DNA of 64,000 nt from Candidatus Sulfomarinibacteraceae bacterium (lineage in GTDB: Bacteria > Acidobacteriota > Thermoanaerobaculia > Thermoanaerobaculales > Sulfomarinibacteraceae): the NCBI GenBank assembly GCA_963741385.1, contig CAVUHO010000010.1, positions 1,639,720 through 1,703,719 of the forward strand, given 5' to 3'. Positions within the stretch are counted from its first letter, which is position 1, and every line of letters starts with the position of its first letter. The notes under the pieces were generated by a model. It was not told the origin of the DNA and did not search any database. It saw only the letters and a list, made by a program, of their open reading frames with translations. Made by a program: the position numbers and the translations under genes. Positions 1-64,000 of this stretch are shown here, piece by piece.

Positions 1-353
1 TGGGGTGGATCGAATCGACCGCCCTGCCGGGAACCGGCGGCAATTTTGCGGTCGCCGGTCACCGCGACGGGTTCTTCCGCGGCCTCAAGGACATCGAACT
101 CGGCGACGAGATCGTGGTCGAGACGATCGCCGGCTCGCGGCGCTATGTCATTGACGATCTGACGGTGGTGGACCCCTCCGACGTGTCGGTGTTGGAGCCA
201 CGGGACCGCCCCACCGTCACCCTGGTGACCTGTTACCCCTTTTACTTTGTCGGCAGCGCGCCGCAGCGCTTTATCGTTCACGCGTCGCCGAAAGAGGAGA
301 TCAATACAACGGACAGCGAGAAAAACGTTGAATCGGTATATCCTTCGGAATAA
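1..353 (+). CDS. Sortase-family cysteine transpeptidase, 5' end cut by window edge
   Basis: Frame 3 is open from nt 3 (GNFAVAGHRDGFFRGLKDIELGDEIVVET...) and runs into the listed 114..353 ORF. It has the sortase His (AGHRDG), catalytic Cys in TLVTCYPF and Arg in RFIVHA. Stop TAA at 351-353. Confidence 0.8.
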   Translation, partial: GWIESTALPGTGGNFAVAGHRDGFFRGLKDIELGDEIVVETIAGSRRYVIDDLTVVDPSDVSVLEPRDRPTVTLVTCYPFYFVGSAPQRFIVHASPKEEINTTDSEKNVESVYPSE

Positions 354-424
354 GTGGCCATGAGGTTTTCGTTCATACGTCCGACGTCAAACAATGCCCA
401 ACGAACGGGCGCAAACAAGGAGGA

Positions 425-949
425 ATGATGAGAGTTCTGAAAGTGATGGTGATGGTTGCGGTAGTGGTGGCGTTCATGGCGCCCGCAAGCGTCGCGACCG
501 CGCAGCAGGAAGGTTTGGTGCAGATGGATTGCGGCAGGGTTGTCAAGACCATGGGCAACACCGTCATCGTCCGTCTCGACAGCACCAACAGAACCAAGGT
601 TTTCAGGAACGTTTCGCCGGAGATCCATTTCATTGTCAACGGCAGGGATAGCTCGGTCTTCGATCTCAGGCCGAACATGAACGTCTGTGCTTATCGGGAA
701 GAGGCCGCCGCGCCGCCGGTCACCGTCATGATCGAAGAGGACGAGATCGAGACGATCGTCGACGAGCCGGACGAGTATGACGCCCCACCGGCGCCGATGC
801 CGGTCGCCGAACCTGCGCCCGCACCTGCGCCCGCACCCGCACCCGCGCCGATGCTCCCGAAGACCGCGAGCAGCCTGCCGCTGGCCGGTCTCGCGGGTCT
901 GATGCTGCTCGCGCTGTCGGCCGGCATCGCTGTTCTCCGCCGTATCTGA
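425..949 (+). CDS. Secreted sortase-substrate-like protein with (PA)n linker and C-terminal LPKTAS sorting signal
   Basis: AAGGAGG RBS at 416-423. N-terminal signal peptide (VMVMVAVVVAFMAPASVATA-QQ), a PAPAPAPAPAPAP linker, then a C-terminal LPKTAS + hydrophobic LPLAGLAGLMLLALSAGIAVL + basic RRI tail. It lies directly downstream of the sortase. Confidence 0.7.
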   Translation: MMRVLKVMVMVAVVVAFMAPASVATAQQEGLVQMDCGRVVKTMGNTVIVRLDSTNRTKVFRNVSPEIHFIVNGRDSSVFDLRPNMNVCAYREEAAAPPVTVMIEEDEIETIVDEPDEYDAPPAPMPVAEPAPAPAPAPAPAPMLPKTASSLPLAGLAGLMLLALSAGIAVLRRI

Positions 950-970
950 ACGAGGAAACTCCCCAATCGA

Positions 971-996
971 ACCGCCCCCTCGGGGGCGGTTTTTTA
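971..996. terminator. Bidirectional rho-independent terminator between convergent genes
   Basis: ACCGCCCCC-TC-GGGGGCGGT hairpin (971-990) followed by TTTTTT. It sits between the stop of 425..949 (+) and the stop of 998..1678 (-). Confidence 0.6.
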
Positions 997-997
997 A

Positions 998-1678
998 TCA
1001 GCCGAAAATGAGCCACCAGCCGAGGCCGAACACCGCGATGTCGGCCAGTACGTGGCTGATCCAACTCGGCCAGATCGAGCGGTAGCGCCAATAAAGCCAG
1101 GCCCAGATCACCCCGCCGATGAAAACACCCGCCGACGCTAAAACGGTATGGAGGGGATTCAGATATTGGCTCACCGCGATGATGTGGTGGAGCGTGAAGA
1201 CGGCCGCCGACATCAAAATCGCCCAGGTGGCGGAGAAGAGTTGTTCGCTCTGACGCAGAATGAACCAGCGATAGACGTACTCCTCCATCAGCGAATTGAC
1301 CAGGGTCCAGCCGGCGGCCGCCGCCAGATAAGCACCGGGCCTCCCGAGCCCCATTTCCTCGACCGCCGCGCGAAGCGGCGCCAGGTCCATTGTCCGAACC
1401 CCCGCCAGCCAGGCGCCGGCCACGATCGCGGCCAGGACGGCCAAACCGCTGAGAGCTCCGACACCCATCCCTCCCAAACGGGGCGGCGACCAACTGGGGC
1501 GCCCGCGATCGACCATCAGGTACCAGGCGGCGGGGAACAGCACCAGCCAGATTTTCGCGACCAGAAAGACTGTCTTCCCCAGAGCGCTGGGGGCTGCGAC
1601 CATCGCTGCCAGGACGCCAAGGCTGGGCACCGGCACGATCAGCAGCAGGGCGAGAACGGCATTCCTGCGCGAGGTCAC
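998..1678 (-). CDS. CPBP family intramembrane glutamic endopeptidase (CAAX-protease-like)
   Basis: Polytopic membrane protein with motifs EEYVYRWF (EExxxR), FTLHH (FxxxH) and a later SHVLAD. The listed ORF (to 1861) reads through the heptamer repeat, so I place the start at GTG 1678 (VTSRRNAVLALLL...). Confidence 0.65.
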   Translation of the reverse strand: MTSRRNAVLALLLIVPVPSLGVLAAMVAAPSALGKTVFLVAKIWLVLFPAAWYLMVDRGRPSWSPPRLGGMGVGALSGLAVLAAIVAGAWLAGVRTMDLAPLRAAVEEMGLGRPGAYLAAAAGWTLVNSLMEEYVYRWFILRQSEQLFSATWAILMSAAVFTLHHIIAVSQYLNPLHTVLASAGVFIGGVIWAWLYWRYRSIWPSWISHVLADIAVFGLGWWLIFG

Positions 1679-1704
1679 GAGCGCATCCCGGAGCCATGGT
1701 CGTT

Positions 1705-1940
1705 GAGTTTTGAATTTTGAATTTTGAATTTTGAATTCCCGCCCGGCCAACCCTGTTCCGGGGCGCTCGAGTGCTCCGGGCGGTTTGTACCGTGTGCGGC
1801 GGCGGTGCCTGGCTCCGGCCCGCCGCGGGCCGCGTGCCTGGCATCCGCACGGGAAGCGCATGGGGAAAGGTGCAGTGTGCGGCGGCGGTGCCTGGCATCC
1901 GGCCCGCCGCGGGCCGCGTGCCTGGCATCCGCACTGGAAG
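1705..1940. repeat. Mosaic intergenic repeat: 5x 7-bp array, degenerate palindromic core, then an 83-84 bp tandem duplication
   Basis: GAGTTTT GAATTTT x3 GAATTCC at 1705-1739, with a core containing GCGCTCGAGTGCTC. GTGTGCGGCGGCGGTGCCTGGC..CCGCCGCGGGCCGCGTGCCTGGCATCCGCAC occurs twice (from 1792 and from 1875). Confidence 0.85.
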
Positions 1941-1961
1941 CGAGCACTGATACGGGCCGGC

Positions 1962-2675
1962 TCACAGACCGGGGACGCGCAGAATCAGATTGGGGTCGGG
2001 GCACAGTTCGAGATAGCGTTCGCGCTCGGACGGCGCTGCGACGCCGGGGTAATCGCCCCTCTTTTTTGGTTCCTCGCAGATGATCTGAAAGTGGAGGTGG
2101 GGGGGCCAGCCGCCGTTTTCGTGCACATCACCGACGGTGCCCAGCGTCTGCCCCGGCGACAGCTCCCGACCTGCATCCAGTGCGACGAGGGTGTTGCGGC
2201 TGAGGTGGCCGTACAGGGTGAAAAACCGTACGTCACCCAGCTCGTGTTCGAGGATGACGGTGGGGCCGTAGTCGCCGAGACCCTGGTTTTCGGCCAGTGA
2301 GTGGACGACAGCCGGCAACGGCGCCATGATCTCGGTTCCCTCGAAGACAAAGAGATCGATGCCGAGGTGGACGCTGCGGCGCTCGGCAGTGCCGTCGAAG
2401 AGGGGCGAGTGGCGGTAGAGCACCCGATCCTCATTGTAGCGGCCGATCCCCACCGGGATTCCGGAGGCCGCAATGCGCTCGAAGAGATACTGGGTGAAAC
2501 CGGCGACGTCGTTGATGTCGAGGTGGGAGAGTTCGGTGTTGGCTGCGGTGAAATCGAAGATCTCGAGCCGCCCCGAGCGAAGATCGAAGGGCACGACCGG
2601 GGCGATTGTCTTTCCACTCGCCTCGAGGGCGGCAACAACCGGGTTTTCCTGCATGGCGCGATTGTAGCGTGACAT
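1962..2675 (-). CDS. M23 family metallopeptidase
   Basis: HLGIDL (HxxxD) and PPHLHFQI (HxH) zinc motifs; YGHL...PGQTLGTVG is typical of M23. The ATG at 2675 is preceded by GGAGGA, while the ORF-track start at 2690 lies inside that RBS. Confidence 0.8.
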   Translation of the reverse strand: MSRYNRAMQENPVVAALEASGKTIAPVVPFDLRSGRLEIFDFTAANTELSHLDINDVAGFTQYLFERIAASGIPVGIGRYNEDRVLYRHSPLFDGTAERRSVHLGIDLFVFEGTEIMAPLPAVVHSLAENQGLGDYGPTVILEHELGDVRFFTLYGHLSRNTLVALDAGRELSPGQTLGTVGDVHENGGWPPHLHFQIICEEPKKRGDYPGVAAPSERERYLELCPDPNLILRVPGL

Positions 2676-2796
2676 GCGGAAATCCTCCATCCCGAGCCAC
2701 CCGCGGCCTCGAAGGGTTGGACTGGGTCAGTCGTGACCTTTGGGCGCTGGGATGGCGCCGACGGTATTTTCGGGAGGCGAACTGAAGTCTCTTATC

Positions 2797-2966
2797 CTGT
2801 CATCCCGACCGAAGGCCCGAAGGGCCGCAGCGGAGGGATCTCTTCAGTTCGGTTCGCTCACTCAGGACAGGTTCTGGACGGGCATTGCAAGCAACACCTC
2901 TCCGGAAACCCGCTCAGAGATTCCTCCGCTCGCTCTCTTCGTTCGCTCGGTCGGAATGACAGGGGG
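2797..2966. repeat. Palindromic (MITE-like) element with TGTCATCCCGACCG / CGGTCGGAATGACA ends
   Basis: The left arm CTGTCATCCCGACCGAAGGCCCGAAGGGCCGCAGCGGAGGGATCTCT is mirrored by AGAGATTCCTCCGC...CTCGGTCGGAATGACAG. A shorter copy lies at 10966-11052. Confidence 0.6.
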
Positions 2967-3136
2967 TAAGGGGTTTCGTTCGTCCGGTCGGAATGACAGG
3001 GGGTAAGGGGGTTCGTTCGCTTGGTCGGGATGATCGTTCCGGTGATTGGAGCGGGTCGCTGACAGGGGGTAGGGGGTTCGTTCGCTTGGTCGGGATGATC
3101 GTTCCGGTGATTGGAGCGGGTCGCTGACAGGGGGTC
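2958..3136. repeat. Tandem repeat, 65-66 bp unit, about 2.7 copies
   Basis: GACAGGGGGTA(A)GGGGGTTCGTTCGCTTGGTCGGGATGATCGTTCCGGTGATTGGAGCGGGTCGCT is repeated at 2995-3060 and 3061-3125. Partial copies lie at 2958-2994 and 3126-3136, and the last one overlaps the stop of the next gene. Confidence 0.85.
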
Positions 3137-3950
3137 AGCGTGAACCGGGCTCGAGGTCCGGCAGCACGAGCGTCGGGTGGAGGGTGGTGGCTGCGGCTTC
3201 GGTCTCGTCCGCGAAGATCACGGTGACTGAACGAAAACGATCGTCCCGCCAATGATCTTCCGCGAGGAGCCACGAGCGGACGAATTCGGCCACCTCCAGC
3301 CGGCAGCGCTCGCGCACCATCTCGAGGTGGGTGGCGTCCGACGCCCGCTCTGAAAGGACCTTGGTCAACGACCGCTCGAGCCCTTCCATCTGTTCGTCCT
3401 CGTTGAACCGCAGCCAGCCGCTGTCGCTGAACTTTTCCATGCCGCCGGTGTCGATCGCAGGCGGCAGGGTGGGGCGGATCTTCGGTGCATGGACCACGCA
3501 CGCTTGTCCCTCGACTTCCAGTCGCCAGGGCTCGTCGAGGCGCAGGTGGTAGCGGTAGGTCACGGGCACCCGGATTTCGGTCACGGTGGTGCCGAGAGGG
3601 ATCAGGTCCCAGGCCACCCACCGCTCGTCGGTGGTGCGCAGGATCTCGGTCGCGTTGAAGGACGCGAGCTCGAGCTTGACCCCGCTATCGGCCGTGAATC
3701 TCGGGATGGCCGCGATAAAGGTCGTCGTGATCGTTCCGCTCTGGAATGCGGCGGCGATATCGACGGCCCCGCTGCCGATGGCCCGGGCGATGTCGCTGGC
3801 CGCTTTCCCGCCTTCTCGGGCAGTCTGCCCGATCTGGTGGATGACGAGGTAGCCCAGCGCTCCGAGGACCACGACGACCAGCGGCCACCGCACCGCTCGA
3901 ACCGCGTCGAGCCATGTCGAGTTGTGGGGATCATCGGGTGGACCAGTCAT
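3135..3950 (-). CDS. Membrane-anchored hypothetical protein (resembles DUF4230)
   Basis: ATG at 3950 gives MTGPPDDPH... with one N-terminal TM helix ([16 protein letters not shown]) and a soluble domain. The upstream 133 codons of the listed 404-aa ORF overlap the divergent gene region and look non-coding. Confidence 0.5.
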
Positions 3951-4068
3951 CTGAGGAACGCTACCGGTTTCGAGGCGTTGCTGCAAGGGGCGCGGCGACG
4001 CGAGGCAACCTTTTCGACCTCGGCGGTATCTCATCTGGTGACCGAAACACCACTCAAAGGAGTCTGTC

Positions 4069-4863
4069 GTGAAAACATCCGAAAAAGCCGCCATCATCTT
4101 CCTGACCCTGCTGATCGCCGCTGCCTGGGGCTTCAGCTGGGAGCGATTCGAAGCAACCATCGACGAAACCGTCGCGTTGTCGCCCGGCGGGACGGTCTCG
4201 CTCGAGAACGTCAACGGCGACGTGACGATCGAGGTGTGGGACCGTGACGAGGTGCGCGTGCAGGCTCTCAAAATCGCCAGCTCGCAGGAGCTTCTGGACG
4301 GCCTCAAGGTCGAGATCGACGCGAAGCCGTCCGCCGTACGGATCGACACCGAGTACCCGTCGTCTCGTGGCTCCCGGGACGACGAAGGCCACGATCACTC
4401 GCAGCGCGGGGAGCGCCATCTGAAGGTGGAGTACACCCTGACCGTGCCGCGTTCGGCGGTCATCGACGATGTCGATCTGGTCAACGGCAACCTCTTGATC
4501 GTCGGGGTCCAGGGCGGCGTCGGCGCCGAGACTGTCAACGGCAACATCGTGGTTCGAGAGAGTGCCGGTGAATCGTCGTTGTCGACCGTCAACGGCGGCA
4601 TCGAAATCTATGTGGATCGGCTCGACAGCGCCGAGGGCGTGGAGCTCGAGACCGTCAACGGTTCGATCGACCTCTACCTCGCGTCCTCGGTCGGCGCCGA
4701 CATCCGTGCCGAGAGCGTCAACGGGACCCTCGCCAACGACCTCGGCATCGCGGTCGCCAAGGGCAAGTACGTCGGTTCGAGTTTCGACGGAACGGTGGGC
4801 GGCGGCGGGTCACGGGTGGACCTCGAAACCGTCAATGGCAGGATCTCCGTGCACAGTTGGTAA
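4069..4863 (+). CDS. DUF4097-like beta-strand repeat protein (putative adhesin fold)
   Basis: GTG start with AAGGAG at 4057-4062. N-terminal signal/anchor, then repeated xTVNGxIxV strands ([65 protein letters not shown]). Confidence 0.65.
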
Positions 4864-4885
4864 GCAGCGTAATATGATCCAAATC

Positions 4886-4920
4886 AAGGCCCCACCGGTC
4901 GAAGGTGGGGCCTTTGTATA
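4886..4920 (+). terminator. Rho-independent terminator after 4069..4863
   Basis: AAGGCCCCACC-GGTCGAA-GGTGGGGCCTT hairpin (4886-4914) followed by TGTATAT. Confidence 0.55.
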
Positions 4921-4949
4921 TCTACTGAGCAGGTCGTGGCCGATTTTTC

Positions 4950-4977
4950 TTGACCCCGCTGGTGGCGGCGGTACAAT
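4950..4977 (+). promoter_or_regulatory. Candidate sigma70-type promoter (TTGACC-16 nt-TACAAT)
   Basis: TTGACC at 4950-4955 and TACAAT at 4972-4977. The predicted TSS falls about at the GTG at 4986, implying a leaderless or near-leaderless RidA-family mRNA. Confidence 0.35.
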
Positions 4978-4985
4978 CAACCATC

Positions 4986-5393
4986 GTGGCCAAAACCAAG
5001 CAGTCCGCGTCGACCGGGCGGTACCGTTCGGCTTCGCCGTACGAGACCCTGGTGGGGTTCTCGCGCGCCGTGCGCCGTGGGTCGCACATTGCGGTTTCGG
5101 GAACGGCCCCTCTCGATGCCGACGGCGAGACGATTGCAGGTGGCGCCTATGAGCAGGCGACCCGCTGTCTCGAAGTCATCCTCGAGGCCGTCGAGGCGTT
5201 AGGCGGCACCCGCGAGGATATCGTGCGGACGGGCATCTTTGTGACCGACGCAGCCGATTGGGATGCGGTGGGTCGCGCTCACGGCGAGTTCTTTGGTGAG
5301 GTCTACCCGGCGCTGACATTTGTCGTGGTCAAAGGTCTGCTCGATCCCCGTTGGCGGGTCACCATCGAAGCTGACGCCGAGCTCCTGACCTGA
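4986..5393 (+). CDS. RidA/YjgF-family (Rid) protein
   Basis: SPYETLVGFSRAVRRGSHIAVSGTAP...YEQATRCLEVILEAVEALGG...RTGIFV...TFVVVKGLLDPRWRVTIEADA matches the Rid fold pattern. The ORF track starts at TTG 4950, which overlaps the candidate promoter, so GTG 4986 is preferred. The start remains uncertain. Confidence 0.7.
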   Translation: MAKTKQSASTGRYRSASPYETLVGFSRAVRRGSHIAVSGTAPLDADGETIAGGAYEQATRCLEVILEAVEALGGTREDIVRTGIFVTDAADWDAVGRAHGEFFGEVYPALTFVVVKGLLDPRWRVTIEADAELLT

Positions 5394-5604
5394 CCCCTTC
5401 CGGGGGTGTGGGTCACCTGATCGGACGATTTTGCGACAGCTGTTTCCGAGACTGTGTTCATCGCGAATACAGGCGATCCTCGTGATATACTCCGGGCATC
5501 ACGGTGAAGTCGACCCGCCCTGACTACAGCCACAACAGATCGTTGCAGTCAACGATGGGGGCGAGTGTCACTCCGAAAGTATTCGGCAGAAGGCGGCAAC
5601 GGCC

Positions 5605-7092
5605 ATGATGATTCTGCCGAGGATCCTCCTCGTTGACGAGAACCCGAGCGACCGCCGACTCGCGGCGCTGGTTTTGGCCGGTGAGTTCGGCAATCTGGAC
5701 CTGGAAGAGGTCGGTTCGGCGGTCGAATTCTCGGGTGCGCTGGCGGCGCGGCGCTTCGGCTTCGTCATCACCGAAGCCGGGTTTTCCTGGGGCGACGGTC
5801 TCGAGGTGGCCCGTCTGGTTCGGGAAGTCCAGCCGGACTGCCCGGTGGTTCTCTTTACGGCGGAAATTGGTGAGGAGCTGTGGAGCGAGTCACTTCGGCT
5901 CGGAATCGACGGCTACGTCGCCAAATCATCCGATGGGTTCGTTCGTCTGCCATCGGCGATTCGCGCGGTCTTCTTCCGTACCCGTCGACGGGCGATGTCG
6001 ACCGCGCGCGACGCCCCCTATCGCGGGCTGGTGGACGGACTGCCTGTGGGGGTCTTTTCGGCGACGCTCGACGGCGAGATCCTCGAGGCCAACCCGTCTT
6101 TCGCCTCGATGCTCGGCCTCTTCGACCCCGAAGAGGTGGCGTGGTCGAGCTTTCCCGGTCTGTTTGCCGTGCCGGCGGCGGCCGATACCTGGCGCAGCCA
6201 GATGGTGTCAGCGCGCTATATCGGCAATCTCGAAACGCAGCTGCGGCGTGCCGATGGCTCGCTTTTGTGGGCGCGGGTGTCGTCGTGGGTGTCCGAGAAC
6301 GCCCAGACCGGGGTTCGGCAGATCCAGGGCATTATCGAGGGATCCGACACCTACCATGCGGCTCAGCAGGAGCTTGCCGAAAGAGTCGAGTCTCTGACCC
6401 GATCGAACGATGAACTCGAGAAATTCGCCTACGTGGTGTCGCACGATCTCCAACAGCCCTTGAGCGTCGTCTCGAGCTACCTCGAGCTGTTGGCGGACAG
6501 CTGCCGCGACAAGCTGTCCGGTGACGAGGAGAACTACCTCGATCGCGCAGCGTGCAGCGCGGTGCGGGTTCAGGAGATGGTGGACGCAGTGCTCAACTAC
6601 TCCCGCGTCGACTCGCGGGGCGGCGAGTTCACGTCGGTTGATCTCGCGGAGGTGTTCGACGAAGTCAAGGGCGGGTTGTGGAAGGAGATCACCTGCGTCA
6701 GGGCCGAGATCACCACCGACGAGCTGCCGGTGGTCATGGCCGACCTTCCCCAGATGCAACAACTCCTGCAGAACCTCGTGTCCAATGCCCTCAAGTTCGT
6801 CGACAAGGCGCCGGCCAGGGTGCATGTGGGGGTCGAGGAGCGCTCCGATGAATGGCAGATCTCGGTCCGCGACGAGGGCATCGGGATCGGCCCGGAGGCT
6901 GCGGATCGGGTGTTTGTGATGTTCCAGCGTCTGCACACCGAAAAGGAGTACCCGGGAACCGGCATCGGCCTCGCGATCTGCAAACGGATCGTCGAGCGAC
7001 ACGGAGGCCGGATCTGGGTCGAGTCGGTGCCCAACCGCGGCACGACATTTTTTTTCACGATTCCGAAGAGATCACCCGGCAAAGGGATGTGA
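5605..7092 (+). CDS. Hybrid sensor: atypical receiver (Glu at phospho-acceptor position) - PAS - HisKA/HATPase histidine kinase
   Basis: REC-like N-terminus (LLVDENPS, GFVITEAGF, VVLFTAE, GYVAKS), then a PAS region. H-box FAYVVSHDLQQPL, N-box LLQNLVSNALKF, G-boxes DEGIGI and GTGIGLAICKRIVERHGG. Confidence 0.85.
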   Translation: MMILPRILLVDENPSDRRLAALVLAGEFGNLDLEEVGSAVEFSGALAARRFGFVITEAGFSWGDGLEVARLVREVQPDCPVVLFTAEIGEELWSESLRLGIDGYVAKSSDGFVRLPSAIRAVFFRTRRRAMSTARDAPYRGLVDGLPVGVFSATLDGEILEANPSFASMLGLFDPEEVAWSSFPGLFAVPAAADTWRSQMVSARYIGNLETQLRRADGSLLWARVSSWVSENAQTGVRQIQGIIEGSDTYHAAQQELAERVESLTRSNDELEKFAYVVSHDLQQPLSVVSSYLELLADSCRDKLSGDEENYLDRAACSAVRVQEMVDAVLNYSRVDSRGGEFTSVDLAEVFDEVKGGLWKEITCVRAEITTDELPVVMADLPQMQQLLQNLVSNALKFVDKAPARVHVGVEERSDEWQISVRDEGIGIGPEAADRVFVMFQRLHTEKEYPGTGIGLAICKRIVERHGGRIWVESVPNRGTTFFFTIPKRSPGKGM

Positions 7093-7129
7093 TTCCGTGA
7101 GCGACCGGCTATCATCCTGGGGGCTTTGA

Positions 7130-9256
7130 ATGGTGGATCAGAAAATAAGGAAGCCGGTGCGAAGCGGTGAGAAGGTGCGGTTGCTCCTGGTGGAGGACTG
7201 CCCGGATCACGCTGACCTGATCCGCGCCAAGCTCGGTCGTTCAAAACGCCTCAAGGTCGAGATCACCCACGTCGACCGGCTCGAAGAGGGTCTCGCTAAA
7301 CTCAAGGCCGGCAATTTCGACATCGTGTTGCTCGACTTCTCGCTGCCTGACAGCTTTGGTCTCGAAACCTTCCGGCGAGCCAACGAGGCGGCGCCGCGGA
7401 CCCCGATCATCGTGCTCACAAGCCTGGACGACAACGACCTTGCGGTGCAGGCGGTGCGTGAGGGCGCCCAGGACTACCTCATCAAAAGGGAGGCGGACAC
7501 CCGGCTGCTGGTGCGGTCCATCCTTTACGCCATCGAGCGCCAATCGGCCGAGGACGCCCTCAGGGACTCGGAGGAACGGTACGCCCTGGCGATGCGAGGC
7601 GCCAACGACGGCCTCTGGGACTGGGATCTCGTGGCGGATCGGGTGTTTTTCTCGCCGCGCTGGAAGTCGATGCTCGACTTCGACGTCAAGGACGTCGGCG
7701 ACAGCCCACGGGAGTGGTTGGACCGGATCCACCCCGACGACAGGCCGCCCTTCAGGCGCCACCTCGACGCCCACCTGTCGGGCGCGACCGAACACTTCGA
7801 GTTCGAGCATCGGATGCGCAACGCGGCCGGCGAGTACCTGTGGGTGCTGGCACGCGGCGTGGCGGTTCGCGATCATCAGCGGAAGGCATACCGCATGGCC
7901 GGGTCGCAGACCGACATCACGGCCCGCAAGCGGGCCGAGCACCAGCTCCAGCATGACGCCCTCCACGACGGCCTGACCGGGCTCGCGAACCGGGTTCTGT
8001 TCATGGATCGTCTGGCCTGTGCTCTTGCCGATCTGCAGCGGCGGGCCCAGCCCAACTTCGCGGTCTTGTACTTCGACCTCGATCGTTTCAAGAACGTCAA
8101 CGACAGCCTCGGTCACACCGTCGGCGACAAGCTCCTGGTGGGCATCGCCAGCCGGCTCGAGCACTTCCTCCGCCCCGGCGACACGGTGGCGCGGCTCGGC
8201 GGCGACGAGTTCGCGATTCTGATCCACCGCGTCGATGACGCCAGCGGCGCCATCCACGTGGCCGACAGGATCCAGGAAGTCCTGAGCATGAATTTTTCGA
8301 TCGACGGGCACGACGTCCTGGTGACCGCGTCGATCGGCATCGCCCACAGCTCGACGGGTTACATCAACCCCGAAGAGATCCTGCGTGACGCCGACATCGC
8401 CATGTACCGGGCCAAGGCGCAGGGCAAGGCCCGCTACGAGATCTTCGACCGCGACATGCACCAGAGCGCGGTGGCCCTGCTCAAGCTCGAGACCGAGCTG
8501 CGGCGGAGCGTCCACCGCGGCGATTTCCTGATGAACTATCAGCCTATCGTTTCGCTTGGGACGGGGCACATCGTGGGGTTCGAGGGCCTTGTCCGGTGGC
8601 AGCACCCGGAACGTGGGGTGGTGCTTCCTGATCACTTCATCGCCATCGCCGAGGAGACCGGCCTCATCGTGCCTCTGGGCTGGTGGGTTCTCCGCGAGTC
8701 GTGCCGGCAGACCCGGCGTTGGCAGCACCGGTTCCCGGCTGACCCGCCGCTGTGGATCAGCGTCAACATGTCGGGCAAGCTCTTCATGAAGTCGGACATG
8801 GTCGACGAGTTGTTGGGCATCCTCGACGAAACCGGGCTCGAACCGTGCAGCCTGCGACTCGAGGTGACCGAAAACGTGGTGATGGACCACGCCGATCTGG
8901 CGGTAAAGAATCTGATGGAGCTGCGGGCCCTGGGCGTCCAGCTTTCAATTGACGACTTCGGCACCGGCTACTCGTCGCTTTCCTACCTTCAGCGCTTCCA
9001 CTACGACTCGCTCAAGATCGACCGCTCCTTCGTTTCCAGGCTGGGGATGGCCGGCGACTCACACGCGATCGTCGAGACCATCCTCAACCTCGCCAACAGC
9101 CTCGGCATCGGCGTGGTCGCGGAGGGCATCGAGACCGCCGACCAGGTCGATCGCCTTCGCCGCATGCAGTGTCCGCACGGCCAGGGTTTCTGGTTCTCCA
9201 GGCCCCTGAGCGTCAGCGCCGCCGAAGAGCTGATCGCGTCATCACCGAGCTGGTAG
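7130..9256 (+). CDS. Response regulator receiver - PAS - GGDEF - EAL (c-di-GMP turnover) protein
   Basis: Canonical REC (LLVEDCP, IVLLDFSLPD, IVLTS, YLIKR) and PAS (GLWDWDL...). GGDEF is intact (RLGGDEFAIL). The EAL domain has FEGLVRW, DDFGTGYSSLSYL, KIDRSFV and EGIE. Confidence 0.9.
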   Translation: MVDQKIRKPVRSGEKVRLLLVEDCPDHADLIRAKLGRSKRLKVEITHVDRLEEGLAKLKAGNFDIVLLDFSLPDSFGLETFRRANEAAPRTPIIVLTSLDDNDLAVQAVREGAQDYLIKREADTRLLVRSILYAIERQSAEDALRDSEERYALAMRGANDGLWDWDLVADRVFFSPRWKSMLDFDVKDVGDSPREWLDRIHPDDRPPFRRHLDAHLSGATEHFEFEHRMRNAAGEYLWVLARGVAVRDHQRKAYRMAGSQTDITARKRAEHQLQHDALHDGLTGLANRVLFMDRLACALADLQRRAQPNFAVLYFDLDRFKNVNDSLGHTVGDKLLVGIASRLEHFLRPGDTVARLGGDEFAILIHRVDDASGAIHVADRIQEVLSMNFSIDGHDVLVTASIGIAHSSTGYINPEEILRDADIAMYRAKAQGKARYEIFDRDMHQSAVALLKLETELRRSVHRGDFLMNYQPIVSLGTGHIVGFEGLVRWQHPERGVVLPDHFIAIAEETGLIVPLGWWVLRESCRQTRRWQHRFPADPPLWISVNMSGKLFMKSDMVDELLGILDETGLEPCSLRLEVTENVVMDHADLAVKNLMELRALGVQLSIDDFGTGYSSLSYLQRFHYDSLKIDRSFVSRLGMAGDSHAIVETILNLANSLGIGVVAEGIETADQVDRLRRMQCPHGQGFWFSRPLSVSAAEELIASSPSW

Positions 9257-9258
9257 AA

Positions 9259-9309
9259 CGCGCTCTCCAGGCGCGAATTTTGAATTCTCAATTTTGAATT
9301 TTGAATTCC
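9259..9309 (+). terminator. Short GC hairpin plus 5x 7-bp T-rich array directly after the stop codon
   Basis: Stop TAG at 9254-9256, then CGCGC-TCTCCAG-GCGCG (9259-9275), then GAATTTT GAATTCT CAATTTT GAATTTT GAATTCC (9275-9309). Confidence 0.45.
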
Positions 9310-9365
9310 GCCCACCCACCCAGATTTCCCAGCAGATCACGCAGATTGAAGCAGATGCGGAATTC

Positions 9366-9680
9366 AACGCAAAGACGCAAAGCCACCCACCCCACCACCC
9401 GCGCAAAGACGCAAAGGCATTCGAGCTGATTGAAGGTGGTCGGCAGGAGTGAGCGGTGGATCCGATCTGAACCGTCGATCGATGAAGCAAGTGAAAGGCG
9501 AGGCCTGCGCTCTCAGAGAGCGCAGGCCGCTGTGCCGGTCTTCGCACCCGAACGCGAGCGCTCGGTGCGATGACCGGCACAGCGGTCCCTGGCCGCAAGG
9601 CGGCCAGGACCTCGCCGTGTTTCACGTCGGTAGGACCCCTTTGCGTCTTTGCGACTCTGCGCCTTTGCGTTTTCTTTTTC
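9366..9680. repeat. MITE-like structured element with ~45-bp imperfect inverted ends (CGCAAAGACGCAAAG motif)
   Basis: The left end AACGCAAAGACGCAAAGCC...GCGCAAAGACGCAAAGGC mirrors the right end CCCCTTTGCGTCTTTGCGACTCTGCGCCTTTGCGTT. The core has nested hairpins (GGCCTGCGCTCTCAGAGAGCGCAGGCC; GCTGTGCCGGTC..GACCGGCACAGC; CTGGCCGCAAGGCGGCCAG). There is no credible ORF. Confidence 0.6.
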
Positions 9681-9705
9681 GGAAGCCCCGGGGCCCATGG
9701 ATTCT

Positions 9706-10815
9706 TCAGCCTCCGATGCGGACGGGAAGGCGCCGCGGGCCCCAGGTGCCGGGCGGGCCGTCGAATTTTCCGGCGCATAAGGTGCCGCAATGCAGGCAGC
9801 GGCCGCAATCATCGAGGTTCCACCGCCCGAGGCGGTACCAGTCGCGTTCAATCAGGAGTTTGCCGCAACCGTGGCAGAAGGTGCTGCCGCCGGCGGGGTC
9901 GACCACGTTGCCGGTGTAGGCGTAAAGGACGCCGTTGTCCACTGCGATGCGGCGAGCTCGGGTAAGTGTTGCAGGAGGCGTCGGCGGGAGTTCGTTCATC
10001 TTGAAATCGGGGTGGAAGGCGGTGAAGTGCATCGGCACGTCGGGTCCGAGGGTCGCCACCACCCACCGGGTCATCTGATCGATCTCGGGCTCCGAGTCGT
10101 TCTCCCCGGGGATCAGCAGGGTCGTGATCTCGACCCAGACGTCGGTTTCGTGGACCAGGTACTCGAGGGTGTCGAGCACCGGGCGGAGCTGTCCACCGCA
10201 GAGTTTCTTGTAAAAACTTTCGGTAAAGGCCTTGAGGTCAACGTTGGCGGCGTCCATATGGGCGAAGAACTCGGCCCGCGGTTCCGCGAGGATCTCGCCG
10301 GCGGTCACCGCAACCGTGGCGATGCCGTGTTCGCGACAGGCCGCGGCCACATCCACCGCGTACTCGAGAAAGATCACCGGGTCGTTGTAGGTGAAGGCGA
10401 CGCTGCGGCTCCCGGACGCGGCCGCCGCTTTCGCGATCGCCTCCGGTGAGGCGGCGTCGGCCAGGGTGTCGGTCTCACGCGACTTGGAGATCGACCAGTT
10501 CTGGCAGAAGCGGCACGCCAGGTTGCAGCCCGCGGTGCCGAACGACAACACGCCGGTGCCGGGGTAGAAGTGGTTGAGCGGCTTTTTCTCGATCGGGTCG
10601 ACGCAGAAACCCGAAGAACGTCCATATGTGGTGAGGACGACACCGCCGTCGAGATTCTGGCGGACGAAGCAGAACCCCCGCTGTCCCTCCTTGAGCTTGC
10701 ACAATCGCGGGCACACCTCGCACACCACCCGACCGTCGGCGAGTGCGCTCCAGTACCGTCCGGGCACGACTGAGTTCATCTCTCCATTGATGATCCCATC
10801 CCGGTCGGTTGTCAA
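9706..10815 (-). CDS. AmmeMemoRadiSam-system-type radical SAM enzyme (PFL-activase-like)
   Basis: CEVCPRLCKLKEGQRGFCFVRQN N-terminal Cys cluster, radical SAM CNLACRFCQNW motif, and a C-terminal CHGCG...CGRCLHCG cluster. The start is TTG 10815 or ATG 10779. Confidence 0.8.
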   Translation of the reverse strand: MTTDRDGIINGEMNSVVPGRYWSALADGRVVCEVCPRLCKLKEGQRGFCFVRQNLDGGVVLTTYGRSSGFCVDPIEKKPLNHFYPGTGVLSFGTAGCNLACRFCQNWSISKSRETDTLADAASPEAIAKAAAASGSRSVAFTYNDPVIFLEYAVDVAAACREHGIATVAVTAGEILAEPRAEFFAHMDAANVDLKAFTESFYKKLCGGQLRPVLDTLEYLVHETDVWVEITTLLIPGENDSEPEIDQMTRWVVATLGPDVPMHFTAFHPDFKMNELPPTPPATLTRARRIAVDNGVLYAYTGNVVDPAGGSTFCHGCGKLLIERDWYRLGRWNLDDCGRCLHCGTLCAGKFDGPPGTWGPRRLPVRIGG

Positions 10816-10828
10816 GGCGTGGTCGAAG

Positions 10829-10908
10829 AGGAGCAGGGGAGCAGGGGAGCAGGGAGCAGGGGAGCAGGAGCGGGGAGCAGGGGAGCAGGGAGCAGGGAGA
10901 CGCGCTCC
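10829..10908. repeat. Microsatellite (GGAGCAGG/GGGAGCAGG)n, about 9-10 units
   Basis: GAGGAGCAGGGGAGCAGGGGAGCAGGGAGCAGGGGAGCAGGAGCGGGGAGCAGGGGAGCAGGGAGCAGGGAG lies immediately upstream (on the minus strand) of the radical SAM gene start. Confidence 0.85.
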
Positions 10909-10965
10909 TTATCACCTTTGGGTCGTTTCGGAAAACGAACGCCTTGCCGTTCGCGCGACTGCCCC

Positions 10966-11052
10966 TTTCTGTCATCCCGACCGGAGGCCCGGAGGGCCGT
11001 AGCGGAGGGATCCCTCCACTCGGTCGCTTCGCTCTCTCGGTCGGGATGACAT
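10966..11052. repeat. Short copy of the TGTCATCCCGACCG...CGGTCGGGATGACA palindromic element
   Basis: CTGTCATCCCGACCGGAGGCCCGGAGGGCCGTAGCGGAGGGATCCCTCCACTCGGTCGCTTCGCTCTCTCGGTCGGGATGACA, with ends and internal GGAGGGATC shared with 2797-2966. Confidence 0.7.
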
Positions 11053-11146
11053 TTCGGGAAACGCGAACTGCCCCCTTTCCCCCTTTCTCCCCTGCAGGCT
11101 CCAAGCCGAATGGAAGACCCGGACGGTGTAGATTTGTTCGGTCTGT

Positions 11147-11914
11147 ATGACTGACTTCACCGACGACCGCGGCATCCCGCCCGACTTTGATCCAGCTGAC
11201 CTTCGCCCGCCGGCCCGCTGGGAGCTCCTCCGCGAGGGACGGGTCGTCTTCGAGCGGCTGGCCCTCGCGGCCACGATTTCACGGGTCCGTGCGGACGTGC
11301 CGCATGGGTCCGGCGAGTACGTCATGGTTGTGCCGGGTTTTGCCACCGACGACTCCTGGACCGCGCGACTGCGGTCGCTTCTCACCTCGATCGGCTACGA
11401 GGCCCGCGGCTGGGGCCTCGGCCGCAACGATGGCCGGGTCCCGAAGCTGGTGCCGGCCGTTGTCGAGCAGACGGAGAAACTGGCGACCGAGTTCGGGCGA
11501 CCGGTCCGTCTGATCGGATGGAGCCTCGGCGGCTACCTGGTCCGCGAGGCAGCCCGCGAACGGCCGGAGCTGGTGGAACGCGTCATCACCCTCGGCACGC
11601 CGGTGGTCGGCGGCCCCACCTACACCGCCTCGGCGCCGATGTACCTCAAGAAGGGCTACGACCTCGAGGAGATCGCGGCCACGGTCATCGAACGTGAGCG
11701 CCGGCCGATCACGGTGCCGGTCTTCGCCGTCTACAGCCGGTCGGACGGCGTCGTCGCCTGGCGGTCGTGTATCGACACATTCAACAACCTCCTCGTTGAG
11801 CACCAAAAAGTCGCCTCAACCCACCTCGGCATGGTCAACTCACCGCGCGTCTTTCGTCTGGTGGCCGACCTCATGGCGCGACCCGCGCCGTCGCATCAAA
11901 AGAGGCAGAAATGA
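11147..11914 (+). CDS. Alpha/beta-fold hydrolase (lipase/esterase-like)
   Basis: Nucleophile elbow GWSLGG, a downstream SRSDGVV (Asp) and THLGM (His) candidate triad; length about 255 aa. Confidence 0.65.
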   Translation: MTDFTDDRGIPPDFDPADLRPPARWELLREGRVVFERLALAATISRVRADVPHGSGEYVMVVPGFATDDSWTARLRSLLTSIGYEARGWGLGRNDGRVPKLVPAVVEQTEKLATEFGRPVRLIGWSLGGYLVREAARERPELVERVITLGTPVVGGPTYTASAPMYLKKGYDLEEIAATVIERERRPITVPVFAVYSRSDGVVAWRSCIDTFNNLLVEHQKVASTHLGMVNSPRVFRLVADLMARPAPSHQKRQK

Positions 11915-12249
11915 CCGAATCAACCTACAGCTTTGTCTACGATCGAACAGCGGCGGCTTCCGCATTCCCCGGCGTCGCAGTCAACGATCTGGTGCTCTCA
12001 CTGCTGGCGGGCCTCACACCGGAATCGGAGTGGGATGGTTGTCTTGTCTTTGAGGGTGAGAGCCCGCTCGGGGCCGGCACAGTGTGTATCGGAACCAGTG
12101 GCCCCGGCGCGGATTTGCTGCAACTGCAACTGCTCGGTGCCTTTGAACGGCAAGGTATTGGCGCCATCGAAGTCTTCGAAGGGGGCCCTGATATGAGGTC
12201 GCCGATCGCCGCCGTTGGAAATGGGCAGTGGGTCAACCCTTCTCGATGA
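11911..12249 (+). CDS. Hypothetical protein, translationally coupled to the hydrolase (ATGA overlap)
   Basis: The ATG overlaps the upstream TGA (AAATGA at 11909-11914). I recognised no motif, and the 3' end overlaps the convergent gene by 17 nt. Confidence 0.4.
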   Translation: MTESTYSFVYDRTAAASAFPGVAVNDLVLSLLAGLTPESEWDGCLVFEGESPLGAGTVCIGTSGPGADLLQLQLLGAFERQGIGAIEVFEGGPDMRSPIAAVGNGQWVNPSR

Positions 12250-12724
12250 TCACCTCGAACCGGATGGGTCTTTTGGGAAAGGCCCGGATCACTTCCAGCA
12301 CCTCACCGAGGGAGCGTTCGGCGTCGGGGCGAATGGCGGCGGAGTCGAAATCGAAGAGGATGGAACCGGACAACCGGATCCTGATCTCGGTGTCAGTCTC
12401 TTCGGCGCCAAGGGCGCTCAGGCGATCCTGAAGACTCAGTTGATTGGGATCGAGGGCCACTTCGAAGCCCTCGATTCCGGTGGTACGGTCCACCAGGGTC
12501 GTGATGTGCATGCGTAGGTGCGAGATCTTGTCTCTGTTGAACGGCGCGTTGAGCACGGATTCGGCCAGGGCCTGGGCGGCGGGCGGTTCGGGATCTTGCC
12601 AGTCGATCGAGACGCCAGCAGATGACGCTGCCGCAGCCGATCCGGCTCCACAGCACAGGCCCAGGGTGATCAACGCCGCGGCGCCGCAGCCCAAGCAGAT
12701 TCTACTGATCGGTGATCGCGACAT
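12233..12724 (-). CDS. Putative secreted protein/lipoprotein ending in a partial OmpA-like (peptidoglycan-binding) motif
   Basis: Signal-like N-terminus with Cys (RICLGCGAAALITLGLCCGAGS). The C-terminal SILFDFDSAAIRPDAERSLGEVLEVIRAFP resembles the start of an OmpA_C domain, but the ORF stops about 15 aa later. Confidence 0.45.
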   Translation of the reverse strand: MSRSPISRICLGCGAAALITLGLCCGAGSAAAASSAGVSIDWQDPEPPAAQALAESVLNAPFNRDKISHLRMHITTLVDRTTGIEGFEVALDPNQLSLQDRLSALGAEETDTEIRIRLSGSILFDFDSAAIRPDAERSLGEVLEVIRAFPKRPIRFEVIIEKG

Positions 12725-12864
12725 CTTCGATGGGGTCCGTCTCGTTCAAGACGAGAGAAAGGGTTTTGACCTCGGGTGGCGGTGCCGGGAACTTCATCCA
12801 CACGCGCAGGGTCTTCCCCGGTTTCCTGAACGCTTCGCCGAGACCATTCCGAATATTGAGGGTT

Positions 12865-14412
12865 TCAGTCGATCGGCACGGCCCGCACGACACTCAGGGG
12901 AACCCGTTGCGCTCGCAGGCGCGCCGCCTCTGCCGCCACATCCTCCGTGAGACCAACATCCGTAAACCCACCCACGCGGTGGACCACGACTTCGCCTTCG
13001 GCTCCGTCGCAAGCGGAGTCCCAGTCATCGATTCTCTCCACCCGCGTCCCCTCCTCCTCAAGAACCCACTCGAAGAGGGCTGCGCTGTCGATCAAACCGT
13101 AGGGGTCTTCATGGCGGGTGAAGGGCAACTTCGGAATGCCCTTGGGCTCCTTGAGGATCTCGACCAACGATTGCGACCGCTCTTCGCGGACGATCACGAC
13201 AGGTCTTCCGTTGGCAACGGCTTTCGAAACACCCGCAGCTTCTTCGAGAAGCTCCTCGTGGGCCGCGGCCATCGCACGGTAGTCCTCGAGATCCGCCCGT
13301 ACGACGGACGCGCCAGCAACCATCACCAACCCCGCAGTCACAACCGTGAAGCCTTGGATGGTGTAGCGCCATTTCGGCAATTTATCGATCAGCGCGCCGA
13401 CCCACAGTGAGACCAGCAGCAGAAAACCGGCATACGGGATCTCCAGGTATCGCTGAGGCATGTAGGGAACCAGCAACGTTGGCAGTGTCGGCAATATGAG
13501 CAGGGACAACGCGACCCAGGTGCCCTCGACCCGCCACCGCAGACAGGCGACTGCTATCAGGACAACCGCGGCCAACGCAAACAATCCCTCCCAGGTCACC
13601 CCAAACACGAATGGTGAGGATTCGCGGAGATAAAGGAAGGCCGCCAGCTGTTGCGGGATCCTGGCCAGGATGTGGGGCCCGAGTTCGAAATACGATCTGG
13701 TTGTCGGGAAGGCGAGGAAGTGGGTGATTGTGTAGAGCGCCGCCGCGATCCCGACCAGGGCCACGGGCAGCATGGCTTCGCGCAGCGATTTCCGACGATC
13801 GAGCTCAAGAGCGGCGACGAGAGCCGGCGTCACGACCCAGGTCTCTTTGGCGGCCGCTGCTGCCAGAATCGCGACTGTCACAAGCGCGATCCGACCGCCG
13901 CTCCACGACGCTCCAGCGCGTGGCCACGCGGCGATCAACACCAGCCAGGGCAGCAGCAACAACGGCTGGTGTCGGCAAGCAACCACAAAGGCGGACTCGT
14001 CGGTGAACGGCGAAGTCACCCACACCAGGGCCACGATCGCGGCCGCGGTCGAACCGAGGCCGAGCCGCCGGCCGGCGCCCGCCAACGCCAGCGCGACCAG
14101 GCCGTGCAGCACGAGTGAGGTGGTGCGGTAGCCGCGGGCGTTGAAACCACCCCACACGAAACGGTCAACTACCAGCGTCCAGGTCGTGGAGGGCCGAAAA
14201 AAGGTATCGAGATCCGAGAAGAGAAGGGCCTGCCGATGCGCCGCATGGTGCGCAAGCTGGATCCATTGGTAGCTGTCACCAGTCAGCGTCAATGACACGG
14301 CCGGCCCGTGAAGCAGCGTCACCGTAACTGCAATCAACACCGCAGATACGAGGGCCGCTCTCAGGCCGCTTCGGCGGCCTTTGGGGCGCAGGTCGCCTCC
14401 GAAGTCAGTCAC
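12865..14412 (-). CDS. Polytopic membrane protein with C-terminal soluble domain (GT-C/ArnT-like glycosyltransferase suspected)
   Basis: About 11 hydrophobic segments over the first ~380 aa, then a ~130-aa soluble tail. Overall layout resembles PMT/ArnT-type enzymes, but I saw no diagnostic motif. Confidence 0.4.
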   Translation of the reverse strand: MTDFGGDLRPKGRRSGLRAALVSAVLIAVTVTLLHGPAVSLTLTGDSYQWIQLAHHAAHRQALLFSDLDTFFRPSTTWTLVVDRFVWGGFNARGYRTTSLVLHGLVALALAGAGRRLGLGSTAAAIVALVWVTSPFTDESAFVVACRHQPLLLLPWLVLIAAWPRAGASWSGGRIALVTVAILAAAAAKETWVVTPALVAALELDRRKSLREAMLPVALVGIAAALYTITHFLAFPTTRSYFELGPHILARIPQQLAAFLYLRESSPFVFGVTWEGLFALAAVVLIAVACLRWRVEGTWVALSLLILPTLPTLLVPYMPQRYLEIPYAGFLLLVSLWVGALIDKLPKWRYTIQGFTVVTAGLVMVAGASVVRADLEDYRAMAAAHEELLEEAAGVSKAVANGRPVVIVREERSQSLVEILKEPKGIPKLPFTRHEDPYGLIDSAALFEWVLEEEGTRVERIDDWDSACDGAEGEVVVHRVGGFTDVGLTEDVAAEAARLRAQRVPLSVVRAVPID

Positions 14413-14469
14413 TCGACCATCTTACCAGTCAGCGCCCGGGGTCTTCGTTCCCGGTGCCGGCCGCCAGGA

Positions 14470-15749
<1,280 letters not shown>

Positions 15750-15753
<4 letters not shown>

Positions 15754-16727
15754 GGCATGAGCTCCTTTGAGTGGTCGATGATGTCGAGTGCCTGGAGATC
15801 GTCGCGCGGTTCAGAAAAGCTGCAGCTGCCGAAAGTCGTCAACACTCCGGACCGGGCCGCGGCCACCTCGGCGACCGACGCCCCGAGATCGCGCCACGCC
15901 AGCCGGTCGGCCTCGACGACAAAGGACTGCGGGTCGGTATCGGCGATGATCTCGGTGAGTCTTCTGACCGGCAGGTCGTGGGCGTGGGCTAAGACCCCGG
16001 CCGTGAACAGGTTGAGAAAACCGTGGACGACGGCGCCGACTTTTTCGTCGGTGTGGCGGAAGGGGTGGTGCAGCCCCTGGGTGGCCTTGAGCGGCACGCC
16101 GGTCGCGCGGCAGGTGGCGATCGCCGCAGCCACCGCCATCGGTTCGGGGATCGCTGCCGCGTCGAGACCGCCGCAGCGGATCTTGAGGCCGAGCCGGTGG
16201 TCACCACCGGCGGTGCGGGTGGCGTCGCGGATGGCTGCCGCCGCCGCCGGCAACCGCGGCCGCCAGTCGCCGAGGAGCGAGACCTCGAAGTACGGCGTCA
16301 TTGAGATCGATCCGTTCTCGGTGAGGCTTTGCCATGCCTTCTCAACGGCCACCGCCGCACCGCCAGCATCCGGCAGACGGACCTCGAAGACGTCAGCCGT
16401 TGCGCAGCCTTCCTGGCGGGAGAGGAACTCACGGATCAGGGCTGCGTCCTCATCGGTGGCCTTCACGAAATCATCCAGCGTGGCGCCGCCGCGGCCGAGC
16501 ACGGCGACTTCGATCTTCGCTTCTTGGACCGCATCATCCGTCAGCAGGAATTCGAGCTCCTCGAGGCGCCCCGCCGGACACACGAACCGGGCCAGCATCC
16601 AACCGTCGCCGGACTGCCGGTGGGCGAGGTAGCGGGAGAACGCGTCCTCCATCGGGAGAGCGGCCGGCGGGAAGAGACCGGCATAGTCGATGATGCCTTC
16701 AAACAGGGCCTGCGCACAGGGTTTCAT
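15750..16727 (-). CDS. Hypothetical protein co-transcribed with fahA (4-nt ATGA overlap)
   Basis: ATG at 16727 preceded by GGAGG (GACCGGAGGTCCCATG). [30 protein letters not shown]... contains no motif I recognise. Confidence 0.55.
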
Positions 16728-16813
16728 GGGACCTCCGGTCGGGTTCGGGTATGGTAGCAATTCCGCCGGGCGGAATTTCGTGAATGCGCGCAATCGGAGG
16801 GGCCTCGTGATGA

Positions 16814-18769
16814 ATGGGCGAAAAGGTTTGGTGTTTCAGGTCGTGGTCGTTGCAGCTGGCCATCGTTTGCGGGTGCTCTCGCTCTCTGGTTGGCGCGGCT
16901 GATGTCGAGGTGGACAATCCGGGCTTCGAGCGGTTAGAGGCGGGTGGGGCGATCGCCGGCTGGCGGCTCGCGGTGGTTGCGTCGAGCGTCGGCGCGGAGC
17001 TGGTGGGCGTCACCGATGCGATGCACGACGGCGTCGGCAGCGCGAAGCTGGCCGTGAGAGGGCACGGCAAAGCAACGGCCGTCTCCGACCCGGTCGCCCT
17101 CGAGGTCGGCAAGCTCTACCGTCTGAGCGGCTGGATCCGCACCGAGGGTGTGATTTCGGATCCCGTGGCCAAGTACCCGACGGCCCTGCCCGCGTGCCTC
17201 AGCATGCAGGCTCTGCCTTTCACCATGCACTCCTCCGCGGTCGGCGGCGACTCGGACTGGACGCGGGTGGATCAGCTCTTCATCGCGATCGCCGCCGAGG
17301 ACCGGGTGGAGCTCCACCTCGGCTACAACGGCACCGCCCGCGGCAGCGCGTGGTTCGACGACATCCGGGTCGAACGGGTCGAGGACATCGCCGCCTATAT
17401 CCCGCTCGAGACCGTGCGCTGGTCGGGGGACGGCTTCCGCTACGACGACCAGGGGTGGATCTTCGTCCACATCGAGGGCGAGCCCTACGAGCGCGGCCAC
17501 CAGTACGGTTCCCTGATGCCCGACGAGATCGCCGAGTACATCCGCAAGCTCGGCGTGCTGCAACACAAGGAGGATCCGGCGTCAGGTTGGCAGACCATCC
17601 GATTCGAGACCGACGCGCTCTTTCTGCGCAAGTACGACGACGAGTACCTGACCGAGATGCAGGGCATCGCCGACGGCGCCGCCGACGCCGGCGGCAAGGT
17701 CTGGGAGCGGCCGATCGACCTCCGCGATATCGTCGCTTTGAACTCGGTGGTCGATCTCGGCCAGCTCGAGGACGCTCTCGAGGTGACCCCCAACTCGCTC
17801 ACCGGGCAGGCCTTTGCCTCTCCCGACGAGGAGCTCGACATCTCAGTCAACCAGCACAAGTGCTCGTCCTTCGTCGCCACCGGGCCGGCGACCAAGAACG
17901 GCGACGTGGTCTTCGGTCAGATCTTCATGTGGGGCGGCTTCACCGGCGTCCACTGGAACGTCATCACCGATGTCGAGCCCTCGAAGGGCTACCGGCTCGT
18001 CTACCACACCTTCCCGGGCGGCATCCACTCGGGCGCCGACTTCTACCTCAACTCGGCCGGGATCGCATTCGGCGAGACCACGGTGATGCAGACGCCGTAC
18101 GAGGAGGACTCGACGCCGCAGTCCAACCGCGCCCGCAAGGCGGCCCAGTACGCGGCGTCGATCGACGACGTGGTCCGCATCCTGTGGGAAGACAACAACG
18201 GCATGTACACCAACGACTGGCCGATCGCCGACTTCAAGACCGGCGAGGTGGCCATTCTGCTCCTCGGCACCCACACCAAGAAGCTGTGGCGGACGTCCGA
18301 GGACATGAGCCCGTTCGGCACGCCGGGGTTCCTGTGGGCCAACAACAACCCCCGCGACCCCGAGGTGCGCAAGGAGTACGTGGCGCAGCCCGACGACCGT
18401 CCCTTCGATCTCATGTTCTCGCCGTGGAACCGGGACCTGGCGTTCAACGAGTTCTACGAAGCCAACAAGGGTCGGATCGACGTCACTGCCGGCGTGGGGT
18501 TGTGGGCATCGTCGCCGGTCAACCGCGCCCACGCCTGCGACGGCAAGATCACCAACACCGAGATGGCCGCCCAGATGGTCTTTCTCGCCCACCACGGCAA
18601 GGTGACCCTGCGCGAGAAGTTCCCGACTGCCGGCTGGCGCTACCTGCCCGATCTGCCGGGCGCGGAGCCTCACCTCAGCCTCGGCTACTCGGTGGTGAGC
18701 CCGATCTTCGTCGCCGACCAGCTCAAGGCGACACGACCGAAGAGTCGTCGCGAAGCCGGAGGCCTCTGA
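16814..18769 (+). CDS. Secreted protein: N-terminal CBM-like beta-sandwich + C45-family Ntn-hydrolase/acyltransferase-like domain
   Basis: The N-terminal region (DNPGFE...WFDDIRVERV) looks like a carbohydrate-binding jelly-roll. QHKCSSFVATGPATKNGDVVFGQ is the C45/Ntn-type Cys nucleophile context. Confidence 0.6.
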   Translation: MGEKVWCFRSWSLQLAIVCGCSRSLVGAADVEVDNPGFERLEAGGAIAGWRLAVVASSVGAELVGVTDAMHDGVGSAKLAVRGHGKATAVSDPVALEVGKLYRLSGWIRTEGVISDPVAKYPTALPACLSMQALPFTMHSSAVGGDSDWTRVDQLFIAIAAEDRVELHLGYNGTARGSAWFDDIRVERVEDIAAYIPLETVRWSGDGFRYDDQGWIFVHIEGEPYERGHQYGSLMPDEIAEYIRKLGVLQHKEDPASGWQTIRFETDALFLRKYDDEYLTEMQGIADGAADAGGKVWERPIDLRDIVALNSVVDLGQLEDALEVTPNSLTGQAFASPDEELDISVNQHKCSSFVATGPATKNGDVVFGQIFMWGGFTGVHWNVITDVEPSKGYRLVYHTFPGGIHSGADFYLNSAGIAFGETTVMQTPYEEDSTPQSNRARKAAQYAASIDDVVRILWEDNNGMYTNDWPIADFKTGEVAILLLGTHTKKLWRTSEDMSPFGTPGFLWANNNPRDPEVRKEYVAQPDDRPFDLMFSPWNRDLAFNEFYEANKGRIDVTAGVGLWASSPVNRAHACDGKITNTEMAAQMVFLAHHGKVTLREKFPTAGWRYLPDLPGAEPHLSLGYSVVSPIFVADQLKATRPKSRREAGGL

Positions 18770-18899
18770 TGCGGAGCTCGAGCTCGGAGACCTGGCATCG
18801 GGGTTCGAGATCTCCAAGAAGGACCTCTGGCGGGGCACCGTCGAGCCGGCGGCGCCGGCGGAGGGCTGGTTCGTCAGCGCCACCGCGGCCTACTGGCGG

Positions 18900-20027
18900 A
18901 TGCTGGACGGCCTCGAAGATAAAGAACCGGTGGCGGCCGCCGAACAGCTTGCCGATGACCTGGCGGCCCTCGAGGCGCGTTACCTCTACACGGTCTCGCG
19001 CGAAGACGATCTGGCCGCCGTCGACGCCCACCGCGCCTACGACCGCTATGGGCCGTATCTGGTGCCCCGGATCAAGGGCACCTTCGCCCTCCACCAACTG
19101 CGGCTCCTCCTCGGCAACGAGGTCTTCTTCGAGGTCATGTCGACGACCCACGACCGTTTCCGAGGCAAGCAGATGACGTCGGAAGATTTCATCGAGGTGG
19201 CGGAGGAGGTGTCCGGCAAGGTGCTGGCTCCCTTCGTCCGCCAGTGGCTCGATCGCACCGGTCTGCCACGGCCCTCGCCCTCGATTGAGGTCGAAAAGGT
19301 CAAGCGCGGCGGGTGGGACCTCGAGCTGACCGTAGGCCAGAAGGGCCCGCCCTACCGCTTCGTGACCCACCTCGAGGTCGAGGTCGCTGGCGAGCGTCTG
19401 CTGCGCCAGGTGACGGTGGACGGCGAGAACCCGATCCGGCTTCACTTCGACGGGCGCCCGACCCGGGTGGTCTTCGACGCCCTCCACGACATCCCCGTCG
19501 AGCACCCGAGCTTCTACGCGTGGAACAACTTCATCGACGAGTTCCACGACACCCTGATCGTCTACGGCACCGCGCGCCAGGACGAGGCAAACCACACCAT
19601 GGCCCGGCGCTGGCAGGAGATGGTGGCCGACACCTATATCGAGATCCTGCCGCCGCTGGTCAAGGACGCCGAGATCGACAACGACCAGATCGCCTCGAGC
19701 GACCTCATGGTGATGGGCACTCTGTCAGACAACTCCTTCTTCGGCCGCATGCCGGAGGACGTGCCAGTGACCTTCGGCCGCGATCACTTCAGCTGGAAGG
19801 GTTCAGCCTACGGCGCCTCAGACGACGGGCTTTTCCTGGTCGTGCCCAACCCCTGGAACCCGGCCAAGACCATGTACGTGATGGCCGCCAACTCGGGGAT
19901 GCAGCTCTTTCACATGACCCGGACCTACCACCGTGACATCCCGCAGTGGGCGCTCTTCAAGGGAGGAGAGATCGTCGACAAGGGCTGCTTCGACCGCCCG
20001 GGGTTCGTGATCGAGTTGGCGGAGTAG
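18900..20027 (+). CDS. M1-aminopeptidase-like C-terminal module without HEXXH; probably continuous with the preceding ORF via a frameshift
   Basis: KGTFALHQLRLLLGNEVFFEVM...SEDFIEVAEEVSGKVLAPFVRQWLDRTGLP matches the post-catalytic segment of M1 peptidases. The same frame is open and protein-like from ~18744 (VVAKPEASDAELELGDLASGFEISKKDLW...) with no start codon before 18900. Confidence 0.55.
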   Translation: MLDGLEDKEPVAAAEQLADDLAALEARYLYTVSREDDLAAVDAHRAYDRYGPYLVPRIKGTFALHQLRLLLGNEVFFEVMSTTHDRFRGKQMTSEDFIEVAEEVSGKVLAPFVRQWLDRTGLPRPSPSIEVEKVKRGGWDLELTVGQKGPPYRFVTHLEVEVAGERLLRQVTVDGENPIRLHFDGRPTRVVFDALHDIPVEHPSFYAWNNFIDEFHDTLIVYGTARQDEANHTMARRWQEMVADTYIEILPPLVKDAEIDNDQIASSDLMVMGTLSDNSFFGRMPEDVPVTFGRDHFSWKGSAYGASDDGLFLVVPNPWNPAKTMYVMAANSGMQLFHMTRTYHRDIPQWALFKGGEIVDKGCFDRPGFVIELAE

Positions 20028-20088
20028 TAGCGACCCGTCTCCGCTTGTCACGGCGTAGCCCGCAGGGCGAAGCCGGGTACCCGATACG

Positions 20089-20184
20089 CGCCCACCCACC
20101 CGGCAGCCGGGACGGCTGCCCCACAAACGCGCCGGGTTCGGCTGCCTTGTGGGGCACGCGTCCCGCGTGCCAGGTGGGTGGGTG
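20089..20184. repeat. Palindromic element with CGCCCACCCACCC / GGTGGGTGGGTG arms
   Basis: The outer arms are 20089-20103 and 20170-20184. Inner pairs are GGCAGCCGGGACGGCTGCC and CCCCACAA...TTGTGGGG. It lies between convergent gene ends. Confidence 0.7.
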
Positions 20185-20197
20185 AAACGCTCGAACG

Positions 20198-21089
20198 TTA
20201 CAGCGGCTGACTCAGCTCCGCCACCACCGCCCGCAGGTGGGCGTTGAACTGCTTCCGGCGCCTCCATCATCAGGAAGTGGCCGGGGCCGTCGATGATGAC
20301 GGCGTCGAAGTCCTCGTGGTACACGCGGTTGCCCTCGACGTCGGTCGGGAATTGGCTGGCGTTGATGCAGCGCACCGGGACGTCGACGGCCTCGAGCGCC
20401 GCCCTCAGGTCGTAATCGAGGAACTGCCGAAACTGGGCGACGCTCGTCTCTGCGGGGCCCTCGCACATCGATGATTCGACGCGGTCCACGAGCTCGGGGT
20501 CAGCGGTCTCAGGGAACATGGAGGTCACAAAGCGGGTGCAGGTCCCGCCGAAATCCTGGTTCCATGCGGCAAGAAAGACGGCTTTTCGATCAGGGTCGAA
20601 CTCGAAGTTGGCGTTGTGCAGGGCGTCAACGGCGACCACGCCGATCACCCGGTCGGGCATCAGCCGCGCCGCCTCGAGGGCCACCGGGCCGCCCATCGAG
20701 TGGCCGACCAGGACCACCTGGTCGAGATCGAGGTGCTCGACCACTGCCTGGACATCGGTGCCGAATGCGGGCAGCGTCCAAATATCCCTGTTCATTCCCG
20801 ACTGGCCGTGACCCGCCAGGTCGATGGTGACAACGACGGAAGACTCACTGAAAGGCTCCATCTGAGCGTCCCAGAAGGTCTGATCGCACATCCACCCGTG
20901 GATGAACACCAGAGCGGGCGAGCCACTGCCGCGGATGGTGTAGGCGATCGAGACCCCGTCGGGCGCGATGACCGTGCCCTGGACGGGAGGTGCCGGCATC
21001 GGTTCGTCGATCACCGGGTCTGATGGTTGCGGCGCACCGCCGCACGCGAGAGCGAAGGTGATCAGGCCGACCCAAACCGCGTTCTTCAT
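20198..21089 (-). CDS. Alpha/beta hydrolase lipoprotein with apparent 1-nt frameshift near the 3' end (~20250)
   Basis: ATG at 21089 after GGGAGG. Lipobox FALAC, HGWMCD, nucleophile GHSMGG, and GHFLMMEAPE. After ~20250 the shifted frame reads QFNAHLRAVVAELSQPL-stop (TAA 20198-20200), the expected family C-terminus. The in-frame reading instead runs through repeats to 19818. Confidence 0.65.
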
Positions 21090-21115
21090 GTGGACCTCCC
21101 GGGAGGGATAGTTTA

Positions 21116-21435
21116 TTCGATTTCGGATTTCGGATTTCGGATTTCGGATTTTCCGCCCATCCCCCCACCGACGGTGAGCACTCGAGTGCTCAGGGTGGGT
21201 GGGACCGCGTGCGGCGGAGGTGCCACTTTCAACATTGTCTGGCTCCCGCACTCGCACGCCGGGAGCGCCTCTCGGTCAGACAATGTTGAGGGTGGCTCCT
21301 CTCGGGAAGAACACTGGGATACGTGCCGCGTGCGGCGGAGGTGCCTCACCTCACGGGAATGCCCATAGGAAGGTCATTCTGTAACGGAGGCCGCCAGCAT
21401 GAGAATTCAAAATTCAAAATTGAGAATTAAGAATT
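21116..21435. repeat. Complete mosaic element bounded by inverted 7-bp arrays
   Basis: Left array (TCGGATT)x5 at 21116-21152, then the core CCGCCCATCCCCCCACCGACGGTGAGCACTCGAGTGCTCAGGGTGGGTGGGACCGCGTGCGGCGGAGGTGCC. A TTTCAACATTGTCTG...CAGACAATGTTGAGG hairpin and a second CGCGTGCGGCGGAGGTGCC follow. The right array GAGAATT CAAAATT CAAAATT GAGAATT AAGAATT is at 21401-21435. Confidence 0.85.
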
Positions 21436-23670
21436 GCCGCTCGGTCCCGGTTGCGCGAGCAACCGCGCGATCGGCCGGACGTCCATCCACCACTGGTGTT
21501 TGGGGCGCTGATTCTCCGAGTCGACCTGGCGTCGCAGTGCCTCCAAATCGGAGAACTCGACCTTGCCGTCGGCGATGCCGATGGCGAGGGCGGCGTCGGT
21601 GCCGGCCTCGACCTCGTCGATCAGACGCTCGACGCACCGTTTGGCGAGCCGGGTGGCGAGAATGCGGTCGAACGGCGTCGGGTTGCCGCCCTGCTGCTGG
21701 TGGCCGAGGATCGCCTGCCGCACCTCGAAGAGGTTCTTTCCCTCCTCCTCGAAGAGCGACACCATGAACTGGGTGCTGTAGCAGGGGTTGGCGTTTTCGT
21801 TGCGGATCATCAGGCCGAGGCGCTTGCCGCTCTGAAACCCCGCGATCAGGGTCTCGACGTCGGACTGCAGATCGGCGATCGTGACCCCCTCTTCGTGGAG
21901 GTAGACCCGTTCGGCGCCGCTCGCGAGACCGCCCATTAACGCCAGGTACCCGCAATAGCGGCCCATGACCTCGACCACGAAGCAGCGTCGCGACGCCACC
22001 GCCGACTGTTTGATCCTGTCCACCGCCCGCACGATCACGTTGAGGGCGGTGTCGGCGCCGACCGACAGCTCGGAGCCCGGCAGGTTGTTGTTGATGGTGG
22101 CGGGCAGACAGATGATGGGGATGTTGAAGGCCGGAAAGGCCTCGCGTTTGAGGGTCAGCCGGAGACACGAGTCGTAGCCCGACCAGCCGCCGATCATCAG
22201 GATGCCGTCGATCTTGAGATTCTCGATGGTGCGGGCGATGGCGTAGAAGTCCTTGCCGCGCGGGATCACGCGGTTGACGCCGAGCTCGCATCCGCCGGCG
22301 GTGGTCCAGCCGCGGACGCTCATCCACCCCAGTTCTTCCACCTTGCCGTCGATGAGACCGCGGAACCCCCCGTGGACGCCGAGCATGACGTGGCCCTCGT
22401 CGAGACCGATGCGCACCGCGGCGCGGGTGGCGGTGTTCATGCCCGGGGCCGGTCCGCCGGAGGACAGCACCGCCAACCGGAGGCGCCGCTGATCCGGGCG
22501 CGGCGGGTTGGGCAGCGACCGCAGCAGGGTCTGCAGGGTGTCGAGGTTGTCGGAGAACCCGCCGCCGCGCAGCCGCAGGGCCTCGTTGAATTCGCGGCTG
22601 TCGATGGCGGCGGCAACCTGCCGGGTGGCGTCGACGCACTCGCGCAATGGGTGCCGGGTCACGCGGTTGTGGCGAACGCCGACCAGTTGCGGCGGAGGGT
22701 CGGCAGAAGCCCCCAGCACCTCGTTGACCGCGGCGTGACCGAGCAGGGTCGCCATCATGCGGTCGTACGCGGTGGGTTGGCCGCCGCGTTGGACGTGGCC
22801 GAGAATGGTCACCCGGACGTCTTCCTCCATGTGAATCTCGAGAACCTCCTTCACCTCTTCCGCGGTGATGAGGTGTCCTTCGCTATCGACCGCGCCCTCG
22901 GCGAGGATGACGATGCTGTCACGGCGCCCCGCCTCGCGTCCGGCCCGCAAGCGGCGGGGAAGGATTTGCTGCCATGTTTCACCGGCGGGTGGAGCCTCGG
23001 GAATCAGCACGGCGTCGGCGCCGGTTGCGAGACCGCTCATCAGGGCGAGATAACCGCAGTGGCGGCCCATGACCTCGACCACGAACGTCCGCTGGTGGCT
23101 GGCGGCGGTGGCTCCGATCGCGTCCACCGCCTCGGTGATCCGGTGCAGGGCGGTGTCTGCGCCGATCGACATGTCGGTGCCGGCCATGTCATTGTCGATC
23201 GAGGCAGCGAGACCTGCGAGCGACAGCCTGGGGTGACGGTCGGCGGCCTCGCGAGTCACCCGTCCCTGGTTCACCAGCTCCTCGAGGAGCTCGGACCACT
23301 CGCGGTGGAGGAGGTCGGCGGCAATGAGACTGCCGTCACCGCCGATGACGATGAGGTGGTTGATGCCGTTTTCGACGAGGTTGTGGACAGCATTGAGCCG
23401 GCCGTCGCGGGTCCGGAACTCGTCGGAGCGTGCGGTGCCGATGACCGTGCCCCCTTTGTGCATGATGCCGCCGACGGAGTCCCAGGTCATGGGTTCGAAG
23501 AAACGACCGCCCTCAACCAGGCCGCGGAACCCTTCTTTGATGGCAACCGGCTCGACGCCGGCCTCGAGCGCGGTTCGCACCGCGGCGCGGATGGCCGCGT
23601 TCATGCCCGGCGCGTCGCCGCCGCTGGTGAGGATGCCGAGCCGTTGATTCCTGCGCTGTTCGTCGTTCAT
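21427..23670 (-). CDS. pfk: ATP-dependent 6-phosphofructokinase, tandem two-domain ('eukaryotic-type') form
   Basis: N-half: LGILTSGGDAPGMNAAIRA, IGGDGS, SIDNDM, MGRHCGYLA. C-half: LAVLSSGGPAPGMNTATRA, IGGWSGY, LPATINNNLPGSELSVGADTAL, MGRYCGYLA. ATG at 23670 follows GAGGAA, and the stop TAA lies inside the 7-bp array. Confidence 0.85.
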   Translation of the reverse strand: MNDEQRRNQRLGILTSGGDAPGMNAAIRAAVRTALEAGVEPVAIKEGFRGLVEGGRFFEPMTWDSVGGIMHKGGTVIGTARSDEFRTRDGRLNAVHNLVENGINHLIVIGGDGSLIAADLLHREWSELLEELVNQGRVTREAADRHPRLSLAGLAASIDNDMAGTDMSIGADTALHRITEAVDAIGATAASHQRTFVVEVMGRHCGYLALMSGLATGADAVLIPEAPPAGETWQQILPRRLRAGREAGRRDSIVILAEGAVDSEGHLITAEEVKEVLEIHMEEDVRVTILGHVQRGGQPTAYDRMMATLLGHAAVNEVLGASADPPPQLVGVRHNRVTRHPLRECVDATRQVAAAIDSREFNEALRLRGGGFSDNLDTLQTLLRSLPNPPRPDQRRLRLAVLSSGGPAPGMNTATRAAVRIGLDEGHVMLGVHGGFRGLIDGKVEELGWMSVRGWTTAGGCELGVNRVIPRGKDFYAIARTIENLKIDGILMIGGWSGYDSCLRLTLKREAFPAFNIPIICLPATINNNLPGSELSVGADTALNVIVRAVDRIKQSAVASRRCFVVEVMGRYCGYLALMGGLASGAERVYLHEEGVTIADLQSDVETLIAGFQSGKRLGLMIRNENANPCYSTQFMVSLFEEEGKNLFEVRQAILGHQQQGGNPTPFDRILATRLAKRCVERLIDEVEAGTDAALAIGIADGKVEFSDLEALRRQVDSENQRPKHQWWMDVRPIARLLAQPGPSGNS

Positions 23671-23740
23671 CTGTTTCCTCGCGTGGGCCGAACCCAAACG
23701 TGCATTCTAACCCATCGAACTCAGCGGGGTGTCGGCGGTT

Positions 23741-24493
23741 TCAGCTCAGGGCAGTGAAGGCCGCTCGTACTGCCGCCACCAGGATGATCACCGCAAACAG
23801 CCGCTTGAGGGCCGCAGACGAGAGCCGGGTCTCCGCCAGGTGGGCGCCGGCGAGACCGCCGACGAGGACGGCGACGGCCAGCGGACCGGCGATGTGAAGG
23901 TCGATACTGCCGCGGAGGCCGTGGGCGGCGAGCCCCGCGACCGACAGGGTGAAGACCGTTGCCGAGCTCATCGCCGCCACTTCCCGCGGCGCCGCCCACC
24001 CGAGCAGCAGCACCAGAGGACCGAGGAAGACCCCGCCGCCGATGCCGAGAAAGCCCGACGCCAGACCGATCAGAAGGCCGGACGGGACGGCCACCGCCAG
24101 CAACACCACCGGCGCGGGCGTGGAGGGCTCGTCGACCGATCCCGCCGACCGTAGCATGGCGACTGCGGCGGCCGTGAGGCCGACTGCCAGGACGCCGAGA
24201 AAGATCTGCCGCGGCGCCGTGATCAACCCGCCGGCAAAGGCCGCCGGAATCGCCGGCAGCAAAAAGGGCAGCAACAGGCGCGGTTGCAGACGACCGGCGA
24301 GACCGAACCGCAGCAGGGCGGCGCCGGTGACGACCACGTTGAGGAGCAGCGCGGTCGAGGGCATCGTCGCGGTGTCCATCCCGAACAGCGTCATCAGCGC
24401 CAGATAACCGGTGCCGCCGCCGAGCCCCACCGCCGCATAGGCCGCCGCCACCAGAGCGCACAGCGGAACCAGCAGCAGCATCGACGTCGTCAC
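23741..24493 (-). CDS. TauE/SafE (DUF81) family anion exporter
   Basis: About 8 TM helices with Gly-rich motifs (AAVGLGGGTGYLALM, GFLGIGGGVFLGP) typical of TauE/SafE. GTG start at 24493. Confidence 0.75.
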   Translation of the reverse strand: MTTSMLLLVPLCALVAAAYAAVGLGGGTGYLALMTLFGMDTATMPSTALLLNVVVTGAALLRFGLAGRLQPRLLLPFLLPAIPAAFAGGLITAPRQIFLGVLAVGLTAAAVAMLRSAGSVDEPSTPAPVVLLAVAVPSGLLIGLASGFLGIGGGVFLGPLVLLLGWAAPREVAAMSSATVFTLSVAGLAAHGLRGSIDLHIAGPLAVAVLVGGLAGAHLAETRLSSAALKRLFAVIILVAAVRAAFTALS

Positions 24494-24510
24494 CCGGCAA
24501 TTGTGTCATG

Positions 24511-24745
24511 GAGATTTCGGATTCGGATTTCGGATTTCGGATTCCAGGCACGCAGCCCGTCGGACGGGACGGATCCGCACCTCCGCCGCATCGCGGGCCG
24601 TATCAGCATGCGCTTCCCGAGAGAGCCAGGCTGAAGCCTGGCACCTCCACCGCACGCGGTCCCCCCGCCCTGAACACTCGAACGTTCAATATCGGTGGGA
24701 GGGTGGACGGGAATCCAAAATCCAAAATCCAAAATTCAGAATTCG
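24511..24745. repeat. Mosaic element bounded by inverted 7-bp arrays, filling the divergent intergenic region
   Basis: Left array GAGATTT CGGATT CGGATTT CGGATTT CGGATTC at 24511-24545. Internal GCGCTTCCCGAGAGAGCCAGGCTGAAGCCTGGCACCTCCACCGCACGCGG. Right array GGAATCC AAAATCC AAAATCC AAAATTC AGAATTC at 24710-24745. Confidence 0.85.
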
Positions 24746-24763
24746 TATCGTTATACTTCCGTA

Positions 24764-25537
24764 ATGACGACAACCGGCCTCAAGGCTCTTCTGCTCGATC
24801 TCGACGATACGTTGATCGACAATCCGGTGCGCACGTTCATCCCGGCGTACTTCGGGGCGCTCAAGGCGTTCGTGGCGGAGACCGTCGACCCCGACCTTTT
24901 TATTGCTGAGCTGCTGGCCGCCACCCGGGCCATGGATCGCGGCGATGGCACGGGGGCAACCAACGAAGAGGTCTTTGCCGCCGCCTTCTACCCGGCGCTC
25001 GACGTGCCGCGCGAGGTGCTTGAACCCCTGCTCGGGCGTTTCTACCGCGAGGCCTATCCCTCGTTGCAACCGATGATCGGGCCGCGACCGGCGGCGCCGA
25101 AGATCGTCGAGTGGGCTGAACGGCAGGGGCTGCAGGTGGTGATCGCCACCAACCCGCTGTTCCCGCGGACTGCCATCGAGCAGCGCATGGAGTGGGGCGG
25201 CGTCGGGGCCGACCGCTTCGACTACGACCTCGTGACAGCCTATGAGAACTGCCGCGCCACCAAGTCGCACGAGGCCTATTACCGGGACATCGTCGCCTTT
25301 CTCGGCAGACGTCCCGAAGAATGTCTGATGGTCGGCGACAACTGGGACTGGGACATTGCGTGCGCAGGAAGGGTTGGGATCAGGGGCTTCTGGATTGCTG
25401 TGGCCGACGCCCGTCCGGGGTCATCGGAGGTAGAGGTGGTGGGGCAGGGCTCGCTCGACGCATTTTTACAGGCGGCAGAAAACGGCGACCTCGAGGACGC
25501 GTTCGAAGGAACGCTGGCGGGGCGGGTCGCGCTGTGA
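24764..25537 (+). CDS. HAD-superfamily hydrolase
   Basis: Motif I LLLDLDDTL at the N-terminus and a late VGDNWDWDI (motif IV). The ATG at 24764 is preferred because the ORF-track start at 24695 lies inside the repeat. Confidence 0.7.
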   Translation: MTTTGLKALLLDLDDTLIDNPVRTFIPAYFGALKAFVAETVDPDLFIAELLAATRAMDRGDGTGATNEEVFAAAFYPALDVPREVLEPLLGRFYREAYPSLQPMIGPRPAAPKIVEWAERQGLQVVIATNPLFPRTAIEQRMEWGGVGADRFDYDLVTAYENCRATKSHEAYYRDIVAFLGRRPEECLMVGDNWDWDIACAGRVGIRGFWIAVADARPGSSEVEVVGQGSLDAFLQAAENGDLEDAFEGTLAGRVAL

Positions 25538-27699
25538 AGGCTGAAGATCTGCGCCGCCGCCTGGCCGACCACGTCGTGGTCATGGACGGTGCGATGGGGT
25601 CGGAGCTTCTGCAACGCCTGCCCGAAGGCGCGCGCATGGACCTGGCGGTTCACGAGCACCCGCAGGCGGTTCTCGATATCCACCTCGCCTACATCGAAGC
25701 CGGAGCGGAGCTCATCGAGACCTCCAGCTTCGGTTGTTCGCGACCCCGGCTGGAACGCGCCGGGGCGGGAGACCTCACCGAGAAGATCAATGCCGGATCC
25801 GTCAAACTGGCGCGTGAGGCCCGGGAGATCTCGGGTCGCGACATCTTGATCGGCGGCTCCATCGCGCCGCTTGCCGGCGTGTTGGATCTCGATGAGCCCG
25901 AGGGTCGGGCGATGATCCCTCTGGCTCATGCCGAGCAGGCATCGATTCTTGCCGGGCGCGGCGCTGACCTCTTGATCCTCGAGACCTTTTTCCGGATCGA
26001 CGAGCTGGCGATCGCGGTGGCAGCGGTGCGCAGCGTCACCGACCTGCCTCTGATCGGCATGATGACCTTCGCCCACGAACGTCCCCCCCACCCCTACAAG
26101 GAGCAGGCCGAGTACCTCGACGAGCTTGCCGAACTCGATCTCTTGGCGGTCGGTGTCAACTGCGCCCCGGGCCCCATGGGGACCCTCGAGATCCTGCGCC
26201 AGGTGACCCAGCTGCGGGTGCCGCTGGCGGCTGCGCCCAACGCCGGGACCCTGGTGCGCCGTGAAGGGCGGATCCTGATGCCGCCGGCCACCCCGGTGTA
26301 TCTGGCGCAGTTCGTCCGACAGGCGGTCGGTCTGGGAGCGGCGGTGGTCGGCGGGTGCTGCGGCACCGGGCCCGAGCACATCCGGGCGATCGCCAACGCG
26401 GTGCGCGATCTCACCCCCCAGCCCCGCACCACGACCGTGGTGGCGGTCGGGTCGAGCGTGCCGGCACCCGAGGCGGTGCGCCCGTCGTCGGCCCTCGCGG
26501 CCAAGCTCGAGAGGGGGCGGTTTGTCCGGCTGGTCCAGCTCGACCCGCCCAAGGGGACCAACGTCGATGCGCTCCTGGAGGCCGCCGCGGCAATTGCGGC
26601 CCACCCCGACGTCGACGGAGTCGACATCAACTCGAACCCGTTGGCGCGGCTGCGGATGGACCCGCTCTATCTCGGTCAGTTGATCCAGCAGAGGACTGGA
26701 CTCGAGGCGGTGCCCCACATCACGCCGCGCGACGCCAGCCTGATGGGTCTGCAGTCGCAGCTCCTCGGGGCGTGGCGCGGGGGCATCCGCAATGTGCTCG
26801 CCGTCACCGGCGACCCCTCACAGCTCGGCGACTACCCGGGGGTTCACGACGTCTACCACGTGGATATCTTCGAACTGGTGCGGTCCCTTTCGCGGCTCGC
26901 CGAAGGTTATGACTGCGCCGGCAACCGGATCGGAGATCCACCGGGCTTTCTCGTCGGAGTTGCCGTCAACCCGGCCGCCGACGACCCGCAGAAGGAGGCC
27001 GATCGCCTGCGCCGCAAGGTCGACAACGGCGCCCACTTCGCCATGAGCCAGGTCACCTTCGACTGGCAGGCGTGGGATCGTTTCACTGCGCTCTTCGGGG
27101 GCGAACTGCCGATCCCGACCCTGGCCTCCGTGTGGCCTCTGCGGTCGCTCAAAATGGCGCTCCGCCTCCACCACGAGGTGCCAGGCATTGTGGTGCCGGA
27201 GAATCTCCTGTCGGCCCTCGAGGCTGCCGGCGCGGACGCCGAGAGGGTCGGTTATGAGTGGGCCGTGCGGATGCTGCGCGAAGCGCCGGACCACGCCGCC
27301 GGGGTGTACCTCATCGCGCCGTTCAAACAACCGCAGGCGATCCTGCCGTTGATTGATGACGCAGGATCGAATTACGGAATTCGGAATTCGGAATTCGGAA
27401 TTCCCGCCCAACCCCCCACCGACAATGAGTACTCGAGTGCTCAGGGTGGGTGGGAGCGCGTGCGGCGGAGGTGCCTGGCTCCCGGCCCGTCCTACGGGCC
27501 GGCGTGCCTGGCTCCTCTCGGGAAGGGCGTGCGGAAACGAGCCGCGTGCGGCGGAGGTGCTTTTCGGAATCTCGGGCAATGCCCCTTCAGAGCCTCGGGA
27601 TGTCACCGTCGGAAGGACCTTCAGAAACGAGACTCCGACCGTCACGACCAATGTGAGGTGGCGTCTTCATCGCCTTATCGGTTACTCTTCGCCTCTTGA
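25534..27699 (+). CDS. Bifunctional homocysteine S-methyltransferase / methylenetetrahydrofolate reductase (YitJ-like) with a repeat-encoded C-terminal extension
   Basis: GTG at 25534 overlaps the HAD stop (GTGA). The HMT domain shows VVMDGAMGSELL and VGGCCGTGPEHI, and the MTHFR domain shows VPHITPRDASL and LAVTGDP. The family-like sequence ends near ...FKQPQAILPLIDDAG (~27360), but no in-frame stop occurs until 27699. Confidence 0.75.
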   Translation: MKAEDLRRRLADHVVVMDGAMGSELLQRLPEGARMDLAVHEHPQAVLDIHLAYIEAGAELIETSSFGCSRPRLERAGAGDLTEKINAGSVKLAREAREISGRDILIGGSIAPLAGVLDLDEPEGRAMIPLAHAEQASILAGRGADLLILETFFRIDELAIAVAAVRSVTDLPLIGMMTFAHERPPHPYKEQAEYLDELAELDLLAVGVNCAPGPMGTLEILRQVTQLRVPLAAAPNAGTLVRREGRILMPPATPVYLAQFVRQAVGLGAAVVGGCCGTGPEHIRAIANAVRDLTPQPRTTTVVAVGSSVPAPEAVRPSSALAAKLERGRFVRLVQLDPPKGTNVDALLEAAAAIAAHPDVDGVDINSNPLARLRMDPLYLGQLIQQRTGLEAVPHITPRDASLMGLQSQLLGAWRGGIRNVLAVTGDPSQLGDYPGVHDVYHVDIFELVRSLSRLAEGYDCAGNRIGDPPGFLVGVAVNPAADDPQKEADRLRRKVDNGAHFAMSQVTFDWQAWDRFTALFGGELPIPTLASVWPLRSLKMALRLHHEVPGIVVPENLLSALEAAGADAERVGYEWAVRMLREAPDHAAGVYLIAPFKQPQAILPLIDDAGSNYGIRNSEFGIPAQPPTDNEYSSAQGGWERVRRRCLAPGPSYGPACLAPLGKGVRKRAACGGGAFRNLGQCPFRASGCHRRKDLQKRDSDRHDQCEVASSSPYRLLFAS
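27368..27610. repeat. Mosaic repeat (7-bp array + palindromic core + 2x CGCGTGCGGCGGAGGTGC module)
   Basis: CGAATTA (CGGAATT)x4 at 27368-27402, then CCGCCCAACCCCCCACCGACAATGAGTACTCGAGTGCTCAGGGTGGGTGGGAGCGCGTGCGGCGGAGGTGCCTGGCTCC. GGCTCCTCTCGGGAAG and a second GCGTGCGGCGGAGGTGC follow. Confidence 0.85.
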
Positions 27700-27770
27700 T
27701 ATGGACGAATTGAAAGACCCAGCTTGGCGGAGGCCCCCTCATCGCGGCCGGCAGCGACCGCACGGAGGAG

Positions 27771-31279
<3,509 letters not shown>

Positions 31280-31283
<4 letters not shown>

Positions 31284-31321
31284 CGGGAGTCAGCAATTTC
31301 GGATTTCGGATTTCGGATTTC
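31280..31321 (+). terminator. Stop-overlapping hairpin plus 7-bp T-rich array after metH
   Basis: CTGAC-GGGA-GTCAG (31280-31293, includes the TGA stop), then CAATTTC GGATTTC GGATTTC GGATTTC (31294-31321). Confidence 0.45.
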
Positions 31322-31460
31322 CCGCCCGCACCCCCACCTGCACAATAGACTCGAGCACTCAGGGCGGGTGGACCGCGTGCGGCGGAGGTGCCTGGCTTCA
31401 GCCTGGCTCCTCTCGGGAAGCGCGCTTGGAAGGTCAAGCCGCACGGGATTGCCGTGAAAA
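31322..31460. repeat. Mosaic repeat core downstream of metH
   Basis: CCGCCCGCACCCCCACCTGCACAATAGACTCGAGCACTCAGGGCGGGTGGACCGCGTGCGGCGGAGGTGCCTGGCTTCAGCCTGGCTCCTCTCGGGAAGCGCGC uses the same modules as 21153- and 27403-. Confidence 0.8.
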
Positions 31461-31479
31461 CCACCCGGGATAAACACCC

Positions 31480-31508
31480 TTGACCGGAGAATCGGAAAAG
31501 CCCAAACT
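31480..31508 (+). promoter_or_regulatory. Weak candidate promoter (TTGACC-17 nt-CAAACT) just upstream of the REC-LpxC gene
   Basis: TTGACC at 31480-31485 and CAAACT at 31503-31508. It would give a very short leader before the ATG at 31518, and no SD sequence is visible. Confidence 0.25.
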
Positions 31509-31517
31509 GGCACAACC

Positions 31518-32813
31518 ATGAACGAACTCATCCTCATCGTCGATGACGAGACCGGCATTCTGACGACCCTGTCACAGATCCTGGTGGACGAGGGCTACCG
31601 CACGATCACCACGACCAGCGGCGAAGAGGCGCTCCACCTCTTTCGGGAGCAGCGGCCGGACGTGGTCTTTCTCGACATCTGGCTGCCCGATTGGGACGGC
31701 CTCGAGACCCTCCAGGCGCTGCGCGACGTGGACCCCTTTGCGATGGTCATCATGATGTCCGGGCACGGCACTTCGGAAACCGCGGTCAAGGCGATCAAGA
31801 TGGGGGCCCACGACTACCTGGAGAAACCCCTGTCCTACGACCGCACCGTCAAGGCGGTGGAGGAGGCCCTGGTGGCGAGACGAAACGCCGTCCGGGGCGC
31901 GGGCGATGGGGTGCTCGAGGCGAGCCGCGAACGCATCGAGCCGGTGGTGAAGTTCGACCCGCCGCCCCGCCTGTCCCTCTTGCGGAAGACCGACCGGCCG
32001 CAGCGCACGATTCGCGAGTCGAGCGTCATCTACGGGCTCGGTCTGCATTCGGGCGGACGCACCGGGATGGTCATCCAACCGCTGCCTCCCGATACCGGGA
32101 TCCACTTCCTGACGCTGCCGCGCGGCGTCACCATGCCGGCCCACGTGAACTCGGTGGCGGAGACCGACTACGCCACCAGCCTGACTCGAAACGGCGAGAG
32201 CATCCGCACCGTCGAGCACCTGTTGTCGGCGCTGCACGCGTGCGGTGTGAGCAACCTCCTGGTCAAGGTCCACGGCGAGATCCCGGTGCTCGACGGCTCG
32301 GCCCTGAGCTTTCTCGACAAGCTGCAGGAGATCGGCGTCGTCGATCAGGACGCCCTGGTCAAGGAGCTGGTCATCGACCGCCGTTACGAGGTGGGCGACG
32401 GCAAGAAGTCGCTGGTGATCGAACCGGCCGGCGTGTTCTCGGTGTCCTACCAGCTCAGCTATCCGCCGCCGGTGGGAGATCAGTACTACAACTTCGTCTT
32501 TACCGGGTGCGACGCCTACCGCGAAGAGGTGGCCCCGGCCAGGACCTTCGGGTTCATGCGCGATCTGACGATGATCAACGAGCTCGGGCTCGGCACCGGC
32601 GGCCGCCTCGACAACTTCATCCTGGTCGGCGAGGACAACGTCATCAACACCGATCTGCGCTTCCCGGACGAGTTCGTGCGCCACAAGATCCTCGACATCA
32701 TCGGCGACCTCTACCTGCTCGGCTACCCGGTGCGCGGCAAGGTGACGGCGAAGCTCACCGGCCACCGCGACAATATCGAGATCCAGCGGCGGATCCTGGC
32801 TGCGAACAGCTGA
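31518..32813 (+). CDS. lpxC: Response-regulator receiver domain fused to UDP-3-O-acyl-GlcNAc deacetylase (LpxC)
   Basis: aa 1-~120 form a canonical REC (IVDDE, VVFLDIWLPD, IMMSGHG, GAHDYLEKP). From aa ~165 there is an LpxC core: IYGLGLHSG, TVEHLLSAL, PVLDGSA, ARTFGFMRD, DEFVRHKILDIIGDL, TGHRDN. Confidence 0.9.
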   Translation: MNELILIVDDETGILTTLSQILVDEGYRTITTTSGEEALHLFREQRPDVVFLDIWLPDWDGLETLQALRDVDPFAMVIMMSGHGTSETAVKAIKMGAHDYLEKPLSYDRTVKAVEEALVARRNAVRGAGDGVLEASRERIEPVVKFDPPPRLSLLRKTDRPQRTIRESSVIYGLGLHSGGRTGMVIQPLPPDTGIHFLTLPRGVTMPAHVNSVAETDYATSLTRNGESIRTVEHLLSALHACGVSNLLVKVHGEIPVLDGSALSFLDKLQEIGVVDQDALVKELVIDRRYEVGDGKKSLVIEPAGVFSVSYQLSYPPPVGDQYYNFVFTGCDAYREEVAPARTFGFMRDLTMINELGLGTGGRLDNFILVGEDNVINTDLRFPDEFVRHKILDIIGDLYLLGYPVRGKVTAKLTGHRDNIEIQRRILAANS

Positions 32814-32857
32814 GGGGCCCGTTTCCGCACTCGCTTCCCGAGAGGATGCCAGGCACG

Positions 32858-32889
32858 CCGGCATGATGTTGAGGACAACATCATGCCGG
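32858..32889. other. Perfect 14-bp stem / 4-nt loop hairpin 45 nt after the lpxC stop
   Basis: CCGGCATGATGTTG-AGGA-CAACATCATGCCGG, flanked by GCCAGGCAC modules. There is no T-tract. Confidence 0.7.
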
Positions 32890-32910
32890 GAGCCAGGCAC
32901 CTCCATCGAG

Positions 32911-33278
32911 CGCGACACGTTTCAGCGCGCGCTTCCCGGGAGTTGCCACCTTCAACATTGTTGGCCCGCATCGACCTGCCGAGGTCAATGTTCGTGTTTC
33001 CAACAATGTTGAAGATGGCACGCTCCGCCGCACGCGACACGTTTCAGCGCGCGCTTCCCGGGAGTTGCCACCTTCAACATTGTTGGCCCGCATCGACCTG
33101 CCGAGGTCAATGTTCGTGTGTCCAACAATGTCGAAGATGGCACGCTCCGCCGCACGCGGCACGTTTCAGCGCGCGCTTCCCGGGAGTTGCCACCTTCAAC
33201 ATTGTTGGCCCGCATCGACCTGCCGAGGTCAATGTTCGTGCGTCCAACAATGTCGAAGATGGCACGCTCCGCCGCACG
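32911..33278. repeat. Tandem repeat, 122-bp unit x3, each unit a long hairpin
   Basis: Units start at about 32913, 33035 and 33157 and are near-identical. Each holds CCACCTTCAACATTGTTGG...CCAACAATGT(T/C)GAAGATGG arms, an inner GACCTGCCGAGGTC hairpin and a GCACGCTCCGCCGCACGCG module. Confidence 0.9.
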
Positions 33279-33483
33279 CGGTCCCACCCACCCTGAGCAC
33301 TCGGGGCTTTCAGAGTCGGTGGGGGGTTGGGTGGCAAATCCGGCACTGCCCGTCAGGAGCGGAATGTGGCCGACGGCCGGAAAGGAAGGGTGGGAGGGGG
33401 CCGGCCATCGGCCACCCGCTCATGGCGGGTAGACGCCGTGGCCGAAGGCCACGAGCAAATCCGAAATCCGAAATCCGAAATCG
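33279..33483. repeat. Inverted copy of the palindromic core plus 7-bp array
   Basis: GTCCCACCCACCCTGAGCACTCGGGGCTTTCAGAGTCGGTGGGGGGTTGGGTGG is the reverse orientation of the core. A CGTGGCC-GAA-GGCCACG hairpin follows, then CAAATCC GAAATCC GAAATCC GAAATCG (33456-33483). Confidence 0.8.
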
Positions 33484-33551
33484 GCTGTGTGGCTGGGTGG
33501 AAGGGGTAAAATGCCGCGGTCCGGCGCCGCGTGGCGCCGGGTGGTTGATGG

Positions 33552-36500
33552 ATGGAGGGGTCGATGAGAACTCGGTATTTTCCCGCTGTTGCGGTGGTGG
33601 TGGGCTGTGCGGCGTTGGCTGCGCTGTCGGTTTCGGCTGCGGACCTGACGCCGCTGTTGCGCTTTCCCGATATGTACGGCGACACGGTGGTCTTCGTTCA
33701 CGGCGAGGACATCTGGACGGCGCCCACCGCCGGCGGCCGCGCCATCCGCCTGACCGATGACGAGGGTGAGGAGTGGAGCCCGAAGTTCTCCCCCGACGGC
33801 TCGTTGATCGCCTTTTCCGCCGAGATGGACGGCAACCCTGACGTTTACGTGATGAACTCCGACGGCTCCGACGTGCGGCGTCTCACCTTCCACCCCGGGG
33901 ACGACGAAGTGGTTGGCTGGCACCCGACGTCGGGCAAGGTGATGTTCCGGTCTGCGCGGCACTCCTACTCGCGCTTCGACCGGCTGTTCCTGATCGCCCC
34001 CGACGGCTCCGGGCTCGAGGAGCTGCCGATGCACGAGGCCGGCCGCGGCTCGTTTTCGCCGGACGGAGGCAGCATCGCCTACAACCGCATCGCGCGCGAG
34101 GACCGCACCTGGAAGCGGTACTTCGGCGGCATGGCGCAGGACATCTGGCTCTATGACTTCGCGACCCACGACGACCGCAGGCTCACCGATTACCGCGGCA
34201 CCGACCGCCTGCCGATGTGGATCGGCGACGCCCTTTTCTTCGCTTCGGACCGCGACGGCGTGCTCAACATCTGGCGCTACGACCTCGCCGACGGTGCGCA
34301 GACCCAGATCACCCACCACAGCGACTACGACGTCCGCCGGCCCAGCGAGGGCGGAAACCTGATCGTCTACGAGGTTGCGGGCAACCTGTGGCTGCTCGAC
34401 ACGGCAGACGGCGAGACGCGGCCCATCCCGATCGAGATCCCGACTGCGCCGCGCGAGACCCGGCCCTACCGCAAGGCGGTGGCCGACTTCATCACCCACG
34501 TCGACGTGGCGCCCGAGGGCGGCCGCGCATTGGTCTCGGCCCGCGGTGAGGTCTTCACCGTGCCGTTCGAGACCGGGCCCACCCGCAACCTGACCCAAAC
34601 GTCGGGCGCCCGCGACCGCGGCGCCGTGTGGTCGCCGGACGGCACGAGAATCGCCTTCTTCTCGGATCGGGACGGCGAATACCAGCTCTACATCGCCGAC
34701 CCGCTGGGGGCCACCGACCCGCGGCGGCTCACCTCCCGCGATCGCGGCTGGCCGCACACCGCGCGGTGGTCGCCGGACGGCACGATGATCGCATTCACCG
34801 ACGAGACTCTCACCCTGTTCGTCATCGACACCGCGAGCGGCCGCCTGACGACGGTCGATCGGGCCGAGGTGGAGCCGATGGACATCGGTCTCGAGTCCAA
34901 ACCGATCTCGGACCACGCGTGGTCGCCGGACTCGCGCTGGCTGGCCTACTCGAAGATCGGACGCGACCACGTCGCCAACGTCTATCTGTACTCGATCGCC
35001 GACCGCGCCACCCACAACGTTTCGAATGGCCTTTTCAACGACTTCGGTCCCGTGTTCACGCGCGACGGCCGGCACCTTCTCTTCGTCTCGAACCGCCGCT
35101 TCGACCCCACCTTCTGCGACTTCGAGTGGGAGATGGTCTCCAAGAATGTGGCCGGCATCTACGCGCTGACGCTGCAAGCCGGTGGCGACCCTTTGCTGCC
35201 ACCGCTCTCGGACGAGGTGGCGGCAGCGGAGGATATCCACCCGAACGCCGGAAAGCCTGTTGCTCCACCCCGCGTGGTGATCGATTTCGAGGGCATTGCG
35301 GAGCGGGTCGAGGCGCTGCCGGTGCCGGCGTCCAACTACCGAGATCTGGCGGCCGGGGCCTACGCCGTCTATTTTCTCGACGGCACGGGGGGCGACTTCA
35401 ACCGCTTCGAGTACCGCGAGCTGCCGCCGCGGACGCTCTACGCCTTTGACTTCGAACGACGGACCGTCGAGAACGTTGTTGAGGAGGTGGATCAGTACGC
35501 GCTGGCCGTCGACGGCGAGCATCTGGTCTGGCGGCACGGCAACTCCGTGGGCATCGCCCACGCCGATTCGCGGGAACGGGAGCGCACCGACGCGCGCTCG
35601 GGTTCGGCGGCAGCCGCGTTGACCACCACCAGCACCACCCTCGATCTCGCGGACCTCACCATGCTGCTCGACCCGAGAGCGGAATGGCTGGAGGTCTACA
35701 CCGATGCCTGGCGCCTCGAGCGCGACTTCTACTACGAGCCCGGCATGAACGGCCTCGACTGGCCCGCCATGCGCGTCAAGTACCAGCCGCTGGTCGAGCG
35801 GGCCACCTGCGCCCAGGACATGCGCTTCATCATCGGCGAGCTCATCGGCGAGCTCGCCACCTCGCACACCTACATCCGTACTGGCGATCGCAGGCGGCGT
35901 GCCGACGCGGTCAACGTCGGCCTGTTGGGGGCCGACTGGTCGCTCGACCCGGACAGCGGCCGCTGGGTGATCGAAACGATCTACCGGACACCCGACTGGT
36001 CGAATGGTGTGGTTCCGCCGCTGGTGGGGCCCGGTCTCGATGTGCGCGAGGGCGACGAGCTGGCGGCGGTCAACGGGCAGCCCGTGTCCGGGGAGCGCGA
36101 AGTCTTCGCCGCCTTCCAGGGTCTCGCCGGTGAGCAGGTGCGGTTGACCCTGGTCCGCGACGGCCGCGATTTCGACGTGGTGGTGACGCCGCTGGCCAGC
36201 GAGCGCACCCTGCGCTACCTGGACTGGGTGGAGCGCAACCGGCGCCGCGTGGACCAGGCGTCGGGCGGCCGCATCGGCTACCTCCACCTTCCCGACACCT
36301 ACCTGGGGTCGGCGGTCGAGTTTCCCAAGTACTTCTACGCCCAGACCTCCAAGCAGGGGATCCTGGTCGACGGCCGCTTCAACGGCGGCGGCCTCGACCC
36401 CGACATCTTCCTGCAGCGGCTGGCCAAGAAACCCCTGACCTACTGGACGCGGCGCTACTCGGAGGACCAGGTCGAGCCGGTTTACGCCTCCGACGCGCAC

Positions 36501-36869
36501 ACGGCGTTACTCACCAACCGCCAGGCGGGGTCCGGCGGCGACATGCTGCCCTGGGAGTTCAGGGAGAAAGGGATGGGTCCCGTCATCGGCACCCGCACCT
36601 GGGGCGGGCTGGTGGGAGTTTCGATGTCTATCCCCCTGATGGACGGCAACAGCCTCACCTGCCCCGACTACCGAGTCTACTCGCCCGCCGGACAGTGGGT
36701 GGTGGAGAACGAGGGCGTGACGCCGGATATCGAGGTCGAGCTGGACCCCGCCGAGATGGCCGACGGCATCGACGCGCAGCTCGAAAAGGGGATCGCGGTC
36801 ATCCTGGAGATGATCGAGCGCGACCCACCGGTGCCGCCGACCCACCCGCCGTTCCCGAAGCAGAACTAG
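33552..36869 (+). CDS. Tricorn-protease-like S41 peptidase (beta-propellers + PDZ + S41)
   Basis: Signal peptide, then repeated TolB/PD40-like blades (FSPDGSLIAFSA, FSPDGGSIAY, VWSPDGTRIAFFSDRDG, RWSPDGTMIAFT, AWSPDSRWLAYS). The C-terminal region has GYLHLPD and LTNRQAGSGGD. About 1100 aa, as for tricorn homologs. Confidence 0.8.
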   Translation: MEGSMRTRYFPAVAVVVGCAALAALSVSAADLTPLLRFPDMYGDTVVFVHGEDIWTAPTAGGRAIRLTDDEGEEWSPKFSPDGSLIAFSAEMDGNPDVYVMNSDGSDVRRLTFHPGDDEVVGWHPTSGKVMFRSARHSYSRFDRLFLIAPDGSGLEELPMHEAGRGSFSPDGGSIAYNRIAREDRTWKRYFGGMAQDIWLYDFATHDDRRLTDYRGTDRLPMWIGDALFFASDRDGVLNIWRYDLADGAQTQITHHSDYDVRRPSEGGNLIVYEVAGNLWLLDTADGETRPIPIEIPTAPRETRPYRKAVADFITHVDVAPEGGRALVSARGEVFTVPFETGPTRNLTQTSGARDRGAVWSPDGTRIAFFSDRDGEYQLYIADPLGATDPRRLTSRDRGWPHTARWSPDGTMIAFTDETLTLFVIDTASGRLTTVDRAEVEPMDIGLESKPISDHAWSPDSRWLAYSKIGRDHVANVYLYSIADRATHNVSNGLFNDFGPVFTRDGRHLLFVSNRRFDPTFCDFEWEMVSKNVAGIYALTLQAGGDPLLPPLSDEVAAAEDIHPNAGKPVAPPRVVIDFEGIAERVEALPVPASNYRDLAAGAYAVYFLDGTGGDFNRFEYRELPPRTLYAFDFERRTVENVVEEVDQYALAVDGEHLVWRHGNSVGIAHADSRERERTDARSGSAAAALTTTSTTLDLADLTMLLDPRAEWLEVYTDAWRLERDFYYEPGMNGLDWPAMRVKYQPLVERATCAQDMRFIIGELIGELATSHTYIRTGDRRRRADAVNVGLLGADWSLDPDSGRWVIETIYRTPDWSNGVVPPLVGPGLDVREGDELAAVNGQPVSGEREVFAAFQGLAGEQVRLTLVRDGRDFDVVVTPLASERTLRYLDWVERNRRRVDQASGGRIGYLHLPDTYLGSAVEFPKYFYAQTSKQGILVDGRFNGGGLDPDIFLQRLAKKPLTYWTRRYSEDQVEPVYASDAHTALLTNRQAGSGGDMLPWEFREKGMGPVIGTRTWGGLVGVSMSIPLMDGNSLTCPDYRVYSPAGQWVVENEGVTPDIEVELDPAEMADGIDAQLEKGIAVILEMIERDPPVPPTHPPFPKQN

Positions 36870-37079
36870 CGCCGGAAGAACGAAACGAACACCCGGGAGG
36901 GGCCCGCCCTCGGAAATTCGGACATCCGGCGCTGGGCGCCGGTTGACCCGGATTTCCGAGGGGCAGGTTTTATTATCTGGCGTTTCTCGCTGAGAGTGGA
37001 TTCAGACGTACATCGCCGTGTGTCGTGCCGACGAAATTCTTAGAACTCAAATCTCCGAGTTTTCCCGCGGGGCTGGGTG

Positions 37080-37143
37080 GAAATCCGAAATCCGAAATCC
37101 GAAATCCGAATTCAATTTTGAGGCGCCGCAGGCGCCTCAAAAT
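37080..37143 (-). terminator. Stop-overlapping hairpin followed (on the minus strand) by a 7-bp T-rich array
   Basis: On the minus strand: TGA, then the hairpin TTTTGAGGCGCC-TGC-GGCGCCTCAAAA (37115-37143), then TTGAATTC GGATTTC x4 (37080-37114). Confidence 0.55.
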
Positions 37144-37658
37144 TCCATGCTCTCCGGTTCGTAGTACTCCTTCGGGTGTTTGCAGCAGGGGCACTTCGGC
37201 GGCGGTTCGGTGCCCTCGTGGATGTAGCCGCATTCGGAGCACTTCCAGCGGATCGGTTTGTCGCGCTTGTAGACGGTTCCGTTTTCCACCATTTCCAGCA
37301 GTATTCTGTAGCGGTCGCGGTGCTCGGCCTCGACGCGGGCGATCATCTTGAAGAGCATGGCCGCTTCCTTGTTGCCCTCGGCCTCGGCGGCGGCGGCAAA
37401 GTCGGGGTACATCGACATGGTCTCGTGGTGTTCGCCGCCGATCGCCTCCTTGAGGTTGGCGACGGTGTCGCCGATGCCGCCGAGCAAGGCGAACTCGTCC
37501 TTGGCGTGCCGCATCTCGTTGATCGCCGTCTCCTCGAAGATTTTGGCGATGTAGTGGTAGCCCTCTTTGCGGGCGACCTTGGCGAAGTAGGTGTACATGT
37601 TGCGGGCCTGGCTTTCGCCGGCGAACGCCGCCTTGAGGTTCTCTTCGGTCTTGGACAT
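37137..37658 (-). CDS. rbr: Rubrerythrin
   Basis: ATG at 37658 after AAGGAGG. The diiron ferritin-like domain shows ESQARNMY and EMRHAKDE..EHHE..EAEH. C-terminal rubredoxin-like CSECG...CPCC. Confidence 0.9.
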   Translation of the reverse strand: MSKTEENLKAAFAGESQARNMYTYFAKVARKEGYHYIAKIFEETAINEMRHAKDEFALLGGIGDTVANLKEAIGGEHHETMSMYPDFAAAAEAEGNKEAAMLFKMIARVEAEHRDRYRILLEMVENGTVYKRDKPIRWKCSECGYIHEGTEPPPKCPCCKHPKEYYEPESMEF

Positions 37659-37674
37659 GGTGCCTCCTTGGTTT

Positions 37675-38958
37675 TCAATCCGGTGGGTCGGGCTCGCCGA
37701 CGTGGGCGATGCCGGTGTGTTTGGCGATCTGAGGGCTGGTGGTGCGGAGATCGGAGAGGTCGAGCCGGTGGATGTCGTCGCGCCCGGTGAGGCGCGCGAA
37801 ATCCTCCAACTCGGCTGTGAGGACGCGGAAGAAGTTGGCCAGCCGCTCGGCCGAGCGGTCAATGTCGAGGCGGGAGCGGAGCACGGGGTCCTGGGTGGTG
37901 ATGCCCACCGGGCAGCGGCCGGTGTCGCAGATGCGGTACTGTTGACAGCCGATGGCGATCAGCGCCGCCGAGGCGATGGCGACGGCATCAGCGCCCATGG
38001 CGAGCGCCTTGGCGATGTCGGAGGACGTGCGAAATCCGCCGGTGATGACCAGCGAGACGTTGTCTGCGCCGCGGGCGTCGAGGAAACGCCGCGCCCGCGC
38101 CAGCGCGAAGATAGTAGGCACCGCCGTTGCGTCCTTGACCGATTTCGGGGCGGCGCCGGTGGCCCCGGGGCGGCCGTCGATGGTGATGAAGTCCGGCCCC
38201 GCGGCCAGCGCCACCTCGAGATCCCGTTCGATGTGGCCGGCGGCGAGCTTGATGCCGATCGGCTTGCCGTCCGAGGTATTCCTGAGCCACGCGACCTTGT
38301 CCCTCAGCTCGTCGGGGCTCGTAATGTCGGGGAAGTGGGCCGGGCTGGTGATGGCCTGGCCCGGAGGGAAGCCGCGAATCGCCGCAATCTCGTCGGTGAC
38401 CTTGGCCCCCGGCAGGTGGCCGCCCATGCCCGGTTTGGCCGACTGGCCGATCTTGATCTCGATGGCGTCAGCGGCGCGGAGGTTTTCGTCGGTCACGCTG
38501 TAGCGGTTCGGCACGTACTCGAAGACGTAGCGGTGAGCGGCCGCGAGCGACTCGGGCAGGATGCCGCCCTCACCCGAGCACATCGCGGTCTGCACCATCG
38601 CCGAGCCCTTCGCGAGGGCGATCTTGGCTTCGCGGGACAGCGCGCCGAAGGACATGTGGCTGACGTAGACCGGGGTCTCGATGACCATGGGGTGGTCGGC
38701 CGCAGGGCCGATCACGGTGCGGGTGTTCACCGTCTCGTCCTGGTTGCGGGGGAGTGCGGCCAGCTGCGCACCCATCACCAGAATCTCGTCCCACGAGGCC
38801 ACCGTTTTGAGGGTGCGCATGGGCGCCATGATCGAACGGCCGCCGATCGCCATCTCCTGGATCGCGGCGAAGTCTCGTTCGCAGTCGTCGCCGGTTCGCC
38901 GCCACTGGCCGAGGTAGGCGTCGAGCCCGGGTTCGTCCGCGGCCGGTTCCGCCGGCAT
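37675..38958 (-). CDS. FMN-binding glutamate-synthase-family protein (GltB domain-2-like)
   Basis: SHMSFGALS, KIGQSAKPGMGGHLPG, DGRPGATGAAP and ITGGFRTSSDIAKALAMGADAV match the Glu_synthase (PF01645-type) pattern as I recall it. The start is 1 nt after the rubredoxin stop. Confidence 0.75.
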   Translation of the reverse strand: MPAEPAADEPGLDAYLGQWRRTGDDCERDFAAIQEMAIGGRSIMAPMRTLKTVASWDEILVMGAQLAALPRNQDETVNTRTVIGPAADHPMVIETPVYVSHMSFGALSREAKIALAKGSAMVQTAMCSGEGGILPESLAAAHRYVFEYVPNRYSVTDENLRAADAIEIKIGQSAKPGMGGHLPGAKVTDEIAAIRGFPPGQAITSPAHFPDITSPDELRDKVAWLRNTSDGKPIGIKLAAGHIERDLEVALAAGPDFITIDGRPGATGAAPKSVKDATAVPTIFALARARRFLDARGADNVSLVITGGFRTSSDIAKALAMGADAVAIASAALIAIGCQQYRICDTGRCPVGITTQDPVLRSRLDIDRSAERLANFFRVLTAELEDFARLTGRDDIHRLDLSDLRTTSPQIAKHTGIAHVGEPDPPD

Positions 38959-38959
38959 C

Positions 38960-39103
38960 TCAGCCGCCGCGTCGTGACGCCTTGAAGTAGCTGCGGTCGG
39001 CGCCGCAGATCGGGCACTCCCAGTCGTCAGCGAGTTCGGTGAATGGACGTCCCCCGGCATCCTCGTCGTAGACGTAGCTGCAGACCGAACACTCGAACTT
39101 CAT
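38960..39103 (-). CDS. Rubredoxin
   Basis: 47 aa, MKFECSVCSYVYDEDAGG...DDWECPICGADRSYF, with two CxxC pairs. ATG at 39103 after GGGGAGA. Confidence 0.85.
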   Translation of the reverse strand: MKFECSVCSYVYDEDAGGRPFTELADDWECPICGADRSYFKASRRGG

Positions 39104-39187
39104 TTCTTTCTCCCCGATCTTCCGCACCGCCGGCGCCAACGCCGCGGCTCCCATCCTCGCCCCGTTGGTCACGGGGACAATGCAGGA

Positions 39188-39201
39188 TTGATTCTAATCA
39201 A
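39188..39201. promoter_or_regulatory. Candidate operator: TTGATT-CT-AATCAA inverted repeat upstream of the rubredoxin operon
   Basis: Perfect 6-2-6 palindrome in the only AT-rich stretch of the divergent region, about 85 nt upstream of the rubredoxin ATG. It is Fur/PerR-box-like in composition. Confidence 0.35.
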
Positions 39202-39302
39202 GAAGCGAGAATCGTGTTGAGATCTGGTCTGAATCAATGCAAGGAATCTGCGCACGAGGAAGATCCGATGCGGAGAATTGCGACGGGCGCGCCCCGACCA
39301 CG

Positions 39303-39331
39303 TTGACCATTCACCCGTTCGGTGGTCTAAT
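39303..39331 (+). promoter_or_regulatory. Candidate sigma70-type promoter for typA (TTGACC-17 nt-TCTAAT)
   Basis: TTGACC at 39303-39308 and TCTAAT at 39326-39331, about 40 nt upstream of the typA ATG. Confidence 0.4.
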
Positions 39332-39370
39332 GGCCCGCTCGCTTTCGCGAGCCGAAAGTGAGCCCTTCCC

Positions 39371-41176
<1,806 letters not shown>

Positions 41177-41220
41177 CGCCCTTCGGGCGAGTTTTGAGTT
41201 TTGAATTTTGAATTTTGAAT
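41177..41220 (+). terminator. Rho-independent terminator whose T-tract is a 7-bp array
   Basis: CGCCC-TTC-GGGCG hairpin (41177-41189) right after the TGA stop, then AGTTTTG AGTTTTG AATTTTG AATTTTG AAT (41190-41220). Confidence 0.65.
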
Positions 41221-41440
41221 GCCGGCTGTGGTGGGCATTCGCTTCGAGGGGCGGTATCCCGACGTTGGCATCCCGATTTTCTGAACAGTATTGCCCGTGA
41301 GTGCCCCCTCTAACAATGATTGGGCCCATAGCATGGGCTCGCAACCCGCTTCTGAGTTCCCAACATTGTTAGAGACGGCACGTCCGGTGAACGTGTCTTG
41401 CGTCGGAGACGGCTTGCCGGTCAGCGCGCGCACATCCAGC
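41221..41440. repeat. Repeat-family segment with a CTCTAACAATG...CATTGTTAGAG hairpin
   Basis: Arms at 41308-41318 and 41364-41374 enclose GGGCCCATAGCATGGGCTC. The AACAATG/CATTGTT motif is shared with the hairpins at 21225-21300 and 32950-33020. Confidence 0.6.
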
Positions 41441-41447
41441 ATCGGCG

Positions 41448-41666
41448 TCAGTACTTGAGCGGTCGTGCCTTGTAATTCATGATCGCGGCCTGGTGGCGGC
41501 CGATCATCTTGTGGGGGGCGATGCGGCCGCAGTGGCCGTACTCGCCTTCGGGCTCGCACAGACCGCGGCACATCGAGACCTGGTGGCCGTTGTAGGGACA
41601 GGTGATGATGGTGTAGGCGCGCAGCGTGGTCTGGGGGCGTTCAGATTTGGGTCGAAGCAGTGACAT
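41448..41666 (-). CDS. Small Cys/His-rich hypothetical protein (72 aa, putative metal-binding)
   Basis: MSLLRPKSERPQTTLRAYTIITCPYNGHQVSMCRGLCEPEGEYGHCGRIAPHKMIGRHQ... has 4 Cys and 5 His in 40 aa. It is the last gene of the CCA/RsmD-direction block. I do not recognise the family. Confidence 0.45.
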   Translation of the reverse strand: MSLLRPKSERPQTTLRAYTIITCPYNGHQVSMCRGLCEPEGEYGHCGRIAPHKMIGRHQAAIMNYKARPLKY

Positions 41667-41748
41667 GGCGTACCTCTGGCAGAATGATATCAAGAACGAT
41701 TCCCGTTGGGTAGGGCCCGGCTCAAGAAATCGTAGGAACGTTCAACGT

Positions 41749-42309
41749 TCAGATTTCGAATGCCGCATCAGGACCACCCTCGAGGCGCCGCCCGCGAGAT
41801 CGCGGAAGATCTCCAGTTCTGGCCCGATCGACCGCCGCGCGTTCGGGGCACTCCAGACAGGCCACCGCGTCGGGCGCCAGGAGACCGGTTGCAAACGCCA
41901 ACGTGAGGGCCGCGAGCCCGTCCTCCCAGCTTGAAAACGGCGGGTCGGCCCACGCGAGATCGAAGACCTCGCCGCGACGCGCCATATCGGCGACAGCCGC
42001 CGCCGCCGGTTGCACGACCACCCGGGCGCGATCGGCATCGAGCTCGAAGGCGGCACAGTTGTCGCGGAGGATCCCGGCCGTCCCGCGGTGTCTCTCGACG
42101 AACACCACGGCGGCGGCGCCGCGCGACAGGGCTTCCAGACCCACGGCGCCGGTGCCGGCAAAGAGGTCGAGGAACCGGGCGTCCGCGACCGACCCGCCGA
42201 GGACCGCAAAGGCGCGTTCGCGCATGGAGTCCGGGGTCGGCCGCACCGGCGTGTTCTTGGCAGGGCCACGCAGACGCCGTGATCGCCAGACGCCGCCCGT
42301 GATTCTCAT
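41749..42309 (-). CDS. rsmD: 16S rRNA (guanine966-N2)-methyltransferase RsmD
   Basis: RITGGVWRSRRL...RPTPDSMRERAF, the SAM motif DLFAGTGAVGLEALSRGA, and ADPPF. Confidence 0.85.
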   Translation of the reverse strand: MRITGGVWRSRRLRGPAKNTPVRPTPDSMRERAFAVLGGSVADARFLDLFAGTGAVGLEALSRGAAAVVFVERHRGTAGILRDNCAAFELDADRARVVVQPAAAAVADMARRGEVFDLAWADPPFSSWEDGLAALTLAFATGLLAPDAVACLECPERAAVDRARTGDLPRSRGRRLEGGPDAAFEI

Positions 42310-42941
42310 TTTCTGGGTTCCACGACGCGCAGGATCACCTGGTCCCGCACGTTGGGGCCGATGATCTCGCGGATATAGGTGCCCTCGTGCTCGATCACCA
42401 GGACCCCCTCATCCAGAACTTCGTCCACCCGCGCATAGCCGCCCGCGATCAGCTCCACCCGGTCGCCGCGCCGGGGATCCCAGCCTCGCAGCTGTTCAGA
42501 AGACGGGCTCTCCGTCCGAACCAGATTTTCGAGATCGTTGATCGCGCCCGTGATGAGCGCCAGCTCGAGCGAGACCGTGGCCAGGGGCGAAAAGCGGATC
42601 ACGCGGGGCGACTTCGGGCCGATGTGAAGAGTCAGGACCACCTCGCTTTTCGGCGTCGAGATCGACGACGTCACCGGTTGCTCCCCCAACTCCTCGGTGG
42701 CCTTCTGCAGGATTGAGACGTAGATCAGGTACTGGTCCTCAGGCAGGGTCTTGCGCTGCAAATACCCCTGGTTGTCTTTTTCGGTGATGGACACGACGAT
42801 AACCCGGTTGCTGAAGAGAGTGACACGTGTGGCGAGGTCGCCTTCGGTGAAGACGCGTTCCACAACCGGGATCGGGGCCTGGGCGGCGGCGGTGGCTGCA
42901 ATCAATGTCAGGAGGCAGCCGGCAATCACCTGGATTTTCAC
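42306..42941 (-). CDS. Secreted hypothetical protein
   Basis: GTG at 42941 overlaps the upstream stop (GTGA). Signal peptide VKIQVIAGCLLTLIAATAAAQA. The 3' end overlaps the rsmD start (ATGA). Confidence 0.5.
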   Translation of the reverse strand: MKIQVIAGCLLTLIAATAAAQAPIPVVERVFTEGDLATRVTLFSNRVIVVSITEKDNQGYLQRKTLPEDQYLIYVSILQKATEELGEQPVTSSISTPKSEVVLTLHIGPKSPRVIRFSPLATVSLELALITGAINDLENLVRTESPSSEQLRGWDPRRGDRVELIAGGYARVDEVLDEGVLVIEHEGTYIREIIGPNVRDQVILRVVEPRK

Positions 42942-45577
42942 GAGCCCCCCCTCTCCTCGAGACTCATGGCGGTTTCGACGGCCCATGAGAGAGCCTCGTC
43001 TGCGGACACCACACCGTCGACCAGCGCGTCCCGCACCATCATCAGGGTACGGCCGATGCGCGGTCCGGGTGGAACCTCGCATTCGAGCAGCTGGCGGCCG
43101 GTGACCGGCATCTCCAACCGCGCCGCGGCCTCCGCCGCGTCAGCGAGCGTCCGTCTCGCCCCGAGGGGAACCTGCGCCATCGCCAGCAGCAGGGGCTCGG
43201 GCGGACACGTCTCGACGACCCGCACTCGGCGAGATCGCGGCAGCGAAGGATCTGTCGCGTGGACAATGGCCTCAACCTGGCCGGGCAGAGCGAGGACGCG
43301 ATCACGAGCCGAGCCACCGAGCTGCAACCGTTGCGCCAATTGTGCGACGACGTCTGTTCCCGCCTGCACGGCGAGACCACCGAGAAACAGGATCCACAGG
43401 TCAGGGGGCGGTCCGAGACCCTCGAGCTCGTACCACGCCAGCTGGCCCTCCACCTCCATGAGGTGGCTGCGGACCCTCTCGTCCCAGCGCAGGTCCCGGC
43501 AGATGGCGGGCAGCAGACCGAGCCGCGCCACGAGGGCCAGGGCCTCGGTGGGGTGAGCCTCGGTCAGGAGCAACTCGAGTTCGCGCCGAAGGCGTTGGCC
43601 CGAGAGCCGTTCGAACACCCCCTCGGCAAGGGCGGTGGTGATCAGGAGGCGGGTATCGGGGGCGATCGCGAAGTCGAGGCGGCGGGCATACCGCACCGCA
43701 CGGAGGGCGCGGGTCGGGTCGTCGATAAAGGACAGGGAGTGGAGGACCCGGATCTCGCGGCGCTGGATGTCCTTGCGGCCGCCAAAGAAATCGACCAGCT
43801 CTCCGTAGCGGTCGCCCTGGAGGGTCACCGCCAGCGAGTTGATGGTGAAGTCGCGGCGGTAGAGATCCTGACGAATCAGGGATGTGGCCACCTCGGGCAA
43901 CGCGGCGGGCGTGCGGTAGAACTCCGTGCGGGCGGAGGCGACATCGACCTTGAGGCCGTGGGGCAGGGTCACCACCGCGGTCAGAAAAGGCGCATGCGGG
44001 TGGTGTCTGCCGTCCAGCTCTTTGGCGAGATCAGTCGCAAAGGCGATGCCGTCCCCCTCGACGACCAGGTCCACGTCCTCGTTCGGCCGTTCCAGGAGCA
44101 TATCCCGCACCATGCCGCCGACCAGGTACACCGGCACCCGTTGCTGATCGGCGACGCGGCGCGTCCCGTCGAGCACCCGCTGCACCCACGGTGGTGCAAA
44201 CTCGCGGAGCAGGCGGTTGATGGATTGGCTCACCGGGCGGGTACCGGCCATCCGGTTGTCGAGCGCCGAACCCGCGGCGTGCTGGTGTTCGAAGAGCCGG
44301 CGGAACAGCTCCATCCGGGTGATGATGCCCGCCGGTTTCCCGCCATCCTCAACGACGACGAAGCGGTAGGAGCGTTCGAGGAAGAGATCGCGGAGCGCGT
44401 CGAGCGGGGTTGCGGCTGCCACTGTGGGTAGATCGGGCTGCATCACCGAGCTCACCGGCCGCTCGTTCATGGCGTGGCTGAGAGCGCGGTCGAGGGTCTG
44501 CCGGGTGACCAGGCCGACCAGGTTGCCGGAGGTGGTCTCGCGCACCGGCAGGGCGTTGACCCGCAGCTGGTTGATGCGGTCCTTGGCGTCGGTGACCGTC
44601 ACCGTGTCGTCGACTGAAAAGATCTTGCGCGCGGCAATGTCGATGGCGGTCGCCGGTGGCGGCATCTCGACGGCGAGCGCTTCCAAGAGCACCTCGCGCA
44701 GCTCCACCGGCATCAGATCGGACACCCTGGCCGAGGCCGCCGTCGGGTGGCCGCCGCCGCCGAACTGCTGGGCGACGCGGCCGACGTGGAGACCGGGCAG
44801 ACGGGACCTCAGGATGAGGTTGATGTTGGGCGGGCGGACCAGGAGCACCGCGCCGACCACGATCTCGAAGATCTCCACCCACCGGTGGACGACGAATGCG
44901 GCCTCCTCGTGGTAGCGGTCGACCTCGATCATCGACAGCGAAACCGGCACCCCGGCGATGTCGATGATTTCGGTGGCCTCGACCATGCGGTTGAGCAGTT
45001 CGAGTTGCTCCGGCTGGAGCACCTTGAGGACCCAGCGCCGGACCCACGCCAGCGACGCCCCCTGCTCGAGCAGCCAGGCGGAAATCCGTAGGTCGTCGGG
45101 GGTCGTCTCCCGATAGGACAGACCGCCGGTGTCCTCGTAGATGCCCATCAGCATCAGACTCGCTTCGTTGACGGTCGGTTCGAGACCGCGTTCGCGGTAG
45201 AGATCGGCGATGATCGTGCAGGTGGCGCCGACCGGTCTGACGATCGACTCGGCGGCGTCGAGCCCGTCGACTTCTTCCTCCAGGTGGTGGTCGATGAGAG
45301 TGACCGGGCAGCCGTTGGCGGCGATCAGGTCGAAGACCTCGCCGAGCCGGGACGGACTGCGGGTGTCCACCACCACGGCATGTTCGATCGGTTCGGTTCG
45401 AGCGCGCCGCAGCTTGGCCTCTGGGTACGCGAACTCCGCCTCGGTGAGAAAGCGGCGCACCGCAACTTCCTGCGACCCGGGGAACACCACCTCGTGGTCC
45501 GGGAACAAACGCACCGCGCACACCGCCGCCGCAAACGCGTCGAAATCCGCCGACAGGTGCGTCGTAATGATCTTCAC
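42938..45577 (-). CDS. DHH/DHHA1 phosphoesterase - CBS pair - CCA-adding enzyme/poly(A) polymerase-family nucleotidyltransferase fusion
   Basis: N-terminal HLSADFDAF and DHH (IDHH), GGGHPTAA (DHHA1), and a CBS region. The nucleotidyltransferase head is VYLVGGMVRDMLL..NEDVDLVVEGD, followed by RRDFTINSLA. GTG start at 45577. Confidence 0.8.
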   Translation of the reverse strand: MKIITTHLSADFDAFAAAVCAVRLFPDHEVVFPGSQEVAVRRFLTEAEFAYPEAKLRRARTEPIEHAVVVDTRSPSRLGEVFDLIAANGCPVTLIDHHLEEEVDGLDAAESIVRPVGATCTIIADLYRERGLEPTVNEASLMLMGIYEDTGGLSYRETTPDDLRISAWLLEQGASLAWVRRWVLKVLQPEQLELLNRMVEATEIIDIAGVPVSLSMIEVDRYHEEAAFVVHRWVEIFEIVVGAVLLVRPPNINLILRSRLPGLHVGRVAQQFGGGGHPTAASARVSDLMPVELREVLLEALAVEMPPPATAIDIAARKIFSVDDTVTVTDAKDRINQLRVNALPVRETTSGNLVGLVTRQTLDRALSHAMNERPVSSVMQPDLPTVAAATPLDALRDLFLERSYRFVVVEDGGKPAGIITRMELFRRLFEHQHAAGSALDNRMAGTRPVSQSINRLLREFAPPWVQRVLDGTRRVADQQRVPVYLVGGMVRDMLLERPNEDVDLVVEGDGIAFATDLAKELDGRHHPHAPFLTAVVTLPHGLKVDVASARTEFYRTPAALPEVATSLIRQDLYRRDFTINSLAVTLQGDRYGELVDFFGGRKDIQRREIRVLHSLSFIDDPTRALRAVRYARRLDFAIAPDTRLLITTALAEGVFERLSGQRLRRELELLLTEAHPTEALALVARLGLLPAICRDLRWDERVRSHLMEVEGQLAWYELEGLGPPPDLWILFLGGLAVQAGTDVVAQLAQRLQLGGSARDRVLALPGQVEAIVHATDPSLPRSRRVRVVETCPPEPLLLAMAQVPLGARRTLADAAEAAARLEMPVTGRQLLECEVPPGPRIGRTLMMVRDALVDGVVSADEALSWAVETAMSLEERGGS

Positions 45578-45800
45578 GCGCCCATTGTATTGAATTCACG
45601 ACGCTTTCGGGGTGGTCGACTGAACCCGCCCTTCCGAAATCGCTTCCCGGGAGGAGCCACCCATGAGGTGGCGGGCATCATCGCCTGCGGCGGCCGCTGC
45701 CTGCCCGATGTTCTCGAGGGGAACGACGTTCCCGTCTTTTCGATCGCCGGCGACAGTCGAGACCAAGGGACAGGTGATCGCTGCGGCCCGGCCCAGCGCC

Positions 45801-46985
45801 TCACGCCGATTCGCCGCGCAGGATCTCCAGCGCTTTGTCGCGGTTTGCGAAGGACCCGGCTTTGCCCTGAAAGATGGGGCTGCGGCCGCCGCCGCGGCCA
45901 CCCAGGGATTCCGCCACCCGCGGGCCGGTCTCGCCCAGCTCGATCGGAGAATTCTCTCCGGCAGCGACGACGAACAGGAGATCGCCGTCACAGGCCGCTG
46001 TCAACAGGCTGCATTTCTCCGGCGCCGCCTCGACGAGATGTCGCGCAATCCGCTGCAGGAAGGCCATGTCGCGCTCGTCCCAGTGGGCATCGACGACCGT
46101 TTCGGGGCGGGCGGCGAGGGCTGCGGCCGTCCTGTCGGCCAGTTCCTCCGCGAGACCGCGCGCCGTCCGCGCGAGGTCCTTTTCTCTGGCCAGCCGGACT
46201 TCGACGATACCGGCGAGCTCGTCGTCGCCGGTGCCGAGCAGCGATCTGAGCTCGTGGTTGCGGGTCTCGTGTCCAGCCATCCGGCGCCGCACCCGGTCGC
46301 CGGCGACGAAGAACAGCCGGGTGCCGCCGCGCATGGGCTCGGTGCTCAGCAGACACAGAGTGCCGATTTCGGTCGTGGAGCGGACGTGCGTGCCGCCGCA
46401 GGTATTGAGGTCGAGGCCCTCGATCTCCACCAGCCGGACAGTCCCCGCGAAGCCCTCGGGCAGCCGCCGCGATCGCACGCCCAGGCGCTCGAAATCAGCC
46501 ACCTCGGCGGTTTGGTAGTTGACGGTCCTTGCCGTCCGGATCTCGGTCGCACACGCCTCCTCGAGCCGGTCGAGGTCGGTGCGTTCGAGGAACGGCACGT
46601 CGATCTCGATGTCGCTTACGTCGGGTCCGAGATGGAAGGCCGTGGTTCGCCAGCCGAAGTCCCGCAGGGCGACCGCGGTGAGCAGGTGTTGCGCGGTGTG
46701 CTGCTGCATGTGGTCCCACCGCCGCCCCCAGTCGAGCTCGAGGCGCACGGGACCGGTCGCCACCGGTTCTTGAAGATAGTGGCGGATTTCGTCCCCTGAC
46801 TTCTGGACGTCCACCACGGGGATGCCAGCGATGGTGCCGCAGTCGGCGGGCTGACCGCCGCCTTCGGGATAGAAGAGGGTGTCGGCCAGCACGGCATATG
46901 GCCGTCCGCCGTCCTCACCCAGCTCGAGCACCTCCGAGTCGAGCTCGGTGACATAGGGGTCGCGATGAAATGCCGGTGTCACCAT
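45801..46985 (-). CDS. alaX: AlaX-type alanyl-tRNA editing protein (large form with DHHA1-like tail)
   Basis: FYPEGGGQPADCG, HTAQHLL (HxxxH), CGGTHV, and a C-terminal GGRGGGRSPIFQGKAG. ATG at 46985. Confidence 0.75.
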   Translation of the reverse strand: MVTPAFHRDPYVTELDSEVLELGEDGGRPYAVLADTLFYPEGGGQPADCGTIAGIPVVDVQKSGDEIRHYLQEPVATGPVRLELDWGRRWDHMQQHTAQHLLTAVALRDFGWRTTAFHLGPDVSDIEIDVPFLERTDLDRLEEACATEIRTARTVNYQTAEVADFERLGVRSRRLPEGFAGTVRLVEIEGLDLNTCGGTHVRSTTEIGTLCLLSTEPMRGGTRLFFVAGDRVRRRMAGHETRNHELRSLLGTGDDELAGIVEVRLAREKDLARTARGLAEELADRTAAALAARPETVVDAHWDERDMAFLQRIARHLVEAAPEKCSLLTAACDGDLLFVVAAGENSPIELGETGPRVAESLGGRGGGRSPIFQGKAGSFANRDKALEILRGESA

Positions 46986-47001
46986 GGGAGTGTCGCAAAT
47001 C

Positions 47002-48522
47002 TCAATTCGACTCGATGATAGTGCGATCCGCAGACAGTGCGCCGCTGTGCAACACCAGGGTGGCGCCAGGGACCGTCGACGGTTCGTTGCATTCGGTGGT
47101 GTCGAGACGTACGGCGCTGACATAGGTATCTCGAAGCAGGTCGTTCCGCTCGAGCCACGTCACCCAGCGCGAGGCGGAGACGTTCACCCGCCCGCCGGTT
47201 GCGCGTTCCCACCTCGCGGCGGTCCCCGAGGGCGAACACAGCACGGAATCGCCGCTCCTGATCGTGAAGCTGAACATCTGATCCGACGGGGTGGTCGCGG
47301 ACCATCGCACGACGGTGGCGACGACCGAGTTCGGCGACTCTGCCGCAGCGGCCACGACCGCGGCCCGGCTCGAGTTCGAACGGGCTTCCGCCACGGTTTT
47401 CCGATCGTCCTTGGCGGCTTCACGGAGGCGTGCCTCCCACCGCCCACGGTCGAGGTTGATCTCGAGATCGGGGAGCAGAGCGCCTCCTTCGCCCACCAGA
47501 TAGTTGCTGGGGATGACGAGCCAGAGGTTCCTGGATGAGCTCTCTCTGGAGACCACGACACCCGCAGCCCGCCCACAGTCGTCGAGCAGCGGACCGCCTC
47601 TCGCAACGGTGGCGGTGGAAGCGTCGATCTGGAGGTACGACGTCCCGAGGAGACCGCGGTTTGAATCACTGACCGTGGCGCGCGAAATGATGCTGCCGGC
47701 TCCGCCCGGACTGCCGACCAGCACTACAGACTCGTCTCGTTCGAGGCTGGTCGAGTCGACCAACTGCAACGGCCGGCCCCGCGACCCTGTCGTCCGGACA
47801 AGCGCGAGGTTGAGCCAGCTGTCGACGCGAACGACCCTTCCCAGATCCGTGCTGCCGTCGAAGAAACTGACATTGACACTCGGCACGGCCGGACACACGA
47901 CGTCGGCGGTTGTCACCACAATCCCATCGCTGACGAAGAAACCCGACCCCGACCTGTTTTCGCAGCTCAAGCCGACGACGGCGCCCCGAGCGAGATCCTC
48001 GAGCGCCTCGCTGCTGAGAGGCCCGGTCTGAAGATTGTGAGCGGCTCGGGTACCACCGCGCCCCAACCCGAACACGGCGGCGATCAACGCGATGCCGAGG
48101 ATGATCGCAGCCACAGTTCCGGGCCGATCGGCGACCAGACGGAACATTGACCGTCCAAACCGCGGTTTGGCGGCGGGCGCCGCCTCCACGGTCTCAGCCG
48201 GCCGGGCGAGTTGGTGTGAGATCTGTGTGGCGAGACCGAGCGCCGCGAGCTTTTTCTGACAGGCGACGGCGATCGATTTTGGAACCGCTGTCACGACGAT
48301 GCCGGGCGCCGTCTGCAGACGGGATTTCAGGGTCAGAAAGTCGTGCGGTTGCCCGTCGACCTCGATCAGGGTTCGTGCGGCGTGGTAGGCGGAGCGGTCG
48401 TCGGGCGACTCGAACATCGTCAGGAGATCGAACAGCGTCCGACGGTGGCAGTGGGGGCAGCTGCCGGCGCCGGCAGCTATCGCCCGCCCACAGTGAGGGC
48501 AGAGTTGGTTCTCAGCATTCAC
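47002..48522 (-). CDS. Zinc-ribbon, single-TM, trypsin-like (S1C) domain protein with all three catalytic residues substituted
   Basis: N-terminal CPHCG...CPHC, then TM VAAIILGIALIAAVFGL. The S1C-like core has GSGFFVSDGIVVTTADVV (His->Asp), DSWLNLALV (Asp->Asn) and TVARGGPLLD (Ser->Arg). Confidence 0.65.
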   Translation of the reverse strand: MNAENQLCPHCGRAIAAGAGSCPHCHRRTLFDLLTMFESPDDRSAYHAARTLIEVDGQPHDFLTLKSRLQTAPGIVVTAVPKSIAVACQKKLAALGLATQISHQLARPAETVEAAPAAKPRFGRSMFRLVADRPGTVAAIILGIALIAAVFGLGRGGTRAAHNLQTGPLSSEALEDLARGAVVGLSCENRSGSGFFVSDGIVVTTADVVCPAVPSVNVSFFDGSTDLGRVVRVDSWLNLALVRTTGSRGRPLQLVDSTSLERDESVVLVGSPGGAGSIISRATVSDSNRGLLGTSYLQIDASTATVARGGPLLDDCGRAAGVVVSRESSSRNLWLVIPSNYLVGEGGALLPDLEINLDRGRWEARLREAAKDDRKTVAEARSNSSRAAVVAAAAESPNSVVATVVRWSATTPSDQMFSFTIRSGDSVLCSPSGTAARWERATGGRVNVSASRWVTWLERNDLLRDTYVSAVRLDTTECNEPSTVPGATLVLHSGALSADRTIIESN

Positions 48523-48613
48523 ACACCGATGATATCAAGCGGACGTTGGGAAATCGTCGCAACTACCGGGCTGGGCTTCGCCGCGGCCGCCCGGCGCTCG
48601 TGCCGCCTGTTCG

Positions 48614-50395
48614 TCAATCGGGAGTTGAAAAATCAGCCGCCACCCTCGGGCCGGCCGCGAATCCATCGCGACGCGGATCGCCGACCCCGGTGAAGGCGCC
48701 CATATGCGGAAAATAGGCGGCGACGTTTACGCCGCCGAAAAATGCCGAATCCGCCACAGGGTCAGGTGGGTAACGGAGAACATACATGGTGTCGAACCCC
48801 ATTCGACGCAACGACTTGACATCGGCCTTGACGATGGGCCGGGCGACTTCGACGCACACCCGGCCCGGGTCGTGAGCGCTATTCCAGATCGCTCTGGGTG
48901 CCACCACCGCGTCGCGGACATTCATGTGCCGATCAACCAGGTTGGTGATGACCTCGCAGACGGACGGGGGGATCCGGTCGCTGCCGGCGCTGCCGAGCGC
49001 AATCACCGACTCCCGGGTGCGGACGATGGTGGGTGCCATGTTGGTCGGGAAGGTGCCGCCGGGTTGGAGGTAGAGGGGGTTCTGAGGGTTTTCGAAGTCG
49101 AGAAACTCGAGACAGCTGTTGTAGGGGAAACCGAGACCGGCGGTGGCGATCTTGGAACCGAATTGCCGGCACAGGGTCTGAGTGAGCGAGACCACGTTGC
49201 CGTCGCGGTCGATCACCGACACCTGAGTGGTGTGGTCACCGAGGGCCGACGCAGTGCCGCGAGGGCCCAGTTCGCTTTCGGGAATGGCTCGTCCCGGCGT
49301 GATGAGGGCGGCGCGTTCCCGGGCGTGGGCGGGATCGAGGTTGGACGAGCCGAACGGCGGATTCCCGCCCGCAGAGACTCCGCCCTGATCCGCCTGTGCG
49401 AGCCGGGTCGCCTCGATCATGATGTGCAGGCGCTCCGCGGAGTGTTCAGCGATGGTGGTGCTGGGATAGGTCCCGAGAATGTTGAGAGTCTCTACAACCT
49501 CGCCGCCGCCCCCCGGTGGCGGGAAGACCAGGATCTCGGCATCGCGATACCGGGACCGGAGCGGCCTGGCCTCGCGAACGCGGTACCGGGCGAGATCGAT
49601 GCTCCGGAGATACCCGCCGTTGGCCTGCATATCGGCGTTGATTTCGGCGGCGATGGCCCCGCGATAAAAGGTCTCGGCGCCGTCGCTCGCGATCCGCAGC
49701 AGGGTCGTGTGGAGGTCGGGGTTGCAGATGGTGTCGCCCGGCCGGCCCAGGTTCTGTCCGTCCTCGAGGACGATAAACCGCATGGACTCGGATGCCAGGA
49801 TCTCCTTCATGTAACCGCTGGCCCACGCGATGCTGTTGGGGCTGAGCCGGTAGCCGCGTGCGGCGTACTCGATGGCAGGTTCCAGGACCTGGCTGAGCTC
49901 CATCGTGCCGTAGTTCTCGAGGGAGTGGACGAGGGTGGCGAGCGTTGTCGGCACCGAGACCACCGTGTAGCCGAAACGGCCCTCGCTCGCCTTGATGGCC
50001 ATCAGCTCTTTGTGGTCAACCACGTAGGGCGCCGGCGTCGAACCGTCGACCGCGACGTCTCGTCCATCGGCGGTTGATATCAACACGTAGGTCAGACCGC
50101 CCAGACCAGAGCCGCCCGGATCGGAAACGCCGAGGGTCAAGGCCGCCGCCACTGCTGCGTCGACGGCGTTGCCCCCGTGCTCGAGCGCCCACACCCCGGC
50201 CTGCGTCGCCTCCATCGAGCCGGTGGACACCATGCCGAAATCGGAGCTCGCCTCGACCGCGTACAAAGGCCGGGCGCCGCCGTGGGCTGGTCGCGCCCTG
50301 TCGGCCACCGAACACCCCGCCAGGGAAATCAGGATGGCCGCTGCGGCGATGGATCCTCGAAGAAGCGGTTCGCGGCTTCGGGAGAATTGGGTCAT
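48614..50395 (-). CDS. ggt: Gamma-glutamyltransferase paralog 1 (lipoprotein signal)
   Basis: Lipobox ISLAGC, GGNAVDAAVAAAL, autoprocessing/nucleophile context LGDH-TTQVSVIDRDGNVVSLTQTL, and a C-terminal FFGGVNV. ATG at 50395. Confidence 0.85.
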   Translation of the reverse strand: MTQFSRSREPLLRGSIAAAAILISLAGCSVADRARPAHGGARPLYAVEASSDFGMVSTGSMEATQAGVWALEHGGNAVDAAVAAALTLGVSDPGGSGLGGLTYVLISTADGRDVAVDGSTPAPYVVDHKELMAIKASEGRFGYTVVSVPTTLATLVHSLENYGTMELSQVLEPAIEYAARGYRLSPNSIAWASGYMKEILASESMRFIVLEDGQNLGRPGDTICNPDLHTTLLRIASDGAETFYRGAIAAEINADMQANGGYLRSIDLARYRVREARPLRSRYRDAEILVFPPPGGGGEVVETLNILGTYPSTTIAEHSAERLHIMIEATRLAQADQGGVSAGGNPPFGSSNLDPAHARERAALITPGRAIPESELGPRGTASALGDHTTQVSVIDRDGNVVSLTQTLCRQFGSKIATAGLGFPYNSCLEFLDFENPQNPLYLQPGGTFPTNMAPTIVRTRESVIALGSAGSDRIPPSVCEVITNLVDRHMNVRDAVVAPRAIWNSAHDPGRVCVEVARPIVKADVKSLRRMGFDTMYVLRYPPDPVADSAFFGGVNVAAYFPHMGAFTGVGDPRRDGFAAGPRVAADFSTPD

Positions 50396-50432
50396 GACAC
50401 CGTGAAGTGTAACCCGTCGCTGCGGCGGCACC

Positions 50433-52295
50433 TCAGCGAACCGGAGTTCCAACCGAGACCGCGGCGGGGCCCCGTGCCGAACCCCATCGCCTGCTGTCGC
50501 CGATGCCGACGAAGGTCATGGCATCGGCATCCCAGCCGACGGCGTTGACGCCGCCAAAGAGGACGATCCGCCGGTTCGTTGGTGGGTAGGGCATTCGCTC
50601 GATGTTCTCGTAACCCATGGTCTCCAGGGCATCGACATGGGCCGATGTGATCGCGCCGGCGATTTCGACTGAAGTCTGTGTTCTCGAGATGCCGGCGGCG
50701 AGAACCCGCGGCGCTTCGACGGCCTCGACGAGCCCCATGCCCCGATCCACGAGATTGCTGATGACGCCGGTGATGATCGCCGGAATGCGGCTGCTGCTCG
50801 GCGCCCCGAGCGCGGCCAGGAGATCGCCGTCTTCGGAGAGGACGAGAGTCGGCGCCATGTCGCTCGGGCACTTGACCCGTGGCTGCAGATAGCCCGGGCA
50901 CTGGGGTTTGTCGAAGTTGAAGCCCTCGAGCAGGCTGTTGTAGGGAAAGCCGAGACCAGGGGTCACGACCTCGGCGCCATAGGAGCGGCCGAGCGTCTGG
51001 GTGAGCGTCACGACGTTGCCCCACGCATCCGCCACCGAAAGCTGGGTGGTGCTGTCGCCCGTCGGCGCGCACTCGGGATCAACGGGCCCCCTGAGCTCGG
51101 CGTCGGGAATCGGCAGTCCTTCGGAGATCGACAGGGCACGGCGCCGGGCGTGTTCCTTGGAGAGGTCATCGGGTGACGAGAACGCAAGGCCGTCCAGCGT
51201 TGCTCCAGAGGCAAGACGATCTGCGAACGCGATGCGGAGGGCCTCGATGAGCAGTTGTTCACGCCACACGGAGTCGTCGGCCAATAGGCCGGCTGGAATG
51301 GCCTCGAGGATGTTGAGGCTTTCGACGATGACTGGGCCTCCACCGGGCGGCGGGAAGGTGATGATGTGGCGGTCGCGATAGGTGGAGTGGAGGGGCTGGG
51401 TTTCGCGAATTCTCAGCATGGCGAGGTCGGTCTTGCGGATAAAACCGCCGTTCGCCTGCATGTCGGCGTCGATCTGGTCGGCAATGCTCCCCCGGTAGAA
51501 CGACTCGACTCCCTCGCGTTGAATCCGCCGCAGGGTTCGTGCCAGGTCCGGCCGGCAGCGGACATCGCCGGGCAGCCCGATGGCGGCATTCTCGTCGGCC
51601 GGTCTGCCGATGAGGGTGTTGTCGCCAAGGGCGATCAGGCGAAGAGAACCGGAGCGCAGAATCCGTTCGTAGTAGACATTGGTCCACACGATCTGGGTGG
51701 GGTTGAGTCGGAAACCTGACTCGGCCACCTCCACCGAGGGCTGGATCAGGTCGGCCATCGGTATGGTCCCGTACCTGGCCCGCGCGAACTCGAGCACCGC
51801 GAGGGTGGTCGGGACCGCCGCCAGCTCATGCCCTTCCATCTGGTCGGCTTGCTTGAGCTCGTGGAGCCTGGAGGGGTCGACGGCCCCCGGTGTCGGGGCG
51901 GTGCCGTCGATCGCGACGGTGCGGCCGCCGGCGACGCGGACGATCATGTAGGTCATACCGCCGAGCCCCGAGGCGTCCGGGTCGGCCACTCCGAGCGCGA
52001 TCGCCGCCGCCACCGCGGCGTCGACGGCGTTGCCGCCGCGCTCGAGGATCTGAACACCGATCTCGGTCGCCTCTGGAGATCCGCTCGCCACCATCCCGAA
52101 GTCCGAGTGCGCAACCGAAGGGTGGAGTGGGGCCGGGAGCGGTTTACCGGTCCGGGCCTCGACCTCAGCCGGGAGGGGTTCAATGCAGGGACCGGAGGTC
52201 GCGGCGGCAATCACCACAGCATAGATGGCGGTCAGCCGAATCGCCCTGTGGGTAATGCCGCGAACATCACAGCTCCAGGGTGCGTGTTCAGTCAT
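50433..52295 (-). CDS. ggt: Gamma-glutamyltransferase paralog 2
   Basis: GGNAVDAAVAAAIALGVADPDASGLGG, TGDS-TTQLSVADAWGNVVTLTQTL and LFGGVNAV. The start overlaps the paralog 3 stop by 8 nt. Confidence 0.85.
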   Translation of the reverse strand: MTEHAPWSCDVRGITHRAIRLTAIYAVVIAAATSGPCIEPLPAEVEARTGKPLPAPLHPSVAHSDFGMVASGSPEATEIGVQILERGGNAVDAAVAAAIALGVADPDASGLGGMTYMIVRVAGGRTVAIDGTAPTPGAVDPSRLHELKQADQMEGHELAAVPTTLAVLEFARARYGTIPMADLIQPSVEVAESGFRLNPTQIVWTNVYYERILRSGSLRLIALGDNTLIGRPADENAAIGLPGDVRCRPDLARTLRRIQREGVESFYRGSIADQIDADMQANGGFIRKTDLAMLRIRETQPLHSTYRDRHIITFPPPGGGPVIVESLNILEAIPAGLLADDSVWREQLLIEALRIAFADRLASGATLDGLAFSSPDDLSKEHARRRALSISEGLPIPDAELRGPVDPECAPTGDSTTQLSVADAWGNVVTLTQTLGRSYGAEVVTPGLGFPYNSLLEGFNFDKPQCPGYLQPRVKCPSDMAPTLVLSEDGDLLAALGAPSSSRIPAIITGVISNLVDRGMGLVEAVEAPRVLAAGISRTQTSVEIAGAITSAHVDALETMGYENIERMPYPPTNRRIVLFGGVNAVGWDADAMTFVGIGDSRRWGSARGPAAVSVGTPVR

Positions 52296-54072
52296 CGTCG
52301 GCGATCACGCGCGGCCCCATCGCCAAACCTCCGCGCCGCGGGTCTGAGACTCCCGTGTACGTGACGGTTGCGGGATCGAACGCGACAGCGTTGACGCCAC
52401 CACATCTGGTCAGCCCGATCGGGGTCGCGGGGAAGTCGATCCGTTCGATCTCCTCGTAACCCATTTCCAGGAGCCGATCCATATCTCCGTCGGTCAACGC
52501 CCCGGAAATTTCCGCCGTCACCCGGAGGCTGGTGTAGCCGCCCCAGACGATGCGGGGCGCTGCCACCGCATCGCCCAGAGTCATCCCGCGGTCGACGACG
52601 TTGCTGATGACCACGGCAAGGATGCCCGGGATCCGGTTGCTTCCCGGACTTCCAAGCACCGCAATGGGGTTGTTGTCGCGCAGTACGATGGTCGGAGCGA
52701 TGTCGTTGATGCATGGGCTTCGAGGTTGGAGGTACCCCCCGCACTGGGGCTTTTCGACGTTGAAAGATTCGAGAAAGCTGTTGTAGAAGAACCCCAGACC
52801 CGGGGTTGCGACCTTGGAGCCGAAGGACCGGCTGAGGGTCTGGGTCAAGGACACGATATTGCCGTACTGATCGATCACCGAAACCTGGGTGGTGCTCTCA
52901 CCTTGTGGGAAGCAGTCGAGGTCGACCGGGCCGCTGATTTCCTCTCTCTTGAGCACCCTGCCCGGAACGATCATGGCGGCGCGTTCCCGCGCGTGGTTCT
53001 TGCTCAGTACCCGGTCTGTTGAACCCGGGACGGCTCCCGAACTACCGCGGTCCGCGCTTGCGATTCTGAAGGTTTCCACGAGAGCATGGTGTCGTTCGAT
53101 CGTGTCGCTCGCGAGAAATTCGGAAGGGAACGTCTCCATGATGTTGAGGACTTCAACAAGCGTCTCTCCGCCGCCAGGGGAGGGGACAGTCAGGACCTCG
53201 ACGTCCCGGTACGTGGTCCTCAAGGCGGGGCGTTCGCGGACCCTCATCATGACCAGGTCGGACTTGCGGAGAAAACCGCCGTTGGCCTGCATGTCGGCCT
53301 CGATCTCGTCGGCGATGCTGCCGCGGTAGAAGTCGGCGACACCGGCGGCGGCGATGCGTTTGAGGGTGTTTGCGAGTTCGGGCTGACAGTGGAGGTCACC
53401 AGGTTGGCCGATGGTTCGACCGTCCTCCAAAACCAGATACGGTGCGTAGTCCGACGCGGCGATGAGGTTGTCGTAATAGTCCTCGGTCCACGTGATCTGG
53501 ATCGGACTCAGGTGATAGCCGTTTTCTGCAACCTCGATGGCAGGGTGCAGGGCTTCCGCCATCGTTATTGAGCCGTGGCCCTGGAGGGCGAGGTCGAGGA
53601 CCGCAAGCGTGGTGGGGACAGTTACCATCTCGTGGCCGAAGGTGCGGCCGGACAGTTTCACTTCACGAAGCCTGGCGATGTCAACCTGGGCCGGCGTGAG
53701 CGAAGTGCCGTCGATGACGACGGCCGGCCGGCCGGCCGGTTTGATGACCATGTAGGTCGCACCGCCGATGCCCGAGGCGTCGGGGTCGGCGACACTCAAA
53801 ACGAGGGCCGCGGTGACTGCCGCATCGATCGCATTGCCGCCCCGCTCGAGGATGGCTGCCGCCGCTTCGGTGGCTTCAGGTGAACCGGTGGATATCATGC
53901 CGAGATCCGAGTGGACCGCAGTGGCACGCAGTTGTGGCGGCGGCAATTCTCCGCTCTGGCTCGTCCAGGGGAAGAGGGCGAACACCCCGAACAGAACTGT
54001 CGCAAGCCCCCTGGGGCGTCGGCCGATTGCCGAAAATCCGCGGCTCGGAAATCTCTCAGTCATTGGCGGCAC
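52288..54072 (-). CDS. ggt: Gamma-glutamyltransferase paralog 3
   Basis: Signal peptide, GGNAIDAAVTAAL, QGES-TTQVSVIDQYGNIVSLTQTL and RCGGVNAV. The start overlaps the paralog 4 stop by 17 nt. Confidence 0.85.
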   Translation of the reverse strand: MPPMTERFPSRGFSAIGRRPRGLATVLFGVFALFPWTSQSGELPPPQLRATAVHSDLGMISTGSPEATEAAAAILERGGNAIDAAVTAALVLSVADPDASGIGGATYMVIKPAGRPAVVIDGTSLTPAQVDIARLREVKLSGRTFGHEMVTVPTTLAVLDLALQGHGSITMAEALHPAIEVAENGYHLSPIQITWTEDYYDNLIAASDYAPYLVLEDGRTIGQPGDLHCQPELANTLKRIAAAGVADFYRGSIADEIEADMQANGGFLRKSDLVMMRVRERPALRTTYRDVEVLTVPSPGGGETLVEVLNIMETFPSEFLASDTIERHHALVETFRIASADRGSSGAVPGSTDRVLSKNHARERAAMIVPGRVLKREEISGPVDLDCFPQGESTTQVSVIDQYGNIVSLTQTLSRSFGSKVATPGLGFFYNSFLESFNVEKPQCGGYLQPRSPCINDIAPTIVLRDNNPIAVLGSPGSNRIPGILAVVISNVVDRGMTLGDAVAAPRIVWGGYTSLRVTAEISGALTDGDMDRLLEMGYEEIERIDFPATPIGLTRCGGVNAVAFDPATVTYTGVSDPRRGGLAMGPRVIADDD

Positions 54073-55816
54073 TCACCCGCGGCCCCAGGGCGAGACCACC
54101 GCGCCGGGGGTCGACCGCACCGGTGTAGGTTCCCGTCACCGGATCGAAGGCGACGGCGTTGACGCCTCCGAAGTCCGCGAGGTCGACCGGATCAGCCGGG
54201 AAATGGAGTGCTTCAACAGGGTTCTCGTAGCCCATTGCGTTGAGAGCGTCGACGGAGTCGTCGGTCAGGGGTCCTGCGACCTGGATGTAGATTCTCATGT
54301 CCTTTCCGCCGTCCCACAGGATTCTGGGAGCTTCGATCGCCGCGCCCAGACCCATCCCGCGATCGACCACGTTGCTGATGACGCCGGCGAGAATTGAGGG
54401 GATGCGACTGCTGCCCGGAGTGCCGAGGGCCATCAACCGACCACCGTCGGACACCAGGATGGTGGGCGCCATGTCGTTCGGACAGGGGTCGCGCGGACGC
54501 AGGAAGCCCGGGCATTGGGGCTTGTCGACCTTGAAGGATGAGAGGAAGTTGTTGTAGATGAAGCCGAGCCCCGGCGTCGCGACCTTGGCGCCGTAGGATT
54601 GCCCGAGGGTCTGGGTCAACGACACGACGTTTCCAGCGCTGTCGATGATCGAGACCTGGGTGGTGCTCTCACCTTCTTCCGGCACGCAGTCGGGGTCCAC
54701 CGGACCCGAGATTGCGGTTTTTGGCAGGGCGGTGCCGGGCACGATCATCTGCGCGAGAATCGGTGCCTGCGCCTTGCGCTGCCCTTGAGTGGCCGGCGGT
54801 CCGCCCGCGATCAGGAGGTCGGCGCCCGCGCTCGCCCTGACGCCCAACGCGATGCGGGCAGTCTCGATGAAGACGTGGTGGCGGGCCAGCGAATCCTCGG
54901 CCATGAAAGCGGCGGGAAAGGTCTCGAGGATGTCGAGTGTCTCGACCAGGCTGTCGCCGCCTCCGGGCGACGGGACGGAGAGCACCTCGACGCCGCGGTA
55001 GGTCGTGGTCACGGGCGAAACCCGGGGCACACGCAACATGGCGAGGTCTCCCCGGCGAAGGGAACCGCCGTTGCTCACCATGTCGGCCTCGATGCGGGCG
55101 GCGATCGACCCACGATAGAAGCTGTCGACTCCATCGCGAGCGATCTCCCGTAGCGTCGCGGCCAGATCGTGGTTGCAGAAGAGGTCGCCCGGTCCCCCGA
55201 TGGTCTTCCCGTCGTCCATGACCAGGAATGGCAGATAATCAGAGCCCGCTACGAGGTCCTCGTGGTAGGCACGGGTCCACGCGATCTGGATCGGGCTCAG
55301 TCGATAGCCGAACGTCGCCAGATCGATCGCAGGCTGCAGCGCCGCGTTCATGGAAATCGTTCCGTAGGTGCCCAGCGCGAGGTCGAGCACAGCCAGCGTG
55401 GTCGGCACGGCGACCATTTCATAACCGAAGTCCCGATCGGTGTTTTTCGCTGCGCGGAGACCCTCGAGGTTCAGTGACGCCGGCGCGTGCGCGGTGCCGT
55501 CGATCGCCACGGCGTGTCCTCCAGCCAGGCGAATCACCATGTAGGTCATACCGCCGATGCCGGAGGCGTCGGAATCGGCGACTCCGAGGACGAGTGCGGC
55601 CACCACCGCCGCATCGATCGCGTTGCCGCCCCGCTCGAGCACGGCCACCGCCGCTTCGGTGGCCTCCGGAGATCCGGTGGCAACCATGCCGAAATCGGAC
55701 CTCGACTCCCGGGCCTCGAACCCGGGCGGGAAGGTTTGCGCGCCGAGGGGACCGCCGGGGAGTGCCGCCAGCATGAACCCTGCACACGTGGTCAGAAGAA
55801 ATACCGGAAACCGCAA
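54056..55816 (-). CDS. ggt: Gamma-glutamyltransferase paralog 4
   Basis: GGNAIDAAVVAAL, EGES-TTQVSIIDSAGNVVSLTQTL and DFGGVNAV. The listed 825-aa ORF extends into the RND gene in another frame. I place the start at TTG 55816 (alternative ATG 55774), and it remains uncertain. Confidence 0.8.
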   Translation of the reverse strand: MRFPVFLLTTCAGFMLAALPGGPLGAQTFPPGFEARESRSDFGMVATGSPEATEAAVAVLERGGNAIDAAVVAALVLGVADSDASGIGGMTYMVIRLAGGHAVAIDGTAHAPASLNLEGLRAAKNTDRDFGYEMVAVPTTLAVLDLALGTYGTISMNAALQPAIDLATFGYRLSPIQIAWTRAYHEDLVAGSDYLPFLVMDDGKTIGGPGDLFCNHDLAATLREIARDGVDSFYRGSIAARIEADMVSNGGSLRRGDLAMLRVPRVSPVTTTYRGVEVLSVPSPGGGDSLVETLDILETFPAAFMAEDSLARHHVFIETARIALGVRASAGADLLIAGGPPATQGQRKAQAPILAQMIVPGTALPKTAISGPVDPDCVPEEGESTTQVSIIDSAGNVVSLTQTLGQSYGAKVATPGLGFIYNNFLSSFKVDKPQCPGFLRPRDPCPNDMAPTILVSDGGRLMALGTPGSSRIPSILAGVISNVVDRGMGLGAAIEAPRILWDGGKDMRIYIQVAGPLTDDSVDALNAMGYENPVEALHFPADPVDLADFGGVNAVAFDPVTGTYTGAVDPRRGGLALGPRVSAAND

Positions 55817-55914
55817 TGAGAGTACCGCCGTAGGTAGTGTTGTCAGGTGATCGAAAGCCACCCGAGGGCGTTTCCGACGTCCTGTCGGAACAGTGTACAC
55901 CCGGTAGTTTGCGG

Positions 55915-58900
55915 TTACTGCGGGCTCGTCGGAACGCCGCTCGCGGGGATCTGGACCGGCCGCCCGCCGCGCCGCTTCGGCAGCGCCGCCAGCACGGCGG
56001 CGCCCACGTCCTCGAGGGTCGTGTACCACACCGGCAGCGCGAGCAGGGTGAAGATCGTCGAGGTGGCGAGCCCGCCGATGACCACCACCGCGATGGAGTC
56101 GATGTAGGCGCCGGCGACGGTGGCGCGGGCCCAGACCAGCGGAATGAGCCCGAAGATGGTGGTGATGGCGGTCATCATGACGGGGCGGAGGCGGTCGCCG
56201 CAGCCCTCGATCAGGGCCTGACGCCGCTCGACCCCGGCCACCCGCAGCGAGTTGACGTGGTCCACCAGGACGATGCCGTTGTTGACCACGATGCCGATGA
56301 GGATGATGATCCCCATGAAGGCGATGGGGTTGAGGTCGTAGCCGCCCAGCCACAGGCTCCAGAATGCGCCGAAGAACGCGAGCATCAGCGTGATGAGGAT
56401 GGCGAAGGGCTGGGTGAAGCTCTCGAAGAGGGCGGCCATCAGCAGGATCACTGCCATCAACGACAACACCACGCCGCGGAACATGGTTCCCAGCGCCTCG
56501 TCGCGGTCGTGCCCCCACTCGCCGAAGTCCCACGAGTAGCCTTCGGGGACGGTGAAGCCGGCCATCCGTTCTTCGACCAGCGCCTTCGCTTCATCGGTGG
56601 TCACCTCGTCCTTTTTGAACTGGGCGGTCACCCACTGGGTGGTTTGGCGATCCTCCCTCTGGATCCGCTCCGGTGTTCGCGCGATGGTGACTTCTGCCAC
56701 CGAGCTCAGGGGAACGGTGCCTCCGGTACGATTCGGGACTGGGAGATCGGCCAGGGCATCGATTCCCGGCTGGGCGTCCTCGGGGAGACCGAGCACCATC
56801 TCAACCTCGCCGTCGGGGCCCTGGAATCGGCGCATGCGCCGTCCGCGGAAGGCGAAACCAACTGCCTCGGCCACGCTGCGCGGGGTGACGTCGAGGCTGT
56901 GGGCGGCGTCAGCGTCCACCAGAAGCCGCAGCTCCTTGGTGCCGTTCATGGTGGGCCCCCACACCTCCTCGAGGTGATCGAGACCGCGCATTCTCTCCTC
57001 GACCTGCGTTGAAAGATCCTCGAGATATTCGGGGTCCTCGCCGTGCAGCGCCACCGACACCATGCGGCGGTCCTGGCCGCCGCGGTGCCGCCAGTTGTCG
57101 CGGTCGCCGATCTCGAGGCTGACGCCGGCGATCTCCGGCAGGCCATCCCGCAGCTGCGACCGCAGCTTTCCGACCGCCTCCGGATTGGCTTCAGACTCGG
57201 GCAGGTAGACGCGGGTCATGCAGAAGCCCTGTTCGCTGTACCACGAGTAGACGCCTTCGAAACCGAGTTCGTCCTTGCGGCTGTAGACCCACTCTTCCAA
57301 CTGATCGATATGCCCTTCCAAAACATCTCTGGACACGTCGTCGTGGACGCGCAGAAAGATCGAGACATCCCGGGTCTGTTCGGGCATGTCGCCGGACTTC
57401 TCGATCTGGGACAGCGGCCAGGCGGCCGAACCGGCGATCGCAAAGAGGCAGGTGAGGGTCACCAGACGGTGATCGAGGGTCCAGTCGAGCAACCTGCGGT
57501 AGGCCGGCACCAGCCTGCGGTTGACGAAACCGGGCTGTGGGTCGTGGGCGGGTGAAAACCGCGCAGCGGCCAGGGGAATGAAGGTCAGGGAGATCAGCAG
57601 CGAGCAGGCCACCGCCAGACAGATCGTCAGCGCGACCTCGCCCATCATGATGACCATGGTGTTGCGTTCGGAGACGAAGAGCCACGACCACACGAAGATC
57701 GAGGTGGCGGTCGAGGCGACCACCGCCAGCGCCACCTGTTGGGCGCCGAGCCGCGCCGCCACCGGCGCCGGGTGGCCCATGCCCTCGTAGCGGTGGATGT
57801 TCTCGATCACCACCACCGCGTTGTCCACCAGCATGCCGACGCCGAGCATCAGACCGAGCAGGGTGAGGACGTTGAACTGCGCGCCGAGGGCGAACATCGC
57901 GCCGCACGTGACGAGCAGCGAAAAGGGGATGGCGGTGGCGACCACCAACGTGGTGCGGAAGCGGCGCAGAAAGAAGTGCAGTACGACGACGGCCAGGATG
58001 CCGCCGTAGATGCCGGCGTTGCGCAGCCCCGACAGCGAGTTGCGGATCGCCTCGCCCTGGTTTTCCCAGATCAGGAGGTTGATGCCCTCGAGCTGGGGGT
58101 CTTTCTTGATCTCTTCGATGCGCTCGAGGGCCTTATCCACCACCTCGATGGTGTTGGCGCTGGGTTCCTTGTAGATGTCGATGCCGACCGCAAAGGAGCG
58201 GTCGAGGTGGCGTCCGTAGTCGAGGCGCGGTTCGCGCATCTCGACCACGGCCACGTCGCCGATCCGGAGGCCGTCGCCGCCGACGCGCAGGTCGGCGATC
58301 TCCCGGGCGGACTGGAATCGGGTCAAGGTGCGAACCTCGTAGCGCACCACGTCGCCGCGGATGACGCCCGCGTCGACGTCGTGGTTGGCGGCGTCGACGG
58401 CCCTCAGAACCTCACCGGCCTCGATGCCGTGCCGCCGCAGGGCGTCGAGATCGAGGTCGATCCGGACCTGCTGCTGTTCGACCCCGTAGAGATCGACCCG
58501 GGCAACGCCCTTGATGCGCTCGAGGGGGCGGCCGATGCGGCGGTCGAGAAGGTCCCACGACTCCGCCAGGTTGCGTTCGGCTGAAATCCGTCCCGCCAGC
58601 ACCTGGGAGCTGCCGCCGTCGGTGTCGCCGCGGATCGAGATGTGGCCGATGGTGTCAGGAAGCAGGGGGCGGGCGCGGTCGATGGCCTCGCGGACCTCCA
58701 TCTTCTTGATGTCGACGTCGACTCCCCAGTCGAACATCACCTGCATGTTGGCCGACCCCGTCTGCGTGTTGCCCTGAATCCGCTTGACGTCGGGGATGGT
58801 GGCGATTTCCTCCTCGATGGGTTTCAGAACCTCGCGCAAGGCCTCGAGCGGATGCGCGCCCGGGAAGGGGATTTCGATGTCGATTTCCGGCTCGTTGACC

Positions 58901-59016
58901 ACCGGCATGAAGTCGAGCGGCAGCAGGAAGACCGCCACCGTGCCGAGGACCGTGAGGCTCAAAAGGAGCATCAGGGTGGCAACCGGACGATCCAGAGGAA
59001 TGTCGGTCAGGCGCAT
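55915..59016 (-). CDS. RND efflux transporter permease (second of a tandem pair)
   Basis: 1033 aa, 12-TM AcrB-like layout. It starts MRLTDIPLDRPVATLMLLLSLTVLG and has a conserved GMLVDNAVVVIENI-type TM4 motif. ATG at 59016 after GAGGAG. Confidence 0.9.
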   Translation of the reverse strand: MRLTDIPLDRPVATLMLLLSLTVLGTVAVFLLPLDFMPVVNEPEIDIEIPFPGAHPLEALREVLKPIEEEIATIPDVKRIQGNTQTGSANMQVMFDWGVDVDIKKMEVREAIDRARPLLPDTIGHISIRGDTDGGSSQVLAGRISAERNLAESWDLLDRRIGRPLERIKGVARVDLYGVEQQQVRIDLDLDALRRHGIEAGEVLRAVDAANHDVDAGVIRGDVVRYEVRTLTRFQSAREIADLRVGGDGLRIGDVAVVEMREPRLDYGRHLDRSFAVGIDIYKEPSANTIEVVDKALERIEEIKKDPQLEGINLLIWENQGEAIRNSLSGLRNAGIYGGILAVVVLHFFLRRFRTTLVVATAIPFSLLVTCGAMFALGAQFNVLTLLGLMLGVGMLVDNAVVVIENIHRYEGMGHPAPVAARLGAQQVALAVVASTATSIFVWSWLFVSERNTMVIMMGEVALTICLAVACSLLISLTFIPLAAARFSPAHDPQPGFVNRRLVPAYRRLLDWTLDHRLVTLTCLFAIAGSAAWPLSQIEKSGDMPEQTRDVSIFLRVHDDVSRDVLEGHIDQLEEWVYSRKDELGFEGVYSWYSEQGFCMTRVYLPESEANPEAVGKLRSQLRDGLPEIAGVSLEIGDRDNWRHRGGQDRRMVSVALHGEDPEYLEDLSTQVEERMRGLDHLEEVWGPTMNGTKELRLLVDADAAHSLDVTPRSVAEAVGFAFRGRRMRRFQGPDGEVEMVLGLPEDAQPGIDALADLPVPNRTGGTVPLSSVAEVTIARTPERIQREDRQTTQWVTAQFKKDEVTTDEAKALVEERMAGFTVPEGYSWDFGEWGHDRDEALGTMFRGVVLSLMAVILLMAALFESFTQPFAILITLMLAFFGAFWSLWLGGYDLNPIAFMGIIILIGIVVNNGIVLVDHVNSLRVAGVERRQALIEGCGDRLRPVMMTAITTIFGLIPLVWARATVAGAYIDSIAVVVIGGLATSTIFTLLALPVWYTTLEDVGAAVLAALPKRRGGRPVQIPASGVPTSPQ

Positions 59017-59026
59017 GACGGCTCCT

Positions 59027-62584
<3,558 letters not shown>

Positions 62585-62631
62585 GGGTCAGTCCACCGGA
62601 GCCGGATTTGAAACTCGACCATGGGCAATCA

Positions 62632-63780
62632 TCATCCGGCCAGCCCGTCGTCATCAGCTGATTCGGTTTCGGTCATGACCCGCACCTTGGCGCCTTCCGA
62701 AAGCGCCGGCGCGCCGACGACCACCACCTGGTCGCCGGGGGATAGGACGATCGCGGTATCCGCCGTGTGATCGATTTCCACTCGGTCGCCGCTTTCGAAG
62801 CTCAGCATCACCTCGATCTGTTCCACGAGGTCGCCATCGGCCAGGCGATAGAGGTGCCATCTCCGGCCCTCGGCGACCAGCGCCGATCGCGGCACGACGA
62901 GAGCGTTTTCGTGGGTGTCGGTGACGATGTCGACGCGGACGAAAGCGCCCGGGCGGAGCCCGGAATCACCGGTGACGGCCACCGTGACCTTGACAGTTCC
63001 CGTCGCCGGGTCGACCGCCGGCGCGATGCGTTCGATGAGGGCGTTTGCCACCGTGCCGGTCGCGTCCGCGGACAGTCGCACCTCCTGGCCGGCGCGGAGG
63101 CTGGTGACGTGGCGTTCGGGGATGTTGACGTCGGCGTACAGGGGATCGATGTCGGCAAGGTCGTAGACCGGCGTGCCGTCCGAGACCGTGGCGCCGACGT
63201 CGAGGTGTCGTTTGACCACCGTGCCGGCGATCGGCGCGCGGATGACGGTCCGCGACAGCTCGAGCTCGGCGAGCTCGAGAGCGTGGGACGCGTCCTCGGC
63301 ATTGCTACGGCTGGCCTCGTACTCGTCGACGCTGACCAGCCCCCGTTCCTGAAGACCACTCAGGCGCTCGAAGTCGCGCCGCGCCTTTTCCTCGGTCGAC
63401 CGCGCCCGGGCCGCGGTGATCTTCTGCTCGTCGTTCTCGAGGTAGGCGAGGGGCTGGCCGGAGGCGACCTTGTCGCCCTCTTCGACAACCAGCCGCTCGA
63501 CCACGCCGCGGGTCCGCGCGATGACCGTCGCCTGGCGATCGGCGCGCAGGGTGGCCGATGTCGAGTAGAGCGAGGAAATGGACTCGAGGGAGATAGGGCT
63601 GATCTTGACCGCGATGGCCGGTTCTTCCTGGTCGGATTCCGTCCCCGGTCCCTGGCCGTTGCCGCCGTCACCGGCGGTCTCACCGCCGCCGCAGCCGACG
63701 ACGAAAATCGAAGCGAGGAGAACCGAAAACGGCACGAGGTGCCACAGTTGCAGTGTCTTCGTAATCTTTTGGATGTTCAA
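62632..63780 (-). CDS. RND periplasmic adaptor (membrane fusion protein), lipoprotein
   Basis: TTG start after AAGGGA and lipobox FVVGC. Lipoyl/beta-barrel pattern (VVEEGDKVASGQPLAYLE, IRAPIAGTVV, a coiled-coil segment), HlyD/AcrA-like. Confidence 0.85.
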   Translation of the reverse strand: MNIQKITKTLQLWHLVPFSVLLASIFVVGCGGGETAGDGGNGQGPGTESDQEEPAIAVKISPISLESISSLYSTSATLRADRQATVIARTRGVVERLVVEEGDKVASGQPLAYLENDEQKITAARARSTEEKARRDFERLSGLQERGLVSVDEYEASRSNAEDASHALELAELELSRTVIRAPIAGTVVKRHLDVGATVSDGTPVYDLADIDPLYADVNIPERHVTSLRAGQEVRLSADATGTVANALIERIAPAVDPATGTVKVTVAVTGDSGLRPGAFVRVDIVTDTHENALVVPRSALVAEGRRWHLYRLADGDLVEQIEVMLSFESGDRVEIDHTADTAIVLSPGDQVVVVGAPALSEGAKVRVMTETESADDDGLAG

Positions 63781-63876
63781 TTTGCATTCCCTTGAGTGCG
63801 CTGAGTGATCCCTGCGGATCGGCTGCCCCGTGGATTGTACGAGAAAAAGTGCATGGGGGTTGCTTTATTCCGCCAT

Positions 63877-63941
63877 CCGTTTCCGTGCCCTCCTCCGATT
63901 CCATCTCCCGGAGATGGAATCGGAGGAGGGCACGGAAACGG
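63877..63941. other. Perfect 32-bp-stem inverted repeat upstream of the MFP gene
   Basis: CCGTTTCCGTGCCCTCCTCCGATTCCATCTCC-C-GGAGATGGAATCGGAGGAGGGCACGGAAACGG. It lies ~100 nt upstream of the MFP start, between it and the terminator of the next gene. Confidence 0.8.
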
Positions 63942-63968
63942 AAAAAAAGACCCGGCCGGAGCCGGGTC
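63942..63968 (-). terminator. Rho-independent terminator of a minus-strand gene lying beyond the right edge
   Basis: On the minus strand, GACCCGGC-TCCG-GCCGGGTC (63949-63968) is followed by TTTTTTT (63942-63948). Confidence 0.65.
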
Positions 63969-64000
63969 TGGTCTGAATTGTCAGGAAACAGGCGATCAGT

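Follow-up and report, generated by a model that had tools for sequence, protein, structure and literature searches.

LpxC commits cells to lipid A and sets the rate of its synthesis, and the enzyme is a major antibiotic target. The controls described for it operate through transcription, through FtsH/LapB/YejM proteolysis and, in P. aeruginosa, through activation by MurA; a fused signalling domain plays no part in any of them (PMC12444477). The locus described here raises the question of whether LpxC can also be placed under a two-component receiver that is part of the same polypeptide. It lies in a window (the whole stretch of DNA that was analysed) of 64,000 nucleotides from a Candidatus Sulfomarinibacteraceae bacterium, in which a first-pass annotation had recognized one uninterrupted ORF of 431 amino acids joining a receiver to LpxC and had proposed direct phospho-control of the enzyme. 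We confirm that the gene is a genuine single-ORF fusion of the two: it opens with ATG, contains zero internal stops according to the ORF list and the sequence, and is matched in both halves by Pfam and NCBIfam models. Its parts are as follows.

31518..32813, + strand: complete REC-LpxC gene, 431 codons plus stop (ORF list, sequence, Pfam, NCBIfam)
31518..31898, + strand: receiver (REC) domain, residues 1-127, with a long alpha-5 helix at 107-127
31674..31676, + strand: codon (gac) of the predicted phospho-acceptor Asp53, read from the sequence
31899..31979, + strand: flexible tether, residues 128-154 (~27 aa), of low pLDDT and low conservation
31980..32810, + strand: LpxC catalytic domain, residues 155-431, without a C-terminal tail
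32214..32219, + strand: codons of E233-H234, matching the E. coli general base E78 and zinc ligand H79
32682..32708, + strand: codons of HKILDIIGD, in which H389, K390, D393 and D397 correspond to E. coli H238, K239, D242 and D246
32763..32765, + strand: codon of H416, equivalent to E. coli H265

The receiver half is matched by Pfam Response_reg (PF00072) over residues 5-114 (E 6.5e-30, 104 bits against a cut-off of 30.2), and in the AF2 model it forms five beta-alpha units with high pLDDT. Its motifs are found at residues 7-11 (IVDDE), 49-58 (VVFLDIWLPD, with D53), 79-84 (MMSGHG, with S81) and 96-104 (GAHDYLEKP, with Y100 and K103), and the phosphorylation pocket, made up of D9, D10, D53, S81, K103 and the switch aromatic Y100, is complete. 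The initial description of this receiver as NtrC-like is correct and can be narrowed to NtrX-like, given that NtrX is its top NCBIfam match (108 bits) and that longer relatives of the protein are encoded behind NtrY kinases; the top receiver matches in the PDB are NtrC4 and NtrX structures. A Pfam search of the window protein found neither a Sigma54_activat AAA+ domain nor a Fis-type HTH_8 DNA-binding domain. Thus, the protein cannot be a transcription factor, and its output is the enzyme.

The enzyme half is equally well defined. Pfam LpxC (PF03331) covers residues 162-427 at model positions 1-267 of 268 (E 2.6e-80, 270 bits against a cut-off of 27), and the NCBIfam equivalog TIGR00325 for lpxC scores 241 bits against a cut-off of 187. 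TVEH lies at 231-234, HKILDIIGD at 389-397 and TGH at 414-416, so that every motif quoted in the first-pass annotation, in either half, was found. In an alignment to E. coli LpxC, whose key positions came out as expected, H19, E78, H79, T191, F192 and D197 correspond to H177, E233, H234, T343, F344 and D349, and H238, K239, D242, D246 and H265 to H389, K390, D393, D397 and H416; the sole mismatch among the positions compared is the non-catalytic C63, which is A219 here. The same motifs appear in a separate alignment to P. aeruginosa LpxC (PDB sequence). The AF2 model has the two-domain beta-alpha-alpha-beta LpxC fold and superimposes on A. aeolicus LpxC (4oze) with a target-normalised TM of 0.95 and an rmsd of 1.4 A over 271 columns. 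In the E. coli alignment, the window protein ends ~10 residues past the catalytic core and leaves the final ~25 residues of the E. coli enzyme unpaired. With the receiver pocket and the zinc and catalytic residues of E. coli LpxC all present, both active sites are intact, as had been claimed, and the encoded LpxC, a UDP-3-O-acyl-GlcNAc deacetylase by family, is predicted to be catalytically competent.

Both active sites are also under purifying selection. Among 143 short-form homologues, down to 30% identity, D10, S81 and K103 are kept in all and D53 in 142, with D9 and the aromatic Y/F100 invariant or nearly so. E233, H234 and D393 are likewise present in 143/143 and H389, K390, D397 and H416 in 142/143; counting T343, the LpxC zinc and catalytic residues are kept in 141-143 of the 143. 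The fusion itself is conserved as well. Receiver and LpxC occur together at the same length in all 120 of the 120 best protein matches and at 29 independent genome loci, and a receiver accompanies the LpxC domain in 29/29 matches in GTDB genomes. Full-length orthologues, 99-62% identical, were found at 28 loci of Thermoanaerobaculia and other Acidobacteriota, and the same ~430-aa architecture recurs in more than 180 retrieved metagenome proteins (JGI, ENA, NCBI, Logan), with source labels that include Thermoanaerobaculia, Nitrospinota, Entotheonellia, Spirochaetota and 'Deltaproteobacteria'. Proteins of this architecture are frequent in sequence databases, under the annotation LpxC and nothing more. 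In the literature we found neither a REC-LpxC nor an NtrX-LpxC fusion described, in agreement with the original remark that no characterised enzyme of this kind was known to its author, and the words 'fusion', 'fused' and 'receiver' are absent from a 2025 JBC review of LpxC regulation (PMC12444477).

Where the fusion came from is indicated by its longer relatives. The conserved but uncharacterised family to which the window protein belongs, as a reduced form, consists of NtrX::LpxC fusions; its other members have the layouts REC-AAA+-lid-(HTH_8)-LpxC (650-736 aa) and REC-HTH_8-LpxC (483-505 aa), and P0124, P0138 and P0129 are among the relatives with HTH_8. In the 650-736-aa proteins the AAA+ domain is degenerate, with the Walker B DE lost and GAFTGA absent, and the HTH has frequently been deleted. 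This decay of the middle domains, with the two ends kept, argues that receiver and LpxC are the selected functional unit. Alphaproteobacterial NtrX also has an AAA+ domain without GAFTGA. It was missed at first annotation that the NtrX::LpxC fusions form a series with the window gene at its reduced end.

In a neighbour-joining tree the LpxC domains of the fused proteins form one clade, apart from 58 stand-alone representatives, and short and long architectures are intermixed inside it. The clade carries the signature residues G183, L189 and K250, the last position being mostly E or D in stand-alone enzymes. Four apparent stand-alone LpxCs are nested in the clade (P0157, P0179, P0153 and P0190); of the two examined, P0157 is a contig-edge fragment and P0179 a frameshifted NtrY-REC-LpxC locus, and both were rejected as stand-alone enzymes. 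The receivers tell the same story, those of fused proteins scoring 73-127 bits against the window receiver (most of them 101-127) and other receiver proteins at most 88 bits. In four independent lineages of the longer form (L032, L034/L035, L036 and L038/L039), the fusion gene closes an operon in the order DUF4390, NtrY-type kinase, fusion, with NtrY_N, HAMP, PAS, HisKA and HATPase_c domains in the kinase, and in one locus (L044) a short form directly follows an NtrY-type kinase. The fused proteins, the window protein included, thus share a common ancestry with NtrX::LpxC fusions.

The closest known system on the receiver side is NtrX/PlrR of NtrYX (PlrSR), including the subset with DUF4390 (PlrP), DUF4390 proteins being the third component of some NtrYX systems (PMC13001219). 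The window receiver resembles the NtrX and NtrC4 receivers most closely, the longer relatives hold the ntrX position in DUF4390-ntrY-ntrX operons, and NtrYX has already been connected with the cell envelope and with lpxC expression (PMC7240162, PMC12444477). However, the window protein differs from NtrX/PlrR in having no AAA+ domain, no HTH and no NtrY or DUF4390 gene nearby. With stand-alone LpxC of E. coli, P. aeruginosa and A. aeolicus it shares the fold, the zinc and catalytic residues and an equivalog score, and with the A. aeolicus enzyme also the lack of the C-terminal tail used for FtsH degradation in E. coli. In contrast to these enzymes, it adds an N-terminal 127-aa receiver and a tether, and it falls in a different clade by its LpxC domain. 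That LpxC tolerates partners is known from bifunctional LpxC-FabZ (NCBIfam NF009667 / PRK13188), the one well-known natural LpxC fusion. There, however, the partner is a C-terminal metabolic enzyme from the same pathway neighbourhood, whereas here a signalling domain is attached at the N-terminus. Against NF009667 the window protein matches in the LpxC half and reaches 189 bits where 465 are required, so it falls outside that family. By description, a further likeness is DVU2934 of D. vulgaris, a response regulator of the NtrC family that is devoted to LpxC, lpxC being the single target mapped for it (PMC3333781). Orthologues of DVU2934 are reported in Acidobacterium and Geobacter, and in S. 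fumaroxidans lpxC adjoins the regulator operon (PMC3333781), but control there is transcriptional and the genes are separate.

The surroundings of the window gene offer no obvious partner. As already noted at first annotation, no kinase is adjacent to the gene. The 64-kb window holds no kinase besides one at 5605, an unlikely partner since it is a cytoplasmic REC-PAS-HisKA-HATPase protein that is not of NtrY type and is directly followed by its own REC-PAS-GGDEF-EAL regulator. The 10 kb around the Thermoanaerobaculia orthologues are likewise free of kinases, except for unrelated kinase-type matches ~8-10 kb off in L013 and L018. Neither DUF4390 nor an NtrY-type kinase lies upstream of the gene in the window or in these orthologues, and neither a second lpxC nor other lipid A genes nor ntrY/DUF4390 occur in the window and the loci fetched around window-type orthologues. 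Two repeat regions flank the gene.

31284..31517, no strand assigned: upstream intergenic region, context outside the fusion, with an ATTTCGG x3.7 heptamer array at 31296-31321
32911..33280, no strand assigned: lineage-specific insertion downstream of the gene, made up of three 122-bp repeats in tandem (98% matches)

It had been suggested that such repeats could have mediated the fusion, and this has to be abandoned. The flanking repeats are dispersed intergenic elements, in part a recent insertion: the same heptamer array lies at 21120, 24520, 33461(-) and 37078(-), giving at least five intergenic sites in the window, and at the orthologous locus L033 the 122-bp repeats are absent and only 78 bp separate the fusion gene from a tricorn-protease gene. 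The repeats did not mediate the fusion, whose conservation extends over an entire bacterial class and several phylum-level labels. A promoter and terminator scan of 31200-33600 found neither, including no sigma-70 consensus promoter.

Taken together, these observations make control of LpxC by phosphorylation plausible on sequence grounds. The best explanation, in which we have moderate confidence, is that a competent LpxC is held under a phosphorylatable NtrX-type receiver, the protein being a phospho-gated remnant of an older NtrX::LpxC fusion. In the proposed scheme, the whole NtrX of a DUF4390-NtrY-NtrX system would have been joined to LpxC, followed by loss of the AAA+ and DNA-binding parts and, in the window lineage, by removal of the gene from its kinase. 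Asp53 would receive its phosphoryl group from an NtrY-family kinase whose gene lies elsewhere in the genome, or from a small donor of the acetyl phosphate kind. The modification may then shift the alpha4-beta5-alpha5 face and so alter either the docking of the tethered receiver on LpxC or its dimerisation, with the result that LpxC output would be gated post-translationally.

The closest working analogy for such gating is the CheB methylesterase, which has the same layout of N-terminal receiver, flexible linker and C-terminal hydrolase. In CheB the receiver covers the enzyme and phosphorylation lifts this block; for the window protein, the analogy would extend to masking of the active site that phosphorylation either relieves or imposes. 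CheB is nevertheless unrelated to the window protein in both its catalytic domain and its receiver subfamily. The tether is flexible in the AF2 model, with pLDDT below 50 at residues 128-143, and with a mean conservation of 0.56, as against 0.78-0.79 in the two domains, it is the least conserved part of the protein. AF2 confidence values give no confident fixed receiver-LpxC interface (pTM 0.67, tether disordered, domains confident), and in a comparison with PDB structures no chain spans both domains, the best query-normalised TM being 0.61. Across the family the spacer between REC and LpxC ranges from ~25 to ~300 aa, which is awkward for a single rigid allosteric mechanism. To our knowledge LpxC is monomeric in all solved structures, and a switch based on dimerisation would thus be without precedent for this enzyme. 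As to direction, our guess, by analogy, is that the phosphorylated state lowers lipid A synthesis, because NtrYX lowers lpxC expression in alphaproteobacteria; deletion of ntrYX in R. sphaeroides raised lpxC mRNA 8.8-fold and increased LPS (PMC7240162; PMC12444477).

Alternatively, the receiver could set the amount of LpxC rather than its activity, acting as a phospho-gated handle for degradation or for an adaptor (Lon, Clp or FtsH) in place of the C-terminal degron of E. coli. LpxC is classically controlled by proteolysis (PMC12444477), and the tail of the E. coli enzyme is missing from the window protein. Some relatives have protease-related genes close by, namely a directly neighbouring ClpB-like gene in L040, ftsH and rseP in the vicinity in L032 and a directly neighbouring gene with a Lon substrate-binding domain in L045. 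However, these neighbours are not conserved across the family, and the sequence holds no specific pointer to a protease. We also know of no receiver that serves as a cis degron on an enzyme, and we consider this alternative unlikely.

Less likely still is that the fused gene is an accessory paralogue, providing conditional capacity or acting on a variant substrate while a stand-alone housekeeping lpxC resides elsewhere. One MAG does contain two fused copies (L002 and L006). Against this, the protein passes the equivalog cut-off with every catalytic residue intact, no second LpxC match occurs in the window or in any fetched locus, and both of the nested stand-alone LpxCs that were examined are artefacts. 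Moreover, the fused clade spans many phylum-level labels and looks vertically maintained, in the company of housekeeping genes such as lolA, rseP, purN and the fab genes.

We regard it as very improbable that the receiver is a mere vestige of NtrX, serving as a folding or solubility partner or as a constitutive dimerisation module to which phosphorylation is irrelevant. The missing adjacent kinase in the window lineage and the visible decay or loss of the other NtrX domains would fit such a view, but pseudo-receivers normally lose the residues of the phosphorylation pocket, and here these are invariant or nearly so. Finally, an assembly or annotation artefact (chimeric contig, missed stop or frameshift) is effectively refuted: although related nanopore-style MAG assemblies are rich in frameshifts (L001, L005, L025, L026, L044), such errors split the gene and do not create a fusion, the ORF is unbroken, and the recurrence of the architecture across loci and metagenomes clears the worry about a chimeric join raised at first annotation.

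A phospho-gated LpxC under an NtrX-type receiver would matter in two respects. [quoted passage not shown] In addition, the presence of NtrX::LpxC fusions inside ntrYX operons in several phyla provides independent evidence from evolution that NtrYX and LpxC act together, a link that has so far rested on indirect transcript changes in two alphaproteobacteria, and the fusion thereby offers a handle on the purpose of NtrYX systems. Going further, we tentatively put forward, at somewhat less than even likelihood, that an NtrY-family kinase switches LpxC directly through aspartyl phosphorylation and that the fusions may be read as a 'Rosetta stone' for an ancestral, cross-phylum task of NtrYX in LPS and envelope homeostasis. 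The long forms would then unite a DNA-binding regulator and an enzyme in one polypeptide, and the short form, as in the window, would have dropped the transcriptional route in favour of direct control of the enzyme.

The gene at the centre of this analysis was read by the first-pass annotation as one uninterrupted ORF joining a receiver domain to LpxC, and both the ORF and its Pfam and NCBIfam matches bear this out. All the receiver and LpxC motifs that it cited are also in place. The features of the window that concern us are the following.

5605-9256, forward strand: kinase/regulator pair, REC-PAS-HisKA-HATPase, then 38 bp, then REC-PAS-GGDEF-EAL
25321-31283, forward strand: homocysteine S-methyltransferase/MTHFR fusion (792-aa ORF), directly upstream of full B12-dependent MetH (1170 aa)
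31296: heptamer array, ATTTCGG x3.7, upstream of REC-LpxC
31518..32813, forward strand: REC-LpxC ORF, ATG start, 431 codons, uninterrupted
32911-33280: three tandem 122-bp repeats (98% matches), lying after REC-LpxC and before the tricorn protease gene
42938-45577, reverse strand: 878-aa protein with DHH/DHHA1, CBS pairs and a poly(A) polymerase/CCA-adding head domain, an unusual multi-domain nucleotidyltransferase
48614-56533, reverse strand: three consecutive tandem gamma-glutamyltranspeptidase paralogues (PF01019, each E ~1e-97 to 1e-101)
55915-63780, reverse strand: two consecutive AcrB-type RND transporter genes (~1090 aa each), then a HlyD-type membrane-fusion protein gene

In the fusion protein, Response_reg covers residues 5-114 (E 6.5e-30) and LpxC residues 162-427 (267 of 268 model positions, E 2.6e-80). 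The protein scores 241 bits against the TIGR00325 lpxC equivalog (cut-off 187), and NtrX is its top receiver-only match in NCBIfam. Against the PDB, the C-terminal part retrieves P. aeruginosa, A. aeolicus and E. coli LpxC (E ~1e-52 to 1e-46) and the N-terminal part the receivers of NtrC4, NtrX and NtrC1. In an alignment with E. coli LpxC, H19, E78, H79, T191, F192, D197, H238, K239, D242, D246 and H265 are all identical; the protein stops about 10 residues past the catalytic core, leaving the E. coli C-terminal tail without a counterpart. By every criterion applied it is an LpxC and carries a receiver domain. Having neither an AAA+ domain nor an HTH, it does not qualify as an NtrC/NtrX-family transcription factor, and the most fitting description is therefore an NtrX-derived response regulator whose output domain is LpxC.

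Both halves are under functional selection. Across 143 complete short-form proteins (identity as low as 30%), receiver D10, S81 and K103 and LpxC E233, H234 and D393 are invariant, while the predicted phospho-acceptor D53 and LpxC H389, K390, D397 and H416 are each kept in 142; the receiver switch position is Y or F in 141. Conservation is lowest in the tether. An AlphaFold2 model built from 46 aligned sequences (mean pLDDT 86, pTM 0.67) is confident for residues 1-127, the receiver with its long alpha-5 helix, and for residues 155-431, the LpxC domain, and pLDDT below 50 at residues 128-143 is consistent with a flexible tether. The modelled LpxC domain fits A. aeolicus LpxC at TM 0.95 and 1.4 A, and structure comparison with the PDB found no chain spanning both domains.

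The join is real, and sequence databases contain many proteins of this architecture, masked by plain 'LpxC' annotation. Among about 5.8 billion proteins searched, the best 120 matches (99-72% identity, 385-465 aa, mostly ~430 aa) all carry both Pfam domains and are all labelled plain LpxC by their sources. When GTDB was scanned with one genome for each species, 29 loci gave full-length matches, and no LpxC domain among the matches lacked a receiver. Twenty-eight loci are MAGs (97-62% identity) labelled Ca. Sulfomarinibacteraceae (class Thermoanaerobaculia, phylum Acidobacteriota), Thermoanaerobaculia/-ales, Holophagae, Acidobacteriota, 'uncultured bacterium' and, once, Deltaproteobacteria, among them a 97%-identical copy in a Ca. 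Sulfomarinibacteraceae MAG; the remaining locus is labelled Bdellovibrionales (46%). One MAG (MFD09779.bin.2.237) carries one copy on each of two contigs of ~190 kb (L002 and L006, at 93% and 92% identity with the window protein and in similar synteny), so that either its bin mixes two related strains or the duplication is true. The MAG assemblies L001, L005, L025, L026 and L044 have many frameshift-like breaks in genes that are conserved elsewhere (MetH, tricorn protease, REC-LpxC, NtrY), and such breaks explain spurious 'stand-alone LpxC' calls such as P0179.

Exhaustive searching of 1.84 billion cluster representatives with HMMER, and Pfam scans of the matches, show the 431-aa form to be one end of a fusion series. 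The search returned about 20 clusters of divergent REC-LpxC (412-461 aa), three clusters of 483-505 aa with a longer spacer (a weak HTH_8 match, E 3e-4, in P0138, the one scanned), and about 17 clusters in which 650-736 aa contain REC, Sigma54_activat, AAA_lid_14, sometimes HTH_8, and LpxC, a whole NtrC/NtrX-type regulator with LpxC joined on. The middle domains of these long forms are visibly decaying: Walker A is often kept, in Walker B the E of DE is replaced by R, S, G or D, GAFTGA is missing and the HTH is deleted in several. Receiver and LpxC are always retained, with a spacer of about 25 to about 300 aa. Neighbour-joining on 111 LpxC domains puts every fused form in one clade, with architectures intermixed, separate from 58 stand-alone representatives. 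Two of the four 'stand-alone' LpxCs nested in that clade were checked and rejected, one a contig-edge fragment and the other a frameshifted NtrY-REC-LpxC locus. Signature residues of the fused clade are G183, L189 and K250, the last position being mostly E or D in stand-alone LpxC. Compared with the window receiver, those of the fused forms reach 73-127 bits (101-127 for most); for other receiver proteins, and for the top PDB receivers, the maximum is 89. We infer from the distance tree a single old fusion with repeated loss of the middle domains; the window protein descends from NtrX.

The fusion is much older than the flanking repeats. Short ATTTCGG arrays also occur at 21120, 24520, 33461(-) and 37078(-), which with 31296 makes at least five intergenic regions of the window where chance predicts none; in this genome they are a dispersed intergenic element that looks REP-like. 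The 122-bp unit has an apparent internal inverted repeat (CAACATTGTTGG ... CCAACAATGT); its array is missing from an 87%-identical orthologue (L033), whose spacer to the tricorn protease gene is 78 bp. Since one array is dispersed and the other absent from an orthologous locus, the proposal that mosaic repeats mediated the fusion falls, while the receiver-LpxC fusion itself stands.

Local gene order in the family is PFK, TauE, HAD, S-methyltransferase/MTHFR fusion, MetH, REC-LpxC, (tricorn protease), BipA, and the S-methyltransferase/MTHFR and MetH pair lies upstream in all Sulfomarinibacteraceae loci. As first noted, no kinase adjoins the fusion gene. The window's single kinase, at 5605, is cytoplasmic and of REC-PAS type; with its partner, a REC-PAS-GGDEF-EAL protein, it probably forms a self-contained c-di-GMP signalling unit that has nothing to do with REC-LpxC. 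Short forms are mostly such orphans: no adjacent kinase was found at other Thermoanaerobaculia loci, at loci on unlabelled metagenome contigs or at Spirochaetota loci, including the complete genome AP019861.1. The exception, L044, lies directly behind ntrY. A recN-like (SMC_N/AAA_23) gene directly follows the orphan in two distant genomes, at both loci examined in one deep branch (L045 9610-11442, labelled Spirochaetota; L046 9262-10938, unlabelled, with flagellar and TP0873-type neighbours).

NtrY kinases are adjacent in relatives. The order DUF4390, NtrY-type kinase (NtrY_N, HAMP, PAS, HisKA, HATPase_c), fusion gene recurs in four independent lineages (a closed 3.9-Mb genome, Nitrospinota, assembly GCA_964395915.1 and 'Deltaproteobacteria' MAGs), often with purN, lolA and rseP downstream, and IMG names one of these fused relatives NtrX. 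This arrangement is shared with PlrP(DUF4390)-PlrS-PlrR, a recently described subset of NtrYX systems (PMC13001219). Long-form loci are ringed by genes for a LapA-domain protein, lolA, rseP, ftsH, mlaC and fab genes (L032 3916-4314 and genes downstream in L032, L034 and L036), which suggests an envelope-homeostasis neighbourhood.

As far as can be found, the fusion is functionally undescribed: literature searches turned up no description of it, common as it is in databases. A 2025 review of LpxC controls mentions neither fusion nor receiver and gives NtrYX an indirect transcriptional influence only (PMC12444477); in Desulfovibrio, an NtrC-family regulator is dedicated to lpxC transcription (PMC3333781).

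The window protein combines an intact enzyme, an intact phosphorylation pocket and a flexible tether. The main rival to control of activity is that the receiver governs LpxC turnover instead. Less probably, the fused gene would be an accessory paralogue beside a housekeeping lpxC; that the receiver is vestigial is contradicted by its conservation. REC-LpxC is a response regulator with an enzymatic output, and under the favoured reading D53 would be phosphorylated by an NtrY-family kinase encoded elsewhere in the genome, or by acetyl phosphate, and this would change LpxC output post-translationally, either by the tethered receiver docking on LpxC or masking it, in the manner of CheB, or through a phosphorylation-dependent dimer. 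Because R. sphaeroides without NtrYX has lpxC mRNA up 8.8-fold and raised LPS (PMC7240162), our guess, by analogy, is that phosphorylation may lower lipid A synthesis.

Follow-up and report, generated by a model that had tools for sequence, protein, structure and literature searches.

The window, a 64-kb stretch of DNA, carries on its minus strand, at 48614–55816, four full-length genes of the gamma-glutamyltransferase (GGT) family arranged head to tail, as the preliminary description had stated. In a profile search of the open reading frames (ORFs), Pfam PF01019 aligned with each of the four over its whole length (E-values 3e-97 to 5e-101), and no fifth GGT-family ORF was found in the rest of the 64 kb. 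The genes of the array, designated G1–G4, and their neighbours are as follows.

62632..63780, minus strand: RND efflux periplasmic adaptor (MFP), which opens the upstream pump cluster; TIGR01730, 216.6 bits (cut-off 94.9)
59324..62584, minus strand: RND permease 1 (MdtB/MdtC-like); PF00873, E 4e-248; best NCBIfam match, RND_permease_2 subfamily
55915..59019, minus strand: RND permease 2 (MdtB/MdtC-like); PF00873, E 2e-186
54056..55816, minus strand: G1, GGT-family paralog, type A; PF01019, E 4.3e-97; putative nucleophile Thr385, codon 54664–54662
52288..54063, minus strand: G2, GGT-family paralog, type A, 591 aa (= P0001); PF01019, E 4.5e-101; putative nucleophile Thr, codon 52893–52891
50433..52295, minus strand: G3, GGT-family paralog, type A, 620 aa; PF01019, E 3.2e-97; putative nucleophile Thr416, codon 51050–51048
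48614..50395, minus strand: G4, GGT-family paralog, type B, 593 aa; PF01019, E 3.6e-99; putative nucleophile Thr389, codon 49231–49229
47002..48522, minus strand: zinc-ribbon and trypsin-like (S1) serine protease; PF13365, E 6.8e-17
45801..46985, minus strand: AlaX-L-like alanyl-tRNA editing domain protein; tRNA_SAD; hits to AlaXM and the AlaS C-terminus are sub-threshold

G1 has 586 residues when read from TTG 55816, and 572 from the alternative start used by the gene caller, ATG 55774. The junctions had been given as −17, −8 and +37 nt. The 8-nt overlap between G2 and G3 (ATGACTGA) and the 37-nt gap between G3 and G4 agreed with this, whereas −17 between G1 and G2 is obtained only with GTG 54072 as the start of G2. 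ATG 54063 gives the same 8-nt ATGACTGA overlap and is more likely, since it is the start in the public gene call P0001. The 8-nt overlap was seen again in the related loci L009, L010 and L012. The overlaps and short gaps of this head-to-tail order, described earlier as a four-gene operon, make G1–G4 a putative operon and indicate that they would be co-expressed.

At the N-terminus of each copy, a hydrophobic segment lies about 25–35 residues ahead of the conserved core, consistent with the earlier statement that each carries its own export signal (the call is a heuristic, a best 12-residue Kyte–Doolittle mean of at least 2.1, and not a SignalP prediction). G4 carries a canonical lipobox, LAGC (Cys28), and a lipobox-like motif was present in 7 of 8 type B orthologs.

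Pairwise identity among G1–G4 was 47–59% at the amino-acid level, matching the by-eye estimate that roughly half of the residues are shared, and 66–69% at the DNA level, with a dS between copies of about 1.0–1.3. Self-comparison of the DNA revealed no near-identical repeats within the array; the only internal repeats were four-copy families of 60–75% identity with a period of approximately 1.8 kb, and the assembly-stutter reading was therefore dropped. Independent assemblies also yield the array, including a Logan contig that covers G1 and G2 and runs into the beginning of G3. We found no support for an assembly artefact or a very recent duplication, the only relevant context being that the related assemblies are MAGs, some with frameshifts; the divergence between copies already refutes this explanation, which we regard as practically excluded.

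When related Thermoanaerobaculia (Acidobacteriota) assemblies were compared, the array was present at the same chromosomal site with 2, 3, 4 or 5 copies. The survey covered 9 distinct related assemblies and 11 loci (L001, L004, L005, L009, L010, L011, L012-14 and L015/16 carry the array at the syntenic site), and the contig of a tenth assembly stops after the first copy. A neighbor-joining (NJ) tree resolved orthogroups shared across genomes, namely the G1, G2 and G3 groups and a type B clade. The G1 ortholog is copy 2 of L009 (bootstrap 100%), those of G2 lie in L005 and L004, and those of G3 in L005, L001, L012 and L010. The type B clade (bootstrap 100%) spans 8 genomes, and its G4-like copy always stands last in the arrays of relatives. 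In G4 the type B signature reads C411, C430, F433 and D485 (E. coli numbering), and the two types show fixed differences beside the active site at positions 390, 413, 440 and 482. Set against its ortholog, each window copy had a dN/dS of 0.18–0.25; by gene, the values were 0.25 for G1, 0.19–0.20 for G2, 0.20–0.22 for G3 and 0.18–0.30 for G4. Copy 1 of L001, copy 3 of L004 and copy 2 of L010 are frameshifted, which could reflect sequencing errors or real pseudogenes. The shared orthogroups, the low dN/dS and the 2–5 copies at one site in relatives bear out the earlier view of an old, maintained array. It may be described as an ancient tandem gene family, inherited vertically at a fixed chromosomal site in a Thermoanaerobaculia lineage, whose nearest named relative is a Ca. 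Sulfomarinibacteraceae MAG, and probably evolving through gene birth and death.

The neighbourhood raises the possibility that the GGT-like genes are coupled in function to the upstream MdtABC-like RND pump, by periplasmic processing of an exported compound or by conjugate detoxification, in a seven-gene operon. Immediately upstream, and in the same orientation, stands the MFP-RND-RND cluster. Permease 2, whose likely start is M58 of a 1091-aa ORF reaching 59190, stops 98 nt upstream of G1, and no terminator-like site was found between them. The RND-to-GGT order is held in every related locus extending far enough, and the adaptor is syntenic in L001, L002, L005, L009, L012 and L015. In the more distant L010, L011, L012 and L015/16, however, a divergently transcribed GntR-Band_7 pair separates pump and array, together with an AbiEii-containing island in L010; the array thus has its own upstream region. 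Furthermore, single GGT-like genes of the same clade stand far from any RND pump in L006 and L008. Since GroES/GroEL, AlaX and the CCA-adding enzyme also belong to the conserved block, the block is core-genome synteny. The pump–array linkage therefore looks like conserved synteny rather than function, and we consider the coupling improbable. Downstream, the serine protease gene lies 91 nt from G4 and is found there in a subset of the relatives only (L009, L004); in the protease-less relatives L005, L010 and L011, an ATGA overlap joins the AlaX-like gene to the final GGT copy.

Anchored alignments showed that the equivalents of T391, T392 and T409 of E. coli periplasmic gamma-glutamyltranspeptidase (EcGGT) are present in all copies, and the context TTQ(V/L)S..GN.V.LTQTL was found in all four. 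The earlier observation on the nucleophile Thr context was thus confirmed, the processing-site Thr being lost in none. An AlphaFold2 model of G2, the sole copy modelled, had the GGT fold (pLDDT 89), with TM scores of 0.81–0.89 to the precursor GGT structures 4y23, 2e0w and 2nlz. From their sequences, G1–G4 look competent as autoprocessing Ntn hydrolases. The broader claim of catalytic competence is not supported for GGT activity proper, as the gamma-glutamyl-binding residues are replaced. The replacements, read from gap-free, anchored alignments in E. coli numbering, are given below in the order G1/G2/G3/G4.

R114: T/T/T/S
N411: G/S/G/C
Q430: F/F/L/C
D433: S/S/G/F
S462-S463: ND/ND/SD/TN
G484: S in all four (oxyanion pair G-S in G1, G2 and G4, S-S in G3)

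The canonical gamma-glutamyl site is thus replaced in all four, although position 462 reads S in G3, and the lid loop is missing throughout. No basic residue stands in for Arg114 at the positions examined, and two acidic residues close to the site, E432 and D463, are conserved. The GGVN motif previously assigned an oxyanion role was misidentified: the oxyanion Gly-Gly of EcGGT is G483/G484 (PMC8062742), which aligns with the G-S and S-S pairs above. In the NCBIfam GGT equivalog model TIGR00066, G1–G4 scored 292–317 bits (G1, 305), all under the 357.85 cut-off. Every array copy at the related loci shows the window-type signature, as do most of the approximately 60 highest-ranking of 150 cluster representatives at 50% identity. 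Canonical R..N(E/Q)DDSSGG is the rule only among representatives below about 330 bits, with one exception, a two-domain 1129-aa fusion with a Bacillus-type signature that ranks higher (498 bits). The window-type signature defines a large clade without a solved structure.

When the four-paralog profile was compared with the PDB, EcGGT (PDB 2E0W, 2DBU) ranked first (E 2.6e-82), at about 26% identity to the window proteins, and the predicted G2 model shares the fold of 2E0W (TM 0.75 on query, 0.89 on target). Like them it is an exported precursor, and it has in common with them the flanking motifs F414-G415, G424, N428, F434, P466-T467 and R486. It differs, apart from the pocket, in its 12-residue lid loop (P438–G449, Y444) and in the residue before the cleavage site, Gln in EcGGT and Ser or His in the window proteins. 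The secreted, lid-loop-negative GGTs of Bacillus licheniformis and B. subtilis (PDB 4Y23, 3A75) gave the best single-sequence match (E 1e-56), and 4Y23 the best structural match to the G2 model (Foldseek E 1.8e-37, TM 0.81/0.87). Their loop length at the missing lid loop is equal and the alignment reaches the C-terminus, but they retain the full site and Gly-Gly (equivalents of R114, E411, E430, D433, S462/S463, G483/G484). A third group comprises the hydrolase-only 'extremophile' GGTs, including the B. halodurans 'cephalosporin acylase' (PDB 2NLZ; TM 0.81/0.89 to the G2 model), GtGGT and YwrD. These resemble the window proteins in having Ser/Thr for Arg at 114, no lid loop and below-threshold family scores. 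They differ in R430, in N/G433, in having His-Thr at 462/463, in keeping Gly-Gly intact and in the T-V/I-Y that follows the cleavage site (2NLZ, L003), and they are intracellular and lack signal peptides (PMC8062742), whereas the window proteins are predicted to be exported.

We somewhat favour the view that G1–G4 are probable hydrolases with other, diversified substrates, and that, to judge from the missing residues, the old, maintained array may have acquired a new, divided specificity. By analogy with the family, the precursors would be exported, G4 as a lipoprotein and G1–G3 with a signal peptide or membrane anchor, and would self-cleave before the conserved Thr (Ser/His, then Thr-Thr-Gln) to give a large/small-subunit Ntn hydrolase of GGT fold. 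The new N-terminal Thr would attack an amide carbonyl, and the acyl group of the resulting acyl-enzyme would be freed by water or an acceptor. In the rebuilt donor pocket, the residues that bind the alpha-carboxylate of glutamate (Arg, Ser-Ser) and its alpha-amino group (Asn, Gln/Glu, Asp) have given way to small or hydrophobic residues and a different acidic pair (E432, D463), with Ser as the second oxyanion residue and, since the lid loop is absent, an open cleft. The rebuilt pocket, the lack of a lid and the oxyanion Ser make a role as periplasmic or surface amidohydrolases most likely. Acyl specificity would be for something other than the free gamma-glutamyl group of glutathione; gamma-glutamyl linkages that are internal or N-blocked are candidate substrates, as are other acyl amides derived from organic matter. 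In published mutagenesis of GGTs, R114L and R114D abolished activity, D433N and E423Y/E442Q/D445N move GGT towards glutaryl substrates, which have no alpha-amino group, and Gly to Ala changes at oxyanion positions are tolerated (PMC8062742).

It is possible, if doubtful, that the four are instead ordinary gamma-glutamyltranspeptidases/glutathione hydrolases with alternative glutamate-binding residues, whose multiplication would serve gene dosage or the use of gamma-glutamyl donors that differ only slightly (glutathione, gamma-glutamyl peptides, poly-gamma-glutamate). Similarity to PF01019 over the full length and to TIGR00066 is strong (E-values 1e-87 to 1e-94), relatives are labelled 'gamma-glutamyltranspeptidase/glutathione hydrolase' by JGI, and lid-less GGTs accept polymeric gamma-glutamyl substrates. 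Since the extremophile-type GtGGT and PtGGT hydrolyse gamma-glutamyl compounds without Arg114 and Ser462/463 (PMC8062742), the loss of canonical residues does not prove the loss of this activity, and a new site for the alpha-amino group could be formed by the conserved E432 and D463. On the other hand, the canonical binding residues are replaced together, the extremophile signature (S..R430..H-T..G-G) is a different one, EcGGT and BsGGT lose transpeptidation when D433 is substituted, and the TIGR00066 scores fall short of the equivalog cut-off. Very unlikely, in our judgement, is the earlier suggestion that the paralogs form hetero-oligomers (mixed large/small subunits or heterotetramers) as subunits of one complex. 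Overlaps of 8 nt, implying translational coupling, are typical of complex-subunit genes, and heterotetramer crystals are known for several GGTs (PMC8062742). Each copy, however, has a complete catalytic set and export signal of its own, the predicted lipid anchor is confined to G4, single-copy relatives occur, and copy numbers of 2–5 with orthogroups gained and lost among close relatives argue against a complex of fixed composition.

The reading as hydrolases with divided specificity fits the distribution of the pockets. Because pocket positions are fixed within orthogroups yet differ between them, the subfunctionalisation proposed in the preliminary description is plausible, and the three orthogroups of type A and the single lipoprotein type B, each with its own conserved pocket, suggest that the substrate range may be divided among them. 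LmbA/Ant6 (PDB 6J3A/6J3I), GGT homologs that cleave a C–C bond in alkylproline biosynthesis, are Thr-autoprocessing Ntn hydrolases of GGT fold devoid of gamma-glutamyl activity (PMC5519988, PMC6085292). They matched the G2 model more weakly (E approximately 1e-32, TM 0.74–0.77), their cleavage motif is Asp-Thr-Cys-His, cut after the Asp, and they are actinobacterial, cytoplasmic and encoded inside antibiotic gene clusters, whereas no biosynthetic cluster was found around the window array. Their precedent indicates that, once its pocket has been rebuilt, an enzyme of GGT fold can catalyse an entirely different reaction.

The minus strand carried four consecutive raw ORFs (48614-50452, 50433-52295, 52288-54072 and 54056-56533), in which the four GGT-family paralogs were placed as follows.

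G1: 54056-55816, minus strand, 586 aa, TTG start
G2: 52288-54063, minus strand, 591 aa
G3: 50433-52295, minus strand, 620 aa
G4: 48614-50395, minus strand, 593 aa

When the proteins were searched against profiles, all four matched PF01019 over nearly its whole length (E 3e-97 to 5e-101), and the ORFs together with these matches confirmed that the array consists of four full-length, head-to-tail GGT-family genes. An HMM built from G1-G4 detected no fifth copy within the 64-kb window, and neither Rfam nor tRNA searches yielded a match in it. Because the copies are 47-59% identical in protein and 66-69% in DNA sequence, and the only repeats detected were families of four copies, 60-75% identical and with a ~1.8-kb period, the array is neither an assembly stutter nor a recent duplication, in agreement with the preliminary description. 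The absence of near-identical repeats and the presence of the array on independent contigs led to the same rejection. The gene junctions had been described as -17, -8 and +37 nt. The last two were reproduced, as G2 and G3 share an 8-nt start/stop overlap (ATGACTGA) and G3 and G4 are separated by 37 nt. The first value stems from an upstream GTG; with ATG 54063 as the start, which is the one used by the public gene call for G2 (P0001), the G1/G2 overlap is also 8 nt, ATGACTGA.

The placement of G1-G4 in the GGT/Ntn-hydrolase superfamily (PF01019/MEROPS T03) is secure. They scored 326-340 bits on PF01019, whose cut-off is 27 bits, with profile positions 2-512 covered, and the four-paralog profile found its best solved relatives in the GGTs of E. 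coli (2E0W, E 2.6e-82) and B. licheniformis (4Y23). An AlphaFold2 model, made for G2 only, had a pLDDT of 89 and a pTM of 0.89 and superimposed on 4Y23, 2E0W and 2NLZ (a B. halodurans 'cephalosporin acylase') with Foldseek E-values of ~1e-37 and TM-scores of 0.75-0.89. The nucleophile and its helpers (T391, T392 and T409 in the numbering of E. coli GGT, EcGGT) are retained in G1-G4, and the expected threonine context, xS/H-TTQ(V/L)S..GN.V.LTQTL, was found in four of four copies; alignment thus showed no loss of the T391 equivalent. Among the related loci, every full-length copy has Thr at 391, and either Thr or Ser occurs at 409. On the NCBIfam equivalog TIGR00066, however, G1-G4 scored 305, 317, 292 and 312 bits, all below the cut-off of 357.85, and the residue-level comparison attributed this to replacement of the residues of the gamma-glutamyl site. 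JGI annotates the relatives as glutathione hydrolases.

The residues were compared in HMMER and MAFFT alignments that were free of gaps between conserved anchors (T409 to F434 for the alpha-amino site), and residue roles were taken from the review PMC8062742.

Residues of the EcGGT donor pocket, their roles, and the corresponding residues of G1/G2/G3/G4
R114; alpha-carboxylate; T/T/T/S
N411 (Glu in some GGTs); alpha-amino; G/S/G/C
Q430 (Glu in some GGTs); alpha-amino; F/F/L/C
D433; alpha-amino; S/S/G/F
S462-S463 (PLSSM motif); alpha-carboxylate; ND/ND/SD/TN
G483-G484; oxyanion hole; GS/GS/SS/GS
P438-G449; lid loop; absent in G1-G4, where the loop has Bacillus length

The donor pocket is thus rebuilt. 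In characterized GGTs, the R114L and R114D substitutions leave no activity, and D433N, or E423Y/E442Q/D445N in the B. subtilis enzyme, shifts the specificity to glutaryl substrates, which have no alpha-amino group (PMC8062742). The Gly483-Gly484 oxyanion pair is described as 'invariably conserved' among GGTs (PMC8062742), and Ser at 484 is invariant throughout the present clade. Since B. licheniformis GGT (BlGGT) tolerates Gly to Ala at either position (PMC8062742), backbone NH groups could still form the oxyanion hole in G1-G4. The GGVN motif, previously taken for an oxyanion-type element, aligned elsewhere, namely with 'MGSTQS' of EcGGT and 'IGNVQS' of BlGGT near the C-terminus, and was rejected in this role; the true pair lies in the G-S-P-G-G-S-R motif. 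The statement that all four copies look catalytically competent therefore stands for the nucleophile, its helpers and the fold, but not for the gamma-glutamyl-binding residues and the Gly-Gly pair, which are replaced, or for TIGR00066.

The rebuilt pocket is not confined to the window, as its signature was present in all array copies of the related loci and in 25 sampled close homologs. We searched 1.84 billion representatives of 50%-identity clusters exhaustively with the profile and obtained 4945 matches at E <= 1e-30. Among the best 150 of these 4945, most of approximately the top 60 (above ~370 bits) had S/T114, G411, a hydrophobic residue at 430, mostly E432, and G-S at 483/484; the canonical R-T-T-T-N-(E/Q)-D-D-S-S-G-G was the rule only below ~330 bits. 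One exception, at 498 bits, was a two-domain fusion of 1129 aa with a Bacillus-type signature. No solved structure with the pocket signature of the clade was found, the alignment of 2NLZ yielding the extremophile signature.

Within the clade, pocket residues are specific to each orthogroup. The G4-like copies (type B) have C411, C430, E432, F433 and D485 in eight of eight genomes, the G3-type pocket reads G, L, E, S/G, S-D, S-S, and the G2-type pocket S, F, E, S, N/S at 462 and D463. Fixed differences between type B and the G1-G3 copies (type A) include 390 (immediately ahead of the cleavage site; S in type A, H in type B), 413, 440 and 482. These pockets lend indirect support to the earlier suggestion that the paralogs may be subfunctionalized in substrate specificity; the accompanying suggestion of hetero-oligomers gained none.

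In a heuristic test, an N-terminal hydrophobic stretch preceded the conserved core in all four copies, and G4 had a canonical lipobox, LAGC. The exported-precursor architecture expected for each copy was thus recovered. In type A proteins, the loop standing in for the lid contains a conserved Cys pair (KPQC...PC), and a further Cys lies seven residues ahead of the cleavage site (Cys positions 226, 384, 441 and 451 in the 591-aa G2). Type B lacks the lid-loop pair and has Cys at the substrate-contact positions 411 and 430 (Cys409 and Cys428 of G4). From the sequences, disulfides are plausible in these exported proteins.

To place the array in its genomic setting, 16 related loci (L001-L016; 12 distinct) were compared, L001-L003 obtained by a genome scan and the others via seven homologs of window proteins. 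The closest genome match was a Candidatus Sulfomarinibacteraceae MAG (Thermoanaerobaculia, Acidobacteriota), with the G2 ortholog 85% and the RND genes 89-91% identical. All fetched loci except L003, L006 and L008 had one syntenic block in common, in the order GroES/GroEL - MFP - RND - RND - [GntR, Band_7] - N GGT-family genes - [protease] - AlaX-like - ... - DHH-CBS-CCA/polyA polymerase, in which GntR and Band_7 (opposite strand) occur only in more distant genomes and a trypsin-like protease in some. The synteny proposed as a check on the array was thus found, with two to five copies at the same site. The contig of L002 stops after the first array copy, and L006 and L008 are lone genes of the same clade in unrelated surroundings.

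Number of GGT-family copies at the common site
Two: L015/L016
Three: L001, L004, L005, L011 and L012-14 (one copy frameshift-broken in L001 and in L004)
Four: the window, L009
Five: L010 (one copy split)

In an NJ tree with bootstrapping, built from 31 full-length copies and the GGTs of E. coli and B. licheniformis, G4 and the final copy of every array fell into a type B clade with 100% bootstrap. The G3 orthogroup took in L005, L001, L012 and L010, the G2 orthogroup L005 and L004, and the G1 orthogroup, with 100% support, copy 2 of L009, with L006 and L008 as neighbours. Because orthogroups span genomes, the duplications are older than the divergence of these genera and were followed by gain and loss of copies. 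By the Nei-Gojobori method, dN/dS between each window copy and its closest ortholog was 0.18-0.25, and dS between paralogs was 1.0-1.3. All four window copies are under purifying selection, and the array is real and old, maintained and at the same time dynamic. Overlap junctions of 8 nt (ATGACTGA, GTGATTGA, ATGAGTAA) were seen again in L009, L010 and L012. A literature search on GGT arrays, or on GGTs in Thermoanaerobaculia or Sulfomarinibacter, returned nothing relevant.

In long-read MAGs of relatives, frameshifts split some of the array copies (L001 9776-11658, L004 11913-13755 and L010 11610-13429), and in L009 a short in-frame relic of another GGT C-terminal region (11574-11990, profile positions 464-527) precedes copy 3. 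The split copies and the relic may stem from sequencing errors, be pseudogenes or mark past unequal recombination.

Upstream of G1, on the same strand, lie an MFP gene (TIGR01730 above cut-off) and two MdtB/MdtC-like permease genes. No terminator-like site was found between the pump and G1, so read-through from pump to array is possible in the window genome. The linkage is uninterrupted and on the same strand in the window, L001, L002, L004, L005 and L009; it is broken by opposite-strand GntR/Band_7 in L010 (with an AbiEii island too), L011, L012 and L015/16. As divergent genes intervene in the more distant relatives and housekeeping genes belong to the block, we read the linkage as core synteny, and a single functional operon with the MdtABC-like pump was down-weighted. 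The divergent GntR (125 aa) and Band_7/SPFH genes lie at L010 3536-9663, L011 4850-7853, L012 7020-9809, L015 8253-9377 and L016 8253-9770; in L015 Band_7 alone was called, and both genes are visible in the near-identical L016. The window lineage has lost both. GntR need not be invoked here as a regulator of the array, since Band_7 follows it on the GntR strand and neither gene occurs in the window lineage. At the other end of the array, the gene with the AlaX-L-like tRNA-editing domain and the last GGT-like gene, of the lipoprotein type, overlap by ATGA in L005 (15432-15435), L010 (18860-18863) and L011 (13469-13472), so that in these relatives translation of an exported hydrolase is coupled to that of a cytoplasmic protein with an editing domain. 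In the window, the AlaX-L-like gene (45801-46985) is separated from G4 by an inserted gene for a trypsin-like protease.

Several other features of the window were observed.

21427-23697, minus strand: 756-aa protein with two matches to the phosphofructokinase domain
25321-27699, plus strand: homocysteine S-methyltransferase::MTHFR fusion, directly 5' of MetH
27771-31283, plus strand: full-length B12-dependent MetH
31518-32813, plus strand: 431-aa protein with a response-regulator receiver (residues 5-114, E 6.5e-30) and a complete LpxC deacetylase (162-427, E 2.6e-80)
27377-27403, 37096-37113, 59028-59061 and 59294-59325: heptamer tandem repeats, (GAATTCG)n and the complement (GAATTCC)n

The receiver-LpxC fusion suggests that the committed step of lipid A synthesis is under phospho-control. 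The heptamer repeats are AT-rich in a genome of 66% GC, and an 18-mer had 16 matches (<=2 mismatches) against 0.01 expected. Two arrays of opposite orientation (59028-59061 and 59294-59325) bracket ~230 nt of spacer between the RND permease genes, and the repeats may represent an intergenic element of the REP or MITE kind.

G1-G4 were also compared with named GGT-fold systems. Class IV cephalosporin acylase-type GGTs retain the GGT site apart from a change of Asp433 to Asn (rationale in PMC8062742), whereas position 433 of G1-G4 is S/S/G/F. The pocket of 2NLZ also differs, with N433, R430, H462-T463 and G-G, and the extremophile type as a whole (2NLZ and L003) has S114, R430, N/G433, H462-T463 and G-G. 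CapD, the poly-gamma-D-glutamate transpeptidase/depolymerase, matched more weakly than GGTs did, with profile E-values of 3e-32 (large subunit) and 3e-16 (small subunit) and a query-side TM-score of 0.40, and the only common trait seen was the lack of a lid loop. LmbA and Ant6 are GGT homologs in which gamma-glutamyl activity is wholly lost (PMC5519988, PMC6085292); such C-C hydrolases have an Asp-Thr cleavage motif and are encoded in an alkylproline biosynthetic cluster, in contrast with the S-TTQ or H-TTQ context of G1-G4 and their RND pump, protease, AlaX and CCA enzyme neighbours.

In all likelihood G1-G4 are active Ntn hydrolases, but a gamma-glutamyltransferase function is not demonstrable for them. 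The precursors would cleave themselves between Ser/His and Thr, and the new N-terminal Thr would act through an acyl-enzyme. The open cleft may accept substrates other than a free gamma-glutamyl group, and the paralogs, presumably co-expressed, may share out a substrate range. We tentatively propose, as a possibility that we would not yet call probable, that the clade forms a new functional class of Ntn hydrolases, exported and GGT-folded, that have ceased to use free gamma-glutamyl donors and act on N-blocked or internal isopeptide bonds, other acyl amides or, like LmbA, a non-amide bond, the arrays being evolving toolkits of two to five copies with one substrate per orthogroup, a constant lipoprotein copy of type B, and type A copies gained and lost. 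It is also possible, if not probable, that they are ordinary GGTs with alternative binding residues. As bona fide GGTs or glutathione hydrolases (EC 2.3.2.2/3.4.19.13), G1-G4 fall short in the equivalog score and in the carboxylate, amino and Gly-Gly residues; we nevertheless give this explanation some weight because hydrolase-only extremophile GGTs cleave gamma-glutamyl compounds without R114 and S462/463.

GGT-family proteins are commonly annotated as glutathione hydrolases. The clade of G1-G4 is large and environmentally widespread, its 50%-identity clusters numbering in the dozens in metagenomes rich in Acidobacteriota, and its members are uncharacterized and without a solved structure. 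Since it retains the catalytic machinery while all the gamma-glutamyl recognition residues are gone, inferring glutathione or gamma-glutamyl cycling from annotation is unsafe in such genomes. With its fixed site, traceable orthogroups and two to five copies, the array amounts to a clean natural experiment on how paralogous enzymes diversify. Engineered GGT pocket mutants are already in use as cephalosporin acylases, and the array supplies four related pockets for enzymology and biocatalyst discovery.
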